Source: Hyphomicrobiales bacterium
GTDB lineage: Bacteria; Pseudomonadota; Alphaproteobacteria; Rhizobiales; CAJQND01
DNA length: 64,000 bases
Assembly (NCBI GenBank): GCA_028285595.1
Contig: JANQOW010000048.1
Location: forward strand, 25,495-89,494
Reading direction: 5' to 3'
Positions within the stretch are counted from its first letter, which is position 1; every line of letters begins with the position of its first letter. The translations under genes and the position numbers were made by a program. The notes below the pieces were generated by a model that did not search any database, was not told the DNA's origin, and saw nothing but the letters and a program-made list of their open reading frames with translations. Of this stretch, positions 1 through 64,000 are shown piece after piece.

Positions 1-1092
1 AAATACCTGTTGTTTGTGAACACCTGCTCGGAGAAGTGGGAGACGTCCGAGCGCGTGGGCGCGGAATTCGAGCATGTGCGGCCGTCCCCGCCGGCCTTGC
101 GGCTTTTTGATGCCGGCATGGGCGATGGCACCGTGCTGGTGCGGGTGATGCGCACCATGCATTGCCGCTATCCCAACATTCCCTTCTACATCTGCGGCAA
201 GGAGATCAGCCTGGAAGATGTCAGGCTCTGCCTGGAAAAGCTGCCCGACCGGCTCTACGAGCACCCCATGACCGTGTTCGTGGCCACCAATCTCTATTAC
301 TACCAGGCCCCCTGGCTCTCTCTGCAGGGCAGGGGCGACGATATGGCCATCAATTGGATCGTCTTGGAGCTGGAGGGCGAGCATTCCCACCAGTTCGAAG
401 AGCAGATCACCAATATGCAGCGCCAGATCGCCAGCTACTGGCAGGCCTCCGCCAGCGAGAAGACCGGCAATCCGGTCTACACCACGCCGACGGTTCTGGT
501 GATCTACCGGAAAGATCAGAAGTTCGTGCTCAACGATGTGATCCCCCACCGGGGCGACAAGCGGGCGGATTTCGACCTTGTGGTCGCCTCCCAGCCTTAC
601 CGGGCCCGGGTTGAGCCCAAATTCAAGGTGCGCAACGTGGTGGCGCCTCTGGCCAAGGCACTGAGTGTGGGCGGGCGCCTGATCGGGGTTCATTCCCACG
701 GCAACGATCCAGGCCTTGAGATCGTGCGTGAGGTGTGGCCGGACGAGAACCCGTTTCAGACCAACCGCCACATGCTGTGGGATGAGCTGAAGACGTCCTA
801 TCCGGCGATTGCCGCCACCTGTTCCCTGGAAGAGGCCGCCCACAACGAGGCCATCTTCAAGTACGGCATGCACACCCTGCCGAGCGAGATCTCCGCGCAG
901 CCCTCCGGCATCGGCACCTCCACTTTGCTGGCCGCCTGGAACGCTGCGGTCTATGTGGCCCAGATTGACGATGAGCGCCTGGAGGCGGCGATCGCGGATG
1001 GCAGCTACGTGGAAGCCACCCGCCGCAAGCTTGCAGAACATGGCGGACTGTGGTTCCAAAACGAGCTCTACACCATTGTGCGTCATACCTGA
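1..1092 (+). CDS. hypothetical protein, 5'-truncated by window edge; class I SAM-methyltransferase-like motifs
   Basis: Frame 1 is open from nt 1 to TGA 1090-1092. It has LFDAGMGDGT (GxGxG-type motif I), ICGKEIS (acidic residue after strand 2) and FDLVVASQPY (degenerate motif IV-like). I do not recognise the family with certainty. Confidence 0.55.
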   Translation, partial: KYLLFVNTCSEKWETSERVGAEFEHVRPSPPALRLFDAGMGDGTVLVRVMRTMHCRYPNIPFYICGKEISLEDVRLCLEKLPDRLYEHPMTVFVATNLYYYQAPWLSLQGRGDDMAINWIVLELEGEHSHQFEEQITNMQRQIASYWQASASEKTGNPVYTTPTVLVIYRKDQKFVLNDVIPHRGDKRADFDLVVASQPYRARVEPKFKVRNVVAPLAKALSVGGRLIGVHSHGNDPGLEIVREVWPDENPFQTNRHMLWDELKTSYPAIAATCSLEEAAHNEAIFKYGMHTLPSEISAQPSGIGTSTLLAAWNAAVYVAQIDDERLEAAIADGSYVEATRRKLAEHGGLWFQNELYTIVRHT

Positions 1093-1145
1093 GGCGCCAA
1101 GGCAGCAGCAGAAGACAAGAACAAGCGATTTGAGGAATTGTTGAG

Positions 1146-2240
1146 ATGAGTGCGAAGTACTTCACACCCCTGGTGGCTTCATTGCCGTCCACCGTGCCCT
1201 TTGTGGGCCCGGAAGCCCAGGAACGGGCCCGCGGCAAAGGCTTCCGCGCCCGTATCGGGGCCAATGAAAGCGTGTTCGGACCGTCTCCCAAAGCCATTGA
1301 GGCCATGCAGGAGGCCGCCAGCCAGGTGTGGATGTATGCCGACCCGGAGAACCACGACCTGAAGCAGGCCCTCAGCGCCTATCACGGCGTTGCCCCTCAG
1401 AACATCGTGGTGGGCGAGGGAATTGATGGCCTTCTGGGCTATGTGGCCCGCATGTTCGTGGAACCGGGCGTGAAGGTGGTGACCTCGCTCGGCGCCTACC
1501 CCACGTTCAACTTCCATGTGGCCGGCTATGGCGGCGAGCTGTTGACGGTTCCCTACAAGGACGACCGCGAGGACCCCGAAGCCCTGATCGATCTGGCCAG
1601 AAGCTCCGGCGCGCGGCTGATCTACATCTCCAATCCGGACAATCCCATGGGCACCTGGTGGGGCAGCGATGTTATGGAAGAGATGATCGCCAACGTTCCG
1701 GACGGGGCGGTCCTGATCCTGGATGAAGCCTATTGCGAGTTCGCGCCCGAAGGCACCGTGCCCCCGCTGGACGTCACCAATCCGAAAGTGCTGCGGTTCA
1801 GGACCTTCTCCAAGGCCCGCGGCATGGCCGGCGCACGCATCGGTTATGCCATGGGTGAGGCGGAGCTGATCCAAGGCTTCGATAAGATCCGCAACCATTT
1901 CGGCGTCAACCGGGTGGCCCAGGTGGGGGCGCTCGCCGCGCTCGGAGATGACGCCTACCTCGCAGAGGTGATTGAGAAGGTCGCCCAGGCACGCGGGCGC
2001 ATCTCCGCCATTGCCCAGGCCAACGGCCTTTACGCCTTGCCGTCAGCCTCCAATTTCGTGGCCATTGATTGCGGCAAGGACGGCGATTATGCCCGGGCCG
2101 TTCTGGCCAAGCTCATCGAACAGGACATCTTCGTGCGCATGCCGGGCGTTGCGCCTCAGGATCGCTGCATCCGGGTCAGCGCCGGCTTGCCGGCCGATCT
2201 GGACGCGTTCGAAGAAGCCTTGCCCAAGGCGCTCGCTTGA
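1146..2240 (+). CDS. PLP-dependent aminotransferase, HisC (histidinol-phosphate aminotransferase)-like
   Basis: 364-aa ORF with RIGANESVFGPSP near the N-terminus and TFSKARGMAGARIGY (the SK..AG.R.GY PLP-lysine motif of the HisC family). Confidence 0.8.
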   Translation: MSAKYFTPLVASLPSTVPFVGPEAQERARGKGFRARIGANESVFGPSPKAIEAMQEAASQVWMYADPENHDLKQALSAYHGVAPQNIVVGEGIDGLLGYVARMFVEPGVKVVTSLGAYPTFNFHVAGYGGELLTVPYKDDREDPEALIDLARSSGARLIYISNPDNPMGTWWGSDVMEEMIANVPDGAVLILDEAYCEFAPEGTVPPLDVTNPKVLRFRTFSKARGMAGARIGYAMGEAELIQGFDKIRNHFGVNRVAQVGALAALGDDAYLAEVIEKVAQARGRISAIAQANGLYALPSASNFVAIDCGKDGDYARAVLAKLIEQDIFVRMPGVAPQDRCIRVSAGLPADLDAFEEALPKALA

Positions 2241-2280
2241 CGATATCTTCGCTCCACCCTCAAGCCAAAAGGAAGCCATC

Positions 2281-3048
2281 ATGTCGGAAGTACGCAAAGT
2301 CGAATTTGGTAAGAACACCGTCGATTTCCCCGAAGAGCGCGTCGATCTGGCTTGCGCGTTCCGGTGGACCGCCCGCCTCAATCTGCATGAGGGCGTGGCC
2401 AACCACTTCTCTCTGGCCGTCAACGATGACGGCACCCAGTTCCTGATGAACCGCAATCAGCAGCATTTCAGCCGGATCAAGGCCTCAGACCTCCTGCTGC
2501 TGGACGCGAACGATGCCGCCACCATGGAGCACCCGGACGCGCCGGACCCCACCGCGTGGGGCCTGCATGGCTCGGTCCACCGGCGCTGCCCCCATGCGCG
2601 CTGCGTCATCCATGTGCACTCGATCTACGCCACGGTTCTGGCGAGCCTGGCGGACAGCTCCTTGCCGCCGATCGATCAGAACACGGCCATCTTCTTCAAC
2701 CGCACCGTGGTGGACGAGGACTATAACGGCCTGGCCTTCGAGGAGGAGGGCGAGCGCTGCGCGGCCATGCTGACCGATCCGTCCAAGAAGGTCATGATCA
2801 TGGGCAACCACGGCGTTCTGGTGATCGGCAACACGGTGGCCGATGCCTTCAACCGCATGTACTATTTCGAGCGGGCGTCGGAAACCTACATCAAGGCGCT
2901 GTGGACCCAGAAGACCTTGCGCGTGCTCTCCGATGAGGTGGCCGAGAAGACCGCCCGTGAGATCGAGAGCTATCCCGACCAGGGAAAAATGCACTTCAGC
3001 GAGCTGCGCGCCATCCTGGACGATGAAGAGCCCGCCTACCGCAACTGA
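2281..3048 (+). CDS. class II aldolase/adducin family protein
   Basis: ATG 2281 is preceded by aaggaag. The longer ORF from 1972 overlaps the upstream gene and is rejected. Motifs are HGSVH...VIHVHS (metal-binding His) and MGNHGVLVIG, typical of the class II aldolase/adducin N-terminal domain. Confidence 0.8.
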   Translation: MSEVRKVEFGKNTVDFPEERVDLACAFRWTARLNLHEGVANHFSLAVNDDGTQFLMNRNQQHFSRIKASDLLLLDANDAATMEHPDAPDPTAWGLHGSVHRRCPHARCVIHVHSIYATVLASLADSSLPPIDQNTAIFFNRTVVDEDYNGLAFEEEGERCAAMLTDPSKKVMIMGNHGVLVIGNTVADAFNRMYYFERASETYIKALWTQKTLRVLSDEVAEKTAREIESYPDQGKMHFSELRAILDDEEPAYRN

Positions 3049-3167
3049 GCCTTGCGGTGGTGAGATTTATTGAACGGACTGCAGGGGATTTTGCCCTTGC
3101 TGCGGGCCGTTTTGACGGTCTATGACGCCGCACGTTTAACGCTGAACACTCAAGGCACGTGAGACCC

Positions 3168-4400
3168 ATGGAACATGTGGTGATTATTGGCGCAGGCCAA
3201 GCCGGCGGGCGCACCGCCCGGGCTTTGCGCGAGCAGGGGTTTGAGGGCGACATCACCCTGGTGGGGGAAGAGCCTTTGCTGCCCTATGAGCGCCCGCCCT
3301 TGTCGAAGGCCGTGCTGAAGGGCGAAGCGTCCGTGGACGATGTGATGCTGGCCGATGAGGACGCCTACCGCCAGCACAACATCACCTTCCGGGCCAACTG
3401 CCGGGCCGACGCGCTGGACTTGAGCGAGCGGACCGTGAGCCTGAGCGACGGGGCGCACCTCACCTACGATCATCTCGTGCTCACAACCGGCGGCGTGGCG
3501 AAGAGCCTGCCCATCCTGGGCGGTGACCTTGAGGGGGTGCACCTCCTCAGAACGGCTGAGCATGCCGCCGCCGTCTCTGCCGAGCTGAAAGAGGGGGCGC
3601 ATCTTGCCATTGTGGGCGGTGGCTTCATCGGCCTTGAAGTGGCGGCGAGTGCCCGTCAGTGCGGCTGCACCGTGACGGTTCTGGAAGGCTTTGAGCGGAT
3701 CCTCGCCCGCTCGCTTCCGGCTGAAACCGCTGCTGACGTGGCCAGCGTCCATGCGGGCAAGGGCACGGAGATCCGCACCAATGTGCGCATTGCCAGCTTT
3801 CGCGGCGGCGCGCGTGTGGAAGCTGTGGTGTTTGAGGATGGCAGCGAGTTGGCCGTCGACGCCGTGGTGGTGGGGATCGGCATTGCGCCGGATGTGAAGC
3901 TGGCCGAGGAGGCTGGGCTCAAAGTGGACAATGGCATTGTGACCGATGAGTTCGGCCGCACCTCTGCGGCGGGCGTCTATGCGGCGGGCGATTGTGCGGC
4001 GGCCTTCATGCCGCGCTATGGCCGGCATGTGCGCCTTGAATCCTATCAGAACGCCAACCTCCAGCCGGCCAACCTGGCACGCACCATCCGGGGCGAGGAG
4101 CGGGTCTATGATCCGGTGCCCTGGCTGTGGTCGGACCAGTATGACTGGAACCTGCAGACGGCGGGCTTTCCCAATGAGTTCGACACGGTGGTTTGCCGCG
4201 GTTCGGTGGGCGAGGGGGCTGTGGTCTATTTCAGCCTGCGAGATGGGGAGCTGCGCGGCGTGGCCGGCCTGGGCCAAGGCGCCGCCATCGCCCGCGATGT
4301 GCGCTTCTGCCAGATGATGATGGAGCGCGGGGTGAGCCCCAAGGCGGAGCAACTGGCCGATCCGGATGTGGCGCTCAAGGATCTGTTGAAGGCGGGTTAG
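3168..4400 (+). CDS. FAD/NAD(P)-dependent oxidoreductase, ferredoxin/rubredoxin-reductase type
   Basis: MEHVVIIGAGQAGG (GxGxxG), a second Rossmann motif LAIVGGGFIGLEVA, and VYAAGDCA. At about 410 aa it matches putidaredoxin-reductase-like enzymes. A GTG at 3159 is an alternative start. Confidence 0.8.
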   Translation: MEHVVIIGAGQAGGRTARALREQGFEGDITLVGEEPLLPYERPPLSKAVLKGEASVDDVMLADEDAYRQHNITFRANCRADALDLSERTVSLSDGAHLTYDHLVLTTGGVAKSLPILGGDLEGVHLLRTAEHAAAVSAELKEGAHLAIVGGGFIGLEVAASARQCGCTVTVLEGFERILARSLPAETAADVASVHAGKGTEIRTNVRIASFRGGARVEAVVFEDGSELAVDAVVVGIGIAPDVKLAEEAGLKVDNGIVTDEFGRTSAAGVYAAGDCAAAFMPRYGRHVRLESYQNANLQPANLARTIRGEERVYDPVPWLWSDQYDWNLQTAGFPNEFDTVVCRGSVGEGAVVYFSLRDGELRGVAGLGQGAAIARDVRFCQMMMERGVSPKAEQLADPDVALKDLLKAG

Positions 4401-4404
4401 CGGC

Positions 4405-4434
4405 GTCCTTGCGCACGCGAGGACCTTCTGAGCC
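4405..4434. repeat. intergenic hairpin repeat, family B (gtccttgcg-N4-cgaggac + cttctgagcc)
   Basis: Sequence gtccttgcgcacgcgaggaccttctgagcc. Near-identical copies lie at 18128-18157 (same orientation) and 21086-21114 (reverse complement). Confidence 0.8.
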
Positions 4435-4460
4435 AAGGGATAGGTGTGAGCTATGGACCC

Positions 4461-4963
4461 CTGCTTTCGCAGGGGAGCGGCTGCGCTGCACGTTCTCTCT
4501 CAACCGTCATCCCCGCATCTCACCCTCCGTCATCCCCGCGAACGCGGGGACCCAGGGGCGGGTTGCTCTGGGCCCCGGATATTTGCTTCGCAAATTCCGG
4601 GGTGACGACGATGAGTGCTACGGGCAAACGGCAAAGTCACCCTTCAGGGCCAAATAGCCCGAATTTCTCTCTCAGATCAGCGCTTTACGCGAAATAGGGT
4701 TCGTTTCGCAAAAACACAGGCAGAGCCCGCTCTCGCAGGGGAGCGATTGCACTGCGCATCCCCCCATCCGCCATCCCCGCATCTCTCCCTCCGTCATCCC
4801 CGCGAAAGCGGGGACCCAGGGGCGGGTTGCTCTGGGCCCCGGATATTTGCTTCGCAAATTCCGGGGTGACGAAATCGCCTGGCAAACGGCAAAGTCACCC
4901 CTCAGGGCCAAATAGCCCGAATTTCTCTCTCAGATCAGCGCTTTACGCGAAATTGGGTTCGTT
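4461..4963. repeat. tandem duplication (2 copies, period 264 bp) of an intergenic mosaic element containing the family A hairpin repeat
   Basis: ccgtcatccccgcg starts at 4527 and again at 4791, an offset of 264. The stretch from cgcaggggagcg to gggttcgtt repeats almost base-for-base (4461-4705 and 4727-4963). Each copy carries gtcatccccgcgaa(c/a)gcggggacccagg...ccggatatttgcttcgcaaattccggggtgacg. Confidence 0.9.
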
Positions 4964-4999
4964 CGGATAGTCATACTGTTTAGTGGCAAAATAAGACAA

Positions 5000-6475
5000 C
5001 TAAAAAGTGGCAAATTGGGCTGCCGCCTCCTCCAAGCGGTCAGGATCAATCTGAGCGGCAATAAACCGGTCCGGGCGCACCAGCAGAAGCTGGTTCGCCA
5101 CCAGAGGCGCATCCGGGGGCTGGAGATGGAGCGTATTTGGCGCCAACGCCAAGAGCTTGGCCGGATCGATCTCTTGCGCATCCACGCCCACGGCGATAAC
5201 CGCAAAGTCATTTCCCAAATGATCGTCCAGGAGCCGCGCCTCGCCCTCCGTACCAGGCACCATCGGCTGGGGCAGGGGGCGGCCCAGCAGCGACTGGTCC
5301 TTACCCAGCCCCGGCAACAACCAGCCCTCCGTGTACGCTGCCTGAGGCTTTGGCTGCATCGCTCCGCCAGACGGCACCAAGGCCTCCAGGATCCGCGCCC
5401 GGGCGGCCTCATCAAACCCGCCCACAGGCATCACGATCTCCCCAAGCGAGACCGCATAGTCGATCATCTCCTCAATCGGCCCACGGCGCTCTTGCTCATA
5501 GGTGTCCAGGATTGCCGGGGACGCACGGCCCGCAACGAAACGCGCCACTTTCCAGGCCACGTTGAAGGCATCCCGCAGGCCGGCATTCATGCCTTGACCG
5601 GCAAAGGGCGGCGACAGATGGGCTGCATCGCCCAGAAGCAACACGCGCCCCACCTGAAGCCGTTCGGCCACCCGGGCATGGAAGGTGTAGACCACTGCCC
5701 GCGTCATATCCTCATCCGGGATCGTTCGGAATCGGGAGAGCGTTTCGCGCACGCGCTCGCGCGTGCTGAGGGCGGCCGGGTCTTCGCCGGGCAGGATCAT
5801 ATACTCATACCGCCGCCCGCTTCCCGGCGCTGGGATGGAGACCATGGGCCGTGCCGGATCGCAGAAGAACTTGGAAAACCGGTCGCGGTCGGGATCGTTC
5901 ACCGTGTCCACCACAACCCAGTCGCGGCTGTCGGTACGCCCGGGCATGGCGAGCCCCAAGTGCTCGCGCACCGTGCTCCGGCCGCCGTCGCAGGCCAAAA
6001 GCACCTGAGCGCGGACGGTTAGCGGCCCGTCAGTGGTGGAGACGGTTGCCTCCACGCCGCCGCCTAAGTCCTGAAAACGCTCTAAAGTGCTCGAAAAAGC
6101 CACACTAACCTGTTGAAACCGCTCCAAACCCGCCAGCAGCGTCCGCTCCAAATCGGGCTGCAGAAAGGCATTGCGCCGCGCATAGCCATGTTCGGTGATC
6201 GGCGCGTCCACCTTGGCAAAGCAGGACCCGTCCGGTGCGTAATAGCGCGCGCCATAGCCGGCGATCACCTTGGCCGAGACCTCTTCGGCAAGCCCTGCGG
6301 CCTGCAGCGCGCGCAAGCCCTCATCGTCCAGCAGAATGGCCTTGGGATGATCGGAAAGCCCTTCATTGCGCTCAATCACCAGGCACTCAACGCCATAAGT
6401 GCCCAACAGATTGGCCGTGAGCAGGCCGGTGGGCCCGGCGCCCACGATCAGGACGGGAACGTCTATGACGCGCAT
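5000..6475 (-). CDS. FAD-dependent aromatic-ring monooxygenase (PheA/TfdB/MhpA-like)
   Basis: VLIVGAGPTGL FAD fingerprint and LLLGDAAHLSPPFAGQGMNAGLRDAFNVAWK. The start is ATG 6475 or GTG 6484. Confidence 0.8.
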   Translation of the reverse strand: MRVIDVPVLIVGAGPTGLLTANLLGTYGVECLVIERNEGLSDHPKAILLDDEGLRALQAAGLAEEVSAKVIAGYGARYYAPDGSCFAKVDAPITEHGYARRNAFLQPDLERTLLAGLERFQQVSVAFSSTLERFQDLGGGVEATVSTTDGPLTVRAQVLLACDGGRSTVREHLGLAMPGRTDSRDWVVVDTVNDPDRDRFSKFFCDPARPMVSIPAPGSGRRYEYMILPGEDPAALSTRERVRETLSRFRTIPDEDMTRAVVYTFHARVAERLQVGRVLLLGDAAHLSPPFAGQGMNAGLRDAFNVAWKVARFVAGRASPAILDTYEQERRGPIEEMIDYAVSLGEIVMPVGGFDEAARARILEALVPSGGAMQPKPQAAYTEGWLLPGLGKDQSLLGRPLPQPMVPGTEGEARLLDDHLGNDFAVIAVGVDAQEIDPAKLLALAPNTLHLQPPDAPLVANQLLLVRPDRFIAAQIDPDRLEEAAAQFATF

Positions 6476-6493
6476 GGGGCTCACCGGAGAGCG

Positions 6494-7039
6494 TCAGATT
6501 TCCTCAGCCTTGGCCCCTTCAATGCGCTCGCCGGCAGCATTGATGTAGGTGCCGTCCGTATCGATGGTGGCCAGATCGCAGAAGATCTCGATGCGGTGGT
6601 TATCCGGATCCAGCACATAGAAGCTCTCATTCTCCCCCCAGGAGCCGTCGCCGCGCGGGTCCCAAGGGCTGTGGACCACCGGTCCGCGAACGATCTCAAG
6701 CCCCAGCGCCTTGGCCCGCTCCAGCACGCCGAGGAAGCTCTCCCGGTCCGGGCACTCATAGGCATAGTGGTGAAAGGCGGGGATGCCCTCAGCATCGTCC
6801 ATCGGGTTCTTCGGGCGCGGCGTATAGGTTTTCGCCGGATTGTGCATGATCACCAGGTCATGGTGGCGCCGGCCCAGCCGCATGAAGGTGAGGTCCACCG
6901 GGATGCCCGCAACCTCACCGGCCTTATGGCGCTCGGTCACTTTCATGCCGAGGAACTGCCGGTAAAATTCAATCGAGCGCTCCGTATCGGACACCTCAAG
7001 GGCCAGATGCTGCAGGGTAGACGGGGTCACGGCACTCAT
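6494..7039 (-). CDS. VOC family protein (glyoxalase / small extradiol dioxygenase-like)
   Basis: 181 aa with LQHLALEVSD..SIEFYRQFLGMKV, a typical VOC beta-alpha-beta-beta-beta start. It sits 9-18 nt upstream of the monooxygenase on the same strand. Confidence 0.7.
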   Translation of the reverse strand: MSAVTPSTLQHLALEVSDTERSIEFYRQFLGMKVTERHKAGEVAGIPVDLTFMRLGRRHHDLVIMHNPAKTYTPRPKNPMDDAEGIPAFHHYAYECPDRESFLGVLERAKALGLEIVRGPVVHSPWDPRGDGSWGENESFYVLDPDNHRIEIFCDLATIDTDGTYINAAGERIEGAKAEEI

Positions 7040-7050
7040 TCAGCTCTCTC

Positions 7051-7521
7051 CTATAAGTTCTGCATGCGGTCCAGCGCGCCTTGAAGGATATAGGCGGCGG
7101 CCATCTTATCCACCACTTCGGCCCGCTTGGCCCGGGAACTGTCGGCCTCCAGCAAGGTGCGGGTCACCGCGGAGGTGGACAAGCGCTCATCCCAGTACGC
7201 AATGGGAAGATCGGTCTTCCCGCGCAAGTTCCGCGCAAAGGCCCGGGTGGACTGGGCCCTTGGCCCTTCGCTGCCATCCATATTGATGGGAAGGCCCAGC
7301 ACAAAACCGCCGGCGTCTTCCTCGTCAGCAATGGCCAGAAGGTGTTCGGCATCCTGGGTAAACTTGACCCGCTTCCAGGTTTCCCGCGGCGTTGCAATCG
7401 AACGCATCACGTCGGACACCGCAATTCCAATGGTCTTGGTGCCCAGATCAAGGCCCAGCAGGCGCTGGCCGGGCCTTAGGGTGCCGGCCAGGGCCTCAAT
7501 GGATATGTCGGGCGCGCTCAT
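7051..7521 (-). CDS. ruvX: Holliday junction resolvase-like protein RuvX (YqgF)
   Basis: Only the C-terminal 156 aa of the 427-aa ORF look real. The start MSAPDISIE is at 7521. Motifs are [17 protein letters not shown] and [12 protein letters not shown]. Confidence 0.85.
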
Positions 7522-7626
7522 GAAACGCTGTTTAAGGCGCCGGGCCGAACAAAGCAAACCGTTGATTATCCCGGCAAAGGCCGTAAGCTTGCGGGAACAA
7601 AAATGCTGAAGACAGGAGTGGCAGAG

Positions 7627-8325
7627 ATGAAGATTACGTGGCTGGGCCATGCGGCCTATCGGGTGGAGATTGACGGTGCGGTGATTTTGATCGATCCGTT
7701 CATCAGCGGAAGCCCGGTTTATGAAGGCACCCTGGAAGAGGCATCCGCCGGCTGCACCCATGTGGCGCTGACCCACGGCCATGATGACCATGTGGGCGAT
7801 GCGGCGGAGATCTGCAAAAGCACCGGCGCCATGCTGCTGGCCAATTTCGAGCTGTGCATGTGGCTGCAAGGCAAGGGGGCGGAAAACATCAACCCGGCCA
7901 ACCATGGCGGCACATTGGACTGCGGCGCCTTCAAGGTGACCTTCACGGACGCCAACCACTCTTCCTCCACCATGGACGGCAGCACGCCTATTTATCTGGG
8001 CAACCCCAACGGCCTTGTGTTTGAGGGCGACGGCATCCCGACGCTCTATCACATGGGCGACACCAACATGTTCTCCGACATGGCTCTGATTGAGGAGTTC
8101 CACACGCCTGATATCGGCATCGTTCCCATCGGCGACCGCTTCACCATGGGCGCGCGCCAGGCGGCGATTGCCTGCAAGCGCTATTTCAACTTCAAGACCA
8201 TCCTGCCGTGCCACTTCGGCACCTTCCCGATCATTGATCCGGACGCCAGCAAGTTTCTGGCGGAGATGGGCGATGACGTGGACACTGTGCGCGTTCTGGA
8301 AGTGGGCGGCAGCATCGATCTCTAG
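7627..8325 (+). CDS. metal-dependent hydrolase, UPF0173 / beta-lactamase-fold
   Basis: [11 protein letters not shown] and [15 protein letters not shown] (HxHxDH motif). ATG 7627 follows caggag. Confidence 0.8.
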
Positions 8326-8441
8326 GCCCGCCAACGCTTCATTGTTGCCGTTGCGGTGCGCACCCGGCGGTGGTATCAGATCGCCTTGATTTGGTGGCGC
8401 CGCTGGAGGCGCTGCCGTTTCCCACCACTGGAGTTAGAGAC

Positions 8442-8729
8442 ATGGCCGTAGATGAGGCGACCGTTCGGCGTATCGCCAAGCTCGCGCGCATATCGGTGAG
8501 CGACGACCAGGCGCACGCCATTGAAGGCGAACTCAACACGATCCTGGATTGGGTGGAACAGCTCAATGAGGTGAATGTGGAGGGCGTGGAGCCCATGACC
8601 TCGGTGGTGGAAATGAGCATGAAGATGCGCGACGACGAGGTGGCCGATGGCGAGTGCCCGGAGAAGGTCATCGCCAACGCACCGGCCAATGAAGAGCACT
8701 TCTATCTGGTGCCCAAGGTGGTCGAGTAA
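8442..8729 (+). CDS. gatC: Asp/Glu-tRNA amidotransferase subunit C
   Basis: 95 aa starting [22 protein letters not shown], ending FYLVPKVVE. ggag RBS. Lies directly upstream of gatA. Confidence 0.9.
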
Positions 8730-8734
8730 GCGCC

Positions 8735-10210
8735 ATGAGTGACTTAACAGAACTGAACCTCGCCCAAGTGCGCGAGGGCCTGCGGGGCAAAGACTTCACC
8801 TCAAGAGAGATCACCGACGCCTATTTGGAGGCGATCGACACCTCCAACGCGGCGCTGAACGCCTACATCACCGTGACCCACGACAAGGCCCGCGCCATGG
8901 CAGATGCCTCCGATGCCAAGCTGGCAAGCGGCGAGGGCGGGGCGCTGGAAGGTGTTCCGCTGGGGATCAAGGACCTCTTTGCCACCGAGGGTGTCCACAC
9001 CCAGGCGTGCAGCCACATACTGGATGGCTTTGAGCCCACATATGAATCCACCGTCACGCAAAACCTGTGGGACGACGGGGCGGTGATGCTGGGCAAGCTC
9101 AACATGGATGAGTTTGCCATGGGCTCCTCCAACGAGACCTCCTATTACGGCAACGTGGTGAACCCCTGGCGCCGCTCCGGCGGGGACAATGCGCCCCTGG
9201 TGCCGGGCGGCTCGTCCGGCGGCTCTGCTTCGGCCACGGCGGCGCACCTGTGCGTAGCGGCCACGGGCACGGACACGGGCGGCTCCATCCGCCAGCCGGC
9301 CGCGCTCACGGGTCTTGTGGGCATCAAGCCCACCTATGGCCGCTGCTCGCGCTGGGGCATTGTGGCCTTTGCCTCCTCGCTGGACCAGGCCGGCCCGCTC
9401 ACCCGCACGGTGCGCGACAGCGCCATCATGCTGAACTCCATGGCGAGCCCCGATCCCAAGGACACAACCTGCGTGGATATGCCGGTGCCGGACTATGAAG
9501 CGGCACTGACCGGTGATGTGCGCGGGCTGAAGGTGGGCATCCCCAAGGAATACCGCCTGGACGGTATGCCCGATGAAATCGAAACCCTCTGGCAGCAGGG
9601 GATCGATTGGCTGCGTTCGGCCGGCGCTGAGATCAAGGACGTTTCCCTGCCTCACACCAAGTATGCCCTGCCGGCCTATTACATCGTGGCCCCGGCGGAA
9701 GCCTCCTCGAACCTCGCCCGCTATGACGGGGTGCGCTATGGCCTGCGTGTGCCCGATGATGACGTGGTCGCCATGTATGAGAAGACGCGCTCAGAGGGCT
9801 TCGGGCCGGAGGTGAAGCGCCGGGTGCTGATCGGCACCTATGTGCTCTCTGCGGGCTATTATGACGCCTATTATCTGCGCGCCCAAAAGGTGCGCACGCT
9901 CATCAAACGTGACTTTGAGCAGGCGTTTGAGGATGTGGATGTGCTGCTCACCCCGGCAACCCCGAGTGCGGCCTTTGCCCCGGGCGAGATCACCGATCCG
10001 GTGCACATGTATCTCAACGACATTTTCACCGTGACCGTGAACATGGCGGGCCTTCCGGGCATTGCCGTTCCGGCGGGGCTGGATCCCAAAGGTCTGCCGC
10101 TCGGCCTCCAACTCATCGGCAAAGCCTTTGATGAGGAGACCTTGTTCCGCACCGCCGGGGTTCTGGAAGAGGCCGCAGACTTCACCGCGCGCCCGGAGAA
10201 ATGGTGGTAG
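8735..10210 (+). CDS. gatA: Asp/Glu-tRNA amidotransferase subunit A
   Basis: 491 aa with the amidase signature [13 protein letters not shown] and the [12 protein letters not shown] motif. Confidence 0.95.
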
Positions 10211-10212
10211 CC

Positions 10213-11691
10213 ATGATTGTCGACACACGCACCCCCAACCCCAAGAACTTCATCTCCGGCGCCACCGGCGACTGGGAACTGGTGATCGGCCTGGAAGTCC
10301 ACGCCCAGATCACCTCGAAGTCCAAATTGTTCTCCGCCTCGTCCACCAGCTTTGGCGGTGAGCCCAATGACCATGTGTCCCTGGTGGACGCGGCCATGCC
10401 GGGCATGCTGCCGGTGATCAACAAATACTGCGTGGAGCAGGCCGTGCGCACCGGGCTTGGCCTGAAAGCCAAGATCAACAAGCGCTCGGTGTTTGACCGC
10501 AAGAACTATTTCTACCCCGATCTGCCGCAGGGCTATCAGATCTCCCAGTTCAAGGACCCGATTGTGGGCGAGGGCACCGTGCATCTGGATATGCCGGAAG
10601 ACGGTGCCGTTGAGGTGGGCATTGAGCGCCTGCACATGGAGCAGGATGCGGGCAAATCGATCCATGACCTTGTGCCGGGCAAAAGCGTGGTGGACCTCAA
10701 CCGCTCCGGCGTGGCGCTCATGGAGATCGTCTCCAAGCCCGATATTCGCAGCGCTGACGAGGCCAAGGCCTACGTGACCAAGCTGCGCACGATCCTGCGC
10801 TATCTGGGCACCTGCGATGGCAACATGGAAGAAGGCAGCTTGCGCGCCGACGTGAACGTCTCGGTCCGCGAGCCGGGCGGTGAGTTCGGCACCCGCTGTG
10901 AGATCAAGAACGTCAACTCCATCCGCTTCATCGGCCAGGCCATTGACTATGAAGCCCGCCGGCAGATCGACATTCTGGAAGATGGCGGCGAGATCGATCA
11001 GGAGACCCGCCTGTTTGATCCCAAATCCGGTGTCACGCGCTCCATGCGCTCCAAGGAAGAGGCGCACGATTATCGCTATTTCCCGGACCCGGACCTCTTG
11101 CCGCTGGAGTTCGACCAGGCGTTTGTGGACGAGATCGCCGCAAGCCTGCCCGAACTGCCTGATGAGAAGCAGGCGCGCATGATCGAGCAGTACGGCCTGT
11201 CGGCTTATGATGCGGGCCTGCTGGTGGATGAGCCGGAGACGGCGGCGTTCTTTGAAGCCGTGGCCGAGGGCCGCGACGCCAAGGTGGCGGTCAACTGGGT
11301 GATGGGCGATCTGGCGGCGCACGCCAATCAGGTGGGCAAGCCGGTGGCCGATGCGGGCATTTCCGCCGGTCAACTGGGCAGCTTGATCGATCTGATCGCC
11401 GACGGCACCATTTCCGGCAAGATCGCCAAGGATGTTTTGGACATCATGATCGCCGAGGGCGGCGAGCCGGCCCAGATTGTGCAAGACAAAGGCTTAAAAC
11501 AGGTCACCGACACCGGGGCCATCGAAGCCATCATCGACGAGGTGATCGCCGAGAACCCCGATAAGGCGGCGCAGGTCAAAGAAAAGCCAAAGATGGCCGG
11601 TTGGTTTGTGGGCCAGGTGATGCAGAAGTCCGGGGGCAAAGCAAATCCGCAGGCTGTGAATGCCATCTTGGCGCAGAAGCTAGGGCTGTAG
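10213..11691 (+). CDS. gatB: Asp/Glu-tRNA amidotransferase subunit B
   Basis: [35 protein letters not shown] 10213 lies 2 nt after the gatA stop. The track start at 10201 overlaps gatA. Confidence 0.95.
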
Positions 11692-11743
11692 CCGGGCGCC
11701 GCCTGCCATAACAGGTGGTCTGAGTGAGTAAGGATGTGGTGCA

Positions 11744-12748
11744 GTGGATGACGCGCGTGAGGTGAACGCAGTGGTGAGGCGCCCTGGCGGCTTGGTGTGG
11801 TTCTCGCTGCTGGTGAGCCTGTTTGGCACAGCCGGTCTCTTCCTTGTGGTGATCGCGAGCTACTACGGCCATTTGTGGTCTCCGCTGGATGCCTTCTCAC
11901 ATCTTCGCGTGCATCTGATCGGCGCAACCCTCGGCCTTGGCATCGCCGCTCTGTCTCTGATGACCGTGCAGCGCGTCCGGGTTGCCGTGCTGGTGCTTGT
12001 GGTAACCGCGGTCCTCACCGTGCTCTACGCGGGGCTATGGCCCATTTTGAGCCAATCGCGCGAGCCCCAGCCCGCCGCCGGGCCCAATGAGCGCGCCTTC
12101 AAGCTGATTTCCTTCAACAGCTGGTTCCATCACAAGAACCCCAAGCAGATCGCTGACTATCTTGCCACCGAAGATGCCGACGTGGTTGTCCTTGTGGAGT
12201 TCCCAAAGACCTCCAAGAAGATCCTCGGTCTTTTGGAAGCGCAGTTCCCGCATCAATATGACTGCAACGACACAGGACCCTTCTGCCACATCGTGGTGTT
12301 GTCGCGCTTCCCCTTTGCCGAAGTGGAAGCCAAGTCAGATTGGGAAGGCCCGCCCTTTGTGCGCGCCCTGTTCGGCAAGGAGCTTGGCGGGCTCACCGTC
12401 TTCGGCGTTCACTTCAGCCAGCCGTTCACGCCCAACTGGCAGTATTCGCAGATGCGTGCACTGGCCTCTGAAACCTTCGTGGCCAAGGGGCCGTTCATTG
12501 TGGCCGGCGATTTCAATGCCACCAAGGACAGCTTCATGGTCAACGCTTTCCAGGAGTATTCCGGCTCGTTGCGCATCACGTCGCTGCCGACCTGGCCCAC
12601 CTGGTTCTTCGAGCTGCCGCAGATCGGCATCGATCATATGTTCATCTCAAACGGTCTGCGCCCGTTGTCTCCGCCGAAGGTGCGCCCGAATGCGGGGTCC
12701 GACCACCTGCCCATCAAGGCTCATTTGGCGGTCAGAACCGTGCCTTGA
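11744..12748 (+). CDS. membrane-anchored endonuclease/exonuclease/phosphatase (EEP) family protein
   Basis: N-terminal hydrophobic segments, then VVVLVEF, VAGDFNAT, GIDHMF and GSDHLP, the EEP catalytic motifs. GTG start is uncertain. Confidence 0.75.
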   Translation: MDDAREVNAVVRRPGGLVWFSLLVSLFGTAGLFLVVIASYYGHLWSPLDAFSHLRVHLIGATLGLGIAALSLMTVQRVRVAVLVLVVTAVLTVLYAGLWPILSQSREPQPAAGPNERAFKLISFNSWFHHKNPKQIADYLATEDADVVVLVEFPKTSKKILGLLEAQFPHQYDCNDTGPFCHIVVLSRFPFAEVEAKSDWEGPPFVRALFGKELGGLTVFGVHFSQPFTPNWQYSQMRALASETFVAKGPFIVAGDFNATKDSFMVNAFQEYSGSLRITSLPTWPTWFFELPQIGIDHMFISNGLRPLSPPKVRPNAGSDHLPIKAHLAVRTVP

Positions 12749-13070
12749 GCACCGAAGTCTTGAGAAATTAAATCTGCCGTTTGTGCACCGTGGTTAGGAA
12801 TATATGAATCTCGGCCGATCGGTGTTCACTCCAATTTTAGGCAAATGCCGCCGGATCCCTCATATTTGAGGGTCAACAAATCCTTTCCTTAAAGGATTTG
12901 GTCAGATTTGCTTCAGCTCCCGTTAAGTCTACCGTTTAACGCGTTGTTTTCAGCCGCCCCGCATGATGAGGCCATGGCAACGAGGGGCGGCTAAGGCCAA
13001 GCCCAATAAGCCAGGGGACAAAGATGAAATCACCCAAAAAGGGTGAACAACAAAAGGCAGGGATTTGAAA

Positions 13071-13340
13071 ATGGCACGTATGGAAATCGTATCGGGAGCT
13101 GACATTGCAGACGCTGGATCTGTTTCTTCTGGAGCGCTCCTGCAGTTGGGGATCATGTATTCTTTGGGCCAGGAAGTGGAGCGTGACCTGATCGCAGCCC
13201 ACAAGTGGTTCAACCTGGCGGCTTTGCGCGGCAACGAATGCGCCAAACAGTATCGCCGTGATATTTCAAGCGAAATGAGCCCGTCTGAGATCGCCGAAGC
13301 ACAGCGCGAAGCCCGCGAGTGGCTCTACACCGTACACTAA
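13071..13340 (+). CDS. Sel1-repeat (TPR-like) small protein
   Basis: LGIMYSLGQEVERDLIAAHKWFNLAALRGN matches the Sel1 repeat pattern. ATG 13071 follows aaggcaggga. Confidence 0.7.
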   Translation: MARMEIVSGADIADAGSVSSGALLQLGIMYSLGQEVERDLIAAHKWFNLAALRGNECAKQYRRDISSEMSPSEIAEAQREAREWLYTVH

Positions 13341-13400
13341 GAGTTTAAAGCGAGACCCGAAAACGGGCTCGGTCCTGGAACACCAGGAGGCGTCAACAAG

Positions 13401-13439
13401 CATCCCGGATGGCGAAAGCTGTCCGGGATGTTTGCATTT
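13401..13439 (+). terminator. candidate intrinsic terminator
   Basis: Perfect 9-bp stem catcccgga / tccgggatg with a 12-nt loop, followed by tttgcattt. It lies between convergent genes. Confidence 0.5.
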
Positions 13440-13463
13440 GGCAAACCGGAAAGTCAGAGAAGA

Positions 13464-13754
13464 TCAATCCCAGGTGTTGGAGCGCTGGAACTGATTGCCG
13501 AACTGGTGGTCTTCAAAAGCCTCAAAACGCTCCAGGCGCTTGCGGCGCTCCAGCTTGTCGCGAAAGATCCGGGTCTCAATCTCAGCCGCCCGCGCGTTGA
13601 TGCGGTCCTGTTCGGTGTTGAACAGCGGAAGTCTCTCATTGTCCGGAGTATAGGTGTGGCTTTGAGGCACAAAGAACTCAGCCGCGGTGGCCGCAGGCGC
13701 GGCCACAACCGCAAGGCTCAAAGTCAGTCCCAGTCCGAGAAAAAATCTACGCAT
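13464..13754 (-). CDS. hypothetical secreted protein
   Basis: MRRFFLGLGLTLSLAVVAAPAATAAE signal-peptide-like N-terminus followed by a charged helical remainder. The start could also be 13766. Confidence 0.55.
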   Translation of the reverse strand: MRRFFLGLGLTLSLAVVAAPAATAAEFFVPQSHTYTPDNERLPLFNTEQDRINARAAEIETRIFRDKLERRKRLERFEAFEDHQFGNQFQRSNTWD

Positions 13755-13928
13755 GACAAGTGTCATCCCCGTGAAATAATGGCGCGCGTCGCGCATGATC
13801 TTCGTTACCCGAAGCTATATCATTTTCCAGATTCGCCCCGCCAGCAAAACCGTTACACGGCAAGCGCAAATCACTGTGAAGCTTAATGGTTGATTTGGGC
13901 TTACCTGTGATCATTGATCAAAATTCCG

Positions 13929-14168
13929 TCATTCTTCACGGCCTTCAGCCCGCAGCTTGTCCTTAAGTTCACCGGCAAGCTCCTCAGACCCGCTTTCCAG
14001 CGCATAGACATAGGCCTGGGTGTAGCGGAAATAGGCCTCCTCGGTGCGGCCGGCCGCCTCCGAGAGCTGCGCGGCGTCCCGGTAGAGCTGTGCGATGCGG
14101 CGCTTGTCTTCGCGTTCGTGGGCGCTGAGGAGGGCGTCCTCAAGCGCCCGTTCCCGGGGCGTTGCCAC
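13929..14168 (-). CDS. hypothetical small helical protein
   Basis: 79-aa ORF starting 4 nt downstream of the transglycosylase gene on the same strand. No family recognised. Confidence 0.5.
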   Translation of the reverse strand: MATPRERALEDALLSAHEREDKRRIAQLYRDAAQLSEAAGRTEEAYFRYTQAYVYALESGSEELAGELKDKLRAEGREE

Positions 14169-14172
14169 AAGC

Positions 14173-15384
14173 CTAGCGCAGCCTTTTCAGCAGCGCTGCG
14201 GTGGGGTAGCTGTCGGCCGGAAAGCCATGCTTCTTCTGCATGGCCTTCACGGCGGCGCGGGTTCCGGCCCCGAGAATGCCGTCAATCTTGCCCACATCAA
14301 ATCCGCGGCGGGCCAAGAGCCGCTGCAGCTCTTTCATCTGGGCCTGGTTCAGTGGCACCACCTCGCCATTGCCGCGCCGAACCGGAGGCGCACCGGCCAG
14401 GCGCGTGGCGAAATAGGCAGCCGTGGTCGCGTAGATCAGCGACTTGTTCCACTCCAGATAGACCTTGGTGAAGTTGTGGTAGGCCAGAAACGCCGGTCCC
14501 TTGTGGCCCATGGGCAAGAGCAGGGAGGCCTTTAGATTGTCCCCCTTCAACCGCTTGCCATCGGCCCGGGTCACGCCCCACTTGGCCCACTGGGCCCGGC
14601 TGTGGGTGATGGCAATGTCGGCCTGGTCCCAGGGCATGGAGCGCGGCACGCGAACCTCCTGGAGCCACGGCTCGCCGGCGCGCCAGCCATGGCTCTTAAT
14701 TAGATTGCCGGTGGAGCCTAGAACGTCGGGGACGCTGCGCAGGAGATCCACCCGGCCGCTCCGGTCATAGTCCACGGCAATCTCAAGATAATCCGACGGC
14801 AAGAACTGGGTTTGCCCCAACTCGCCGGCCCAGGCCCCCACCATTTCGGACAATCGCAAATCGCCCCGTTCTATGAGGCGCATCGCAGCAAACACTTGGG
14901 GGCGGAACAGTTCCGGACGCCGGCAGTCGTGGGCCAGGGTGACCAGAGACCGCATGGTTTTGAAGTCACCCATGAAGCCGCCGAAATCAGTCTCCAACCC
15001 CCAGAACGCGGTGAGCACGGAGGAGGGGACCCCATAGTCCTTGCGCACGCGCTGGAAGGTGGCGCGGTGCTTCTTCATCAAAGAGCGGCCACGGTTCATG
15101 CGGTTCTTGGAGATCAGCCGGCTGGCAAACTTCAGAAAGGTGAGGGTGAACACCCCTTGCTTGCGGTCGCGGCTGAGAACTCTGGGATCGGGCGTCAGAC
15201 CGCGCAATGCGCTGGAGACCACATTGCGGGATATCCCCATGTTCAGCGCTTCGCTGCGCACCTGGCTCATCCACCGGTCAAAGCTGCCGCCGCATGGGGC
15301 TTCCTGGGCCTCAGCCTCGGTGCTGAGGGCACTCAGCCCTAAGGTGAAGGCGAGGGCACTGCTCAAAACAAGATTGCGAACCAT
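14173..15384 (-). CDS. lytic murein transglycosylase (MltB family) with C-terminal peptidoglycan-binding domain
   Basis: Start MVRNLVLSSALAFTLGLSAL (signal peptide). Contains GQTQFLPSDY and WAGELGQ. The C-terminus LQRLLARRGFDVGKIDGILGAGTRAAVKAMQKKHGF is PG_binding_1-like. Confidence 0.85.
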   Translation of the reverse strand: MVRNLVLSSALAFTLGLSALSTEAEAQEAPCGGSFDRWMSQVRSEALNMGISRNVVSSALRGLTPDPRVLSRDRKQGVFTLTFLKFASRLISKNRMNRGRSLMKKHRATFQRVRKDYGVPSSVLTAFWGLETDFGGFMGDFKTMRSLVTLAHDCRRPELFRPQVFAAMRLIERGDLRLSEMVGAWAGELGQTQFLPSDYLEIAVDYDRSGRVDLLRSVPDVLGSTGNLIKSHGWRAGEPWLQEVRVPRSMPWDQADIAITHSRAQWAKWGVTRADGKRLKGDNLKASLLLPMGHKGPAFLAYHNFTKVYLEWNKSLIYATTAAYFATRLAGAPPVRRGNGEVVPLNQAQMKELQRLLARRGFDVGKIDGILGAGTRAAVKAMQKKHGFPADSYPTAALLKRLR

Positions 15385-15436
15385 GGCTGATCTCCGAACG
15401 TTTTGATGAGTTTTTTTGGGGGCTCCTGAACGCACG

Positions 15437-16114
15437 TCAGGAGGCGGCTGGGCTCTGTGCCTCGGCCCGTTCCTCCAGAACCTTGTCGATGGCGCCGCCG
15501 ATGACATCGGGCGTCTGGGCGCCCATCACCGCATATTTGCCGTCAATGATGAAACACGGCACGCCGGTCACACCCATCTGGGTGGCGGTGGCGATTTCCT
15601 GAACCACCTCTTCCTTGTCGGCGTCGCCCGCCAGCAGAGTTTCCACCACCTCGCGCTCCATCCCGGCTTTTTCGGCATTGTCGGCAAGCACCGTCTTGTC
15701 GGTCAGGTCTCCCCCTTCCAGGAAGTAGAGACTGAAAAGGCGTTCCGCCACTTCGTTCTGAACGCCCATGGGGTCGGCCCAGCGCAGCAGCCGATGGGCG
15801 TTGATGGTGTTGGGGGATTTCTTGATGTCTTCGAACTTGAAATCGATGCCCTCTTCAGCACCTGCCGCGCGCACTCGGTCATAGACGGTCTTGGCGCCCT
15901 CCGGCCCGCCGAACTTGCGGCTGAGATATTCCTGGCGGTCCATGCCGTCTTCAGGAATGGTGCTGTCCAGTTGGAACGGGCGCCAGCGCACCTGAAACTG
16001 AACCCCTTCGCGGGCCGCCATGGCTTGCTCCAGGCGCCGCTTGCCAATCAGGCACCAAGGGCACATTACGTCGGACACCACATCAATGGTGACGGGCTGG
16101 GCGAGGGCGTTCAT
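15437..16114 (-). CDS. DsbA family oxidoreductase (FrnE / 2-hydroxychromene-2-carboxylate isomerase-like)
   Basis: MNALAQPVTIDVVSDVMCPWCLIGKRRLE with the CPWC thioredoxin-fold motif. Start at 16114. Confidence 0.8.
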   Translation of the reverse strand: MNALAQPVTIDVVSDVMCPWCLIGKRRLEQAMAAREGVQFQVRWRPFQLDSTIPEDGMDRQEYLSRKFGGPEGAKTVYDRVRAAGAEEGIDFKFEDIKKSPNTINAHRLLRWADPMGVQNEVAERLFSLYFLEGGDLTDKTVLADNAEKAGMEREVVETLLAGDADKEEVVQEIATATQMGVTGVPCFIIDGKYAVMGAQTPDVIGGAIDKVLEERAEAQSPAAS

Positions 16115-16169
16115 GATGTCTACCGTCCAATCGGTTGGCCGAGCGCCATGTGGCTGGGCTCGGGAAGGT

Positions 16170-17969
16170 TTATCCTTGATGCCACCAAGTCTCAAGCCGA
16201 TAACCGAACAGGGACGTATTCTCCGGCATCTGAAGCTGTGACCAGAGCGCTAGCCAGGCCCCTGAGCGGTGAAACAGGGGCACCACATAGGTGCCGGACA
16301 GCAAGACGCGATCCAGGGCGCGGACCGCGTCCACAAACTCCGCCCGCTCCTTAGCCGCCAGCAGAGCGCCGATCATCCCGTCAATCGCCGGCTCATCGGC
16401 GCCGAAATAGTTGCGCGTGCCGTCAAGCGTGCGTCCCTGAGAGCCGAAATAGAAGGTCTGCTCATTGCCGGGCGAGAGGGAGGCGTCCCACTGGTAGGGG
16501 ATCATGTCGAAATCGTAAGTGGCCAGCCGCGCCTGAAACTGGCTGGCATCCACAAGCCGCACGCGCGCATCCACGCCGGCCTGCTTGAGCGAGCGCGCAT
16601 AGCTGAGCGCCAGGCGTTCATCGGCCTTGGAGACAACGGTGATCTCAAAGCTCAACGGCTCGCCGGTTTCCGTATGGGCCAGCTTGCTGTCCTTCACCTC
16701 ATAGCCGGCTTTTGCAAAAAGCTGCTTGGCCACGCGCCGGTTCTTCCGGTTGCGCCCGCTGCCATCGCTCGATGGCACGGCATAGGTGCCCTCCATGATG
16801 GACGGGTTCACCACGCCCGCAAAAGGTTTCAGCAAATCGCGCTCCACGTCGGAGGCCGGGCGCTTGTGCGAGGACAGCTCCGAGCGTGAATAGAAGCTCT
16901 GGGTGCGTGCATAAAGACCGTTGTAGAGCTTGGCGTTGGTCCACTCAAAATCGAATAGCTGTAGGATCGCCTGGCGCACATCCTGGTTCTCAAACACAGC
17001 CCGGCGCGTGTTGAAGGCCAGGCCGAACATGCCCGCAGGCAGCCCACTGGGCACCTCTTTCAGCACCACGCGGCCCTCCTTGACCGCGGGGAACACATAG
17101 TCATTCGCCCATTTGGTGGGGTCGCTCTCCTCGCGCACATCCACCAGCCCTTTCTTGAAGGCTTCAAAGGCGGCGCTGCCGTCGCGGAAGTGGAGGTATT
17201 TCACCGTTTCGAAATTGAAGCGGCCCCGGTTCACCGGCAGATCACGGCCCCAGTACTCCGGATTGCGCCGATAGGTGAGGGATTTGCCGGGGTCGATCTC
17301 ATCCATGATATAGGGCCCGCTGCCCGGGAACGGGGTCAGCATGGTTTTGTCGAACTGTTTACCCTCAAACACATGCTTGGGCAGGATCGGCATCAGGCCC
17401 ATGATAAGCGGGATCTCGCGGTCCGCGTCCGAGGCGAAGTGGAGCTTGACCACACGCGGGGCCGGGCGCTCGATCTTGGTCACCTTGGAATAGTAAGTGC
17501 CGTAGTTGGGCCGCCCGAAATCGCGCAAGGTTTCCAGCGAGAACACCACATCATCCACCGTCACCGGCCGGCCGTCGGCGAACTTCGCCTTCTCGTTAAG
17601 GCGGAAGGCCACCCAACTGCGATCGTCGGGAACATCGATGGCTTCGGCCAGGAGGCCATAGAGCGTGAAGGCCTCATCGTGGCCGCGCGCCATCAGGCTC
17701 TCCAGGGTCCACAGCCGGACGCCGGAGGCCCGCACGCCCTTCACAATGAGCGGATTGGTGGAATCAAAGCTGCGCAGCACGGAGATACGCAGCTCCCCGC
17801 CCTTGGGCGCATTTGGGTTTACGTAGGAAAAATGCTTGAAATCAGGCCCGTAACGCGGCTCGCCATGCATGGCGATGGCGTGCTTCCACTCTGCCTGCGC
17901 TGTCAGGCACGAGACCGCGAGAACGGCGAGAATCACAGCAGTGCGCAGGAGAATCATGCGCGCAACCAT
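16170..17969 (-). CDS. ABC transporter substrate-binding protein, family 5 (peptide/YejA-like)
   Basis: About 600 aa. Signal peptide MVARMILLRTAVILAVLAVSCLTAQA. Length and overall pattern fit solute-binding family 5. The track ORF's N-terminal extension runs into a repeat element. Confidence 0.75.
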   Translation of the reverse strand: MVARMILLRTAVILAVLAVSCLTAQAEWKHAIAMHGEPRYGPDFKHFSYVNPNAPKGGELRISVLRSFDSTNPLIVKGVRASGVRLWTLESLMARGHDEAFTLYGLLAEAIDVPDDRSWVAFRLNEKAKFADGRPVTVDDVVFSLETLRDFGRPNYGTYYSKVTKIERPAPRVVKLHFASDADREIPLIMGLMPILPKHVFEGKQFDKTMLTPFPGSGPYIMDEIDPGKSLTYRRNPEYWGRDLPVNRGRFNFETVKYLHFRDGSAAFEAFKKGLVDVREESDPTKWANDYVFPAVKEGRVVLKEVPSGLPAGMFGLAFNTRRAVFENQDVRQAILQLFDFEWTNAKLYNGLYARTQSFYSRSELSSHKRPASDVERDLLKPFAGVVNPSIMEGTYAVPSSDGSGRNRKNRRVAKQLFAKAGYEVKDSKLAHTETGEPLSFEITVVSKADERLALSYARSLKQAGVDARVRLVDASQFQARLATYDFDMIPYQWDASLSPGNEQTFYFGSQGRTLDGTRNYFGADEPAIDGMIGALLAAKERAEFVDAVRALDRVLLSGTYVVPLFHRSGAWLALWSQLQMPENTSLFGYRLETWWHQG

Positions 17970-18017
17970 AACGGCTTTTTGTGAGATGCAAAGAGGGGAA
18001 TGGTGGGGGCGCTCGGT

Positions 18018-18157
18018 GTCGTCATCCCCGCAGGCCCCGTCATCCTCGCACGCTCCTGGGTCCCGGATATTTTGCTTGCGCAAAATTCCGGGATGACGGT
18101 GGTTGGGGCGCGGATATTACTCTCCCGCGTCCTTGCGAAAGCGAGGACCTTCTCAGC
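18018..18157. repeat. composite intergenic repeat: family A hairpin element (18018-18099) plus family B hairpin element (18128-18157)
   Basis: gtcatccccgcaggccccgtcatcctcgcacgctcctgggtcccggatattttgcttgcgcaaaattccgggatgacgg resembles the 4527 and 4791 copies. gtccttgcgaaagcgaggaccttctcagcg resembles 4405-4434. Confidence 0.85.
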
Positions 18158-18193
18158 GATCGGAAAAAGAAATGAGCTAAAACAGCCGCGAGG

Positions 18194-18532
18194 CTAGTTC
18201 GCGATCCCCGACGGCACCACATAGGCACCCGATTCCGCGTCATACTCGGCAAAATAGTCGCTCACCTCAGGATGGCGCACGGGTTCGCCGGAGACATCGA
18301 TCAGCAGGTTCTGCTCCGACACATAAGCGATGTACTCGGTTTCCTCGTTCTCCGCGAGCAAATGATAGAACGGCTGGTCCCGCTCCGGGCGCACTTCTTC
18401 GGGGATCGACTCCCACCATTCCTCTGAATTGGAGAATGTTGGGTCAACGTCAAAGATCACCCCGCGAAATGGATAGACGCGGTGCTGAACAACCTGACCA
18501 ATGCGAAACTTCGCTGACCGGTTCACTTCCAT
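18194..18532 (-). CDS. hspQ: heat shock protein HspQ / hemimethylated-DNA-binding YccV family
   Basis: AKFRIGQVVQHRVYPFRGVIFDVDP...PFYHLL follows the YccV pattern. Start MEVNRS at 18532. Confidence 0.8.
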   Translation of the reverse strand: MEVNRSAKFRIGQVVQHRVYPFRGVIFDVDPTFSNSEEWWESIPEEVRPERDQPFYHLLAENEETEYIAYVSEQNLLIDVSGEPVRHPEVSDYFAEYDAESGAYVVPSGIAN

Positions 18533-18628
18533 GCCGAACTCCCGACCTGTCCCAAAACGCCCTCTCAAGACTACCCGTTAATGTGGCAAGCAATTGCGGC
18601 CAACGCAAGGGTGATGCGCAAGCTTGGT

Positions 18629-19678
18629 TCACAAACCATAGGCGGCAGCCAACTGTGGGTCCTTTTTTGCCACGATGCGGGCAAGATCGGCGATGACTTT
18701 AGCCTGTTTCCAGGTGGCATCGTCCTGCATCTTGCCGTCAATCATCACTGCGCCCGTGCCATCGGGCATTGCCTCCAAAATGCGCAACGCGAACTTGACC
18801 TCATCAACCTCCGGGCTGAACACATTTTTGGCGATGGCAATCTGCGAAGGATGCAGGGACCAGGCGCCCACGCACCCTTGCAGGAACGCATTGCGGAACT
18901 GGGCCTCGCAGGCCGCCGGATCGGAAAAATCGCCGAACGGGCCGTAAAACGCCTTGATTCCGTTGGACTGGCACGCGTCCACCATCTTGGCCACCGTGTA
19001 ATGCCACAGATCCTGCTGATAAAACGCGCGGCCGGCCTCTTCGGCCTCGGCGTCCGCGTCGGCCAACACGCCATAGCCGGGATGACCGCCGCCCACCCGG
19101 GTGGTTTTCATGCCGCGGGACGCCGCGAGGTCTGCCGGGCCCAAAGACATGCCATGCATGCGTGGCGAGGCAGCGGCGATTTCATCAACATTTTTAACGC
19201 CTTGCGCCGTTTCCAGGATAGCATGGATGAGGATGGGGCGGCCAATCTCATGGCGGGCTTCCAATTGGCTGAGAAGCTGGTCGAGATAGTGGATGTCCCA
19301 GGCGCCCTCCACCTTCGGCAGCATGATCACATCCAGCTTGTGGCCCACCTGGCCCACGATCTCGATAATGTCTTCCAGCACCCACGGCGAATTCAGGCAA
19401 TTGATCCGCATCCACAGGCCTGTTTCGCCGAACTCGTTTTCCTGAGCGAGCGTGATGAACCCTTGGCGCGCCTCTACTTTCTGGTCGGCGGGAATGGCGT
19501 CTTCAAGGTTGCCCAGCACAACATCCACCTGAGTGATCAGGTCAGGCACCTTGGCGCGCAGTTTCTCGATGTGCGGCGGCACGAAATGGATCATGCGCTC
19601 CAGGCGAACGGGGAGTTCGCGTAACGGCTCGGGCGCGCCAATGGCGAGGGGTTTGTAAAACTGGGAAGGAAGCTTCAT
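18629..19678 (-). CDS. mcl: HpcH/HpaI-family CoA-ester lyase, long malyl-CoA/beta-methylmalyl-CoA/citramalyl-CoA lyase type
   Basis: 349 aa. [71 protein letters not shown] and [17 protein letters not shown]. From memory this closely parallels the Chloroflexus-type Mcl rather than the shorter ~320-aa Rhodobacter type. Confidence 0.75.
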
Positions 19679-19885
19679 GGGGATCAAAAGACCGTAAGGT
19701 GAGAACACTGGCGCCTTTCATAGCGTCCAGAGCCGGGTCATAATACGTGCAAATGTGTCGCGTTCGCGTGGGGCTCATGCTACCGGTTCTGGGCGATGAT
19801 GCGACTGAGTCGGGCCAGACGGGGTGCGCCAGGCTTGATCGTGCGCGCCGATGGTTTGCGTTGTGTTCTCAACAGGGGTCCGTCC

Positions 19886-21013
19886 ATGTCCGCCCACCAG
19901 CCGCTTTCCGGCATCAAAGTTCTCGATTTTTCCACCTTGCTCCCCGGGCCGCTCGCCGGTTTGATGCTGGCTGAGGCCGGCGCTGAAGTGCTCAAGATAG
20001 AACGCCCCGGCAGCGGCGAGGATATGCGCCACTATGTGCCCAAATGGGGCCGTGATGCTGTGGGGTTTCACCTTTTGAACCGGGGCAAGAAGTCCCTGGC
20101 CATCAACCTTAAAGACCGCCAGCAGCTCACCCTTTTGGAGCCGCTTCTGCGGGAGGCCGACGTCATTCTGGAACAGTTTCGCCCCGGCGTCATGGACCGC
20201 TTGGGTCTCGGCTATGCGGCGATTAAAGCGATCAACCCGAAGATCATTTATTGCTCGATCACCGGCTATGGCCAAACCGGGCCTAAAGTGGATGTGGCCG
20301 GCCACGACCTAAACTATGTGGGCGATGCCGGCCTTCTGGCGCTCAGCATGGGCGATGCGCAAAAGCCGTGCCTGCCGCCGGTGCTGGCGGCTGATCTGGC
20401 CGGCGGCACGTACCCGGCGGTGGTCAACATTCTCATGGCGCTTCTGGCCCGCGAGAAGACGGGCGAGGGGAGCCATCTGGACATCGCCATGACCGATAAC
20501 CTGTTTATGCTCATGTCCTGGGCGCTGGGGCAGGGGATGCTTGAGGGCGACTGGCCGAAATCCTCTCAAGAACGGCTCACCGGGGGCTCGGCGCGATACC
20601 ATATCTATCCCACAAGCGACGGGCGCCATGTGGCCGCCGCCCCCCTTGAGGACCGGTTCTGGTCGGTGTTCTGCGACCTGATCGAGCTGCCCCAGGAGTT
20701 GAGGAACGATGAAGCGGACCCTGCCGCAACCTTGGAGGCGTGCCGGGCGATCATTGCCAGCCGGCCGGCGGAGGACTGGCGCCGCACCTTCTTCGGCCAG
20801 GATTGCTGCTGTTCCATCGTTCAGTCTCTGCAAGAAGCGATGGCGGACCCCAACATCCATGCCCGGGGGCTGTTCCAGCACGTGGTGACCAATGAAGAAG
20901 GCGAGGAGTTGCCGGCTCTGCCTGTGGCGGTGGCCCCGCAGTTCCGCCGGCCCTCAGAAGAGCCCCAGCACGCGCCAGCGCTTGGTGCGAACAATGATGA
21001 ATATTTGAGCTGA
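19886..21013 (+). CDS. family III CoA-transferase (CaiB/BaiF)
   Basis: MSAHQPLSGIKVLDFSTLLPGPLAGLMLAEAGAEVLKIERP is the canonical CaiB/BaiF N-terminus. About 375 aa. Confidence 0.85.
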   Translation: MSAHQPLSGIKVLDFSTLLPGPLAGLMLAEAGAEVLKIERPGSGEDMRHYVPKWGRDAVGFHLLNRGKKSLAINLKDRQQLTLLEPLLREADVILEQFRPGVMDRLGLGYAAIKAINPKIIYCSITGYGQTGPKVDVAGHDLNYVGDAGLLALSMGDAQKPCLPPVLAADLAGGTYPAVVNILMALLAREKTGEGSHLDIAMTDNLFMLMSWALGQGMLEGDWPKSSQERLTGGSARYHIYPTSDGRHVAAAPLEDRFWSVFCDLIELPQELRNDEADPAATLEACRAIIASRPAEDWRRTFFGQDCCCSIVQSLQEAMADPNIHARGLFQHVVTNEEGEELPALPVAVAPQFRRPSEEPQHAPALGANNDEYLS

Positions 21014-21117
21014 GGCACACTGCGTCATCCCACAGCTGCCGCGCCCTTGCGAACGCGAGGGCCCATAGCTCGTCTCTTTATCCTGGCTGAGAAGGTCCTC
21101 GCTTTCGCAAGGACGCA
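21014..21117. repeat. intergenic repeat remnant (partial family A, variant and inverted family B copies)
   Basis: gcgtcatccca is a partial family A copy. gcccttgcgaacgcgagggc is a family B variant. gctgagaaggtcctcgctttcgcaaggac (21086-21114) is the reverse complement of the 18128 copy. Confidence 0.75.
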
Positions 21118-21119
21118 GA

Positions 21120-21836
21120 CTACGCGAACGTTACGCGCACCCGGCGGTTCTGGCGGCCCTTTTTCTCGATCTTTGACACCACCACCTGGCCAATCTCACC
21201 GGTAGAGCGCACATGGGTGCCGCCGCAGGGCTGCAGATCGATTTCGCCGTCAGCTCCGATCTTCACAATCCGGACCTTTCCTGAGCCCATGGGCGGCTTC
21301 ACCGCCATGGTGCGCACAAGGTCGGGGTTGGCCTCCAGTTCCTCATCGGTGATCCAGTCATCGCTCACCGGATGATCGGCCAAGATCAGCCCGTTCAGTT
21401 GCTCGCTGAGGGCGTCCTTCTCCAACACGGCTTCGGGAATGTCGAAATCCAGCCGGCCCGTATCCCCGGAGATGGAGCCGCCGGTCACCGGGTAGGGCAG
21501 AACCGAACAGAGCAGATGCATGCAGGTGTGCATGCGCATATGGGCGTAGCGGGCGTCCCAATCCAGCCGCGCCGTCACCGTCGTGCCCACCTCGGGTGCA
21601 GAGCCTTCGACCGCCGGCACATGCACCACATTCTTGTTCTCATCATAGACCGCAAGGGCAATGGCGATCTCATCACCCGCTTCACTCACCAAAACGCCCT
21701 TGTCGCCGGCCTGGCCGCCGGAGGTGGCATAGAACACGCTGCGGTCCAGCAGAATGCCGCCACGGTCGTTCACGGCGACCACCTTGGCCGTGCACTCGCG
21801 GGCGTAAGCGTCATCTCGGAAGAGCTGCTCGGTCAT
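21120..21836 (-). CDS. alanyl-tRNA editing protein (AlaX-M type)
   Basis: HTCMHLL and CGGTHV zinc/editing motifs of the tRNA synthetase second additional domain (tRNA_SAD). 238 aa. Confidence 0.8.
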   Translation of the reverse strand: MTEQLFRDDAYARECTAKVVAVNDRGGILLDRSVFYATSGGQAGDKGVLVSEAGDEIAIALAVYDENKNVVHVPAVEGSAPEVGTTVTARLDWDARYAHMRMHTCMHLLCSVLPYPVTGGSISGDTGRLDFDIPEAVLEKDALSEQLNGLILADHPVSDDWITDEELEANPDLVRTMAVKPPMGSGKVRIVKIGADGEIDLQPCGGTHVRSTGEIGQVVVSKIEKKGRQNRRVRVTFA

Positions 21837-22885
21837 GTGTCTGCGACCTCCTCAAACACGCTTGGCAAGGTGCTCTGAAGCGCCGGATCCATCCATTCAG
21901 GCACCGGCATCTCCTTTTCGCGCAGGAATGCAGGGTTGTAGAGCTTGGAGAGATAGCGCGAGCCATAGTCGCACAAGATCGTCACAAGGGTGTGGCCGGG
22001 CCCCAGTTCACGGGCAAGACGGATGGCACCGGCAATGTTGATGCCCGATGAGCCGCCAAGGCACATGCCTTCCTCATGCACCAGGGGGAAGATGATGTTG
22101 AGGGCGTCCGCGTCCGGGATCTCAAACTGGCGGTCCGGTGTGAAGCCTTCCAGGTTCGCGGTGATCCGCCCTTGGCCGATGCCTTCCATGAGCGAGGAGC
22201 CTTCTGCTTTCAGCTCCCCATCCCGGTAATAGCGGTAAAGGGCAGCGCCTTCCGGATCGGTCAGGGCGATCTTGATGTCCGGGTTCTTGGAGCGCAGATA
22301 TTCTGCCGTGCCGGTCAGCGTCCCGCCGGAGCCCACTGCGCAACTGAAGCCATCGATCTTGCCGCCGGTCTGCTCCCAGATTTCAGGGCCCGTGGTCTCA
22401 ATATGGGCCTGACGGTTGGCCACATTGTCGAACTGGTTGGCCCAGACCGCGCCCTCGGGATGTTCCGCGTTCAAGCGCTCGGCCAGGCGGCCGGAATAGC
22501 GCACGAAATTGTTGGGGTTGCGGTAGGGTGCGGCAGGCACCTGCACCAGCTCCGCGCCGAGCATGCGCAGCGCATCTTTCTTCTCTTCGGTTTGCGTCTC
22601 CGGGATCACGATTACCGTGCGCATGCCCATGGATCCCGCCACCATGGCAAGGCCTATCCCTGTATTCCCGGCCGTGCCTTCAACAATGATGCCGCCGGGG
22701 CCGATTGCCTTGCGCTTCACCGCATCCTGGATGATGGACAGCGCGGCCCGGTCTTTCACCGATTCGCTGGGGTTCATGAATTCGGCTTTGCCCAGGATCG
22801 TGCAGCCGGTCTCTTCAGAGGCGCGCTTCAGCTTGATCAGCGGTGTGTTGCCGATGGTTGAAGCGACGGTATCGTGGATGTTCAT
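21833..22885 (-). CDS. PLP-dependent cysteine synthase / CBS-like (CysK family) protein
   Basis: IGNTPLIKL and NPSESVKDRAAL (PLP-lysine motif), plus GTGGT-like SGGTLTGT. At 350 aa it is longer than a typical CysK. Confidence 0.8.
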   Translation of the reverse strand: MNIHDTVASTIGNTPLIKLKRASEETGCTILGKAEFMNPSESVKDRAALSIIQDAVKRKAIGPGGIIVEGTAGNTGIGLAMVAGSMGMRTVIVIPETQTEEKKDALRMLGAELVQVPAAPYRNPNNFVRYSGRLAERLNAEHPEGAVWANQFDNVANRQAHIETTGPEIWEQTGGKIDGFSCAVGSGGTLTGTAEYLRSKNPDIKIALTDPEGAALYRYYRDGELKAEGSSLMEGIGQGRITANLEGFTPDRQFEIPDADALNIIFPLVHEEGMCLGGSSGINIAGAIRLARELGPGHTLVTILCDYGSRYLSKLYNPAFLREKEMPVPEWMDPALQSTLPSVFEEVADT

Positions 22886-22953
22886 AAGGGTCAGGCCCGG
22901 TCATATGGAAAGATTGGCGAGCCCAGATACATAAGCCCGATGGGCCTGGCTTT

Positions 22954-23520
22954 CTAGAATATTCGGTGCACAAAAGTGGTGCACACATATTTCGGGCCGC
23001 TTTTGGGCGGCGCGCCGCGGTGCCGGTAGGTCCAGCCCACGGGGAAAAACGCAATACGCCCGGCCACCGGCTTGATGCGCACGTCCTGATCTTCAAATTC
23101 CGTATGTCCGCCTCTGTCCACAGTGTTGAAGTACCACTGCGCGGCGAGAACGCGGGTCTGGTTTTGAGCGGAGTTATCATCGATGTGCCAGTGAAACTGG
23201 CCGCCGGGATCATACTTCTTCACCCTCAGCGGTTCGGCATGCAGATCTTTGTGGTCGGATCCTGCCAAAAACTTCACATCCGCCTGATAGCGTCCCAGGA
23301 ACTGGGAAAGTGAGCTCTGCAACGCGGAGATCATATCTCCCCAGCTGTCTTGCGGCAGCACGAGCTCGGTGGTCTGTTTTCCGGCCAGATCCAGCTCTGC
23401 CCCTGCGTTTCCGGAGACTTTTCCCTGTTCGCGCGACGGATCTGCATCAAAGCGCGCAATGATCTGTTCGCACACCGCCAGGTCCAGGGCCTCGTCGTAA
23501 AATTTGATGAACTTGGGCAC
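22954..23520 (-). CDS. 2OG-Fe(II) oxygenase superfamily protein
   Basis: HWHIDD (HxD) with a downstream GGHTEF His and RIAFFP. 188 aa. Confidence 0.65.
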   Translation of the reverse strand: MPKFIKFYDEALDLAVCEQIIARFDADPSREQGKVSGNAGAELDLAGKQTTELVLPQDSWGDMISALQSSLSQFLGRYQADVKFLAGSDHKDLHAEPLRVKKYDPGGQFHWHIDDNSAQNQTRVLAAQWYFNTVDRGGHTEFEDQDVRIKPVAGRIAFFPVGWTYRHRGAPPKSGPKYVCTTFVHRIF

Positions 23521-23878
23521 GGGGTTATGTGTTCCGATTCAATGAATTGATCCGATTCTCATAACTGAGAAGAGACAAGTCAAGCCAATCTCCAAAATGG
23601 AGGCAAAATCTTCACCAATTAGAGCGACTGTGCGCACAAGCTGAGGTTTACGGAAAAAATTATTTCATTTTTCAGCAACTTCAGGTAGGTGGAACTCGCG
23701 GTGTGAAGACCGCCGACCACCGCGCAAACAGTGGGAAGAAGCCGAGGGATCCTTATGCCGTTCTTATCTTGTTACGTTGGTCTCCATCTGCGAGCCCTGA
23801 CCAAGCGGTAGTTGCGCCGCCGGTGCTTTCCCGGTCACCCGCGCATTACCTCATGCCGTTCAGGTCACCCAACACTCC

Positions 23879-24757
23879 ATGACAACGCAACCTCAAACAC
23901 GTGAACGTCTCAATGATCACCGTAAGGGATTGTTGATAACGGGTATTGGTGCGTTTCTCATGACGTTCGACATTCCACTGGTGAGATTGGCGCATAGCGA
24001 CGAGTGGACAGTGGTCTACGTGCGCGGATTATGCGTGTTTTTTGTGATGCTGGGCTATTGGTTCTGGACCCACTACCGGCGCGGCAATCAGGTCCCGTTT
24101 ATCAACGGCATCGAAGGTTTTGCGGCTGCCGCCACCTTCGCGGTGACCAACATCTCGTTCATGACGGCCATCCACCACACAAGCGCCGCGAATGCGGTGT
24201 TCATTTTGGCGTTTGCGCCCCTGTTTGCGGCCATACTGTCCCGCATTTTTTTGGCAGAGCCTGTGCGGTCTCACACCTGGGTCGCGATTGCGGTTGCAAT
24301 TGTGGGGGTTTTGATTATTGCAACCTCAGGTTTAGGAACGGGACACCTGTTCGGAGACCTCATGGCGCTGATCGCGGCCACATCTTTGGCCTGTTCGCTC
24401 ACCATTATGCGATGGTCCGGCAAGGATATGACCTTTTCGCCCGGCTTCGGCAGTTTGCTGACGGCGATTGTGGCGGTGTGGTTTGCCGATCCGTTCTCGC
24501 TGAACCTCACGCAGGTAAGCTTGCTGGGCTTCAACAGTCTTCTCATCATGCCAATTTCGCTTGGCCTGTTGGCGCTGGGCACGCGCTATATTTCCGCGCC
24601 TGAAGTGGCCATGCTCATGTTGTTGGATTCCTTCCTTGCGCCCGTTTGGGTGTGGCTGGTCATCGGTGAGATCCCCACCACCCAAGGGCTGATCGGCGGC
24701 GCTATTGTGGTGTCTGCAATACTGGCCCACAGCTATGTACAAGCTAAGCGTGCATAA
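23879..24757 (+). CDS. DMT superfamily (EamA-like) transporter
   Basis: 292 aa with about 10 hydrophobic segments in a duplicated EamA-like arrangement. Confidence 0.8.
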   Translation: MTTQPQTRERLNDHRKGLLITGIGAFLMTFDIPLVRLAHSDEWTVVYVRGLCVFFVMLGYWFWTHYRRGNQVPFINGIEGFAAAATFAVTNISFMTAIHHTSAANAVFILAFAPLFAAILSRIFLAEPVRSHTWVAIAVAIVGVLIIATSGLGTGHLFGDLMALIAATSLACSLTIMRWSGKDMTFSPGFGSLLTAIVAVWFADPFSLNLTQVSLLGFNSLLIMPISLGLLALGTRYISAPEVAMLMLLDSFLAPVWVWLVIGEIPTTQGLIGGAIVVSAILAHSYVQAKRA

Positions 24758-24834
24758 TTTGACGCTGCATTTAGCCTGATTGTTTACCGAATGGTAATGG
24801 CGAAATGGGATCTTAGTCACATTATCCGGGCCAG

Positions 24835-25665
24835 TTGCAGATTGGTCTGACACGAGAAATGAGCTTGCTAAGTGCCGGGGGGGACTTGCGAAGAATGCAG
24901 AGCGCCCAACTGTGGATAAGCGACGGAAAGCTTATCGAGATCGATTCAGAAGTTATCGAGAGACGCGGTGTTGACGCATTGATGCGCGAGGACAGGCTGG
25001 TTCTCATCACGGTCAACGCCCGGGGCACCTCCATTCATTGGCATCTGGCCAGCGCCAGTTGGTCGTCTTTGTACTCGGTCATCTCGCACTTGCGGGTTTG
25101 CCCGCCGCCGTTTCAGCTCAATTTCTTCGTGGAAGCCTGGGCGAGCGAGCGTTTCGTGCGGGCCAAGGAGGCCGCCAAGCGCATTGATGAGTTGATCGGC
25201 AAAGCCGATGTGCGCCTCTCCAAGAAGGCCTATGTGTACGAGAAGGAGATGGACAAGCGGGCCATGCCACAGCTTTTGCAACTCGCTTATGATGAGCATG
25301 CGGCGCTGACGGACCACCGCGTCGACACGGTGTTTCATGAAGACAGCAACATGTTTTATCTGGAGCGGGCCGGAGAGAACTCTCTGCTCTCACGGATTAT
25401 GGGAGAGCATTGGACCGCGGAGTTTGCAGGCCGTGAAGAAATCCCCGATACGGATTTCGATTATGAGGTGATGTCTCACTACGAAAAGGTGCTGAGCGCC
25501 GATGTTCCGCGTTTCGACCATGTGTTTGCCACCATCACCCCGCCGGGCGGCTCGCCCATCTGGGCCTCATACTTGCGCCTGATCGTGCCGTCGACCTTCG
25601 AGGATGGCCGCGTGGGCGTGTCTTCGTTCTGCCAGACCAGTCCGGCAACGCCCAAGCTCATCTAG
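24835..25665 (+). CDS. hypothetical protein with PAS_5 (DUF1457)-like C-terminal half
   Basis: The C-terminal DFDYEVMSHYEKVLSADVPRFDHVFATI...YLRLIVP resembles the alphaproteobacterial PAS_5 pattern. The N-terminal ~130 aa are unrecognised and the start is uncertain. Confidence 0.5.
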   Translation: MQIGLTREMSLLSAGGDLRRMQSAQLWISDGKLIEIDSEVIERRGVDALMREDRLVLITVNARGTSIHWHLASASWSSLYSVISHLRVCPPPFQLNFFVEAWASERFVRAKEAAKRIDELIGKADVRLSKKAYVYEKEMDKRAMPQLLQLAYDEHAALTDHRVDTVFHEDSNMFYLERAGENSLLSRIMGEHWTAEFAGREEIPDTDFDYEVMSHYEKVLSADVPRFDHVFATITPPGGSPIWASYLRLIVPSTFEDGRVGVSSFCQTSPATPKLI

Positions 25666-25685
25666 AGCTCTAGCCGCCCTGAGGG

Positions 25686-26384
25686 TCAATCCTCGCGGTA
25701 CAAGGCCTCGTCAATAAGCACTTCAAGATCTGACCGGCGCGCCAACATCAGCCATTCGTTTTTGGACGCCCCTTCCGGCTCCCATTCCCAGCGATAGACG
25801 CTGGGTTCAATGATGGGATACCCCCAGCGCACCGAATGTCCGCGCCGAGAGAGATGCTCATACATGCAGCCCCAAATGGCGGAAGGATGCCATTTCAGAA
25901 GCGCCAGGATCATGCCGTAGCGCGAAAACAGGTCCGGCAGGCTTTCCCGGCGCCGGTCGGGATGCACCCAGGCTTCGCCAAAATAAACCACTTGGCCGTT
26001 CACCTGCTCGGTTTGTGAGCCCAGCGGCGGGCGCACGAACGTGGGCACCACCGGCTCGGAGCGCTTATGGTAGAGCCCGAGCATCCATGTCAGGCTCCAA
26101 TCGGCAAGATTGGTATCGATGTAGTCAACCCGATAGGCCTGCAGCATCACCGTTTCGTTCTGGTCATTCATGGCCCGCATCCAGAAGGCCTTATGCTCCC
26201 CGAACGCATTGATTTCTTCATCGAACATGGGGCTGACCAGATCGCCGCGGACGCGCATGCGTTCCCGCTTGAACTCAGCCATATCGCCGCTCATTTCCGT
26301 CGTCAGGCCGTGAGCGCGCGCACGTTCATCCAGGCGCAAGAGCGCTCTGGCTGCGCGCAACGGGTTATTTAATGCTTCGACCAC
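25686..26384 (-). CDS. hypothetical protein (Trp-rich, no family recognised)
   Basis: 232-aa ORF with 10 Trp, convergent with the previous gene. No motifs recognised. Confidence 0.55.
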   Translation of the reverse strand: MVEALNNPLRAARALLRLDERARAHGLTTEMSGDMAEFKRERMRVRGDLVSPMFDEEINAFGEHKAFWMRAMNDQNETVMLQAYRVDYIDTNLADWSLTWMLGLYHKRSEPVVPTFVRPPLGSQTEQVNGQVVYFGEAWVHPDRRRESLPDLFSRYGMILALLKWHPSAIWGCMYEHLSRRGHSVRWGYPIIEPSVYRWEWEPEGASKNEWLMLARRSDLEVLIDEALYRED

Positions 26385-26565
26385 TCAACCCCACCGCTTT
26401 AATTCCGTGCCATAATGGCACATTCGCCCTCCGGATTTGCGCCCAGATGAGGCAATATTTGCATCGTTGCAAGTCTGATGCTTGAAAACAGCGTCAGCTA
26501 GAGCCGTTGGTGCCACCATTTGGGTGCGTTGCCGGAGGCCGGTGAGGCCGCTAGAACTGCGGGTC

Positions 26566-26781
26566 ATGGTATTGCTGATTCGCAGAGTTTGGACGGCCCT
26601 GTTCCTGCTCATGATCTTTTGGAGCGTTCTGGCCGGGGCCCCGGAGATTTGGCCCGCCGACGCCAAGACCTATCTTGCTTTTCTCATTTGCGCCGTCTGG
26701 GCACCTGTGGCCTTCGTGCTCACCATGGCGCAGCAAGCCACAGGCAAGTCGGCGCCGTTCAAGGACGACAGAGGCGTCTAG
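26566..26781 (+). CDS. hypothetical small two-helix membrane protein
   Basis: MVLLIRRVWTALFLLMIFWSVLAG and YLAFLICAVWAPVAFVLTMA are hydrophobic segments. The track ORF begins at 26482, so the start is uncertain. Confidence 0.35.
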   Translation: MVLLIRRVWTALFLLMIFWSVLAGAPEIWPADAKTYLAFLICAVWAPVAFVLTMAQQATGKSAPFKDDRGV

Positions 26782-27015
26782 CTGTCGGAGGGGGCTTTTC
26801 TCATGACAGCGTATGGCAACTTATCACACTTGTTTCTGGGGGCCGTAAAACGGATGCAGATCAGGAGCTTGCGAGGCTTTACTGGGACTGCACACCCAGA
26901 AACGTCGCTAACCAGGAGGTGCCCGATCCACCATGCTGCCATCTGTCAGCCGTTTCGTGAGCGCAGTTGACGCACGCGCGCTGTAGAAAATCTGTGCCCG
27001 CCTGAAGAAACCGCG

Positions 27016-27030
27016 TTAACCTTTTGTTAA
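27016..27030 (-). promoter_or_regulatory. CtrA-type binding box TTAA-N7-TTAAC
   Basis: The plus strand reads ttaaccttttgttaa. The reverse complement reads TTAA-caaaagg-TTAAC, a full match to the Caulobacter CtrA consensus. Confidence 0.55.
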
Positions 27031-27060
27031 TCGTCGATGAACGCGTTTTGGACCTAACGA

Positions 27061-27080
27061 TTGTCCACACTTTTTCCACA
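27061..27080 (+). promoter_or_regulatory. two adjacent DnaA-box-like 9-mers
   Basis: ttgtccaca (27061-27069) and ttttccaca (27072-27080), each 8/9 against TTATCCACA. Confidence 0.4.
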
Positions 27081-27125
27081 AATCATCCAGATTACCGAAG
27101 CTCAGATAAGAGCAAATCATACGAT

Positions 27126-27134
27126 CCTGGATAA
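27126..27134 (-). promoter_or_regulatory. weaker inverted DnaA-box-like 9-mer
   Basis: cctggataa against TGTGGATAA (7/9). Confidence 0.25.
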
Positions 27135-27314
27135 ACGCAAAACGAACTCTGCTCGCCTCAAGCTGAAAATGCCGTTTTGTTAATGAAGCAGTTTAAGTGG
27201 TGAATCCTTTAAACCAATTTATTGGCTTTTAGAGACGTTTCTCAGGCGAATTGTTTAGCCAATCTCCTTCATACAGGGATTCGCCTTTGGAACATCAAGT
27301 GTTGTTTGGGTCAA

Positions 27315-27329
27315 TTAACCAACTGTTAA
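27315..27329 (+). promoter_or_regulatory. CtrA-type binding box TTAA-N7-TTAA
   Basis: ttaaccaactgttaa, located 78 nt upstream of ATG 27407. Confidence 0.5.
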
Positions 27330-27406
27330 GCTTTCGGTGGCTGGAAGCGGGAAAGGAGCGGTAAAACGACACCCGCAGATCAACCACAAGTGGTGAGTAG
27401 AAGGTC

Positions 27407-27718
27407 ATGTCGGATCTTTCCATTGGACTGCTGATCGAAAGCGAAAGGCAAAGGATCAAACGCCGTTGCATGGAGATTGACGATCAGTTCGACGCGCTGG
27501 GCGAGGAACGCCAGGCACTGCTGACGATCGCAGAAGCGCTGAATTCCCTGGAAAACCTCTACGCGGAAACGGGACAAACCGCAGACGCATCCCTGGCATT
27601 TACCACGGCCGGCGCTGCCCAGAGAACCACAGCGCCTGACTGGGGCGATGGTCACAGCATGGACCCGTCAGACCGGCTGAAACTGATCAACCGGATCTTG
27701 GAAACACCAACCGTCTGA
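27407..27718 (+). CDS. hypothetical coiled-coil protein
   Basis: 103-aa ORF. ATG is preceded by gagtagaaggtc. The N-terminal half is helical and charged. No family recognised. Confidence 0.5.
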   Translation: MSDLSIGLLIESERQRIKRRCMEIDDQFDALGEERQALLTIAEALNSLENLYAETGQTADASLAFTTAGAAQRTTAPDWGDGHSMDPSDRLKLINRILETPTV

Positions 27719-27832
27719 AGCTCTGCGCTTGCGGTTTTCATGGAATTGGCAAACTTCTGTCATTGTGCCGACATGCCGAAACGGCATGTGTGCCCGCATC
27801 AATCACAGTAAAGTTGCGGAAGGCCAGATCCA

Positions 27833-28021
27833 GTGACCCAGGACCGTTTAGAGACGTGCCGACCCTTCACACCCGTCGATCAAAGCGTGGAAGACATGCT
27901 CCACGATGCGCGCACGCTTGCCCAGCTCAAGGCGGAGGGCGTTCAGGTTGAAAATCTGACCGATCTTCTCACGGCCATCCGCACGCGCGTGCTGGCACAG
28001 CGCTGGCGCAGCGCAGCGTAG
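27833..28021 (+). CDS. hypothetical small protein
   Basis: 62-aa ORF with a GTG start. No family recognised. Confidence 0.35.
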   Translation: MTQDRLETCRPFTPVDQSVEDMLHDARTLAQLKAEGVQVENLTDLLTAIRTRVLAQRWRSAA

Positions 28022-28023
28022 GT

Positions 28024-28320
28024 CTACTTCTGACAGCCCAGGATCTTCGGTTTGCCGTTCACAAAAACACTCTTGCTCAAAATAGGCACACCCTCCGTGC
28101 ATCCGACGATCACAGGTTGACCGTTGATCATCACATTGGGCGAGATAATCGCGCCGGGAATATCGCCGGCGCGCTTGGCGGGCTGGCCCTCAATCAGCAC
28201 CGACCCGCTGCCCGTGGCGCCATCGGATGAGGCAGGCTCGTCAGCCGCCAGGGCAAGGTGAGGTGATGATGAGATAATGAGCGCTGCACACAGTAAAGTG
28301 GGGCGAGGGGACATGGGCAA
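28024..28320 (-). CDS. small secreted protein with three PAAR-like V.(I/V).G.P repeats
   Basis: Signal-like LLCAALIISSSPHLALA, then VLIEGQPAKRAGD, VMINGQPVIVGC and VFVNGKPKILGC. Confidence 0.5.
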   Translation of the reverse strand: MPMSPRPTLLCAALIISSSPHLALAADEPASSDGATGSGSVLIEGQPAKRAGDIPGAIISPNVMINGQPVIVGCTEGVPILSKSVFVNGKPKILGCQK

Positions 28321-28380
28321 AGCCTCCGCAAAGGACGTAACGTGCCCCGGTATGCCACAGATTTGCGGACCTTATAACGC

Positions 28381-28409
28381 AAAAAGGACCCAGCTTCAGC
28401 GCTGGGCCC
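28381..28409 (-). terminator. intrinsic terminator downstream of tRNA-Asn
   Basis: The minus strand reads gggcccagc-gctgaa-gctgggtcc followed by ttttt. Confidence 0.75.
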
Positions 28410-28420
28410 TTTTCGGTATC

Positions 28421-28496
28421 TGGCTCCCCGAGCAGGACTCGAACCTGCGACAAAGCGGTTAACAGCCGCTTGCTCTACCAACTGAGCTATCGGGGA
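28421..28496 (-). tRNA. tRNA-Asn (GUU)
   Basis: The reverse complement tccccgatagctcagttggtagagcaagcggctgttaaccgctttgtcgcaggttcgagtcctgctcggggagcca folds as a cloverleaf. The anticodon loop is cuGUUaa and CCA is encoded. Confidence 0.95.
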
Positions 28497-28636
28497 AAAC
28501 TCTTTGGTTCGGCGCTCCTTATATACGGCAAATTCAGAAATTCAAGCGAAGGATGTCACAGAGTCAAGAAATCTTGCCTCCATGAGGCATTCCCAGGCTT
28601 GCCCTCAGGGCTAATCCTTCCTAACTCAGGGCCGTC

Positions 28637-28867
28637 ATGAAAATCTCCTTATTTGGCCGCACCTTCACCCTACCTGCCAGCCGTCTCGCGCGGACCGTTA
28701 TCGGCGTCCTGCTTGTTCTGGGCGGTCTCTTGGGGTTTCTGCCAATCCTGGGGTTCTGGATGATCCCGCTTGGGCTGTTGGTCTTGTCGGTGGACTTTCC
28801 TGCCATCCGGAGACGCCGCCGCCGCCTGGCGGTGTGGTGGGCCAAACGTTCCGGCAACCGGGCTTAA
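28637..28867 (+). CDS. small membrane protein, PGPGW-like
   Basis: 76 aa. VLLVLGGLLGFLPILGFWMIPLGLLVLSVDFP followed by the basic RRRRRRL. Confidence 0.55.
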   Translation: MKISLFGRTFTLPASRLARTVIGVLLVLGGLLGFLPILGFWMIPLGLLVLSVDFPAIRRRRRRLAVWWAKRSGNRA

Positions 28868-28981
28868 AAAAAGCCGCAAACCGCTCCACATCAGACAGAA
28901 TGGGCGGGTTGCGCCAAACTGCGCAAAAGATGCAGTTGTCTGTACACTAACTTCCTGTTATCAGGCGCAGTCTGAAGGTGA

Positions 28982-29055
28982 GGCCACGTGGCGGAGTGGT
29001 GACGCAGCGGACTGCAAATCCGTATACCCCGGTTCGATTCCGGGCGTGGCCTCCA
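28982..29055 (+). tRNA. tRNA-Cys (GCA)
   Basis: ggccacgtggcggagtggtgacgcagcggactgcaaatccgtataccccggttcgattccgggcgtggcctcca. The acceptor stem ggccacg pairs with cgtggcc, the anticodon loop is cuGCAaa and CCA is encoded. Confidence 0.95.
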
Positions 29056-29142
29056 TCAAACCTTCAAACGCCCGCCACCTCTCTGCGGAGAGGACTGATC
29101 ATGTGGTGCGGCAACTTCACCTTTGTCCTGCAGGCGCCACCG

Positions 29143-30813
29143 TCACGATTTGGCTTTGTAGCCATAGTCCCGCTCAGCCGCGTCAGCGGAGATGTAGCCG
29201 CCCGCCACATCGCGGGCAATCAGGTCCGGGTCCCGCTCTTTCGGATCGCCATAGCCCGCCCCGCCGGGCAGAGCCAGAAAGGCAATGCGGCCGGGCGGAA
29301 TGGCCTGCTTGCCCTTGCCGCGCATCACCGTGCCGTCATCCAGCTCAAAGCGGGTAGCGCCGCCCTCAAGCCCGCCTTCGCGGCCGCGGGCAGGGTGCCT
29401 CACCCGGTCAAACATGGCGCTGAAGTCAAACTCATGGCCCTCGGTGGTGCCGATCTCCATATACTGGCCGAGGCCACCGCGAAATTTGCCGGCCCCGCCG
29501 GAATCAGGACGCAGTTCCTTGCGCCAGATGATCACCGGGCCGGTATGTTCGGTGGCCTCGATGGGCATGGTCATCACGCCGCTGGGAAAGGCGGTGGCGT
29601 TCATCCCGTCCAGCGAGGGCCGGGCGCCTGAGCCGCCGCAATTGAACATCAGCACTTCCGCCCGGCGCGCATCGGCGGGCGCGTTGCCCCCCGATTGCGG
29701 GCGGATGGAGAGTTGGAAATTGCACAGCGAGCCGGCGCCTTCAGCCGGCACCGTGCCGGGCAGAATGTCGTGCAGAGCGCCCAGCACGGTGTCGGGGATC
29801 ATGTGGCCGATCACATGGCGCAGGGCCACCGGCGCGGGATGCTCCGCGTTCAGGATCGAGCCCTCCGGCGCGCTGATCCTGAATGGAGACAGCGAGGCCG
29901 CATTGTTGGGGATTTCCGGCGCAATGGCGCACTTCAGAGCGTAACACGCATAGGCCATGGTGTAGACGTGAGGGACGTTGATGGCCTTTTTGTCGATGCC
30001 TGAGGTGCCGCTGAAATCAGCCCGGATATGGTCCTCCTCAATATCGAGGCGCACGCACAGGCGGATCGGCTCGGAATAGCCGTCAATGGTCATGTCATTG
30101 GTGACCGACTTGCGGGGCAGGGCGGCGATGCGTTCCACCGTTGCCCGGTAGCTGTTCTCCAGGATGAATTCGGCGATGGGCTCAAGGGTCTCCAGGCCGA
30201 ACTCCTCCAGCATCTCCACCAGGCGGCGGTGGCCAATCTCGTTACAGGCAGCCAGCGCATAGATGTCGCCGACCACCTGGTCTGCCTCGCGCACATTGTT
30301 ACGCACGATCTTCACCAGCCCCATATCGACCGCGCCGCGCTCGGCAAACTTCATGATCGGGATGCAGAGGCCTTCCTCGTAAACCGAGTTGGCATCGGCC
30401 CCAAAGCCGCGTCCGCCAATGTCCACCACATGGGCTGTGCAGGCGAAATAACCCACCATCTTGCCTTTGAAGAAGGAGGGGCTCACCACGGTGATGTCGT
30501 GCAAATGGCCGGTGCCCATCCACGGGTCGTTGGTGATGTAAACATCGCCGTCAAACATGTTGTCGGTGCCGATCTCGCGCATGAAGTGCTTCACCGACTC
30601 TGCCATGGCGTTCACATGCCCGGGCGTGCCGGTGACGGCCTGGGCCAGCATGTTGCCGTCCAGATCGTAGACCCCGGCTGAAAGATCGCCGGCCTCGCGC
30701 ACGGATGTGGAAAACGCCGTGCGCACGAGGGTTTGCGCCTGCTCTTCAACAACAGAAATCAACCGGTTCCACATCACTTGATTGGAGACCGCCGAGAGGG
30801 CTTCGGTGCTCAT
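29143..30813 (-). CDS. hyuB: hydantoinase B / oxoprolinase family protein
   Basis: 556 aa starting VMWNRLISVVEEQAQTLVRTAFS, a typical HyuB N-terminus. Its start overlaps the hyuA stop in ATGA. Confidence 0.85.
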   Translation of the reverse strand: MSTEALSAVSNQVMWNRLISVVEEQAQTLVRTAFSTSVREAGDLSAGVYDLDGNMLAQAVTGTPGHVNAMAESVKHFMREIGTDNMFDGDVYITNDPWMGTGHLHDITVVSPSFFKGKMVGYFACTAHVVDIGGRGFGADANSVYEEGLCIPIMKFAERGAVDMGLVKIVRNNVREADQVVGDIYALAACNEIGHRRLVEMLEEFGLETLEPIAEFILENSYRATVERIAALPRKSVTNDMTIDGYSEPIRLCVRLDIEEDHIRADFSGTSGIDKKAINVPHVYTMAYACYALKCAIAPEIPNNAASLSPFRISAPEGSILNAEHPAPVALRHVIGHMIPDTVLGALHDILPGTVPAEGAGSLCNFQLSIRPQSGGNAPADARRAEVLMFNCGGSGARPSLDGMNATAFPSGVMTMPIEATEHTGPVIIWRKELRPDSGGAGKFRGGLGQYMEIGTTEGHEFDFSAMFDRVRHPARGREGGLEGGATRFELDDGTVMRGKGKQAIPPGRIAFLALPGGAGYGDPKERDPDLIARDVAGGYISADAAERDYGYKAKS

Positions 30814-32930
30814 GCTGAACGCTCCATTTGGCTGGGTTCCACTGCGCGGGCGGGCGTTGTTTGCGTCACCAGCAGGCAGCCATCTGACTGCATGCTGGCT
30901 TGAAAGCCGGCCGGGACGATAATGGAGGTCTCCCGCTCGGTGATGAGGGCGGGGCCGTCCATCGTTTGTCCCGGTTCAAAGGCGTCTCGCTCCACGGTGC
31001 GGGCATCCACAAAGCGCCCGCTGGCCGGGTCGAAGAGGCGGCGCGCACCATCCGCGCGGGCAGCCGTTCCGGCGGTCGCCACGGAGACTTTCTCAGGCTG
31101 GGGCACTGCGGTGCTGCCTTTCACTGCCCAACTGGTGATTTCAATATCGAGCCCGTCCACAATGCGGCCGAAGAGGTTCGCATAAGCGGCTTCAAACTGG
31201 GCCTGATAGCGCTCCGCTGTGGGCGCGTCGGCTTCGTCTTCGGCAAGATCTACAGGGATTTCCCAGCCCTGGCCCACGTAGCGCATATAGGCGCGGAACT
31301 CGTAGTGCACCGGTGCGTCGGCCACGCAGGACCTCACGAAATCGCCCGCTTCTGCCTTGAGTTCGGCCAGAACCTCCTTCACCTGGGGCGGGCTGAACTC
31401 CGTAAGGCGGGTGTAGACGCTGCGTGTGGCTTCAAAGCTGAAGGGCGCCTTCAAAAACCCGATGGCGGACCCCACACCGGCTCCGGGCGGCACCAGCATT
31501 TGCCGGATCCCCAGCTTCTCGCAAAGCCGGCCCGCATGCAGCGGGGCCGCGCCGCCAAAGGCGATCATCACATAGCCCGACAGATCCTCGCCGCTTTCCA
31601 CCGCATGGACGCGGGCCGCGTTGGCCATGTTTTCGTCCACCACCTCGGAGACCCCAAAGGCTGCGGTCGTGGTGTCCAGTTGGAGGACCTGGCCAACGTG
31701 GGCATCCAGCGCGCGTTCTGAGGCGCTGCTGGAAAGCTGGATGGTGCCGCCGGCGAAATTGTCCGGGTCAAGCCGGCCCAGAACAAGGTCTGCGTCCGTA
31801 ACCGCCGGCCTCTCTCCGCCGCGGTCATAACAGGCCGGGCCGGGCTCAGAGCCTGCGCTCTCCGGGCCCACGCGGATCTGGCGCATGGCGTCCACGCTGG
31901 CAAGCGAGCCGCCACCGGCCCCGATCTCCACCATCTCAATGACCGGGATCGAAATCGGCATGCCGGAGCCCTTCTTGAAACGGTAGGTGCGGGCCACTTC
32001 GAACACCCGGGCGGTCTTGGGGTTCTGCGCCTTGATCAGGCAGATCTTTGCGGTTGTGCCGCCCATGTCAAACGACAACACTTTGTCCAGCCCGTACTTG
32101 GCAGCCACATGGGCAGCAAAAATGGCCCCGCCGGCAGGCCCGGATTCCACCAGCCTGACCGGAAACTCCGAGGCGCTGTCCAGCGAGATGATCCCGCCGC
32201 CCGAATGCATCAGGAACACCGGTGCTGAGATGCCGATGCCGGCCAGTTTTTCGGTGAGCCTGGTCAGGTAGGCCCGCATGCGCGGCTTCACATAGGCGTT
32301 GGCGCAAACGGTGTTGAAGCGCTCGTACTCGCGCATCTGCGGGGAGACTTCCGAGGAGAGCGAAAGGGTCACATTGGGAAGTGCCTTGGCGAAGATATCG
32401 CGCACCATGATCTCATGGGCCGGGTTCAGGTATGAGTGAATGAGCCCTATGGCCAGGCTTTCATAGCCGCCGGCTTTGATCTCTTCGGCGAGCGCCTCCA
32501 CCTCGGCCGGCTTAAGGGCTTTGAGCACCTGACCGGAGGCGCCCATGCGCTCGTCCAACACGTACCGGTGCTCCCGGTCAATCAAAGCATCGGGCAGCTT
32601 GAGATTGAGATCATACTGTTCAAAGCGGCTCTCCGTGCGCATTTCAATCACGTCGCGAAAGCCTTTGGTGGTGATCAGCGCGGTCTTTGCGCCATTGCGC
32701 TCGATGAGGGCATTGGTGGCCAAAGTGGTGCCGTGGATGATGCTGGAGATCTTAGAGGCGTCCACCTCCGCTTGGGTGCACACCTGGCCGATGCCGTCCA
32801 GAATGGCGCGCTCGGGGGCGTCATAAGTGGTCAGAACCTTTACCGTGGTCAGTGCGCCATGATGCTCCAGCACCACGTCGGTGAACGTGCCGCCAATGTC
32901 CACGCCCAGCCTTACCTTTGGATCACTCAT
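30810..32930 (-). CDS. hyuA: hydantoinase A / oxoprolinase family protein
   Basis: Start MSDPKVRLGVDIGGTFTDVVL at 32930 (ASKHA-fold phosphate-1 motif). 706 aa. Confidence 0.85.
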   Translation of the reverse strand: MSDPKVRLGVDIGGTFTDVVLEHHGALTTVKVLTTYDAPERAILDGIGQVCTQAEVDASKISSIIHGTTLATNALIERNGAKTALITTKGFRDVIEMRTESRFEQYDLNLKLPDALIDREHRYVLDERMGASGQVLKALKPAEVEALAEEIKAGGYESLAIGLIHSYLNPAHEIMVRDIFAKALPNVTLSLSSEVSPQMREYERFNTVCANAYVKPRMRAYLTRLTEKLAGIGISAPVFLMHSGGGIISLDSASEFPVRLVESGPAGGAIFAAHVAAKYGLDKVLSFDMGGTTAKICLIKAQNPKTARVFEVARTYRFKKGSGMPISIPVIEMVEIGAGGGSLASVDAMRQIRVGPESAGSEPGPACYDRGGERPAVTDADLVLGRLDPDNFAGGTIQLSSSASERALDAHVGQVLQLDTTTAAFGVSEVVDENMANAARVHAVESGEDLSGYVMIAFGGAAPLHAGRLCEKLGIRQMLVPPGAGVGSAIGFLKAPFSFEATRSVYTRLTEFSPPQVKEVLAELKAEAGDFVRSCVADAPVHYEFRAYMRYVGQGWEIPVDLAEDEADAPTAERYQAQFEAAYANLFGRIVDGLDIEITSWAVKGSTAVPQPEKVSVATAGTAARADGARRLFDPASGRFVDARTVERDAFEPGQTMDGPALITERETSIIVPAGFQASMQSDGCLLVTQTTPARAVEPSQMERSA

Positions 32931-33051
32931 CAGCTTAACGTCCGCCAATATTGTTTGAGAGGTGCCCAAATAGTCAGCATCAGCTCGGGGCAGCGTCCTA
33001 TCTAGTAGATGGGGCGGGGCGCTTGCAAGCTTTGTGAACCGGCCGAGCGGC

Positions 33052-34386
33052 TCAGTCAGGAACCGTGAACGCGAAGGGTTCATCAAGAGAGCTGCGGCCC
33101 GGAACGGTGGCAATCAGATCGATCTCCTCTCGCTCCAGGCGCGAGAACGTGGCTCTGGCCTTCTCGCGGATCGCCTCTTCGAGAAGCTGCACATCCGGCT
33201 GAGGCTGTGCGCCCTGTGCTTCAGCGACAAACTTGCGGCCGGAACTGTGGTGCAGCGTCACCCGCGCGCGCCATTCTTGCGGGAACCGCATGGATATGTC
33301 CAAGCTCCGCGCCAATGTCACCCGCTGACAGGCGCCGGCCAGGGCTTCGCGGGCCTTGGCTTCAAAGCAGTCCAAAGTGATGTCATCGAAGAGCATGGCC
33401 ACGATCGCGGCATATTGCAGGGAGAACACGGCGCCGCACAGATTGCTCACAATCGGCCTGTCGCACAGATCGATTGCCGCCTGATAGGTTTCGATCTCAA
33501 CCCGCGAGAAATTTTTCGGCTCAAGGTCGTTGTCGAGGATCTCCTGGCGGATCGAGCGCAGGGCGTTGATGGTGGGATAGGTATGACCGGACGTCGGCCA
33601 ATGGCGCAAAGACGTGGCGTAGATCTGCCAGGGGGCGTCAGGGGTGTCCAGCACGGCATGAGGGGCGCCGTCAGGGCAGGTGGCGGCGAAGAGACCCTTC
33701 GGGCTCTCCAGAATATGGGCCGGACCGGTGAACCCCACAGTGGCCAATGTGGCGGCCACCAGACCGGCCTCCGCGGCCCGCCCGGCATGCAGGTGAATGG
33801 CGTCAGCCCCCTTATCCAGATACTCCATAAACCCTGCCGCCTGGGTGCCGGCATTGCCGAGGGCATTGACGGTCTTGTCTTCATCGAGGCTCAGCAGTTC
33901 CGCCGCCGCCATGGCCGCGCCGAACGGCCCGATGGTGCCCACATTGTGCCACGTGCGGTTGTGGCCTGCGCCGGTGGCTTTGCCGATGCGGGTCATGGCC
34001 TCATAGCCGTGCAGAAGCGCGGTAAGCACCTTGCGGGCGGGGAGGTCTTGGCCCAGCGCCAGAAGCGACGGGACCACGGTGCATCCGGGATGGGTTGACG
34101 AGGCCACATGCAAATCATCAAGCTGGACCACATGGGCCAATGCGCCATTGAGAAAGCCGCTGCGTGCCGGGTCGAGTTGGGGCGGGCCCTGGACGCCGGC
34201 CGGGTCGCGCAGGGCCTCACCCCAAAACAGGAGTTTGCGTCCGGTCTCGCTGTGCCGACCGGCCATAATATTGAGCACACCGTCCACCAAGAAAAGGTGG
34301 GCCAGCTTCAAATCTTCATCTGTAACCGACTTGCTTCGGATGAGTTCCGCCAGCCTCGCGGTCAAGGAGCGCCGTTCTGCCATCAC
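33052..34386 (-). CDS. MmgE/PrpD family protein
   Basis: 444 aa. The N-terminal LAHLFLVDGVLNIMAG pattern and overall length fit the 2-methylcitrate-dehydratase-like family. Confidence 0.75.
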   Translation of the reverse strand: MMAERRSLTARLAELIRSKSVTDEDLKLAHLFLVDGVLNIMAGRHSETGRKLLFWGEALRDPAGVQGPPQLDPARSGFLNGALAHVVQLDDLHVASSTHPGCTVVPSLLALGQDLPARKVLTALLHGYEAMTRIGKATGAGHNRTWHNVGTIGPFGAAMAAAELLSLDEDKTVNALGNAGTQAAGFMEYLDKGADAIHLHAGRAAEAGLVAATLATVGFTGPAHILESPKGLFAATCPDGAPHAVLDTPDAPWQIYATSLRHWPTSGHTYPTINALRSIRQEILDNDLEPKNFSRVEIETYQAAIDLCDRPIVSNLCGAVFSLQYAAIVAMLFDDITLDCFEAKAREALAGACQRVTLARSLDISMRFPQEWRARVTLHHSSGRKFVAEAQGAQPQPDVQLLEEAIREKARATFSRLEREEIDLIATVPGRSSLDEPFAFTVPD

Positions 34387-34548
34387 TAAAAAGGTGTCTT
34401 AAAGGTCCCTCATTTACCAAAAGGACGGATTTTAATGTTTCCGTCAACGACTTGTTTACCAAGCCCCGCGATGGTTTGAGGCAAGTAGGGCCAATTTGCG
34501 CCCGTTGGGCCATCGCGCCCCCCAGTGTAGTTGTGTGAGTTGCGTATC

Positions 34549-35565
34549 ATGAGTCAAAGCTGGACCGATGGTCTTTACGATGCGGCTATAGACCGGATCT
34601 CCTCATTATCAAAAGCAGTGCCCGTCATCATTGGCTTGTCCGTGGCGCTCGCCTTGCCGGGATGCAGCGGCAAGAGCGGCAAGAAGACAGCCGATTTGTT
34701 TGCCGGCCAAGGCAGCCCCGTTTACCCTGGTAAAGGGCCGTTGCCCAAGGGCGGCGGCCGGCGTCATATCGGCAAGCCCTACACCATTAACGGCAAACGC
34801 TACTATCCCAAAGACGTTGCGTCCTATGAGCGGGTGGGCGTTGCCTCCTGGTATGGACCGAAGTTCCATCGCCGGATGACCTCGAACGGCGAGTGGTTTG
34901 ACATGCACGACCTCACCGCAGCCCACACCACGCTGCCGCTCCCCAGTTATGTGAAGGTCACCAATCTGGCCAACGGGAAGGAAGCGGTTCTGCGCGTGAA
35001 CGACCGCGGCCCATTTGCGCACAACCGCCTCATCGATTTGTCGAAACGCAGCTCGGAAATCCTGGATTTCAAGGGACGAGGCACGCAGAAGGTGAAGGTG
35101 GTCTATCTCGGAAAGGCACCATTGGACCACGATGGCACCCATTTGGCGGCCATGAACCGCAAACATCTGCGCTCGGCCGATTACACCCGTGTGGCATCCG
35201 CCATGAACTATCCACGCCGGGGTAGCACACAGTTTGCCAGCGCCGATCCCGAACTGACGCGCCAGCCCATTCAGCCTCAGGCACAGCCCGCGGTCGCGCA
35301 GGCCGCTCCGAGCGTGCCGGTGCCGGTGAGCGTCAACGGGGGGTTCTTTGTCCAGGCAGCCTCCTTCTCCAACGTGGATAATGCCGAGCGGGCCAAATAT
35401 GCCCTAGGATCTCTGGGGCCTGTTTCCGTTAGTCCGGTGACCGTGGGCGTGAACACCTACTACCGGGTGCGCGTGGGGCCGCTGGAGAATGAAGACTTCG
35501 CCTATGAGATTGCCGATTTGGTGCGCGCGCAAGGCATGCACGGCGCGCGCGTGGTGGCCGATTAA
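34549..35565 (+). CDS. rlpA: septal ring lytic transglycosylase RlpA family protein with C-terminal SPOR domain
   Basis: GVASWYGPKFHRRMTSNGEWFD...LPLPSYVKVTNLANGKEAVLRVNDRGPF is the DPBB domain. The C-terminal FFVQAASFSNVDNAERAK...YYRVRVGP is SPOR. Confidence 0.85.
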   Translation: MSQSWTDGLYDAAIDRISSLSKAVPVIIGLSVALALPGCSGKSGKKTADLFAGQGSPVYPGKGPLPKGGGRRHIGKPYTINGKRYYPKDVASYERVGVASWYGPKFHRRMTSNGEWFDMHDLTAAHTTLPLPSYVKVTNLANGKEAVLRVNDRGPFAHNRLIDLSKRSSEILDFKGRGTQKVKVVYLGKAPLDHDGTHLAAMNRKHLRSADYTRVASAMNYPRRGSTQFASADPELTRQPIQPQAQPAVAQAAPSVPVPVSVNGGFFVQAASFSNVDNAERAKYALGSLGPVSVSPVTVGVNTYYRVRVGPLENEDFAYEIADLVRAQGMHGARVVAD

Positions 35566-36257
35566 GGTTTGAGCGTCCTGAGGGCAGGCGCTTTGGACGG
35601 CTGCTGCGCAAGGTTCTGGGCCAGCGGTGAGCCCAGCTCTTGCGAAACCTCGCAAAAGCGCTTGTTGGTCTTCAGCCGCGCGCACCGCAATGTGGCTTCG
35701 TTCTCATCGTTAATCGGCCCGGCGATAAGTTTGTAAAGTGTTCCGCCGGAAGAAGAGCGTACGGCCTTTGCGTGAGGTGTCAGCTCACCCAGAAGCTTTG
35801 CCTCCAGCCTTTGTAACGAGGCCCAGCCCTTTGACAGCGCGACCGGATCGCGGAACGTTGCCAAGTGCAGGCCGACCCCACCTTCAGAGCCCCGCAAAGC
35901 CGGTGCCGCCAAGTCCGGATTCTGACGCCTGGTCGGTTGCGGTCCCGGGGCGGTTCTGGCCGCATTTGGAATTGAGGCTGTGGTGAACTGAGAGCGCGCC
36001 GTCAACTGCTTCACGGTCCGGCTGAGGGCCACATTCTGTGACTGAACCGCCCGCAGCTCCGATTCCAGCGCCAAGATGCGCTTACTGAGATGGCCGATCT
36101 GGTTGTAAACCACTTCGCTGTTGATCTTTTGTTCCTCGGCCCGATCCCGCACGCTGCTTGCTTCCGCAAGCAGCACATCTGGTGAAGGGCCGAGGCTCCG
36201 GTAAATAGCCAGCCCAATAACGGCGCAGAAAGCCAGCACGATGCTAACGTAGTGCAA
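35562..36257 (-). CDS. membrane-anchored coiled-coil protein with SPOR-like C-terminal domain
   Basis: N-terminal TM segment VSIVLAFCAVIGLAIY, a coiled-coil middle, and a C-terminal GLHLATFRDPVALSKGW...YKLIAGPINDENEA. Confidence 0.6.
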   Translation of the reverse strand: MHYVSIVLAFCAVIGLAIYRSLGPSPDVLLAEASSVRDRAEEQKINSEVVYNQIGHLSKRILALESELRAVQSQNVALSRTVKQLTARSQFTTASIPNAARTAPGPQPTRRQNPDLAAPALRGSEGGVGLHLATFRDPVALSKGWASLQRLEAKLLGELTPHAKAVRSSSGGTLYKLIAGPINDENEATLRCARLKTNKRFCEVSQELGSPLAQNLAQQPSKAPALRTLKP

Positions 36258-36532
36258 GAAAGGCTCCGAAACAGTTTTCGGCGGAACGCCGCCAGATTTT
36301 GCGCAAACGCGCCCCGGTCGCCTCAGTGCGAATCAGGAGCAAAGATGTGTCTAAACTGAAGTAACCGCGCTGCTTCGTCAAACTTCCGATGCTCTGAAAA
36401 GCACTTGCCACTTTCTTAAACTTCCTGCGGCACAAAAGTTGCAACATTCTGGGCCTGTTAGAGCTATTAAACTAATGACGGGCCATCTGGCTGTGCTAAA
36501 GCAGCCCGCGCGCAACTGAAGAGAGCTTCCCC

Positions 36533-37858
36533 ATGGCATCAGCAGCATACATTGTCCTGGCCGCCGGCATGGGCACGCGCATGAAGTCTTCGCTGCCGAA
36601 AGTTCTGCACAAAATCGCCGGACGCTCTTTGCTGGCGCACGTCTTGACCAGTGTTGAGCAGGTGGATCCCGCAGAAGTGGTGGTGGTTGTGGGCCCGGAT
36701 ATGGATGCAGTGGCTGAAGAGGCGCTGAACTGCATCGAGACGGCAAAGATCGCCGTGCAAACCGAACGCTTGGGCACGGCGGACGCCGCGCGGGTCGCGT
36801 TGCCGCAAATTGAGGGCTTTGAAGGCCCGGTCCTTGTGCTGTTTGGCGACACCCCCCTGATCACCCCGGACACGCTTGCGGCCATGAGAGATCGCGTCAG
36901 CGCTGGTGCAGACCTTGCTGTTCTTGGGTTTGAGGCGGCCGATCCGAAGGGCTACGGCCGGTTGCTGCGTGATGGTGAGGGCAACCTCACAGCCATTCGC
37001 GAGGAAAAGGATGCCTCAGACGAAGAGCGCAAAGTGACGCTGTGCAATTCAGGGGTCATGTCGTTTGCAGCCTCCGCGCTCACCAGCCTTATTGGCAGGA
37101 TCGACAACAAAAACTCTCAGAACGAGTTTTACCTCACTGACGCGGTGGAATTGGCCTCTGCGGATGGGCTCAAGGTGGGCGTTGCCACATGTCCTGAAGA
37201 TGAAGTGATGGGCATCAACGACCGGGTGCAACTGGCAGAAGCAGAGGCGATCACCCAGACCAGGCTGCGCCATGCCGCCATGTTGGGCGGTGCCACGCTG
37301 GTTGCGCCGGAAAGCACGTTCCTAAGCGCAGACACCCGATTGGGCAGCGATGTGGTCGTGGAGCCCCATGTGGTGTTTGGCCCGGGGGCTGTCGTGGAAG
37401 ATGGCGCCCATATATTGAGTTTCTCTCACATTGAAGGCAGCATCGTTCGGGAAAATGCCTTGATTGGGCCTTATGCGCGTCTCAGACCTGGTGCTGATAT
37501 CGGCCAGGGGAGCAAGGTGGGAAATTTCGTTGAGGTGAAGAAGGCGGTGGTTGAGGCAGGCGCAAAGGTCAACCATCTGACCTATATTGGCGATGCCCGC
37601 GTAGGCGAAAAAGCCAATGTGGGGGCAGGCACGATCACCTGTAATTACGATGGTACCTCCAAGCATCACACAGATATCGGCGCCGGCGCCTTTATCGGCT
37701 CTAACAGCGCCCTCATTGCGCCGGTCAGCATCGGCGATGGCGCCTATGTGGGATCTGGCAGTGTGATCAGTAAGGATGTGAAGCCCGGCTCTCTTGCCGT
37801 CTCCAGAGCAAAGCAGGTGGAGAAAGAGAACTGGGCTTCGGGTAAGTTAAAGAAATAG
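36533..37858 (+). CDS. glmU: bifunctional UDP-N-acetylglucosamine pyrophosphorylase / GlcN-1-P acetyltransferase
   Basis: IVLAAGMGTRMKSSLPKVLH N-terminus and C-terminal left-handed beta-helix hexapeptide repeats. Confidence 0.95.
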   Translation: MASAAYIVLAAGMGTRMKSSLPKVLHKIAGRSLLAHVLTSVEQVDPAEVVVVVGPDMDAVAEEALNCIETAKIAVQTERLGTADAARVALPQIEGFEGPVLVLFGDTPLITPDTLAAMRDRVSAGADLAVLGFEAADPKGYGRLLRDGEGNLTAIREEKDASDEERKVTLCNSGVMSFAASALTSLIGRIDNKNSQNEFYLTDAVELASADGLKVGVATCPEDEVMGINDRVQLAEAEAITQTRLRHAAMLGGATLVAPESTFLSADTRLGSDVVVEPHVVFGPGAVVEDGAHILSFSHIEGSIVRENALIGPYARLRPGADIGQGSKVGNFVEVKKAVVEAGAKVNHLTYIGDARVGEKANVGAGTITCNYDGTSKHHTDIGAGAFIGSNSALIAPVSIGDGAYVGSGSVISKDVKPGSLAVSRAKQVEKENWASGKLKK

Positions 37859-37881
37859 GCTCAAGCGAAGGAAGCAGTGTC

Positions 37882-39699
37882 ATGTGCGGAATTGTTGGAA
37901 TTCTGGGAACCGGTGAAGTTGCACCCGACATCCTGTCTGCTTTGAAGCGGCTGGAATATCGCGGCTATGATTCTGCCGGGATTGCCACCCTTGTTGACGG
38001 CAAGATCGAGCGGCGCAGAGCGCCCGGCAAGCTGTTCAATCTGGAGCAGGTGATGTCCGACAGCCCGCTCACCGGTTCCTCGGGCATTGGCCACACCCGC
38101 TGGGCCACCCATGGCGCACCGACGCAAGGCAACGCCCATCCGCATCATGCGGGCCACGTGGCGATCGTCCACAATGGCATCATCGAAAACTACCGTGAGC
38201 TGCAAGAGAGCCTCGCCGCAAAAGGTGTTACGTTCGCAACCGAGACGGACACCGAGGTGGTGGCCCACTTGATCACCGCTGAGCTGGACTCCGGGAAAAC
38301 AGCCCGCGAAGCCGTCCCGGCCGTGCTGAACCGCCTGGAAGGTGCGTTTGCTTTTGCCATTTTGTTTGAAGGCCAGGAAGATCTGATGGTGGCTGCGCGC
38401 AAGGGCAGCCCTCTGGCGATCGGCTATGGAGATGCGCAGGTCTTCGTCGGCTCTGATGCAACGGCGCTTGCACCCTTCACCAACCGGGTGAGCTATCTGG
38501 AAGACGGCGACTGGGCGCTTCTAACCCGCTCATCGGTTGAGATCTTCGATGAAAAGGGCGATCCGGTGAAGCGTGCCGAACATTTCACCCAACTGTCAGG
38601 CGCGCTGGTGGACAAGGGCAGCCACAGGCATTTCATGGCCAAGGAAATCGCCGAGCAGCCCGAAGTGGTCGGGCACACCATGAGCGAGTACGTGAACCTG
38701 GCGGACCGGGTTGTGGATCTGCCGGCCAATCTGCCGTTCGACTTCGCCAACTTGAGCCGGCTCACCATTACAGCCTGCGGCACCGCGTTTTACGCCGGGC
38801 TGGTGGCCAAGCACTGGTTTGAACATTACGCCCGCTTGCCTGTGGATGTGGATGTCGCCTCGGAGTTCAGATACCGCGAACCGCCGCTCAGCGAAGGGGG
38901 CTTGTCCATTGTGATCTCCCAATCGGGCGAAACGGCCGACACGCTGGCCGCTCTGAACTACTGCAAATCGCAAGGCCAACACACCGCGGCCATCGTGAAC
39001 GTGCGCGAATCCACTATTGCGCGGGAATCCGACTGCATTTTGCCGACCTTTGCCGGACCGGAAATCGGGGTGGCCTCCACCAAGGCCTTTACCTGTCAGT
39101 TGACCGTGCTTGCCTGCCTGGCCATTGCCGCGGCCCGGGCCCGGGGCACAATCGATGCAGAACGCGAAAAGGCACTTGTGAGCGCATTGGTGGAAACCCC
39201 AAGGCACATTGCAGAGATCTTGCATCTGGAACCTCACATTTCCCAGGTGGCACACAAGATTGCCGGTGCGCGCGATGTGCTTTATCTGGGCCGTGGCGTG
39301 AATTACCCCATTGCTTTGGAGGGCGCGCTGAAGCTCAAAGAGATCTCCTACATTCATGCCGAGGGCTATGCCGCCGGCGAGCTGAAGCATGGCCCCATTG
39401 CGCTGATCGACGATCAGGTGCCCGTGGTGGTGATCGCGCCGCGTGATGAGCTCTATGAGAAGACGGTGTCCAACATGCAAGAAGTGGCAGCGCGTGGCGG
39501 CCGCATCGTGTTGATCAGCGATGACAGTGGAAACGGGGCCGGAGAGTTTGACCGGATCCTCGTTCCAAGCGCAGATCCGTTCATTAATCCTCTGCTCTAT
39601 TCCGTACCCGTCCAACTGCTTGCTTATCATGCCGCGGTGTTCATGGGGACGGACGTGGATCAGCCCCGGAATTTGGCGAAATCTGTGACGGTCGAATAA
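37882..39699 (+). CDS. glmS: glutamine--fructose-6-phosphate aminotransferase
   Basis: MCGIVGILG (N-terminal nucleophile Cys), two SIS domains, ending KSVTVE. Confidence 0.95.
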   Translation: MCGIVGILGTGEVAPDILSALKRLEYRGYDSAGIATLVDGKIERRRAPGKLFNLEQVMSDSPLTGSSGIGHTRWATHGAPTQGNAHPHHAGHVAIVHNGIIENYRELQESLAAKGVTFATETDTEVVAHLITAELDSGKTAREAVPAVLNRLEGAFAFAILFEGQEDLMVAARKGSPLAIGYGDAQVFVGSDATALAPFTNRVSYLEDGDWALLTRSSVEIFDEKGDPVKRAEHFTQLSGALVDKGSHRHFMAKEIAEQPEVVGHTMSEYVNLADRVVDLPANLPFDFANLSRLTITACGTAFYAGLVAKHWFEHYARLPVDVDVASEFRYREPPLSEGGLSIVISQSGETADTLAALNYCKSQGQHTAAIVNVRESTIARESDCILPTFAGPEIGVASTKAFTCQLTVLACLAIAAARARGTIDAEREKALVSALVETPRHIAEILHLEPHISQVAHKIAGARDVLYLGRGVNYPIALEGALKLKEISYIHAEGYAAGELKHGPIALIDDQVPVVVIAPRDELYEKTVSNMQEVAARGGRIVLISDDSGNGAGEFDRILVPSADPFINPLLYSVPVQLLAYHAAVFMGTDVDQPRNLAKSVTVE

Positions 39700-39769
39700 G
39701 GCTAACAAACCTTATAAACTGTGCTGAAAATAACACAGGTGTTTTAGCGTTCATTAACCGATACTGCCG

Positions 39770-41272
39770 ATGATGGGATCCATGAGACTCGTCGGCATAG
39801 TAGGCGCATCGTGTGTTGCGTGCACAGCACTTCTCTCCTTTCAGGGCGGTGCTGTGGCAAGTTCCATTGTGGGTGAAGAAGCCCCAAAAGCCGCCGTTTC
39901 CGCGGCTTCCCAAAAGGCTTGGAGCACCGATCTTAAGTTCGGCCGTTACAAAGCTGCGATTGACGCTTTGGACGCTGCCCTGTCCGCCAAAGGCCTCGAT
40001 GAAGAGCAGCGTGCCGTTGCGCTGATTAATAGAGGTTTGGCGCTCCAGCAGCTTAAGAAATACAAGCAGGCTGTGCGCGACTATTCGGCGGCATTGAAAT
40101 TTGATGCCTTGGCGGCGAAAACCCGCGCCACGGTGATCTATAACCGGGGGATCGCCTATCACAAGCTGAAGCGTGCAGCGCTGGCCATCGAAGACTTCAC
40201 CAACGCGCTTTATCTGAACGTGGAGTTCTCGCACGCTTACTATGCGCGTGGACGCCTGATGCAGGAAGTGGGGCGACACGAGTTCGCTCTGGCCGACTTC
40301 AAGATGGCCATGAAGTATCACTACCCCGCACCCCATCTGCCGTTTTACGGCCAGGCCTTGGCCTATCAGTCCACTCAGCAGAAGGCAAAGGCGCGCAAGG
40401 CGCTGTCTCGGGCTCTATTGCTGAAACCCGACTTCAAGCCCGCCCTCGACCGATATGCCGAGTTGACCGGCACTCCCTACAGCGCCAAGGGGTTGGTGCT
40501 GCCGGCGAGCAAGATTTCACCCATTATCGCAAAACGCGAAACGGCGGCTAAGCCTCAGGTTGCCGCCAGATCCAGCCTTAGCCAGAAGACACTGGCAAGC
40601 CTGCCCAAGGCCATTGCGCCCACGCCGGAAATGATGGCCGCTGCCGGCGGCGCCCAAAAACTGATCGGTGTTGATCCGATCGTTACCGGCAGCACGCCAA
40701 AGGCGGTACAGACCGCGCAGAAACCGGTCGATACCAAGCTGCCGTTCCGCTACCCGGGGATGGTGGGGGCCACCAAGGCCGTTCCGACAAAAACCCCGAA
40801 AATGGTGATGACGGATCTGCGGCCGCAGGCCCAGGAAAAGGCCAAGAGCGGCGGGCCGGTGATCCTTGATCCGCAGCAGACCAGCATTTCCGAGCAACCA
40901 GCGGAAATCACGCCTCAAGCTGATGAAAGCACGCGCGTTGCCTCCCTCAGCGGCGCCACCGACGTCTCGTCTGATGCTTCAAACTCCAACCAGAGCAGTG
41001 AAACCGAGACCCAACAGCTAAAGGGTTGGTTCATCCAGCTCAATGCACAGCGCAGCGAAGATGCCGCCAAGAAGGTCTGGGAAAAGTATAAGGCCAAGTA
41101 CGGACGCGCTCTCAAAGGCACGCAAGTGGTCTATCAGCGTGCAGACCTTGGCGACAAAGGCATCTACTGGCGAGTGCGTCTGGGCGCTTATGACGACAGA
41201 TCGTCTGCCAACAAGAAGTGCCGCAGGCTGAAGCGTTCGGGCCTTCGCTGTTTTGTGGTCCGGGCGGGCTAA
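39770..41272 (+). CDS. TPR-repeat protein with C-terminal SPOR domain
   Basis: Signal-like N-terminus, TPR-like YNRGIAYHKLKRAALAIEDFTNALYLN, and a C-terminal GWFIQLNAQRSEDAAKK...YWRVRLGAY. Confidence 0.8.
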   Translation: MMGSMRLVGIVGASCVACTALLSFQGGAVASSIVGEEAPKAAVSAASQKAWSTDLKFGRYKAAIDALDAALSAKGLDEEQRAVALINRGLALQQLKKYKQAVRDYSAALKFDALAAKTRATVIYNRGIAYHKLKRAALAIEDFTNALYLNVEFSHAYYARGRLMQEVGRHEFALADFKMAMKYHYPAPHLPFYGQALAYQSTQQKAKARKALSRALLLKPDFKPALDRYAELTGTPYSAKGLVLPASKISPIIAKRETAAKPQVAARSSLSQKTLASLPKAIAPTPEMMAAAGGAQKLIGVDPIVTGSTPKAVQTAQKPVDTKLPFRYPGMVGATKAVPTKTPKMVMTDLRPQAQEKAKSGGPVILDPQQTSISEQPAEITPQADESTRVASLSGATDVSSDASNSNQSSETETQQLKGWFIQLNAQRSEDAAKKVWEKYKAKYGRALKGTQVVYQRADLGDKGIYWRVRLGAYDDRSSANKKCRRLKRSGLRCFVVRAG

Positions 41273-41292
41273 AGCAGCAGTTCGCGAACCTG

Positions 41293-41715
41293 ATGATGAA
41301 GACAAAGAGCCGGCGGCGGGACCGGCTCCTGCGCTTGGCTGCGTTTGGGGTCATCGGTGCCGTGGTGACGGGGCCGGTTCAGAGCGAAGACCTCTCCGAA
41401 GCGCTGCGGCTATGGAAGTTTACATACAAGCTGGAAGTGGATGCTTATGGCATCCAGTACATGAGCGAGGACCTGTTGAACCTCGCGGCAGACCAACTTG
41501 AGACGGCTGCTGGACAGACCCAGGTGACCAATTCTGAGATGACCGTCTGCCTTGAGGCATCACGGCAGCTCTCAAAGTACTTCCGCGCAGCGGCCAACAA
41601 AAGCGGCGCCACGGCGCGGCGTGAGATCCGCGGGCAGTATGAACCGGCCAGGGCGGGCTGTCTGCGGCTGCTGGGTGCCGATCCGGCAAAATATACCCTG
41701 GGGTGGCCGGACTAG
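41293..41715 (+). CDS. hypothetical secreted protein
   Basis: MMKTKSRRRDRLLRLAAFGVIGAVVTGPVQSE signal-like N-terminus. No family recognised. Confidence 0.5.
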   Translation: MMKTKSRRRDRLLRLAAFGVIGAVVTGPVQSEDLSEALRLWKFTYKLEVDAYGIQYMSEDLLNLAADQLETAAGQTQVTNSEMTVCLEASRQLSKYFRAAANKSGATARREIRGQYEPARAGCLRLLGADPAKYTLGWPD

Positions 41716-41738
41716 CGCGCCTTCTCTGCACGGCCCGC

Positions 41739-42101
41739 TCAGGGCTCTGACGGCCGCCTTACCAGCCACACGGCCACGCACGCCAACGTTGTGCCCACCA
41801 CAGTAACAACTGCCCAATGAGCCTGGCTGAAGAACGCCAGCCACACCATGCTGGCGCTCATCATGGTCACGGCGAGGATTTTGGCTTTCACGGGCACAAT
41901 GCCGTGATCGCTCCAATCGGTAATGTAGGGGCCCAACGTCTTGTGGGTTCTGAGCCACTCCGCCAGGCGCGGCGATGAGTTCATAAACCCCCAAAGTGCG
42001 ACCAGCAGAAACGGGGTTGTGGGCAGCAAGGGCAGAAAAATCCCGATGACGCCCAGGCCCACGCACAGCCAGGCCAACCCTAGATAGAAAATTCTCTTCA
42101 C
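41739..42101 (-). CDS. DUF454 (YbaN-like) inner membrane protein
   Basis: (V)KRIFYLGLAWLCVGLGVIGIFLPLLPTTPFLLVA. GTG 42101 is chosen because homologues begin just before this motif. The track ORF extends to 42221. Confidence 0.7.
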   Translation of the reverse strand: MKRIFYLGLAWLCVGLGVIGIFLPLLPTTPFLLVALWGFMNSSPRLAEWLRTHKTLGPYITDWSDHGIVPVKAKILAVTMMSASMVWLAFFSQAHWAVVTVVGTTLACVAVWLVRRPSEP

Positions 42102-42256
42102 CGCCAATTGCCAGTCATATTTGTGAGCCAACGTGCTACAAGGAGTTCGTAACCATAGTTTTACAGCGTTCCTCAATGTTTCTGCCTTAAGATAGGCGAG
42201 ACTATGGGGAAAAGGGGCCAAAGACCCCTTCCAAATTTGGGAGTGCGTGTCAGTCT

Positions 42257-43048
42257 ATGCCAGACTCACGAGATAAGAAGTCGCGCCGCGCGTTCGGCGC
42301 ACCCTTACCAAGGCCAGGTTTCTTCGCGCGGTTGCGCACATACTTCCTGACCGGGTTCGTGGTGGCCGCGCCGATTGCAATCACGGTCTATTTGACCTGG
42401 TGGTTTGTCTCCCTGTTTGACGCCTGGATCAAGCCGTTCGTTCCACCTGGCTTCAATCCGGACAACTATCTGCCGTTTTCCGTGCCGGGTGTGGGCCTGC
42501 TGCTGGCTCTTTTTGGCATCACGGTTATTGGCGCGCTCACCGCCAACCTGTTTGGCCGCACTATCGTTGCGTACTGGGAGAGTGTGCTGGACCGGATGCC
42601 CGTGGTGCGCAACGTCTACCGGGCGCTGAAGCAAATCTTCGAGACGGCTCTGGCGCAAAGCTCTTCCTCGTTCCGCGAGGTTGTGCTGATCGAGTATCCG
42701 CGTAAGGGCTTGTTTGCGATCGCCTTTGTGTCGCGTGATACGGTGGGGGAGATCCCCCTGAAGGCAGATCATGGTGACATGGTCAGTGTTTTTCTGCCCA
42801 CAACCCCCAACCCAACCTCCGGTTTTCTCTTGTTTGTGCCGGTGGCCGACATCATCCGGCTGGATATGTCGGTGGAACAAGCGGCCAAGCTCGTGATTTC
42901 CGCTGGCCTCGTGGTGCCAAATCACGACCCGGAGGGCAATGGCGAAGAAGGCAAGGTTCCCGAAATCACTGAAGATGCCGCAGAACGGCTGATCAAGAAG
43001 CACGCCAAGAAACCAGCCAAAACCCCTAAGAAGCCGGAAAACGTCTAG
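42257..43048 (+). CDS. DUF502 family membrane protein
   Basis: RMPVVRNVYRALKQIFE and LPTTPNPTSGFLLFVP motifs. Confidence 0.75.
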   Translation: MPDSRDKKSRRAFGAPLPRPGFFARLRTYFLTGFVVAAPIAITVYLTWWFVSLFDAWIKPFVPPGFNPDNYLPFSVPGVGLLLALFGITVIGALTANLFGRTIVAYWESVLDRMPVVRNVYRALKQIFETALAQSSSSFREVVLIEYPRKGLFAIAFVSRDTVGEIPLKADHGDMVSVFLPTTPNPTSGFLLFVPVADIIRLDMSVEQAAKLVISAGLVVPNHDPEGNGEEGKVPEITEDAAERLIKKHAKKPAKTPKKPENV

Positions 43049-43187
43049 CGTTGCCGGCTCAGGCAAAAGATTAGCGGGGCTGGCAGCGGCGTCACGCGCG
43101 CACCAACTGATCAGTTGCCTCATCCAATTGCGCTTTTGCTCAAGGCACATTATTGATGCGCGCTTGGATGCACCGCGAGTTCTGGAG

Positions 43188-43883
43188 ATGAGCCCCATGG
43201 GATATGTGATTACGCCGCCACCTGCCGCTGTTTTGCCTGTGCGGGGCTCCGCAGATGTGTTTCCGGTGCACCGGATCTATTGCGTCGGCCGCAATTACGC
43301 TGCCCACGCCATTGAGATGGGCCACGATCCTGACCGCGAAGCGCCGTTTTTCTTCCAGAAGAACCCGGACAACCTGCTGATCAACGGGGCCGACTTCCCC
43401 TATCCGCCCAACTCGGAAGATGTGCATCATGAAATCGAGCTCGTGGTGGCGCTGAAATCAGGCGGGACAAACATCCCGGTGGAAGAGGCGCTGAACTGCG
43501 TCTACGGCTATGCGGTCGGGCTCGATATGACCCGGCGCGACCTCCAGGCTCAGTGCAAGAAGGCCGGCCGGCCGTGGGAGATCGGCAAGGCGTTCGAGCA
43601 GTCCGCCCCGTGCGGCGATCTGGTGCCGGCCTCTGAAATCGGTAACCCGGACAGTGGCGCCATCTGGCTGAAGGTGAATGGCGAGTTGCGCCAGGAAGGG
43701 GACCTGAACCAGCTCATCTGGAAAGTACCGGAGATGATCGCCTATCTCTCAGGGCTCTTTGAACTGATGCCCGGCGACCTTATTATGTCGGGCACGCCCG
43801 CCGGTGTTGCAGCGGTCAGCCGGGGCGATGAAATGCACGGCTTCATCGAAGGGGTCGGCGCGCTCAGCACCAAGGTGGTTTAA
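43188..43883 (+). CDS. fumarylacetoacetate hydrolase (FAH) family protein
   Basis: IYCVGRNYAAHAIEMG, HHEIELVV and SGTPAGV motifs. The start is 43188 or 43197. Confidence 0.85.
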   Translation: MSPMGYVITPPPAAVLPVRGSADVFPVHRIYCVGRNYAAHAIEMGHDPDREAPFFFQKNPDNLLINGADFPYPPNSEDVHHEIELVVALKSGGTNIPVEEALNCVYGYAVGLDMTRRDLQAQCKKAGRPWEIGKAFEQSAPCGDLVPASEIGNPDSGAIWLKVNGELRQEGDLNQLIWKVPEMIAYLSGLFELMPGDLIMSGTPAGVAAVSRGDEMHGFIEGVGALSTKVV

Positions 43884-44232
43884 GCCGGCTTGTGCCCCCG
43901 AACAGCCATTTTGTGCACGCAAGCGCTGAGTGTGAGCCCAAAACTGGCCATGCTTTTGCCAGTCATTCGGCATGACATTAACTCTATTGGAAAATGTGGC
44001 GGCGGACATGCCGCCTGAAGCATATACCCTAAATGGTTGATTCCGGACGCAGAGTCGGACAGCGCTAAAGTCATCCAAATTAGTCGAATCAAGTTTCATA
44101 AAATCCCGGTATCGATTCGCAGCAGCCGTTAAGAAATCGAACTTACGCCCTCTGACAGCCAACCTATGGCCCCCCCTCCATGCGCAGCTTCGCGCGGGGA
44201 TCTACACGACTGTTACGAGAGGGAAATCATAA

Positions 44233-47200
44233 ATGTTCGACGACGAGTTCACTGGCTCTGAAAAGGGCGATACCTTCAAACTTGGCAGCGGCCGGCAATC
44301 TGTGGAAGGCAGTTCAGGCCGGGACCGGATCATCTCTTACGGTGACGCAGGCGAGCCAGACCCGGCGCAAACGGATGGCGCGCAAGGGCGATACGGCCCA
44401 GCCTTGCCGGAAGGCTCCGGCGATGATGAGGTCTCAGGCGGGGCCGGCGGGGACATTTTCGAGTTCCGCGCGCTTCTCAATGCGACCGACGAGGTAAAAG
44501 CCCAGCACACCGGCAAGAACGGCGCTGTGAACTGGCGCGGCGTGGCCGGGGAGAATGATGATGTGCACGGCCATTGGGTTGAAGGGTTCGGCAACGACAC
44601 GGTTTTGGATTACTCCAAGGAGGATGGCGATCAAATCATCATCCGCGGCCACACCGTAGAGATTGCCAGCATCACCTACGGCGAGGATGCAGGCGGCAGT
44701 TACTCCCTGATCACTGTGATCAGTCAGCAGGGTGATGGCGGCGCCGGTGGGGCCAATACACAAACCGGTGCTCATGACGAGGACCCGTTGGGCACCGTCA
44801 AGGTCTATGGCGACAAGGTGACCGAAGCAGACGTGGACGTCCAGGCTGCGGGCGTGTTTGACGGGGTGGACCAATTGGCTGAGGCCAATAAGCTCGCCGA
44901 TTATAACGGCGGCTCCCAGCAATTCGGCAGCCGGATTGATGGCGAAACCATCGAAACGGCTCCTGCGGACATCGAAACCAAAGACACGATCACCATAGGA
45001 GAGGGCGCCCAAACGGTGATTGCCGGCGCCGGGCGGGATATCCTGGTGAGTTATTCCGATGATGGCGAGCCTGATCCGGCCCAGACCAACGGCGCCGACG
45101 GTCGGGTCAATCCTCCCGTTGCAGAGGGCGAAGCCAATGATGTGCTGATTGGCGGCCAAGGGGCCGACCTCTTCGCATTCAAACTCTTGCTGGATGCCAA
45201 GCAGGAGATCTTGGACAAACACACCCGCGACGATGGAACCGTAAACTGGCGCAAGGTGGCCGGTGAGAACGAGAATGTCCACGACCACTGGGTGCAGGGC
45301 ATCGGCGACGACATGATCAAGGATTTCTCCAATCAGGACGGGGACAAGATCCTGATCCGTGGCCACACAGTTGAGATACAAGCTATTGAGTATGGTGAGG
45401 ATGACGGCGGGGACTACTCTTTGATCATCCTACGTTCCCAGCAGGGCGACAATGGCGGCGCCCATGATGAAGATCCCCTCGGCTCCATCAAGGTTTATGG
45501 CGACAAGGTCACCGAAGATCAGATCAAGCTCCAGGCAGCCGGCGTGTTCGATGGTGCCGATAAGCTCGATCAGATCGAGCAGACACCAAACGCCCCGATT
45601 GCCGAACCTGAGGTCGCTTCCGAGCCGGCCGGGAACCTGGGCGGTCAGGAGTTCGAAGGTTCAAACCGCGGTAACACGATCGTTCTGGGCAGCGGACAGC
45701 AAACCGCAGACGGCAATGCCGGGTCAGACAGGATCATCTCCTATGGGGATGCCGGCGAGCCCGATCCAGCGCAAACCGAGGGCGCGGAGGGCCGGGTCAC
45801 ACCGCCAATACCCGATGGTTCCGCCAATGACATCCTGACAGGCGGCTCTGGCCGGGACATCTTTGAGTTCCGCGCGCTTTTGAACGCCAAAGCAGAGGTG
45901 ATTGCCGAGCACACCAACAAGAACGGATCCGTCAACTGGCGCAAGGTGGCCGGTGAGAATGATGATGTGCACAATCACTGGGTTCAGGGTTTCGGTGACG
46001 ATATCATCACCGACTACACCAAGGCCGATGGCGACAAGATCATCATCCGCGGTCACACGGTGGAAATTACCGACATTACCTATGGTGAAGACGAAGGGGG
46101 GTCTTACTCTCTCATCCGGGTGATCAGCCAGCAAGGCGACGGCGGTGCGGGCGGGGCCAACACAGCCACCGGAGCTCATGATGAGGATCCTTTGGGCTCT
46201 GTGAAGGTCTATGGTGACAAAGTCACCGAAAAGGACATCAAGGTGCAGGCCGCAGGCGTGTTCGACGGTGTCGATCAGTTGGTCCAGGCGGACAAACTTG
46301 CCGATTACAATGGCGGCAGTCAGTCGTTCGGAAGCCGGACGGATGGCGAGGAGATCGAAACCGCGCCCGACGCTCTGAAAACCAAGGATTACATCCGCTT
46401 AGGCGAAGGCGCTCAGACGGTTGATGCCGGGGCGGGCAATGACACCATTGTCATCTACTCCGACGCAGGCGAGCCTGATCCCGCTCAAACCGAAGGCGCA
46501 GCCGGCCGGGTTAATCCACCGGTGGATCCTTCGACGGTCAACGACGTGGTGAGCGGCGGCCAGGGCAGAGACATCTTTAAGTTCAACCTGCTGCTGGATG
46601 CCACCGATGAGGTCAAGGCTCAGCACACCCGATCCGACGGAAGCGTCAATTGGCGCGGCGTGGCCGGGGAAAATGACGATGTGCATTCCCACTGGGTGCA
46701 AGGCATCGGCCAGGATGTGATCAAGGATTTCTCCAACCAGGACGGCGACCAGATCATTGTGCGCGGTCACACTGTGGAGATCGCAGACATCACCTATGGG
46801 GAGGATGAAAACGGTGACTATTCCCTGATCATCTTGCGGTCCCAACAGGGCGATGGCGGTGCCGGCGGCGCGAACACGCAAACCGGAGCCCATGATGAGG
46901 ACCCGTTGGGCTCAATCATGGTCTATGGCGATAAGGTGACCGAAAACGACATTAAGGTGCAGGCCGCAGGCGTCTTTGACGGAGTCGACAAACTGGAGAC
47001 CATTACGTCGGACGTCCAGGGTCCTGTGACCGCAGGTGTCACGCCTTCATCGGGCTCCTACACCGGCACAGAGCGCAGTGATCTCATCATCGCGGGCAGC
47101 GGCCAGCAAACCGTCAACGGCGGTCGAGGGTCAGACAGGATCATCTCCTTTGGCGATGGGGGTGAACCTGATCCGGCCCAAACCGAGGGCTCCAAGGGCA

Positions 47201-48447
47201 GAGTTAACCCAGCCCTGGCGGTCGCGATCGCCAATGATGTGCTCACCGGCGGACTTGGCCGCGATACCTTTGAGTTCCGCGCTTTGCTGAATGCCAAAGA
47301 GGAGATTTTAGAGGAGTACACCCGCGAAGATGGCCGGGTGAACTGGCGTGGGGTGGCCGGTGAGAATGATGAGGTTCACCAGCACTGGGTTGAAGGTTGG
47401 GGTGATGACATCATCACAGACTATTCCCAGGCTGAGGGCGATAAGATCATCATCCGCGGTCACACGGTCGAGGTGGCCAGCATCGAATATGGTGCAGATG
47501 ACGGCGGTGAATTCTCTCTCATCACGGTGATCAGCCAACAGGGAGACGGCGGGGCCGGTGGCTTCAACACCGCAACCGGTGCGCATGACGAGGACCCGCT
47601 CGGCACCATCAAAGTCTATGGCGACAAAGTCACCGAAGCCGATCTTCAAGTGAAGGCAGCCAATATCTTCGACGGTATCGACCAGTTGGCCCAGGCAGAT
47701 ACGCTTGCGGCCTATAACGGCGGCACCCAGGAGTTCGGTAGCCGCGTTGACGGGACCGAGATCGTGACCTCCGAAGCATCGGCAAGCACCCGCGATCTGG
47801 TGAAGGTGGGCGAGGGCGCACAGACCGTCAACGCCGGGGCGGGCCGCGACACCATCGTCATCTACTCAGATGGCGGTGAGCCTGACCCCGCGCAGACCGA
47901 CGGTGCTGAAGGCCGGGTCACCCCGTCGGTTCCTCCAGCGTCCTCCGCTGATATTATCAGCGGCGGGCAGGGGCGTGACACGTTCCTCTTCAACCTGCTT
48001 CTGGATGCCAAACAGGAGATCTTGGACAAGCATACCCGAGACGATGGCAGTGTGAACTGGCGCCGGATCGCCGGGGAGAATGATGATGTGCACGACCATT
48101 GGGTGCGCGCCATCGGGAACGACGTGATCTTGGACTACTCAAATCAAGACCGCGACCAGATCATTCTCAGAGGTCATACGGTTGAGGTTGCCGCTATCGA
48201 GTATGGAGAAGATGACGGCGGCGATTATTCGCTGATCATTCTGCGCTCGCAGCAAGGCGACAATGGCGGTGCTCATGATGAGGACCCGCTTGGCTCTATC
48301 CGGGTTTACGGCGATCGGGTGGAAGAAGGCGACCTGAAGGTTCAGTCCCGCGTGTTCGACGGTGTCGATAAGCTCGACGGCATCATGAACACCGGATTGG
48401 CCGACGAACTCGTGCCGCTTGTCTTTACCGAAGACCTCATCGCCTAG
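44233..48447 (+). CDS. giant acidic repeat protein, 6 modules of ~234 aa, each with one RTX-like GGxGxD motif
   Basis: 1404-aa ORF with a gagaggga RBS. The GEPDPAQT codon run recurs at 44350, 45064, 45754, 46468, 47161 and 47875. Motifs include GGAGGDIFEF, GGQGADLFAF and GGSGRDIFEF. No N-terminal signal peptide. Confidence 0.85.
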   Translation: MFDDEFTGSEKGDTFKLGSGRQSVEGSSGRDRIISYGDAGEPDPAQTDGAQGRYGPALPEGSGDDEVSGGAGGDIFEFRALLNATDEVKAQHTGKNGAVNWRGVAGENDDVHGHWVEGFGNDTVLDYSKEDGDQIIIRGHTVEIASITYGEDAGGSYSLITVISQQGDGGAGGANTQTGAHDEDPLGTVKVYGDKVTEADVDVQAAGVFDGVDQLAEANKLADYNGGSQQFGSRIDGETIETAPADIETKDTITIGEGAQTVIAGAGRDILVSYSDDGEPDPAQTNGADGRVNPPVAEGEANDVLIGGQGADLFAFKLLLDAKQEILDKHTRDDGTVNWRKVAGENENVHDHWVQGIGDDMIKDFSNQDGDKILIRGHTVEIQAIEYGEDDGGDYSLIILRSQQGDNGGAHDEDPLGSIKVYGDKVTEDQIKLQAAGVFDGADKLDQIEQTPNAPIAEPEVASEPAGNLGGQEFEGSNRGNTIVLGSGQQTADGNAGSDRIISYGDAGEPDPAQTEGAEGRVTPPIPDGSANDILTGGSGRDIFEFRALLNAKAEVIAEHTNKNGSVNWRKVAGENDDVHNHWVQGFGDDIITDYTKADGDKIIIRGHTVEITDITYGEDEGGSYSLIRVISQQGDGGAGGANTATGAHDEDPLGSVKVYGDKVTEKDIKVQAAGVFDGVDQLVQADKLADYNGGSQSFGSRTDGEEIETAPDALKTKDYIRLGEGAQTVDAGAGNDTIVIYSDAGEPDPAQTEGAAGRVNPPVDPSTVNDVVSGGQGRDIFKFNLLLDATDEVKAQHTRSDGSVNWRGVAGENDDVHSHWVQGIGQDVIKDFSNQDGDQIIVRGHTVEIADITYGEDENGDYSLIILRSQQGDGGAGGANTQTGAHDEDPLGSIMVYGDKVTENDIKVQAAGVFDGVDKLETITSDVQGPVTAGVTPSSGSYTGTERSDLIIAGSGQQTVNGGRGSDRIISFGDGGEPDPAQTEGSKGRVNPALAVAIANDVLTGGLGRDTFEFRALLNAKEEILEEYTREDGRVNWRGVAGENDEVHQHWVEGWGDDIITDYSQAEGDKIIIRGHTVEVASIEYGADDGGEFSLITVISQQGDGGAGGFNTATGAHDEDPLGTIKVYGDKVTEADLQVKAANIFDGIDQLAQADTLAAYNGGTQEFGSRVDGTEIVTSEASASTRDLVKVGEGAQTVNAGAGRDTIVIYSDGGEPDPAQTDGAEGRVTPSVPPASSADIISGGQGRDTFLFNLLLDAKQEILDKHTRDDGSVNWRRIAGENDDVHDHWVRAIGNDVILDYSNQDRDQIILRGHTVEVAAIEYGEDDGGDYSLIILRSQQGDNGGAHDEDPLGSIRVYGDRVEEGDLKVQSRVFDGVDKLDGIMNTGLADELVPLVFTEDLIA

Positions 48448-48464
48448 GCGGAACACTTGCGAAA

Positions 48465-48496
48465 GGCGCTGGATCCCGTCATCGGGGTCCAGCGCC
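48465..48496. terminator. hairpin between convergent genes (possible bidirectional terminator)
   Basis: ggcgctggatccc-gtcatc-ggggtccagcgcc, a 13-bp stem with one mismatch. There is no clear U-tract. Confidence 0.4.
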
Positions 48497-48502
48497 CTCA
48501 GA

Positions 48503-49354
48503 TCACAGACGCACGCCTTTTTTGCCCGCCAGATCCTGGACAAACTGCCAGGCGACCCGCCCGGACCGTGAGCCCCGCGTGGTTGACCATTCGACAGCGC
48601 CGGCCCTGAGCTCCTCGTCCGAAACGCTCATGCCATAGTGATCCACATAGCCACGGATCATCTCGAAGAACTCGTCTTGAGAGCAGTTGTGGAAGCCAAG
48701 CCACAAGCCGAAGCGATCTGACAACGAGACCTTCTCCTGCACCGCCTCTGACGGGTTGATGGCGGTGGAGCGTTCATTCTCGATCATATCTCGGGGCAGA
48801 AGATGCCGCCGGTTGGACGTGGCGTAAAACAGCATATTGTCCGGGCGGCCTTCGATGCCGCCCTCCAGCGCAGCCTTCAGCGATTTGTAGCTGGTATCGT
48901 CATGGTCAAAGGACAGGTCATCGCAAAAGACGATAAAGCGGCAATCGGTGTGCGTCCGCACGATGGTCATGAGCGTGGGCAGGCTCTCAATATCCTCCCG
49001 GTGGATCTCCACCAGCTTAAGGGCCGCTCCACCGGCGCTGACGTCGTTGTGGCAGGCCTTAACCAGGGAACTCTTGCCCATGCCTCGCGCGCCCCACAAC
49101 AGGGCGTTGTTCGCCGGGAGGCCCGAGGCAAACCGCTCGGTGTTCTCCAGCAACTGATCGCGCACCCGGTCGATGCCCTTCAGCAGGTTCATTTCCACCC
49201 GATTGACGGCGGGCACGGGCTGCAATGTGCCTGAGGACTGCCACACAAAGGCGCTGGCCGCATCCAAGTCGGGAACTTCAGGGGCAGGGGGGGCGAGGCG
49301 GTCTAAGGCAGCCGCGATCTGTTTCAGCACATCTAGGGTGGCAGCATCGGTCAT
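48503..49354 (-). CDS. ATP-binding protein, DUF815 (AAA-like)
   Basis: LLWGARGMGKSSLVKA Walker A and FIVFCDDLSF Walker B-like. 283 aa. Confidence 0.8.
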   Translation of the reverse strand: MTDAATLDVLKQIAAALDRLAPPAPEVPDLDAASAFVWQSSGTLQPVPAVNRVEMNLLKGIDRVRDQLLENTERFASGLPANNALLWGARGMGKSSLVKACHNDVSAGGAALKLVEIHREDIESLPTLMTIVRTHTDCRFIVFCDDLSFDHDDTSYKSLKAALEGGIEGRPDNMLFYATSNRRHLLPRDMIENERSTAINPSEAVQEKVSLSDRFGLWLGFHNCSQDEFFEMIRGYVDHYGMSVSDEELRAGAVEWSTTRGSRSGRVAWQFVQDLAGKKGVRL

Positions 49355-49442
49355 CTGGAGGGGTACTCATGGGTCAGTTGGACGTCACCGCAGTGGATAG
49401 CGCTTGCAAGGCGGCGCATCAAGCGCCAGCCTGCGCGAGGCC

Positions 49443-49784
49443 TTAGCGCTCAACCGTGATGCAGGTGATGGCACCGTCTTCAGCAAACCAGATACGCTCA
49501 ATCCCCTCACTTGTCCGGCCGCCAAGCGAGATCGCGAAGGCAAACTCCACGCAGTCTTCAGTCACTAGAGCGTAATCGGCCACGGACCAATGAACATCGG
49601 GATTGGCGGCGAAAAACGTGGTCATCATGGAAATTACTGCGCCCTTGCCACTGTAGTCGCCCACGCCGGTGGAAACATACCGGCAGTCCTCATCCAGCAT
49701 GGGTTCAATGGCGCTGATATCTTTTGCGTTCGATGCCGCCACATAGGCGGCCGCTCTTGAGATGAAGTCTGACTGATCGCGCAT
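49443..49784 (-). CDS. SnoaL/NTF2-like small protein
   Basis: 113 aa from MRDQSDF. The length and the ISAIEPMLDEDCRY...IERIWF pattern fit the family. The upstream extension of the ORF is unconvincing. Confidence 0.55.
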   Translation of the reverse strand: MRDQSDFISRAAAYVAASNAKDISAIEPMLDEDCRYVSTGVGDYSGKGAVISMMTTFFAANPDVHWSVADYALVTEDCVEFAFAISLGGRTSEGIERIWFAEDGAITCITVER

Positions 49785-50029
49785 TGGGTCCCGTTCCGGC
49801 GAAGAATTTGAGAGCTGAACGTCAGCTCCTTTATACCACAGCTTGCCGGAACCGATGGTGTATCGAGCTGGACGCTTGATGGCCTTCCGCGTGCTTTTCA
49901 TGCCACACCCTTGCGCCCAACTTGCGAATGTCATATTGCAAACCGCCTAGCGAAGGCTATATTCCGCTCCATTCTTAGGAAGCGGACCATATGCGCCGCC
50001 TATACGGTTCTGTTTAAAGGATTTCTCAC

Positions 50030-50362
50030 ATGTTCATCAGTCCAGCCTATGCTCAAGCTGCCGGTGGCGGCGGCGATATGATCGGCTTCCTGCTGCCCTT
50101 GGTGGCGATGATCGGTATCTTCTATTTTCTGGTCATGCGGCCTCAGCAGAAACGCATGAAGGCTCACCAGGAAATGGTTTCCAATTTGAAGCGTGGCGAC
50201 ACGGTTGTGACCAATGGGGGCTTGATCGGCAAGGTGAAGAAGATTGTCGACGAACGCGAAGCCATGGTGGAGTTTTCCGAAGGGGTATCCATCAAGGTGA
50301 TGAAGGACATGATTGCCACCGTGCGGGTGAAGGGCGAACCCGCTGCGGACGATAACAAGTAA
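50030..50362 (+). CDS. yajC: preprotein translocase subunit YajC
   Basis: FLLPLVAMIGIFYFLVMRPQQKRMKAHQEM...GDTVVTNGGLIGKV. Confidence 0.95.
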   Translation: MFISPAYAQAAGGGGDMIGFLLPLVAMIGIFYFLVMRPQQKRMKAHQEMVSNLKRGDTVVTNGGLIGKVKKIVDEREAMVEFSEGVSIKVMKDMIATVRVKGEPAADDNK

Positions 50363-50402
50363 GCCGACTTAACTCCCACTCGCCTGGAACGGATCTGGCT
50401 GA

Positions 50403-52070
50403 ATGCTCCATTTTGCGACTTGGAAGAAGGCTCTTATCGCGGTTGTCTGCATAACAGGCATCTTGATGGCCTTGCCGAACGTCTATTCTGATAGTTTCCG
50501 AAAGAGCGTCGAGAACTTCTTGCCCTCATCGCAACTCAGTTTGGGGCTTGACCTTCGGGGCGGCTCCTATCTGTTGTTGGAGATTGATCAGAAGTCACTG
50601 ATTGAAGGCCAGGAACGCACCGTGGCGGGCCGCACCCGCCGCGTGAACGGCATGATCCAGCGGGTGACGGGCGATACCCGGTCCAAGTTGCGTGAGTTCA
50701 AGATCGGCTACCAGAACCTCAAAGGCGCAGGCCGGGTGGCAACGGTCCGCATCAGAAAGCCCGAGCAGGTTGCCGAAGCCCTGACGCAACTGCGCACCTT
50801 GGCCGAGCCTGTGGATCAGGGGATCTTTGCCTCCGGCACGTCGGCGCTCACGCTTGATGTGAGCGAGAGCGGCGGGCAGATCCGCCTTGAGATTACCGAT
50901 GAAGCGGTCGAAGCGCGCACCGAGCGTGCCTTGCAGCAGTCTTTGGAAGTGGTGCGCAAGCGTATCGACCCGGATGGCACGACGGAACCGATCATCCAGC
51001 GCCAGGGGCTGAACCGCATTTTGGTGCAGGTGCCGGGCCTGGATTCGCCTGAGGCACTTAAGGGTCGCCTTGGGTCCACGGCCAATCTCTCGTTCCAGTT
51101 GCTCTGCCCGCAACAGCCCCAGGGGGATATTTCTCAGTTCCGGCCTGAGCCGGGCTGTGAGCTGGTGCCGGAAAACACCCTCGATGGTGCCGAGCCAAGC
51201 ATTTATTACTCCGTGCACACGTCCAGTAACCGCCGGGTGGACGGTGAGGATCTGGAAGATGCACAAGCTGCATTCGACCAGCAAACCAACGAACCGATCG
51301 TCACGTTCCGCCTGAACACCCGCGGTGCCAAGCGCTTCGGCATCCTGACCCAGCGCAATGTGGGACAGCCGTTTGCCATCGTCCTCGACAACAAGGTGAT
51401 GAGCGCGCCGGTGATCCGCGAACCGATCCTCGGCGGTACCGGGCAAATCAGCGGCAACTTCTCGGTGCCTGAAACCAACGATCTGGCCATCGTGCTGCGC
51501 TCCGGCGCGCTGCCGGCAAAGCTGGTGATCGTGGAGGAGCGCAGCGTCGGGCCCAGCCTGGGCGCAGACTCCGTGGCCGCCGGCCGGGTGGCTGCGGTCA
51601 TTGGCCTGACGGGGGTCATTATCTTCATCATCGCCAGCTATGGCTTGTTTGGCATCTTTGCCAATATCGCCCTGCTTGTGAACATCGCGCTGATCTTCGG
51701 CGTTCTCTCCTTTATCGGTGCAACGCTGACCCTGCCAGGTATTGCCGGGATCGTGTTGACCATCGGTATGGCGGTGGATGCCAACGTGCTCATATTTGAG
51801 CGAATACGCGAGGAGATACGCCAGGGACGATCGCCGCTCAATGCAATCGATACGGGCTATTCACGCGCGCTTGGCACGATCTTGGACGCCAACATCACCA
51901 CATTCATCGCCGCTGTGATCCTTTATGGCCTGGGCTCCGGCCCTATTCGCGGGTTTGCCGTCACGCTTGGTTTCGGCATTCTCACGTCAGTGTTCACCGC
52001 ATTCACCGTCACCCGCCTGTTCGTCGCCCTTTGGGTGGAACGGGCGAGGCCAAAAGAGCTGCCGATCTAA
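50403..52070 (+). CDS. secD: protein translocase subunit SecD
   Basis: 555 aa. LGLDLRGGSYLLLE, a periplasmic domain, then 5 C-terminal TM segments with GIAGIVLTIGMAVDANVLIFERIREE. Confidence 0.95.
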   Translation: MLHFATWKKALIAVVCITGILMALPNVYSDSFRKSVENFLPSSQLSLGLDLRGGSYLLLEIDQKSLIEGQERTVAGRTRRVNGMIQRVTGDTRSKLREFKIGYQNLKGAGRVATVRIRKPEQVAEALTQLRTLAEPVDQGIFASGTSALTLDVSESGGQIRLEITDEAVEARTERALQQSLEVVRKRIDPDGTTEPIIQRQGLNRILVQVPGLDSPEALKGRLGSTANLSFQLLCPQQPQGDISQFRPEPGCELVPENTLDGAEPSIYYSVHTSSNRRVDGEDLEDAQAAFDQQTNEPIVTFRLNTRGAKRFGILTQRNVGQPFAIVLDNKVMSAPVIREPILGGTGQISGNFSVPETNDLAIVLRSGALPAKLVIVEERSVGPSLGADSVAAGRVAAVIGLTGVIIFIIASYGLFGIFANIALLVNIALIFGVLSFIGATLTLPGIAGIVLTIGMAVDANVLIFERIREEIRQGRSPLNAIDTGYSRALGTILDANITTFIAAVILYGLGSGPIRGFAVTLGFGILTSVFTAFTVTRLFVALWVERARPKELPI

Positions 52071-52085
52071 GGGCTTGATGTACCA

Positions 52086-53015
52086 ATGAAACTCTTAAAG
52101 CTGGTCCCTGCAAACACTCAGATCCCGTTCTTGCGGTTCGCGCGTATGGCCGTCTTTGCGTCCATCGCGGCGTTTATCGGCTCCATCATCTTGTTCTTTG
52201 CAGTTGGTCTGAACCTGGGCATCGATTTCAGGGGCGGAACGCTCATTCAAATCCAAACGCAAGGTCCGGCCAATATCGGCCAATTGCGCGACCAGGTCGG
52301 CGGTTTGGGTTTGGGCGATGTCCAAATTCAGGAATTCGGCGCTGCAGATGAAGTGTTGATCCGGGTGGAGCAGCAAGCCGGCGGCGAAGAGGCCCAGCAG
52401 GGCGCGATCGAGAAGATCAAAGAGGCGCTTGGCTCCTCGGTGACCTACCGGCGGACCGAGGTTGTGGGGCCAACCGTTTCAGGCGAGTTGGCGCGCGACG
52501 GCACCATTGCCGTTGTGGCTGCGATTATCGCAATCCTGATCTATATCTGGTTCCGGTTTGAATGGCAGTTTGCGGTCGGTGCGGTGGTTGCATTGGTCCA
52601 CGACGTGGGACTGACTATCGGTATTTTCACGATATTGCAGCTACAGTTCGACCTTTCCACCATCGCGGCCTTGCTGACCATTGTGGGGTATTCGTTGAAC
52701 GATACGGTGGTGGTGTATGACCGGGTCAGGGAGAATTTACGCAAGTACAAGCGAAAGCCGATTGACGACCTTTTGAGCCAATCGATCAACGACACCCTGT
52801 CCCGTACAGTCCTGACCTCCGTCACCACGCTCCTCGCGTTGTTCGCACTTTATACGTTCGGCGGCGAAGTGATCCGCGGATTTGTCTTTGCGATGATCTG
52901 GGGCGTGCTGATCGGGACCTATTCGTCCATCGCGATCGCCTCGCCGGTGCTGATGTATCTTGGCGTCAAGCGCGACTGGTCCGAAGATGCGGCAGAAGAG
53001 CGTGCCGCGGGTTAG
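52086..53015 (+). CDS. secF: protein translocase subunit SecF
   Basis: GIDFRGGTLIQ and TIVGYSLNDTVVVYDRVRENL. Confidence 0.95.
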   Translation: MKLLKLVPANTQIPFLRFARMAVFASIAAFIGSIILFFAVGLNLGIDFRGGTLIQIQTQGPANIGQLRDQVGGLGLGDVQIQEFGAADEVLIRVEQQAGGEEAQQGAIEKIKEALGSSVTYRRTEVVGPTVSGELARDGTIAVVAAIIAILIYIWFRFEWQFAVGAVVALVHDVGLTIGIFTILQLQFDLSTIAALLTIVGYSLNDTVVVYDRVRENLRKYKRKPIDDLLSQSINDTLSRTVLTSVTTLLALFALYTFGGEVIRGFVFAMIWGVLIGTYSSIAIASPVLMYLGVKRDWSEDAAEERAAG

Positions 53016-53218
53016 TTCTGGCCGTTTAGGTTACCTTATCGTGAATTGAGGTGGTCGTACTTTGAGCATCCGCGTTTAGATGCTGGTCATGTTATTTTGT
53101 TACATGTCTCATAATTGTCAGCGTTTCTCACGAATGCGCGAAACGCTATTGCTGACCTCTTGTTGAGAGAGTGCGTGGACGAGCCAGAATCTGGTTCAGA
53201 TGATTGAGGACAGTTGAA

Positions 53219-53503
53219 ATGAAGCAAGCGGTTCAAACCGACCCATCTAACCGCCGCGGAGCCTCCAGAGCCGAATATCATACGGCCGGAACGATCAAAT
53301 CGGTGGTCCGCAACGCCGAGCTTTCCTGCGTTGTCGAAGATCTTTCCAAAACCGGAGCCCGACTCCAGGTGCAGAACGTCAATCACATCCCCGATACCTT
53401 CGTGCTGTCGATCACCGGCTCCACGTTCTCCGCAGAGTGTATCGTGGTTTGGCGCTCGAAATCAGAGGTCGGTGTGATCTTCGAAACGGCTCCGGTGTAC
53501 TGA
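53219..53503 (+). CDS. PilZ domain protein
   Basis: RRGASR (RxxxR) and DLSKTGARL (D.S..G), the c-di-GMP-binding PilZ motifs. 94 aa. Confidence 0.75.
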   Translation: MKQAVQTDPSNRRGASRAEYHTAGTIKSVVRNAELSCVVEDLSKTGARLQVQNVNHIPDTFVLSITGSTFSAECIVVWRSKSEVGVIFETAPVY

Positions 53504-53613
53504 CCGGCGCACTTCGCCGCCAATTCAAGTTCCCACTGGATTGCTCATCACCCGGGCGCTATGTACTGGCGCACCGGGTTAAGCTGTTGACGGCCAGCGA
53601 AAGGGCGCATGAC

Positions 53614-54018
53614 ATGGTGCAGGAGGCCGAGAGCCCGTTTTTTCCAGGACGGGCGCCGATTGACGCCTATGGAAACGGCGGTTTCCGCTTTGCGGAGATG
53701 TCGCACCGCGGATCAATTTTATGTTTGCCCAGCGGGATTTATGCCTGGCCGGTCTTGCGCTTTGAAGACTTAAGCATATCTGACTTTAATCGTGTATTCC
53801 AAGAAGCGGGCGATATAGAGTTTGTCCTCTTGGGATGCGGAGACGGGCTGATGCGCCCTGCACGTGAAGTTCGGGACGCCTTCAAGGATCATGGCACAGG
53901 ACTCGAAACAATGGGAACCGGGGCCGCCGCCCGGACCTACAACGTCCTCCTCGGCGAGCGACGCGCCGTCGCAGCCGCCCTCATCGCCGTCGCAAACCCC
54001 TCCGACAGCCGAACTTGA
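53614..54018 (+). CDS. Mth938 domain (DUF498, NDUFAF3-like) protein
   Basis: PIDAYGNGGFRFAEMSHRGSILCLPSG...FVLLGCG...LETMGTGAAARTYNVL. Confidence 0.8.
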   Translation: MVQEAESPFFPGRAPIDAYGNGGFRFAEMSHRGSILCLPSGIYAWPVLRFEDLSISDFNRVFQEAGDIEFVLLGCGDGLMRPAREVRDAFKDHGTGLETMGTGAAARTYNVLLGERRAVAAALIAVANPSDSRT

Positions 54019-54862
54019 TACCACCAAGGACGACCTGGACTATTGCAGCCATCTGGTGCGCCAATTCGACCGCGACAGATACCTGGCCGCCCAGTTTGCG
54101 CCAAAGCCCCTAAGGGGCGCTCTGTTGGGGCTCTACGCGTTCAACGTGGAATTGGGGCTGATCCGCGAGAACGTGACTGATCCCCATTTTGGAGAAATGC
54201 GATTGCAGTGGTGGCGCGACACCATCTCCCAGATCTATCGGGCAGAGAGCCTTGATAATCCGGTGGCACGGTCTTTGTCTGACGCGGTGATGGTGGGACG
54301 GCTCTCCAAGGAGGGTCTGATGAACATGATCGAGGCCAGAACGTTCGACCTTTATGACGATCCCATGCCCACCATGAACGATCTGGAGGGGTATCTGGGG
54401 GAAACATCGTCCGCCTTGATCCTTATGGCGTCGCTGGTGTTGACCCATGGCGAGGGAGAGGCGTGTGCGGAAGCGGCAGGCTATGCCGGCATTGCCTACG
54501 GGCTGACCGGCCTCATGCGCTCGTTGAACTATCACCTTTCCCAAGGCCAATGCTTCTTCCCCTTGGATGAGCTTGCCCGCTGGGAGTTCACGCCCGAGAC
54601 CTTAAAGGAGGGCGGAGAAGCGCTGCCCCTCATGCTGCGCAGTCTGTGCACACACGTGACGAAGCGCCAGCAAGATGCCCGAATGCGCCTGTCCACGGTC
54701 CCGACCCAAGCCATCCCGGCCTTCTTGCCGGCGAGCTTGGTGGACCTTTACCTGCCAAAGATCAGGGCGGCGGGACCGAAGCTGATCCATCACGTGCCGG
54801 AGGTGGCTCAGTTGAGGCGCCAATGGCATATGCTACGCTGCGCCATGCGGGAAGATTTCTAA
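53891..54862 (+). CDS. squalene/phytoene synthase family (NDUFAF6-like) protein; start uncertain
   Basis: YCSHLVRQFDRDRYLAAQFAP...LYAFNVELGLIRE...MRLQWWRD. The only ATG upstream of the conserved part is 53891, inside the preceding gene. Confidence 0.7.
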   Translation: MAQDSKQWEPGPPPGPTTSSSASDAPSQPPSSPSQTPPTAELDTTKDDLDYCSHLVRQFDRDRYLAAQFAPKPLRGALLGLYAFNVELGLIRENVTDPHFGEMRLQWWRDTISQIYRAESLDNPVARSLSDAVMVGRLSKEGLMNMIEARTFDLYDDPMPTMNDLEGYLGETSSALILMASLVLTHGEGEACAEAAGYAGIAYGLTGLMRSLNYHLSQGQCFFPLDELARWEFTPETLKEGGEALPLMLRSLCTHVTKRQQDARMRLSTVPTQAIPAFLPASLVDLYLPKIRAAGPKLIHHVPEVAQLRRQWHMLRCAMREDF

Positions 54863-54891
54863 CCGCCGAGACCGGCTTTGGTGACAGAAAG

Positions 54892-55638
54892 ATGCGCAAG
54901 CTCTTCGTGTTCGGCATATCCCACTATTGCGAAAAGGCCCGCTGGGCGCTGGATTGGCACGGGCTCGCCTATGACGAAGTGAACTGGCCGCCGGGACCTC
55001 ACATGGTTCTGGCGAAGCGCTTGGGCGCCAAGCGCTCATCCGTGCCGATCCTTAAAGACGGTCACACTCTGATCCAGGGCAGCGACAAGATCACCGACTG
55101 GGCAGACGCTCAAGCAAAGGGGAGAGCTCCCGGTCTCACCACGCCTGATGCGCGCGCCTTGGAGGAAAGGGCGGACAAAGCCATTGGGGTTAATGCCCGG
55201 CGCCTGACCTATGCGGAATGCCTCCAAACCCACCCGCATGTGGTGAAACCGGCCTTGTTTCACAATCTGAAGCCTCTGCATTGCTTTGCGGCCAATCTGA
55301 TGTGGCCGATCACACGGCGTGCCATGATCAAAGGCTACAAGCTCTCAGGTAATGCGGCTGAAGAGAGCCGCGCGCGGATCGAGGCGGAGTTGGATTGGCT
55401 TGACGGGTGTCTTGAAGATGGCCGCCCGTATCTCACGGGCGACCGGTTTACCCGGGCAGATATTGCCGTGGCCAGTCTATTGTCTCCATTTGTGCGGCCC
55501 GATGCCTTGCCGCTTTATCAGCGCATGAATTTTCCGCCCGCCCTGGCGGCAGATCTGGCGCGCTGGCAGGCGCGCCCGGTTGTGACCTGGGCGACCCGGC
55601 TCTATGCGGAGCAGCGGACAGGTGAGGCGGCCGGCTAA
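54892..55638 (+). CDS. glutathione S-transferase family protein
   Basis: MRKLFVFGISHYCEKARWALDWHGLAYDE (thioredoxin-like N-terminal domain) and YLTGDRFTRADIAVASLL (C-terminal domain). Confidence 0.7.
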   Translation: MRKLFVFGISHYCEKARWALDWHGLAYDEVNWPPGPHMVLAKRLGAKRSSVPILKDGHTLIQGSDKITDWADAQAKGRAPGLTTPDARALEERADKAIGVNARRLTYAECLQTHPHVVKPALFHNLKPLHCFAANLMWPITRRAMIKGYKLSGNAAEESRARIEAELDWLDGCLEDGRPYLTGDRFTRADIAVASLLSPFVRPDALPLYQRMNFPPALAADLARWQARPVVTWATRLYAEQRTGEAAG

Positions 55639-56477
55639 TCCAGCGTGAAGCCCTTGTTGCGGACAAAGGCGCCAAACTGCTCGCGTTCCGGCTTTGCATA
55701 CTGTCTGGCCTTATCTTCCGACCATCCGTAGCGCTCGGCCTCTCCGAATGTATCTATGTCCCTTTGTGCGGTTATGGGCCGGTGCTGAGTACGCTCTTCA
55801 TCATAAGCCTCGATGTCGCCGCGAACGGTGCTGTCGTCAAACCGGTCCTTATGCAGTGTCGTTGAGAGCGGCAGGCGCATGGTCACCCGTGGCGGAAACT
55901 TCGGCCAGCCAAGCGCCAGCCCGGCAACGGGAAAGACATGGTCGGGCAGGCCCAAAAGATCACTGACGGTGCCGGCGTCATTGCGAATGGCGCTGATGGG
56001 GCAACAGCCAAGACCTATGGCCTCAGCGGCCTGCATAAAACCGGCAAGAGCGATGCCCGCATCAACCGCGGGATTAAAAAACGCGTCCAGGTGATCGTTC
56101 ACGAACGGCTTGCCGCGCCAATCGTGCAGTTGGCGCTGGCGCCGATTGTTGCCGCAAAACACCAGAAGGTGAGGGGCGTTCTCAATCCAGGCCTGGGCCA
56201 GTGGACCGCTGGTGAGGATCCGGTTCAACTCAAGCCGCAGACCTTCATCTTCCACCATGATGATGTCACGCTGCTGAAGATCGCTTTTCGACGGGCTGCA
56301 GAACGCCAGAGCGCACAGAAGTTCGATGAGTTCGCCCGGCACCTCCTGCTCGGTGAAATGGCGGCAAGACCCGCGTCCGGCGATGTGCTGCCAAGTCTCA
56401 GGAGCATCAGCGGTTGAAAAGTGGGGGCAGGCGGCACCGAAGCGTTCGGCGAGAAGGGCGGCAAGCGTGTCACTCAT
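55635..56477 (-). CDS. nitroreductase family (NfsA-like NADPH-dependent) oxidoreductase
   Basis: GSCRHFTEQEVP and SPSKSDLQQRDIIMV. ATG 56477 is preferred over TTG 56510. Confidence 0.75.
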   Translation of the reverse strand: MSDTLAALLAERFGAACPHFSTADAPETWQHIAGRGSCRHFTEQEVPGELIELLCALAFCSPSKSDLQQRDIIMVEDEGLRLELNRILTSGPLAQAWIENAPHLLVFCGNNRRQRQLHDWRGKPFVNDHLDAFFNPAVDAGIALAGFMQAAEAIGLGCCPISAIRNDAGTVSDLLGLPDHVFPVAGLALGWPKFPPRVTMRLPLSTTLHKDRFDDSTVRGDIEAYDEERTQHRPITAQRDIDTFGEAERYGWSEDKARQYAKPEREQFGAFVRNKGFTLD

Positions 56478-57036
56478 TGGTCTTGGATCCCGTGTGTTCG
56501 GAGAGCTCAAGCTGCATAGAACCTATGGGCCAGGCAAAGATCAACACCCATGCCGGGGCGAGATGATTCGGAGCGTCTTGGTGAAGGAAGCATTGAGGAT
56601 ATGCGGGAAATTTTAATCTTCGGCGCAATGATTTTTTGAGAGTTCGTGCTCTAAGGGTAGCGCGGGATCGAGGCCATACCACCCTCACGCAGGGCGGACC
56701 GGGGCGCACAGAAAGAGCAGATCTTGTCACAGCAGCAATCAGAGATTGGGGGGCTGCACACCGCCATTCTTGATGCCCGCGCGCGGGCAAAGGAGCTTAA
56801 GTTACCCTTTGTCGTCTATCTGCTGGATTTGGCGATTGCGGCCCTCAAGCAGGAGTGCGCCGAGCGGTAATTTGAGACTTGTGTGCTCAAGAACCGATCG
56901 CCTAGGCCAAATTAGCTGCCGCTTACGTCAACGTTCGGCTTGCAAAATCGCGGCCTATTGTGTACCCCCGAAACTGCAGTTACCGGGGGGTAGGAAATGA
57001 TGCGGTCAAATTGTTTCGTCCTCCATCAGGGTAATT

Positions 57037-57447
57037 GTGACCAATATAGAAGAATTCTCCCGGCCATACCTCCAACTGTTATCGGAGAGCGATGTTGAAT
57101 CCGACGTGATCAGCCGTCACATTGTCGGCCTCATTCGCAATCTCTACATCAGCTATCCAGATCCCGTGCTTGTGCCATCCGAGCCTGGTGACGCAGAGCT
57201 TGGCCCCCTGAACGGCCGCATCGTCGGTTGGCTGACCGGCGAGCACTTCGTCAAGGTCGACCAAAACCGCATTTGGCTCACCTTCAGCGGGCGCGAGACG
57301 ATCCGGCGAACCGCTGAGACGGCGCCGTCCTATTCCGCCTTCTTTGAGGACGCTGGGAGTGTGCCTCCGGCCCATGCGATAGATCTCGTGCTGGCGCTCC
57401 TGAGAACCCATTTTGAGCGGGGTAGGGTCTCCGGTCATCGCTCATAG
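57037..57447 (+). CDS. hypothetical protein
   Basis: 136-aa ORF with a GTG start. No family recognised. Confidence 0.45.
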   Translation: MTNIEEFSRPYLQLLSESDVESDVISRHIVGLIRNLYISYPDPVLVPSEPGDAELGPLNGRIVGWLTGEHFVKVDQNRIWLTFSGRETIRRTAETAPSYSAFFEDAGSVPPAHAIDLVLALLRTHFERGRVSGHRS

Positions 57448-57531
57448 GGGGAACTGGCGCGGCACCTTCCAGGTGTGTTAAGGGGCTAACAGCAGCGTCC
57501 TGCTGTGGGCAGACAGTGATCTTGAGGAAAC

Positions 57532-58755
57532 GTGGGCGTCTTCAAACGATCTGAACCGTCGTTGTTCAGTAACCCCCAGTTCGTGCGCGTTTGGACGGTC
57601 GGGTGCCTGACCGGGGTGGTGCGCTGGCTGGAGCTGCTTGCATTTGGTCTTTATGCCTTTGATGTCACGGCATCGCCCGTGCTGGTCGCCTTGCTGGCGC
57701 TCCTCAGGTTTGCCCCGCTGGCCCTGTTCGGTGTCTTTGTGGGTGCCGTTGCCGATCTCATCGATGCGCGCAAGCTGCTGATCGCCGCTTTGATCGCCAT
57801 CAGCCTGGTCAACGGGACGATGCTCGCGCTTTTCCTCCTGGATTTGGCGCTGTACTGGCACGTTGCGGTGGCCGCTTTCCTGTCCGGGGTGTTTTGGTCC
57901 GGTGATCTGCCCTTAAGACGCAGAATGATCGGCGAACTGGTGCCGTTTGAGCGCCTTGCAGAAGCCATGGCGCTGGACAACGCCACCAGCAACGGGACCC
58001 GCATGATCGGGCCGCTGATCGGCGGTGTGCTGTATGAGTTGGTGAGCGTCACAGGCGTCTTTGCCCTTGGCACCGTTTTGCACCTGATCTCGTTGGTTTT
58101 GATCCTGGGGGTGGCGTATTCAGCGGTTCTGGACCGGCCGGAGGCCGGCAGCATCATCATGCGGCCCATTCGCGGCGCGGCGCGGGCATTGTCCTTTTCC
58201 TGGGGCAGCGATGACGTGATGCGCATCTTTGCCGTCACCATTGTGTTCAATCTGTGGGGATTTCCGTTTTTGGCCATGATCCCCGTCATCGGCAAAGACG
58301 AGCTTGGTCTGAACGATGCAGCGATCGGCTATCTGACCGCGCTGGAAGGGGCATTTGCCCTTCTGGGCGCCGTCATTTTGGCCCGTCTGGCCCGCCCGGC
58401 GATGTTCCGCAAGATCTATTATTACGGCAACTTTGCCTACTTGGGAGCGGTGTTCTTTATGGGGGCTGTGCCCGGTCTCATTCCCCTGACGGTGGGACTG
58501 ATTGCTGCGGGAAGCTTCGCGGCCTGCTTTTCCACCATGCAAAGCACGTTGATCTACTCAGTGGCTCCGGCGGAAATGCGCGGACGGCTTTTGGGTCTGA
58601 TGACCATATGCATCGGGACCGGGGTGATTGGATTTGCCAATGTGGGCCTCACCGCGGAGCTCTTTGGCGCCTCAAACGCGGTGTGGATCATCGCACTGGA
58701 AGGCTTGGTGCCTATGTTGCTCATCGGATGGCGCTGGCGCGAGCTGCACACGTGA
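57532..58755 (+). CDS. MFS transporter
   Basis: 407 aa with about 12 hydrophobic segments. GDLPLRRRMIGE is an MFS loop 2-3-like motif. Confidence 0.8.
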   Translation: MGVFKRSEPSLFSNPQFVRVWTVGCLTGVVRWLELLAFGLYAFDVTASPVLVALLALLRFAPLALFGVFVGAVADLIDARKLLIAALIAISLVNGTMLALFLLDLALYWHVAVAAFLSGVFWSGDLPLRRRMIGELVPFERLAEAMALDNATSNGTRMIGPLIGGVLYELVSVTGVFALGTVLHLISLVLILGVAYSAVLDRPEAGSIIMRPIRGAARALSFSWGSDDVMRIFAVTIVFNLWGFPFLAMIPVIGKDELGLNDAAIGYLTALEGAFALLGAVILARLARPAMFRKIYYYGNFAYLGAVFFMGAVPGLIPLTVGLIAAGSFAACFSTMQSTLIYSVAPAEMRGRLLGLMTICIGTGVIGFANVGLTAELFGASNAVWIIALEGLVPMLLIGWRWRELHT

Positions 58756-58826
58756 TGGTTATTTGTATTTGAACAGTTCCGTGTGCAGATAAAAGGCGCG
58801 CGATAACATCCTTGGATCTGATCACG

Positions 58827-59447
58827 ATGAAGACATTCTATGCTCTCCTTGTTTCCACCACTGTGCTTGCAGGAGGTTACGGGGCCACTGCCGCGAAGGC
58901 TGAAGAGACGAAACAGGCCATTTTTGCCGGTGGTTGCTTCTGGTGCGTGGAGAAAGACTTTGATCATGTGCCCGGCGTCTTGAAGACCGTTTCCGGCTAC
59001 ATTGGCGGCAATACGGACAGCCCGACCTATCAAAACCACTCTGCCGGGCGGCATCGCGAAGCCGTTCAAATCACCTACAACCCCGAAAAGGTGACCTATA
59101 AGCAGCTACTTCACGTCTTCTGGCGAAGCGTGGACCCCACCGATGCGGGCGGTCAATTCTGTGACCGTGGCCACAGCTACACAACCGCAATTTACGGCAT
59201 TGGCGAGGATCAGCTGAAGCAGGCCGCGGCCTCCAAGGAAGAACTGGAGAAATCAGGTGTTCTGAAGGCGCCTGTGGCCACGTCCGTTGAGGAAGCAGGT
59301 ATCTTTTGGCCGGCTGAAGACTATCACCAGGACTATTACAAGAAGAACCCGACCCGCTATAAGCTCTACCGGTTTGGCTGCGGCCGAGACCGCAAGGTGG
59401 TGTCGGTCTGGGGTGATCAGGCGCATGCCGGTATAGCCCCGCACTAG
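58827..59447 (+). CDS. msrA: peptide-methionine (S)-S-oxide reductase, exported form
   Basis: Signal-like MKTFYALLVSTTVLAGG, then AIFAGGCFWCVE (GCFWC active site). Confidence 0.9.
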   Translation: MKTFYALLVSTTVLAGGYGATAAKAEETKQAIFAGGCFWCVEKDFDHVPGVLKTVSGYIGGNTDSPTYQNHSAGRHREAVQITYNPEKVTYKQLLHVFWRSVDPTDAGGQFCDRGHSYTTAIYGIGEDQLKQAAASKEELEKSGVLKAPVATSVEEAGIFWPAEDYHQDYYKKNPTRYKLYRFGCGRDRKVVSVWGDQAHAGIAPH

Positions 59448-59518
59448 CAACCAGGGTCATATCCCGCAGATCTCTTGGCAAATCCCTCCGTGCCGGTGTA
59501 GCTTTTCGCTCATTCGGC

Positions 59519-60874
59519 ATGAGGGATGGCCACTTCTTGAACAGGTTTTACAAATGCTGTGCGACAGGCGCCCTGGCCTTGATGGGCATTGGCGAACCTG
59601 CGGGCGCCGAAACACTTCATTTCAGCGGAGCTTGCAGTGCAGGCGACCGGCTGACCGTTGCCGCCGTGGGCGATCTCTTGTTCCACAAGAAGCTGCAAGC
59701 CCAGGCTTATAGCAAGAACAGCTCGTTCAAGCGCTTTTTCACACCGGTCTTGAAGGTACTGAAAGGCGCGGACCTGACATACGGTAATTTGGAGGGGCCC
59801 GCCGCCAGGGGGGTCGGTCCAAACGGTCGGGCCGTGAAGGATCCGGGAAAGCGTCTGGGCGTTGTCTATGGCGCACCCCTTAAATCCCTGGCGTTCAATT
59901 ATCATCCCTCTGTGGTTGCCGACCTTAAGGAGAGCGGGTTCGACGTTCTTTCAACGGCGAACAATCACTCCATGGACCGCGGTGCTTTAGGCGCTGACCG
60001 CACGGTGGACACCCTGCGTAAGGCCGGCCTGCCGTTCACCGGGTCGCGCAAGCGCAGTGATGCGCCCGGGCCCTGGCATGTGATCACCAAGGCCAAAGGC
60101 TTCACGGTGGCTTGGTTGGGCTGCACCTATTCCACCAACGGCATTCCCGATCCGAAAAACCAGATCTTGCACTGTTATAAGCAGAAGGGTGAAATTCTAA
60201 GCGAGATCAAAGCGTTGCGCGCCGATTCTGAGATGGATGCCATCTTTCTGACCCCGCACTGGGGTGTTGAGAACCGCCACAAGCCGGGCGCCCGGCAGAA
60301 GGATCTGGCGCGGGCTGCCATCGAGGCAGGAGCAACCGCTGTGTTTGGAGCGCACCCCCATGTGCTGCAACCCTGGGAGAAGGTGGTTGCTGCAGACGAG
60401 CGTGAAGGCCTGGTGGTCTATTCTGCCGGCAACTTCATCTCCAACCAGCGCCAAACCGCAGAGCGGGCCGGCATCATTGCGGTTGTTGAGCTTGTGCGGC
60501 CGGTTGGCGGAAAAGCGCGGCTGGCTGCGGCCGGCTATATTCCAACCTGGGTGCAAATTGACGCCAAGGGCCACCGGGTCAGTTTCAACACCAGTTCCAA
60601 AGGGCGCACTGGGGAAGCCTTGGCAAGAACCTTAGGATTGCTGCCGGCGGGAAACCGAATTGCCCCCAAGTGGCCGGTTGTGTTACCCACCGATTGTGAA
60701 AACTCAGTCTTTACGGCCCCAAAAGGCCCGAAACCGGACCGCTATTGGGTCCGCAACATTGACTCTCCAAAATCCGGCCGCAGCCGAAAGGCCAAAAGCA
60801 CCAACGTCTGGAACCGCGTGTTCAGCGGGACATCCAAGCGGAAGCGCCAACGGCGGACCGGCTCGACGCGCTAG
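59519..60874 (+). CDS. CapA family (PGA_cap metallophosphatase-like) protein
   Basis: AAVGDLLFH, YGNLEGP, STANNHSMDRG, PHWGVE, GAHPHVLQPWE and YSAGNFISNQ. Confidence 0.8.
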   Translation: MRDGHFLNRFYKCCATGALALMGIGEPAGAETLHFSGACSAGDRLTVAAVGDLLFHKKLQAQAYSKNSSFKRFFTPVLKVLKGADLTYGNLEGPAARGVGPNGRAVKDPGKRLGVVYGAPLKSLAFNYHPSVVADLKESGFDVLSTANNHSMDRGALGADRTVDTLRKAGLPFTGSRKRSDAPGPWHVITKAKGFTVAWLGCTYSTNGIPDPKNQILHCYKQKGEILSEIKALRADSEMDAIFLTPHWGVENRHKPGARQKDLARAAIEAGATAVFGAHPHVLQPWEKVVAADEREGLVVYSAGNFISNQRQTAERAGIIAVVELVRPVGGKARLAAAGYIPTWVQIDAKGHRVSFNTSSKGRTGEALARTLGLLPAGNRIAPKWPVVLPTDCENSVFTAPKGPKPDRYWVRNIDSPKSGRSRKAKSTNVWNRVFSGTSKRKRQRRTGSTR

Positions 60875-60916
60875 CTCAGACGTTCTGCCCATTTCGTTCA
60901 TTGAGGAGGTAACGCC

Positions 60917-61753
60917 ATGCCCTTGGAGTATGATGAATTCGCCATCCGGAAGGCCTTACGGCAATGTTGGTCTTTGGACACGGCGCCCCAATGGTCGGCG
61001 GAGAACCCTGCCAATGGCCAGTGCAATGTGACCGCCGCCGTGATCCACGATGTGTTCGGTGGTGAGATCCTGCGCACCAAGATGCCTGGTGTCTGGCACT
61101 ATTACAATCAGATCGACGGGAGGCGGGCCGACTTGAGTGACAGCCAGTTCACCGACCCCGGCGCCAGGTTTGAAGCCCCTGATCCTTATCAGGACGAACT
61201 TTCCAGCCGTGATGCGGCCATGGAGGGGATCCCTGAGCGCGAGTATGTGGCGCTGAAGACCGCACTGTTGGCCGCACTGCCTCCCTACGAAGGCGGTTGT
61301 GCATGCGGGGCCGTGCGATATCGCCTGACCTCAGCACCCATGTTCGTTCATTGTTGCCATTGCACCTGGTGCCAGCGTGAAAGTGGAGCGGCTTTTGCGC
61401 TCAACGCGTTGATTGAGGCAGACCGCGTGGTTTTGCTCAGCGGTGAGCCGGAGCGGGTGGCGACCCCGTCGGTGCATCCTGATGGACAGGAGTATTGCAG
61501 GTGTCCGCACTGCAAGGTTGCGCTCTGGAGCCATTATCCCATGGCCGAGGTCGGGCGCCATAAAGTGTGCTTTGTGCGGGTGGGGACTCTGGACGAGCCG
61601 CAGCACGTGCCGCCGGACATCCATATCTACACCTCAACCAAGCAGCCCTGGTTTCAGTTAGACGGCAAGGCGCAAGTGTTCTGCGAACACTACGACCGGG
61701 CCAAGGTTTGGCCCGCCGATCGCTATGCCAGGTTGCAGGCGCTTAGCGCCTGA
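60917..61753 (+). CDS. two-domain protein: YunG-like N-terminal domain fused to GFA (glutathione-dependent formaldehyde-activating / CENP-V) domain
   Basis: The C-terminal half carries CACGAVRY...HCCHCTWCQRESG...CPHCKVALW, the GFA Cys-rich Zn motifs. The N-terminal QCWSLDTAPQWSAENPANGQCNVTAAVIHD resembles the YunG family, which is my recollection only. Confidence 0.65.
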   Translation: MPLEYDEFAIRKALRQCWSLDTAPQWSAENPANGQCNVTAAVIHDVFGGEILRTKMPGVWHYYNQIDGRRADLSDSQFTDPGARFEAPDPYQDELSSRDAAMEGIPEREYVALKTALLAALPPYEGGCACGAVRYRLTSAPMFVHCCHCTWCQRESGAAFALNALIEADRVVLLSGEPERVATPSVHPDGQEYCRCPHCKVALWSHYPMAEVGRHKVCFVRVGTLDEPQHVPPDIHIYTSTKQPWFQLDGKAQVFCEHYDRAKVWPADRYARLQALSA

Positions 61754-61806
61754 TGCAGCGCCCGAGCAAGGCCCGGGCGCTGGTATTGGACAGGACGATT
61801 GGGCGA

Positions 61807-62415
61807 TTACCGGCGCTTGCGGTTGCTGCGGCTCTTATAGCCCTGGCGGTGATTGCTACGCACCTTGAAGCCCTTGGTTTTGCGGTTGCGCTTGAACTCG
61901 CGGCTCATCCGCTTGCGGGTATTCCGGTTTAGCTTGCGGTCGCGCTTCTGGGCGCGCTTGGCTTTACGCCGTTCCTGGCGCGTTTGCTTTGCGGTTTCGG
62001 TTTTTTGACCTTCCGCCCGGGTGGTCGGGGCGGTTTTTGCCGGCCTCTTGGTGATCACTCTCTTTTTGGCCGGACGCTTCTTGTCCAAACCCAGATCTTC
62101 CCGCGTGATGCCTTGATTTGGGGGACGCTGATCAAGGCCCAGATCCTCGCGGGTGATGCCCTGGTTCGGCGGGCGCTGGTTAAGGCCGAGATCTTCGCGG
62201 CTGATCCCATCATTGGGCGGAGAGACGGGGCGGCGGATGATCCCGCGAGGGGCGATCCGCCCCGGAGCCCGTTTTGCAGCCGCGGTGGGGGCTTGTACGT
62301 CATTGAGGCTGATGGCTTCAGCGGTGCTGGCCGTGGTTACAGCCGTGGCCAGAGTCAGCGCTCCGGCCAGGGTAAAGGCGGCCGGTAACGCCATGAGAAA
62401 GGTTATACGTTTCAT
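61807..62415 (-). CDS. secreted repeat protein with extremely basic C-terminal tail
   Basis: Start MKRITFLMALPAAFTLAGALTLATA (signal peptide). Three 16-aa repeats of PPN(D/Q)GI(S/T)REDLGL(N/D)(Q/K)(R/K). The last ~90 aa are dominated by K/R. Confidence 0.65.
   Translation of the reverse strand: MKRITFLMALPAAFTLAGALTLATAVTTASTAEAISLNDVQAPTAAAKRAPGRIAPRGIIRRPVSPPNDGISREDLGLNQRPPNQGITREDLGLDQRPPNQGITREDLGLDKKRPAKKRVITKRPAKTAPTTRAEGQKTETAKQTRQERRKAKRAQKRDRKLNRNTRKRMSREFKRNRKTKGFKVRSNHRQGYKSRSNRKRR
62084..62227. repeat. 48-bp tandem repeat x3 inside the CDS
   Basis: cccagatcttcccgcgtgatgccttgatttggggg, cccagatcctcgcgggtgatgccctggttcggcgg and ccgagatcttcgcggctgatcccatcattgggcgg. Confidence 0.8.
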
Positions 62416-62687
62416 TGTTGTGATCCTTGTTGTTGCTTTTGGCGCAGATGTGCGTGAGCCGGTCCAAAGGTTGCCGAACGCGCTGGAGCGCGAGCAGAAG
62501 CTTCCAGCAGGGCACCTTGGTTGCCGGTCACGCCATCCGGTGATTTTGGGTGTGTGGTTCTTAGGGGTTACCCGCAACCCGTGGCTTTAACGACGGTGAA
62601 GGAGCGGTCTTCACCACGGGTTGCGGGGAGGGCGGCGCTAGGGCCTGGAGGGTCCCTTGCGCCTCAACCTGATCGGTCGGGTTCAGC

Positions 62688-63014
62688 TTAGTAGTAGAAA
62701 CCGCCGTGTACGCATTTGCGGTACTGCCTCCACCAGTAGCGCGAACCGGTCCACTTGGCTTTCCGGTGGAAGTAGCCGCAGCCGCGGTATCCATAGCCGT
62801 AGTGCTTGAAGCCGTGGCCGTAGTGCCAGCCATGGCCGAAGTGACGCTTGTGGCCGCGGAAGCGCTTAAAGCGTTTACCGCCATTGTGGCCAACCTTTTG
62901 AACCAGGTCGGCGTTCTGGAAGCCGTTGGCAGACGCTGTGCCGGCGTTCGCCGGAGCGGCCAGGGCCATTGCACCAGCGACTGCTGCTGCGATTGCGATC
63001 ATTTTCGTGTTCAT
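62688..63014 (-). CDS. secreted small basic His/Gly/Tyr-rich protein
   Basis: Signal MNTKMIAIAAAVAGAMALAAPANA, then GHKRHFGHGWHYGHGFKHYGYGYRGCGYFHRKAKW. Confidence 0.6.
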   Translation of the reverse strand: MNTKMIAIAAAVAGAMALAAPANAGTASANGFQNADLVQKVGHNGGKRFKRFRGHKRHFGHGWHYGHGFKHYGYGYRGCGYFHRKAKWTGSRYWWRQYRKCVHGGFYY

Positions 63015-63249
63015 TTTCTCGTTCCTTTGTTTGTTTTGGGCGCCGCGCTTTGTGCGGCGTTGTTGAGGAACGTTATGCAGCAGTTCTGTATCGGTCTGAT
63101 TTCTGAAAAAGGGGTTTCGTGTTTCGTTTGTTGGACGGCCTGTTTCGATTGTTTCAGGCTTTAAAGCCTATTGCTTGGTTTTGGAGGGCCGGACCTTTAG
63201 ATTGGCTTGAAGGCTCGATGATTCGTGCGGACAGGGGCGCCGGTGTTGG

Positions 63250-64000
63250 ATGGCACTGAACTCAATGACAGGATTTTCCCGGGCAGACGGCACATTGGGG
63301 TCGGTGAGCTGGCACTGGGAGCTTAAAAGCGTGAATGGCCGCGGCCTTGATGTGCGCTGCCGCCTGCCGCAAGGTCTTGAGGCGCTGGAACAGCAGGTTC
63401 GCGCTGAGGTGTCGGCAAAGCTGACCCGCGGCAACTGCCAAATCTCCCTCACCCTGGTGCGCGATCAGGACCGGCGCGCCATCAAGATCAACGAAGATGT
63501 TTTGGAAGCTTTGGTGGCGGCGGCCAACAGGCTTCAGGGCAGGGTGGAGGCGGCACCTCCAACCTTGGACGGGCTTTTGGCGATCAAGGGCGTGGTTGAG
63601 GTTGCAGAGCCTGAAGAGACCGAAGCTGAGCGCGATGCCCTCAACGGCGCGCTTTTGGACAGCTTGAAGGGGGCTCTAGATGATCTGGCGCTGGCCCGCG
63701 CCGACGAGGGTGCCAAACTGGAAGACCTTTTGGCAGGCCAGGTCACGCAGATTGAAGACTTGGCGGCTGAGGCCCGCCGCTCGCCGGCCCGCACCCCTGA
63801 AGCCATCAAACAGCGTCTCGAGGACCAAGTGGCGAGACTTCTGGACGGGAGCGCCACCCTGGAAGCGGACCGGTTGCATCAAGAGGCCGTCCTGCTGTCA
63901 GCCAAAGCGGACATTCAGGAAGAACTGGACCGCTTGGATGCCCATGTGGCCGCGGCGCGCGATCTGCTCGCCGGGGGCGGTCCTCATGGCCGCAAGCTCG
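63250..64000 (+). CDS. yicC: YicC family stress-induced protein, 3'-truncated by window edge
   Basis: This frame is not in the ORF track because it has no stop in the window. MALNSMTGFSRADGTLGSVSWHWELKSVNGRGLDVRCRLP parallels the E. coli YicC N-terminus (SMTAYAR...WEMRSVNQRYLE). Confidence 0.8.
   Translation, partial: MALNSMTGFSRADGTLGSVSWHWELKSVNGRGLDVRCRLPQGLEALEQQVRAEVSAKLTRGNCQISLTLVRDQDRRAIKINEDVLEALVAAANRLQGRVEAAPPTLDGLLAIKGVVEVAEPEETEAERDALNGALLDSLKGALDDLALARADEGAKLEDLLAGQVTQIEDLAAEARRSPARTPEAIKQRLEDQVARLLDGSATLEADRLHQEAVLLSAKADIQEELDRLDAHVAAARDLLAGGGPHGRKL

Follow-up and report, generated by a model that had tools for sequence, protein, structure and literature searches.

The AT-rich spacer upstream of a small orphan gene in the 64-kb stretch of DNA analysed here (the window) is probably a conserved non-coding control region, wired into the cell cycle, of the gene pair encoding proteins of 103 and 62 aa, rather than a chromosomal origin of replication. 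It carries two CtrA boxes, a cluster of DnaA-box-like 9-mers between them, a palindrome, and a candidate promoter element (Table 1). Matches to the consensus sequences suggest that CtrA and DnaA are the proteins that bind here; where the promoters lie and how the regulation works, as described below, is putative as well.

Table 1. Coordinates of the spacer, its sequence elements, and the adjacent genes in the window.
Feature	Position	Strand	Remarks
Small hydrophobic ORF, 71–79 aa	26566–26781	+	Ends at the left edge of the spacer; conserved upstream neighbour
AT-rich spacer	26782–27406		Between the hydrophobic ORF (ends 26781) and the 103-aa gene (starts 27407)
CtrA box 1	27016–27030		TTAACCTTTTGTTAA = GTTAAC-N5-GTTAA; minus strand TTAA-N7-TTAAC
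Three direct DnaA-box-like 9-mers	27061–27091	+	TTGTCCACA 27061–69; TTTTCCACA 27072–80; TCATCCAGA 27083–91
Inverted weak DnaA-like elements	27103–27134	-	GATA(A/G)G core 27105–27110; TTATCCAGG (minus strand) 27126–27134
Imperfect palindrome	27191–27214		GTTTAAG-N-GAATC-CTTTAAAC; consensus TTTAArG-N6-8-ATCCTTTaAA
CtrA box 2 with extension	27315–27334	+	TTAACCAACTGTTAA (27315–27329), then GCTTT
Candidate -10-like element	27358–27365	+	GCGGTAAA here; GCTATAA(C) in relatives; 28 nt downstream of box 2
103-aa orphan protein gene	27407–27718	+	Long predicted helix, then short conserved C-terminal helix
62-aa ORF	27833–28021	+	Conserved downstream partner of the 103-aa gene

The lowest-GC 300 bp of the window (27023–27322; 40% GC vs. 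60%) lie in the spacer, and the G+C counts given for two of its 60-nt lines in the preliminary description, 23 and 19, were right on recounting. Within the spacer, AT content is highest at 27192–27231 (72.5% over 40 bp), and the best 40-bp stretches of the orthologous spacers are 63–70% AT. The spacer had also been called the longest gene-free stretch of the window, which is doubtful, as 56511–57531 (1021 bp) and 12749–13427 (679 bp) also lack convincing genes. Its non-coding status is borne out: no open frame is common to the eight orthologous spacers in any of the six frames, the search for a hidden ORF was negative, and no Rfam family matches the spacer. Searches of the spacer for iterons or other repeats were negative, a site scan found no IHF consensus in it, and a scan for promoters and terminators of the E. 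coli type gave no match. Matches of GatB assign the host to Hyphomicrobiales. In all relatives the spacer is long (620–960 bp), with synteny breaks on both sides. Upstream of it, the relatives carry EamA and hypothetical genes or a liv-type ABC operon, and in four lineages an operon of 6–7 genes reads into the spacer from the left. The position of the upstream neighbour is occupied by a called gene for 69–79 aa in L001, L005, L006, L007, L008, L012, and L013; the hydrophobic ORF of the window has no Pfam or NCBIfam match. The region at 23–29 kb of the window is GC-poor, contains many unannotated genes, and adjoins tRNA-Asn and tRNA-Cys genes.

The 103-aa protein has 15 homologue clusters at 74–87% identity, and a profile search with the family retrieved only a few remote small relatives with the common motif E(K/Q)QRI..RC.EID...AL..ER.AL. 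The AF2 model predicts a helix at residues 3–55 (pLDDT 77). The protein has no match in Pfam or NCBIfam, its AF2 model has no fold match in PDB by Foldseek, and tblastn found no match to the family in known plasmid or phage collections. The family is unannotated, and its occurrence is limited to a narrow clade of uncultured bacteria. The 62-aa ORF, also without a family match, is probably co-transcribed with the 103-aa gene; the gene is found 108–153 nt downstream of it in L001, L005–L011, and L014.

Conservation of the spacer was analysed in eight related lineages, whose 103-aa proteins are 73–87% identical to that of the window. The mean column identity of the spacer is 58%, and the invariant columns fall into box 1, the DnaA pair, the GATA core, the palindrome, box 2 with the following GCTTT, the GCTATAA element, and the ATG. 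The motifs stand out as conserved islands, at near-fixed distances from the start codon, while the non-coding DNA around them has diverged. The preliminary description had named a lack of conservation of the boxes in related genomes as grounds for rejecting its reading; the boxes proved to be conserved there.

The TTAA-N7-TTAA motif occurs twice in 64 kb, both times in the spacer and at the positions reported before, as re-reading of the sequence confirmed, while 0.09 sites are expected. In shuffled spacers the expectation is 0.013, and none of the 5000 shuffles reached two sites, in agreement with the earlier judgement that two exact matches are unlikely to arise by chance. Box 1 is perfect or has one mismatch in six of the eight lineages, at -382 to -397 from the ATG, and is degenerate in the remaining two (L010 and L013). 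Box 2 lies at -92 to -95 in all eight; it has the form TTAACCA-N4-TTAA, and in the alignment the TTAACCA and the CTTT of this region are invariant in every lineage. In the window, box 2 is upstream of the gene at 27407, as had been stated, but the gap to the ATG is 77 nt rather than 78. The distance between the two boxes is 299–302 bp across lineages and 290 bp in one. Many promoters of Hyphomicrobiales are under direct activation by CtrA (PMC4433202), and box 2 has what such promoters are recognised by, that is, TTAA-N7-TTAA or a TTAACCAT half-site in the promoter region. A further half-site, TTTTGTTAAT at 27175–84, repeats part of box 1; it was dropped as a conserved element, being common to L007 only.

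Among the DnaA-box-like 9-mers, the preliminary description had listed TTGTCCACA and TTTTCCACA, 11 bp apart and matching the consensus at 8/9 positions each, and the inverted CCTGGATAA at 27126–34 (7/9); all three stand as described. To these we add a third phased box, TCATCCAGA (27083–91; 7/9), and the three direct boxes repeat with an 11-bp period. The spacer contains two boxes with at most one mismatch (0.11 expected, p about 0.005) and six with at most two (1.55 expected, p about 0.003). With two strong and two to four weak boxes next to two CtrA sites, this is the sole such cluster in the window. The pair is found in all eight lineages, the first box at -346 to -354 and its partner 11 bp downstream in seven of them; L007 differs in having a degenerate aligned first box, with the pair at -326/-315. 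CAC and ACA are invariant columns in the alignment of the pair, and a perfect 9/9 TTATCCACA occurs in L004, L006, L007, and L013, so that at least two near-consensus TTATCCACA boxes within about 100 bp are conserved in relatives. In the inverted core, G27105, T27107, and A27108 are invariant across the eight lineages; the minus-strand orthologous elements, at -311 to -312, are CTATCCACA in L010 (8/9) and CTATCTACA in L002 (7/9). The DnaA boxes are separated from box 2, downstream of them, by about 255 bp.

The conserved palindrome, about 100 bp from the DnaA boxes, falls in the 40-bp stretch where the AT content of the spacer peaks; a GANTC site is located within it at 27202. Its invariant columns in the eight-lineage alignment are 27193, 27195–96, 27206, 27209–10, and 27212–13. 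We rejected the reading of the palindrome as an RNA hairpin, because the changes in its arms are not compensatory in the alignment.

The -10-like GCTATAA is 28–29 nt downstream of box 2 across lineages, with G27358, C27359, and A27363 invariant and the consensus GGCTATAA in the alignment. Forms of the -10 element include CTATAT of the S. meliloti type and GCtANAWC of Caulobacter, and by its sequence 27358–27365 is a putative promoter element. If GCTATAA is the -10, the centre of box 2 is near -50; in CtrA-activated promoters the site is typically at -35 (PMC11264516). Promoters of the sigma-28, RpoH, and ECF types in the conserved islands were considered by eye and rejected for inconsistent spacing.

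Upstream of three distant homologues (E-values 1e-9 to 1e-13), we found TTAACC-type sites, perfect in two cases. In L015, the perfect site, in TTAACCAACTATTAA, is at -82, with 29 nt to a TATACT hexamer, which matches the spacing between box 2 and the -10-like element; in L016, the perfect TTAACC-type site, in TTAACCGAATGTTAA, is at -115. L018 has a phased array of one-mismatch sites, with seven phased half-sites and three 21-bp direct repeats of GTTAA-type half-sites. DnaA boxes are absent upstream of the distant homologues, while the CtrA box is kept there; therefore, the promoter of the gene need not include the DnaA cluster. A contig of 9.7 kb carries one distant family member next to genes for ParDE and a ParA/VirC1-like ATPase, and on the plasmid-like contig L022 Pfam recognised only ParA/VirC1 and the coiled coil.

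The preliminary description had likened the spacer to a Caulobacter-type origin, with a tightly cell-cycle-controlled promoter as the fallback. An origin of this type, relocated from the hemE cluster, would explain the CtrA boxes flanking phased DnaA boxes in the lowest-GC stretch of the window and the spacer kept long in all relatives between synteny breaks; nevertheless, we consider it very improbable. The polarity of the KOPS octamer GGGNAGGG marks replichores in Hyphomicrobiales (PMC2443382; bioRxiv 10.1101/2022.05.23.493018). All 11 copies in the window are on the plus strand, five of them inside minus-strand genes; as four copies to the left of the spacer (at 327, 5270, 20528, and 21490) and seven to the right have the same orientation, there is no replichore switch at the spacer. 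All four copies in the left 27 kb point toward the spacer and none away from it, which, at a leading-strand bias of 70–90%, makes an origin here 30- to 6000-fold less likely by our calculation. In the orthologous flanks the KOPS counts are weak, with about three plus and two minus independent upstream sites, several matches representing the same orthologous site. Raw GC skew has an apparent turn near 30 kb, and the cumulative skew after regression on gene strand is lowest at about 28 kb (r_left -0.005±0.010, r_right +0.024±0.008), which would favour an origin, as would the skew of about 0 in the upstream plus-strand operons of relatives. However, splitting the skew by codon position shows that the left/right difference comes from position 2, hence from the amino acid composition, and we therefore rejected the minimum as a replication signal; at position 1 the skew is positive to either side of the spacer, and the difference at position 3 (-0.003 left vs. 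+0.019 right) is not significant. Genes to the left of the spacer are evenly divided (12 plus, 12 minus), and at the spacer no switch of strand asymmetry is seen in GC skew, KOPS, or gene orientation. Nor does the spacer adjoin hemE or a COG1806/DUF299 gene, as origins of this type do (PMC1914354): Pfam scans of the 64 kb found no hemE, DUF299, dnaA, dnaN, parAB, or gidAB among the approximately 50 larger ORFs and the flanking genes. Further criteria for such origins (PMC1914354) are several DnaA boxes with CtrA and IHF sites in one intergenic region, unique among the large ones, and an AT content above the genome average with an AT-rich unwinding element. The spacer lacks an IHF consensus and probably a strong unwinding element, its best 40 bp being only 72.5% AT, and no 13-mer or DnaA-trio-like repeats were seen in it by eye. 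A leftward fork would meet the gatCAB genes, and the 7-gene operon of relatives, head-on. The origin of S. meliloti, from the same order, has no CtrA motifs (PMC4433202), and box 2 is accounted for as a family-wide promoter element. The origin is thus unsupported, and the fallback is favoured by the fixed position of box 2, the conserved -10-like element, and the recurrence of the site at distant homologues.

Two further readings were considered. The distal module might mainly be a non-origin locus of DnaA control, similar to datA/DARS or to the B. subtilis clusters, gated by CtrA at box 1, with the promoter being a separate element; at such a locus, away from the origin, DnaA would be titrated or remodelled. 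This is unlikely, even though it agrees with three phased boxes and an inverted one (perfect TTATCCACA in four lineages), with conservation of the spacing across about 400 bp in which the rest of the sequence has diverged, with the nearby AT-rich palindrome, with the distance of about 255 bp to the proximal promoter, and with distant homologues that keep a CtrA box and no DnaA boxes. The strong boxes number only two, the spacer has no IHF consensus, and the cluster always travels with the gene pair, as a promoter element also would. We know of no datA/DARS-type locus described in Alphaproteobacteria. Alternatively, the boxes could be operators of other proteins, for example, a regulator of the mobile-element or partition type on GTTAA or a response regulator on the TCCACA repeat, the whole unit being a domesticated plasmid-like remnant. 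The family member beside ParA/VirC1-like ATPase and ParDE genes, the L018 repeats, which resemble iterons or a centromere, the GC-poor surroundings next to two tRNA genes, and the binding of 11-bp direct repeats by OmpR-family regulators would fit this reading, to which we still give little credence. The invariant TTAACCA, followed by TTAA at 11 bp, is the consensus for CtrA; this half-site persists in homologues whose proteins have only remote, profile-level similarity, as one would expect of a conserved host factor rather than a co-evolving private regulator. In addition, the 9/9 TTATCCACA of four lineages is specific for DnaA, the unit in the window has no iterons, Rep gene, or integrase, and the family has no matches in known plasmids or phages.

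Under the preferred reading, a control region of the gene pair, phosphorylated CtrA would bind box 2, abutting a weak -35 region, and help RNA polymerase to use the -10-like element. Transcription would start near 27372, giving a leader of about 35 nt, and the 103-aa and 62-aa proteins would be expressed only in that part of the cell cycle in which CtrA is active. The distal module (27016–27134), consisting of box 1 and, after 30 bp, three helically phased DnaA boxes and one or two inverted weak ones, may assemble a DnaA oligomer beside a CtrA dimer. It could gate a second, upstream promoter, activated by CtrA and repressed by DnaA, whose -10 would coincide with the first DnaA box; or a loop between the CtrA boxes could modulate the proximal promoter. 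Several observations sit less easily with a control region: the position of box 2 near -50 and not -35 if GCTATAA is the -10, the distance of about 255 bp from the DnaA boxes down to box 2, a long one if they belong to a simple promoter, the corrected skew minimum at about 28 kb, and the degenerate box 1 in two lineages. The tightly conserved spacing and the phasing of the DnaA boxes, together with the conserved AT-rich element nearby, resemble an ordinary operator less than they do an organised nucleoprotein site.

The spacer resembles CtrA-activated promoters, such as those of Caulobacter fliQ, ccrM, and pilA and S. meliloti pilA1, flaA, divJ, and mcpZ, in having TTAA-N7-TTAA with TTAACCA above a putative sigma-70-type -10, in the conserved position of the box in orthologues, and in its recurrence upstream of distant homologues. 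It differs in the position of the box relative to the putative -10 (PMC11264516), in the second CtrA box 300 bp upstream, and in the gene family served, which is unannotated and from a narrow uncultured clade. Like Cori of Caulobacter crescentus and the Cori-type origins predicted in other Alphaproteobacteria, it is enriched in AT, exceeds 400 bp, and has CtrA sites, DnaA boxes, GANTC sites, and, putatively, embedded promoters (PMC6393856, PMC1914354). Unlike Cori, it has no hemE or DUF299 neighbour among the ORFs scanned, no IHF site, and no switch of KOPS polarity; it has two CtrA sites instead of five, none over a DnaA box, and its DnaA boxes are near consensus, whereas those of Cori are weak W/G boxes. 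Clusters of DnaA boxes outside oriC include E. coli datA, DARS1/2, and the dnaA promoter, as well as the B. subtilis clusters and sda promoter; in Caulobacter, DnaA regulates the promoters of gcrA, hdaA, ftsZ, and podJ, and some promoters of this kind also have CtrA sites. The spacer is similar in having several close, oriented DnaA boxes in an intergenic region off the origin, beside a putatively regulated gene, and differs in the distance of these boxes from the promoter and in their fixed spacing relative to two CtrA sites and a palindrome. Phages of Alphaproteobacteria have intergenic regions with dense CtrA-type sites in promoters (PMC9437464). The arrays of phased GTTAA half-sites in L018 and L016, one of them in a plasmid-like context, are reminiscent of these regions; the unit in the window is chromosomal, has only two full sites plus DnaA boxes, and has no phage or plasmid family match.

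Hence, CtrA boxes, DnaA boxes, and AT-rich DNA taken together are not diagnostic of an origin, and the cheap test of GGGNAGGG strand polarity can separate origin from non-origin readings even in a 64-kb fragment. It is rather improbable that box 1, the phased DnaA boxes, and the AT-rich palindrome form a CtrA-gated DnaA-control element outside the origin; if they do, it would be the first such element described in Alphaproteobacteria, and the adjacent orphan small proteins could, by analogy with the DnaA-controlled sda of Bacillus, be part of the same replication-checkpoint circuit. If the spacer is the control region of the gene pair, an unannotated family of small helical proteins would join the CtrA regulon in an uncultured clade of Hyphomicrobiales. 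The spacer would then be a compact natural non-origin site where DnaA and CtrA converge in a strictly conserved geometry, useful for studies of their interaction on DNA away from the origin.

The spacer upstream of the gene for the 103-aa protein contains the 300 bp with the lowest GC in the window (27023-27322, 40% vs. 60%). The preliminary description of this region was correct in its coordinates and base counts on recount; its claim that no gene-free stretch is longer is open to doubt, as 56511-57531 and 12749-13427 are likewise without convincing genes. It had also held that two TTAA-N7-TTAA sites are unlikely to occur here by chance, and this was borne out. Both copies present in 64 kb, where 0.09 are expected, lie inside the spacer, and in shuffles of the spacer itself, which allow for its low GC, 0.013 are expected and two sites were reached in 0 of 5000. 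DnaA-box matches in the spacer number two vs. 0.11 expected from shuffles at no more than one mismatch, and six vs. 1.55 at no more than two. Three direct DnaA-like boxes start at 27061, 27072, and 27083, giving an 11-bp period.

Orthologous loci were retrieved from eight distinct lineages. Their common core consists of a ~72-aa ORF, a spacer of 620-960 bp, the 103-aa gene and the 62-aa gene; the flanks on both sides vary from lineage to lineage. In the aligned last 430 nt of the spacer, mean column identity is 58% and gaps are nearly absent. The invariant columns are those of CtrA box 1, the DnaA pair (CAC and ACA cores), a GATA core (27105-27108; an inverted 8/9 DnaA box in the relative's locus L010), an imperfect palindrome TTTAArG-N6-8-ATCCTTTaAA (27191-27214), box 2 plus a GCTTT extension, a GCTATAA element, and the start codon. 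Counted from the ATG of the 103-aa gene, box 2 is at -92 to -95 in every lineage, and six of the eight have box 1 between -382 and -397. The DnaA pair begins between -346 and -354 in all lineages but L007 (-326/-315), and four lineages have a perfect TTATCCACA there. The orthologous regions share no reading frame in the spacer on either strand, and no Rfam family matches the spacer. Comparison of the sequences confirms and strengthens the original motif observation, as the boxes, whose lack of conservation in relatives had been named as grounds for refuting it, form invariant alignment columns; the conserved motifs lie in non-coding DNA and are under selection, as predicted binding sites for proteins.

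GANTC (CcrM-type) sites occur at 3.2 per kb in the spacer vs. 0.83 per kb across the window, and the first of the two (27202-27206), in the middle of the conserved palindrome, is retained by four of the eight lineages. The longer spacers of relatives carry GAAC-N7-GAAGGAA directly after the small upstream ORF, at a fixed position of ~-805 to -825 from the ATG. It is similar to the alphaproteobacterial LexA/SOS direct repeat GAAC-N7-GAAC and is absent from the window, whose spacer is shorter.

Features of the spacer, its surroundings and the loci of relatives (L, numbered loci; minus positions are counted from the ATG)
Feature	Location	Strand	Remark
Spacer	26782-27406		between small hydrophobic ORF 26566-26781 (+) and 103-aa ORF 27407-27718 (+)
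CtrA box 1	27016-27030
CtrA box 2	27315-27329
Third DnaA-like box TCATCCAGA	27083-27091		added to the boxes described before
Inverted DnaA-like box CCTGGATAA	27126-27134		described before; downstream of the three direct boxes
GANTC, n=2	27202-27206; 27278-27282
Octamer GGGNAGGG left of spacer, n=4	327, 5270, 20528, 21490	+
Octamer GGGNAGGG right of spacer, n=7	29388, 30115, 47965, 49282, 57420, 62625, 63537	+
tRNA-Asn	28421-28496	-
tRNA-Cys	28982-29055	+
GAAC-N7-GAAGGAA	L002 9176-9193; L004 9185-9202; L005 8166-8183; L007 3039-3056; L010 922-939
TTAACCAACTATTAA	L015, -82		TATACT 29 nt further on
TTAACCGAATGTTAA	L016/L022, -115		additional GTTAA half-sites
Three 21-bp direct repeats TGTTAACCTTTGTTAGGnCAT	L018, ~360-430		seven phased half-sites, upstream of distant homologue

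The alternative raised in the preliminary description, a cell-cycle-controlled promoter, is adopted here. GCTATAA lies 28-29 nt downstream of box 2 in the window's group and, by sequence, matches the alphaproteobacterial -10 element (CTATAT in S. meliloti, GCtANAWC in Caulobacter). Distant homologues of the 103-aa protein (L015, L016/L022, L018) are preceded by the same type of site as box 2. The protein downstream drifts so far that only remote, profile-level similarity is left, yet TTAACCA-N4-TTAA, which is the CtrA consensus, stays unchanged; this points to a conserved host factor. Box 2 and GCTATAA are accordingly taken as a putative CtrA-dependent promoter of the 103-aa/62-aa gene pair. 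If GCTATAA serves as the -10, the centre of box 2 is near -50, upstream of the -35 position usual for CtrA sites at CtrA-activated promoters (PMC11264516). Between the two genes, a hairpin GACATGCCG-AAA-CGGCATGTG (27770-27790), with no T-run after it, may act in processing or attenuation inside the presumed operon.

The distal elements (box 1 with the phased and the inverted DnaA boxes) are confined to the subfamily of the window, and no DnaA boxes were found upstream of the distant homologues in L015, L016/L022, and L018. Box 1 is 45 bp from the first DnaA box (56 bp in L007), and the distance between the CtrA boxes is 299-302 bp (290 bp in L007, about one helical turn less). Two mechanisms would fit this distal module. 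In one, CtrA would activate a further promoter that has its -10 at the first DnaA box and would thus be repressed by DnaA bound there. Alternatively, DnaA occupancy could tune the proximal promoter through a CtrA-CtrA loop aided by the central AT-rich palindrome. That the array is instead a CtrA-gated, non-origin DnaA-control site (datA-, DARS- or DnaA-box-cluster-like) seems unlikely.

The preliminary description had also proposed a Caulobacter-type origin in the spacer, and the only positive evidence listed for a chromosomal origin here comes from GC skew. Raw cumulative skew is flat to ~32 kb and rises thereafter; with the coding-strand effect removed, residual skew is -0.005±0.010 left and +0.024±0.008 right of the spacer, and the cumulative minimum at ~28 kb would, taken alone, favour an origin. 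We rejected this minimum as a replication signal, since the left/right difference stems from codon position 2 (-0.036 vs. +0.026) and therefore from amino-acid composition; at position 1 both sides have positive skew (+0.021 left, +0.028 right), and the difference at position 3 (-0.003 left, +0.019 right) is not significant. GC skew is thus treated as uninformative. The 1404-aa ORF at 44233-48447, with a weak RTX calcium-binding repeat as its sole family match, has an unusually negative third-position skew (-0.26).

The KOPS-type (FtsK-orienting) octamer is dense in the window (1 per 5.8 kb), and all 11 copies are on the plus strand; at a chance expectation of ~7.4 per strand, the minus strand, with zero, has been emptied. 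By this polarity the whole window lies on one replichore, with plus as the leading strand. Five of the 11 copies are within minus-strand genes, so the polarity is not a coding-strand effect. Polarity of this motif served to confirm the Azorhizobium origin (PMC2443382) and tracks replichores in S. meliloti (bioRxiv 10.1101/2022.05.23.493018). If the origin were at 27.1 kb, each of the four copies to its left would be wrongly oriented; for a leading-strand bias between 70 and 90%, we calculate that this is 30- to 6000-fold less probable than one replichore throughout. A scan of the ~50 largest ORFs turned up no hemE/DUF299 cluster and no dnaA, dnaN, parAB, or gidAB; a place beside hemE and/or the DUF299 gene is the first criterion of PMC1914354 for such an origin. 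Gene direction also stands against an origin: transcription runs from the left toward the spacer in gatCAB of the window and in a 6-7-gene ABC/amidase operon of four relatives. No IHF consensus was found in the spacer, and its most AT-rich 40 bp are only 72.5% AT. We reject the origin interpretation, which we regard as highly improbable. A gene for a YccV/HspQ-like hemimethylated-DNA-binding protein lies 9 kb from the spacer (18194-18577). This family was first noted in E. coli for binding hemimethylated oriC DNA; its nearness is probably coincidental.

GatB shares 74-79% identity with its counterparts in Hyphomicrobiales MAGs, Devosiaceae and Stappiaceae, which places the window in an uncultured Hyphomicrobiales lineage. 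The 103-aa protein has 15 homologue clusters (74-87% identity), all from metagenomes or MAGs, and among 1.84 billion representative proteins a profile search gave only a few remote small relatives, with the common motif E(K/Q)QRI..RC.EID...AL..ER.AL. Its AlphaFold model (mean pLDDT 77) has a long helix spanning residues 3-55 plus two short helices; no match was found in Pfam, NCBIfam, PDB Foldseek, or plasmid and phage collections.

A further, unlikely reading is that the sites serve regulators of a mobile element rather than CtrA and DnaA, given the GC-poor, tRNA-adjacent setting of the gene pair and one distant homologue in a plasmid-like context. The latter is on a 9.7-kb contig (L022 1-9678, CAJHYS010000071.1) beside a ParA/VirC1-like ATPase, a small partner ORF, ParD/ParE, a 436-aa coiled-coil protein, and a 792-aa domainless protein. 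Against this reading stand the exact matches to the consensus and the fact that no iterons, Rep or integrase were found. L022 and the orthologous locus L004 come from the same assembly. Upstream of distant homologues, phased GTTA(A/G) half-sites form arrays (L018 ~360-430; L016/L022 ~2400-2470) similar to the CtrA-site-dense intergenic regions of alphaproteobacterial phages (PMC9437464). GC is lowered to 0.52-0.58 over 23000-29100, where ORFs 24835-25665 and 25686-26384 have no family matches and a 98-aa ORF (28024-28320, minus strand) has a weak PAAR-motif match; the tRNA-Asn/tRNA-Cys pair is also downstream of the gene unit in L006 and L007.

The region is of moderate interest on two counts: a CtrA/DnaA geometry that is conserved away from an origin, and a putatively CtrA-linked orphan protein family.

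Follow-up and report, generated by a model that had tools for sequence, protein, structure and literature searches.

A six-module acidic protein from a Hyphomicrobiales bacterium, predicted to consist of divergent RTX blocks and a probable type I secretion substrate

The window, a stretch of 64,000 nucleotides from a Hyphomicrobiales bacterium, contains a complete open reading frame for a very acidic protein (264 Asp and Glu versus 103 Lys and Arg residues) with neither a hydrophobic N-terminus nor a signal peptide, which agrees with the preliminary description of the locus. The 349-nt intergenic region ahead of the gene (43884-44232) ends with a Shine-Dalgarno-like sequence; a search for sigma-70-like promoters gave no match in this region, nor was an intrinsic terminator found next to the gene. 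The features of the locus are:

44217..44223, forward strand: GAGAGGG, Shine-Dalgarno-like, 9 nt before the ATG, seen in the sequence itself
44233..48447, forward strand: complete open reading frame, stop codon included; 1404 aa, 147.7 kDa, pI 4.19, no Cys
44233..44874, forward strand: module A1 (aa 1-214), degenerate RTX block, GEPDPAQT loop, then His-rich C-terminal part
44875..44946, forward strand: A1-to-B1 connector, ordered (aa 215-238, ...ADYNGGSQQFGSRIDGETIETAP...); equivalent in unit 2 with pLDDT about 96-97
44947..45564, forward strand: module B1 (aa 239-444), from module comparison
45565..45636, forward strand: B1-to-A2 linker, flexible, Pro/Glu/Ala-rich (aa 445-468); equivalent B-to-A segment with pLDDT 34-82
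45637..46278, forward strand: module A2 (aa 469-682), the modelled module; conserved His at aa 580, 582, 608 and 649
46279..46350, forward strand: A2-to-B2 connector, ordered (aa 683-706); pLDDT about 96-97 in the di-module model
46351..46992, forward strand: module B2 (aa 707-920), from module comparison and di-module model
46993..47043, forward strand: B2-to-A3 linker, flexible, Ser/Thr/Pro/Gly-rich (aa 921-937); pLDDT below 50 at residues 461-469 of the modelled unit
47044..47685, forward strand: module A3 (aa 938-1151), with the best Pfam PF00353 stretch at aa 945-970
47686..47757, forward strand: A3-to-B3 connector, ordered by homology to unit 2 (aa 1152-1175)
47758..48372, forward strand: module B3 (aa 1176-1380), from module comparison
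48373..48444, forward strand: aa 1381-1404, C-terminal tail; ends in ...VPLVFTEDLIA and is a candidate for an uncleaved type I secretion signal

Two module subtypes take turns along the chain in the order A-B-A-B-A-B, and the first codon of the GEPDPAQT motif falls at nt 44350, 45064, 45754, 46468, 47161 and 47875 (offsets of 714, 690, 714, 693 and 714 nt). An independent nucleotide repeat search recovered six copies with the same spacings and 63-74% identity over 300 nt, while on the protein level identity is 65-75% between A modules, 67-68% between B modules and 54-66% between A and B modules. Six stretches of about 230 aa that share 54-75% identity lie far beyond chance. GGxGxD.F.F, VNWR.VAGEN..VH.HW, RGHTVE and AHDEDPLG..VYGD are present in all six modules, and ADYNGG..FGSR..IETAP follows the A modules; layout, reading frame coordinates, spacings and motifs are thus all as first described. 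From A to B the spacing is 238 aa without exception among the full-length six-module proteins, whereas from B to A it ranges between 229 and 240 aa in the orthologues. Each A module would be welded to the following B module by the ordered ADYNGG...IETAP connector into one rigid unit of about 50 kDa, and the three A+B units would be joined through flexible Pro/Ser/Thr-rich linkers, so that the protein would resemble three rigid beads on a string.

The gene is real, stable and under strong purifying constraint. Its dN/dS against two orthologues is 0.049 and 0.082 (dS at least 1; range given as 0.05-0.10), and the neighbourhood glmU-glmS-...-FAH-gene-DUF815-SnoaL-yajC-secDF is kept in an orthologue of 79% identity. 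The preliminary description had itself raised the possibility that the locus is an artefact of repeats collapsed or expanded during assembly, or is not expressed; a decaying relic would be a further variant of this reading. The long internal repeat does sit within a metagenome-assembled contig, and neither a sigma-70 consensus promoter nor an intrinsic terminator was found beside the gene; nevertheless this reading is hardly credible, as an identical 1404-aa product is present in an independent assembly (Logan run SRR20820731), the dN/dS values are low, the frame is intact and a good ribosome-binding site precedes it. Nucleotide identity between modules is moreover only 60-71% and exact matches do not exceed 26 nt, so that the repeats cannot mislead an assembler. 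A comparison of module copy number among relatives showed six modules to be kept in orthologues at 79-93% identity, modules m1 to m6 of the window protein being orthologous position by position to those of the orthologue. Artefact and decay are refuted by the second assembly, the divergence of the repeats, the orthology of the modules and dN/dS together. Orthology of the single modules persists, along with gene order, at 79% identity; the repeats are ancient.

With respect to the nature of the module, Pfam reports only a weak PF00353 match (29.6 bits, with the cut-off at 23) that comprises six stretches, one in each module, and NCBIfam reports nothing meaningful, in line with the initial statement that the module was not recognised as a named domain. 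Canonical GGxGxDxFxF indeed occurs only about once per module, with the other nonapeptide repeats degenerate; however, the single RTX-like motif per module given in the preliminary description is an undercount, as RTX nonapeptides in series can be aligned with the whole of the first about 80 residues. A profile of the module matches the RTX domain of CyaA (E 5.7e-11), weakly the R-module of AlgE4 (E 1e-3), and lipases of type I secretion systems (T1SS; E 3e-3), and these matches are always confined to profile positions 2-80. RTX homology is therefore confined to the first third, and no characterised family matches the module as a whole; the last about 130 residues, for which there is no sequence match in Pfam, NCBIfam or the PDB, are new at the level of sequence.

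AlphaFold2 models of module A2 and of the A+B di-module (unit 2) reached pLDDT 91.3 and 90.9, respectively, and pTM 0.89. In Foldseek searches against the PDB all significant matches were to beta-roll domains of RTX type from T1SS substrates: for module A2, the entry 2ml1 (E 2.2e-4, probability 1.0, TMt 0.54, TMq 0.40), AlgE6 R1/R3, the C-terminal domains of serralysins (TMq 0.41-0.43) and CyaA block V (TMt 0.43-0.45). The models resemble solved RTX domains to a moderate degree (TM 0.4-0.54, rmsd 7-10 A). Each module of about 214 residues is accordingly predicted by the models to be a self-contained divergent RTX block with a beta-roll type fold. Its N-terminal about 80 residues would form degenerate GGxGxDxUx turns that are split by a conserved 29-residue GEPDPAQT loop, and the further about 130 residues would complete and cap the beta-roll. 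The conserved acidic residues at turn positions, D31, D38, E41, D65 and D74, are compatible with calcium binding.

Two known systems are instructive in comparison. The adenylate cyclase toxin CyaA of Bordetella pertussis (e.g. block V, PDB 5cvw, 9p0c) leaves the cell by type I secretion, and its blocks take up their fold with calcium. CyaA likewise possesses several tandem self-contained blocks, in both proteins nonapeptide turns ending in GGxGxDTxxF are followed by a capping segment, and both are acidic and without signal peptide. In CyaA, however, the blocks contain numerous canonical nonapeptides and are closed by short caps, while the window modules have about 4-5 degenerate turns split by the GEPDPAQT loop and, as a cap, the His-rich part of about 130 residues without sequence match; furthermore, the window protein lacks a toxin, acylation or pore-forming domain and its modules alternate between two subtypes. 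The best structural matches are the R-modules of Azotobacter vinelandii AlgE4/AlgE6 (PDB 2agm, 2ml1, 2ml3), which are equally tandem RTX-type beta-roll units of secreted proteins and similar in size (about 150-180 aa), although TMq to the window module is only 0.40-0.43. An AlgE-type R-module is a beta-roll of about 155 residues with 4-7 canonical N-terminal nonapeptides, whereas the window module has 214 aa, degenerate repeats and an inserted loop. AlgE R-modules have neither the His-rich motifs nor the GEPDPAQT loop, resemble the window module in sequence at the RTX turns only, and accompany catalytic epimerase A-modules, of which the window protein has none.

The protein had been considered an orphan, which is wrong, as its homologues form 96 clusters at 90% identity, including the cultured genera Roseobacter, Roseovarius, Oricola and Hoeflea, and the module profile recovers 369 representative clusters (50% identity) out of 1.84 billion proteins. 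Pfam and NCBIfam find no domain besides the modules in the six-module protein. In relatives the module co-occurs with Laminin_G_3, PA14, GLEYA and RTX repeats, and it is also found singly within lectin-rich multidomain proteins.

By analogy with RTX proteins, of which definition and general mechanism have been described (PMC3034196), type I secretion of the window protein is likely. This proposal of the preliminary description gains support from the predicted RTX-type fold, from the conserved acidic-hydrophobic C-terminus and from detection of a relative in exoproteomes; the missing signal peptide, the absence of cysteine and the pI of 4.19 are in keeping with it, as is the canonical RTX tail of four-module relatives. 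The C-terminus of the window protein reads ...ADELVPLVFTEDLIA, and in a comparison of eight full-length six-module orthologues (window protein, P0001, P0002, P0004-P0008) the last five residues are conserved as [E/D][D/E][L/M]I[A/V] while the preceding about 15 residues vary; P0003, a fragment with at least seven modules, ends in PELLV. A separate canonical RTX block is missing from the six-module class, which counts against this route; in the window protein the last RTX-like module stops 24 aa before the C-terminus. The four-module relative YP_680875.1 of the cultured marine bacterium Roseobacter denitrificans is present in the exoproteome with NSAF values of 1.17, 1.12 and 1.09% in three replicates (PMC4949626 Table S5); the detection concerns the four-module form, with cell lysis as a possible source. 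Also against this route, and as noted at the outset, ABC, MFP and TolC are absent from the window, in which a scan of the 30 larger open reading frames found none of these domains, and the surroundings of the examined homologues, out to 10 kb, contain no such genes either.

Considering these observations, the gene product is probably a structural or binding protein that is secreted and folds with calcium, most likely exported in an unfolded state by a T1SS encoded elsewhere in the genome. As in RTX proteins, the modules would remain unfolded in the low-calcium cytoplasm, an ABC transporter would recognise the conserved acidic-hydrophobic C-terminus (...EDLIA), and extracellular calcium would fold the modules successively from the C-terminus and thereby draw the chain out. 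Outside the cell, the protein would act in surface or partner interaction, since in relatives this module stands beside domains of lectins and adhesins.

A related reading, in our view rather improbable, is a surface-lattice protein of the RsaA type, which upon type I secretion re-attaches and polymerises with calcium into a protective coat instead of being a soluble exoprotein. RTX S-layer proteins are acidic, cysteine-free and 40-200 kDa in size, they contain calcium-binding parts of RTX type, and their C-terminal signal is not cleaved (PMC3034196); the window protein fits these hallmarks with pI 4.19, no cysteine, 147.7 kDa and RTX-type parts, and thereby resembles Caulobacter RsaA and Campylobacter rectus Crs/Csx (about 100-150 kDa). 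The lack of any other domain, the conserved position in the core genome and the strong purifying selection are equally in its favour, and one of the weak Foldseek hits is to RsaA (6p5t, E 0.9). This hit is, however, not significant, and S-layer proteins gave no other significant one in sequence or fold. Module 1 begins after only 14 residues, which leaves no N-terminal anchoring domain, and rsaDE-like transporter genes are not adjacent. Furthermore, the R. denitrificans relative accounts for about 1% of the exoproteome and is not dominant, and the occurrence of single modules in lectin-rich multidomain proteins is unlike a lattice former.

The C-terminal part of the module directs attention to a metal, as its near-invariant His/Asp motifs VHxHW, D, GHT and AHxxD include H112, H114, H140 and H181 (module numbering), conserved to 96-98% in 94 non-redundant modules, and D133 and D184, conserved, together with G187, to 98-100%. 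As part of the main interpretation, this presumed four-histidine cluster putatively binds a transition metal in every module. Going further, each module might be a catalytic or metal-scavenging unit and the secreted protein a metalloenzyme with several sites or a protein that captures metal, with the RTX part serving only export and folding. The conservation of four histidines and several aspartates at 96-100% over diverse modules, above most scaffold positions, argues for this reading, as does the established coordination chemistry, in which histidine is not a normal calcium ligand; in addition, the local G-x5-H-x-H-x2-E resembles cupin metal motif 1, and RTX relatives of solved structure lie next to catalytic domains (AlgE epimerases, serralysins, lipases). 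We nevertheless consider it unlikely, because neither a cupin nor another metalloenzyme fold is among the Foldseek matches, the His-rich part is without a sequence match in Pfam, NCBIfam or the PDB, a Roseomonas-type minority subgroup has lost two of the conserved histidines and still keeps the module, and six catalytic copies in tandem are unusual. Somewhat less doubtful, although still rather unlikely, is the broader proposal that the His-rich half of about 130 residues represents an undescribed transition-metal site on an RTX beta-roll and that the protein, with the family of roughly 370 clusters that has the module, constitutes a new class of secreted multi-site metalloproteins of marine Alphaproteobacteria, exported by T1SS via a bare acidic-hydrophobic C-terminus without canonical RTX block. 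If a metal is bound, the protein might serve outside the cell as an enzyme or capture trace metals there.

Cupins are jelly-roll barrels with the motifs G-x5-HxH-x3,4-E-x6-G and G-x5-PxG-x2-H-x3-N. A cupin domain was rejected for the module, which has only the motif 1-like G-x5-H-x-H-x2-E, while motif 2 is absent and no cupin was found by Foldseek.

The four-module Roseobacter proteins (R. denitrificans YP_680875.1/ABG30189.1, here P0240, and R. litoralis AEI96021.1), annotated only generically as 'calcium-binding protein', are true homologues of the window protein at 55-65% identity and share its A and B module types and its motifs. They differ in the first A-to-B connector, which is of another type, in genomic context and in a 177-residue canonical RTX tail ending in ...DDFxF, which the window protein does not possess. 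This tail locally matches RTX-toxin and serralysin models.

The locus encodes a variant of the RTX family that is new in architecture and sequence and is built from a family of modules without a name. The layout given in the preliminary description was recovered exactly from the sequence:

44233-48447, + strand: open reading frame of 1404 aa with six modules in the order ABABAB
9 nt upstream of the ATG, + strand: ribosome-binding site GAGAGGG
44350, 45064, 45754, 46468, 47161 and 47875, + strand: starts of the six GEPDPAQT runs

An independent seed-and-extend repeat search at the nucleotide level gives six copies with 63-74% identity over 300 nt and the same spacings of 714, 690, 714, 693 and 714 nt; Tandem Repeats Finder missed all of them, since the repeat is longer than its maximum period and the copies have diverged too far. 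The alternation of two module subtypes is borne out by protein identities of 65-75% among A modules, 67-68% among B modules and 54-66% between A and B, and every motif described is invariant in all six modules. The product (147.7 kDa) lacks cysteine, is as acidic as claimed (264 acidic vs 103 basic residues, pI 4.19) and has no hydrophobic stretch at its N-terminus, in agreement with the absence of a signal peptide. Overall the preliminary description was accurate. An Rfam search near the gene returned no regulatory RNA.

That the module is not a named domain could be upheld, as Pfam yields only weak HemolysinCabind matches (29.6 bits) and an NCBIfam scan of the protein nothing meaningful. An alignment of single modules with full-length single-copy relatives did not keep register (13-26% identity) and was replaced by one of explicit module sub-sequences. 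A profile of 38 module sequences matches the RTX domain of CyaA (E 5.7e-11), the R-module of AlgE4 (E 1e-3) and type I secretion system (T1SS) lipases, in each case within profile positions 2-80, and the motif closing each CyaA block aligns with the ...D.L.GGxGxDxFxF of the module. AlphaFold predicts the A+B unit (pLDDT 90.9, pTM 0.89) and the single module (pLDDT 91.3, pTM 0.89) with high confidence, and Foldseek against the PDB retrieves RTX beta-roll domains of type I secretion substrates and nothing else:

Structural matches of the module in the PDB
AlgE6 R1 (2ml1): E 2.2e-4, TMt 0.54
AlgE6 R3 (2ml3): TMt 0.50
Serralysin C-terminal domains: TMq 0.41-0.43
CyaA block V: TMt 0.43-0.45

Collectively, profile, prediction and structural matches indicate that every module forms an RTX block of its own, self-contained but divergent. 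The module starts with 4-5 degenerate nonapeptide turns, interrupted by the conserved 29-residue GEPDPAQT loop, and with positions 2-80 of the profile matching RTX, the earlier count of one RTX motif per module has to be corrected. For the remaining ~130 residues, Pfam, NCBIfam and PDB sequences contain no relative; in the confident models the module is an RTX block that folds by itself and bears a His-rich cap. Matches to UspF, Metallophos, EMC1/EMC2 and phasin_PhaP7 were rejected as noise, each being far below its cut-off (26.9 bits vs 200 for phasin_PhaP7). The latter NCBIfam match (E 3.9e-6; window 45229-45384, aa 333-384) covers the NAK..IL.KHT..DG..NW helix region of B modules and recurs in homologues, as in the related cluster P0020 (aa 800-855); it is probably compositional.

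With respect to the arrangement of the modules, the A-to-B connector (ADYNGG...IETAP) is predicted to be ordered (pLDDT ~97), whereas pLDDT falls to 34-82 in the B-to-A linker, and full-length six-module proteins all have 238 aa from A to B but anything from 229 to 240 aa from B to A. On these models and spacings the protein is best seen as a chain of three rigid A+B units with flexible linkers between them, a build which accounts for the super-repeat of 1404-1407 nt.

The His-rich half is the part of the module that merits experimental attention. A set of 94 non-redundant modules (<60% identity) was taken from the 564 complete ones present in 229 proteins; in this set H112, H114, H140 and H181 are 96-98% and D133, D184 and G187 98-100% conserved, above most of the scaffold. 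This His/Asp conservation suggests a putative transition-metal or catalytic site in every module and provides a concrete candidate metal site. A cupin, as the HxH motif might be read, was rejected on fold grounds, with neither a cupin nor a metalloenzyme fold among the structural matches. In a Roseomonas-type subgroup, two of the histidines are lost.

The protein is not the orphan it was taken for, since a search of 5.8 billion proteins found 96 homologous clusters, and the six-module profile, run against 1.84 billion proteins, matches 369 representative clusters, of which 289 reach E <= 1e-10. The 96 clusters sort into four architectural classes:

(i) six modules, ~1403-1425 aa, tail of 24-34 aa, no RTX block: the window protein, P0001, P0002 and P0004-P0008
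(ii) four modules and a 177-aa canonical RTX tail ending ...DDFxF: ~50 clusters from Roseobacter, Roseovarius, Sulfitobacter, Oricola and Hoeflea
(iii) four modules without RTX tail: P0064-P0071
(iv) one or two modules within large RTX proteins: P0074-P0096

The domains that co-occur with the module in relatives (Laminin_G_3, PA14, GLEYA and RTX repeats) form a pattern typical of extracellular binding proteins. In the clusters P0072 (aa 14-66 and 154-320) and P0073, the module is split by ~90 residues inserted directly after the GEP...Q loop, and both are annotated with PF13620 (CarboxypepD_reg-like) or PF17957; if the annotated domain is what has been inserted, the conserved loop lies at the surface and can accommodate an entire domain. 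Among the loci of distant relatives (L008-L010 and L014), module-bearing proteins are also encoded in metagenome-assembled genomes (MAGs) labelled Planctomycetota and Rhodobiaceae, and a single partial protein carries the label Neptuniibacter (Gammaproteobacteria); in L014 the module gene adjoins large Ser/Thr kinase genes. The Planctomycetota- and Neptuniibacter-labelled occurrences indicate that the module has spread beyond Alphaproteobacteria.

The earlier proposal of a type I secretion substrate is reasonable and now better supported by the fold, the C-terminus and an exoproteome relative; for the six-module form, which is without a canonical tail, the route itself stays conjectural. Type I export is supported by the RTX-type fold and the lack of signal peptide and cysteine. 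It is also supported by a conserved pentapeptide, [E/D][D/E][L/M]I[A/V], with which proteins of the six-module class end next to variable sequence, presumably resembling the acidic and hydrophobic extreme C-terminus of protease/lipase-type T1SS substrates. A further point in favour is that the canonical RTX tails of four-module relatives give local matches to RTX-toxin and serralysin models. The four-module YP_680875.1 of Roseobacter denitrificans, identical to cluster P0240 over its first 399 residues, is found in the exoproteome (NSAF 1.17, 1.12 and 1.09% in three replicates; PMC4949626 Table S5). RTX repeats are unfolded at cytoplasmic calcium, the C-terminal signal is recognised and calcium drives folding outside the cell (PMC3034196). 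As previously noted for ABC, MFP and TolC genes, a scan of the 30 larger ORFs of the window shows no ABC, HlyD or TolC domain, and no T1SS genes lie within 10 kb of four homologues (P0004, P0061, P0019 and P0071).

The gene is real, constrained and old. Comparison with orthologues that are 91% and 79% identical gives dN/dS values of 0.049 and 0.082; synonymous sites are close to saturation. Antisense ORFs within the gene (e.g. 44434-45381, minus strand, 315 aa) are dismissed as by-products of a repetitive coding sequence rich in G+C, since it is the + frame that shows the signal of selection. Exactly over the gene (44001-48000), AT skew is strongly positive (0.13-0.16) and GC skew positive (~0.065), most simply because of the Gly/Asp/Glu-rich composition (purine-rich GGN, GAY and GAR codons) and not replication strand bias. 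An assembly artefact is excluded, as exact nucleotide matches between modules are at most 26 nt long and an identical product is found in a second assembly. In module trees, orthology is position-specific (m1 with m1 through m6 with m6) and the A and B clades, both common to four-module proteins, are separate; the ABABAB layout is thus older than these lineages, and the modules have not been homogenised by gene conversion. The 79% orthologue, P0004, has the same housekeeping neighbourhood as the window:

glmU, glmS, TPR/SPOR protein, DUF502, FAA hydrolase, the gene, DUF815, SnoaL, yajC, secD, secF

Judged by GatB, the window belongs to an uncultured lineage of Hyphomicrobiales, with MAGs as closest matches (98%, 86% and 84%) vs <=79% for Pelagibacterium, Devosia, Roseibium and other Hyphomicrobiales. 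The DUF815 AAA-type ATPase gene (48503-49354, minus strand) is convergent with the big gene across a gap of only 55 nt in which no terminator-like hairpin was found, a pairing kept in orthologous loci at 79-91% identity.

A large share of the proteins secreted by the marine Roseobacter group is RTX-like, with function not known for most (PMC4949626, PMC3933643). The module is compact, recognisable and so far unnamed in ~370 protein clusters, where a domain model would supersede the generic label 'calcium-binding protein'. It also offers a clean way to ask whether non-canonical beta-roll blocks in tandem and a five-residue C-terminal motif suffice for type I export, and a marker for the uncultured Hyphomicrobiales lineage, where the six-module form is a stable core gene.

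Elsewhere in the window, two >400-aa ORFs overlap almost completely on opposite strands (3150-4436, minus, without Pfam match, and 3159-4400, plus). A 427-aa ORF (7051-8334, minus) matches RuvX (Holliday junction resolvase-like) only at residues 290-422, its N-terminal 289 residues being either an over-extended ORF call or a fused region. A local G+C dip (0.555) at 12001-14000 lies between gatB and a lytic transglycosylase gene. Another lower-G+C stretch (22001-28000; 0.55-0.58 vs 0.60-0.63 elsewhere), with negative AT skew, is adjoined by two tRNA genes (28424-28496, minus, and 28982-29052, plus) and may be an integration hotspot or island.
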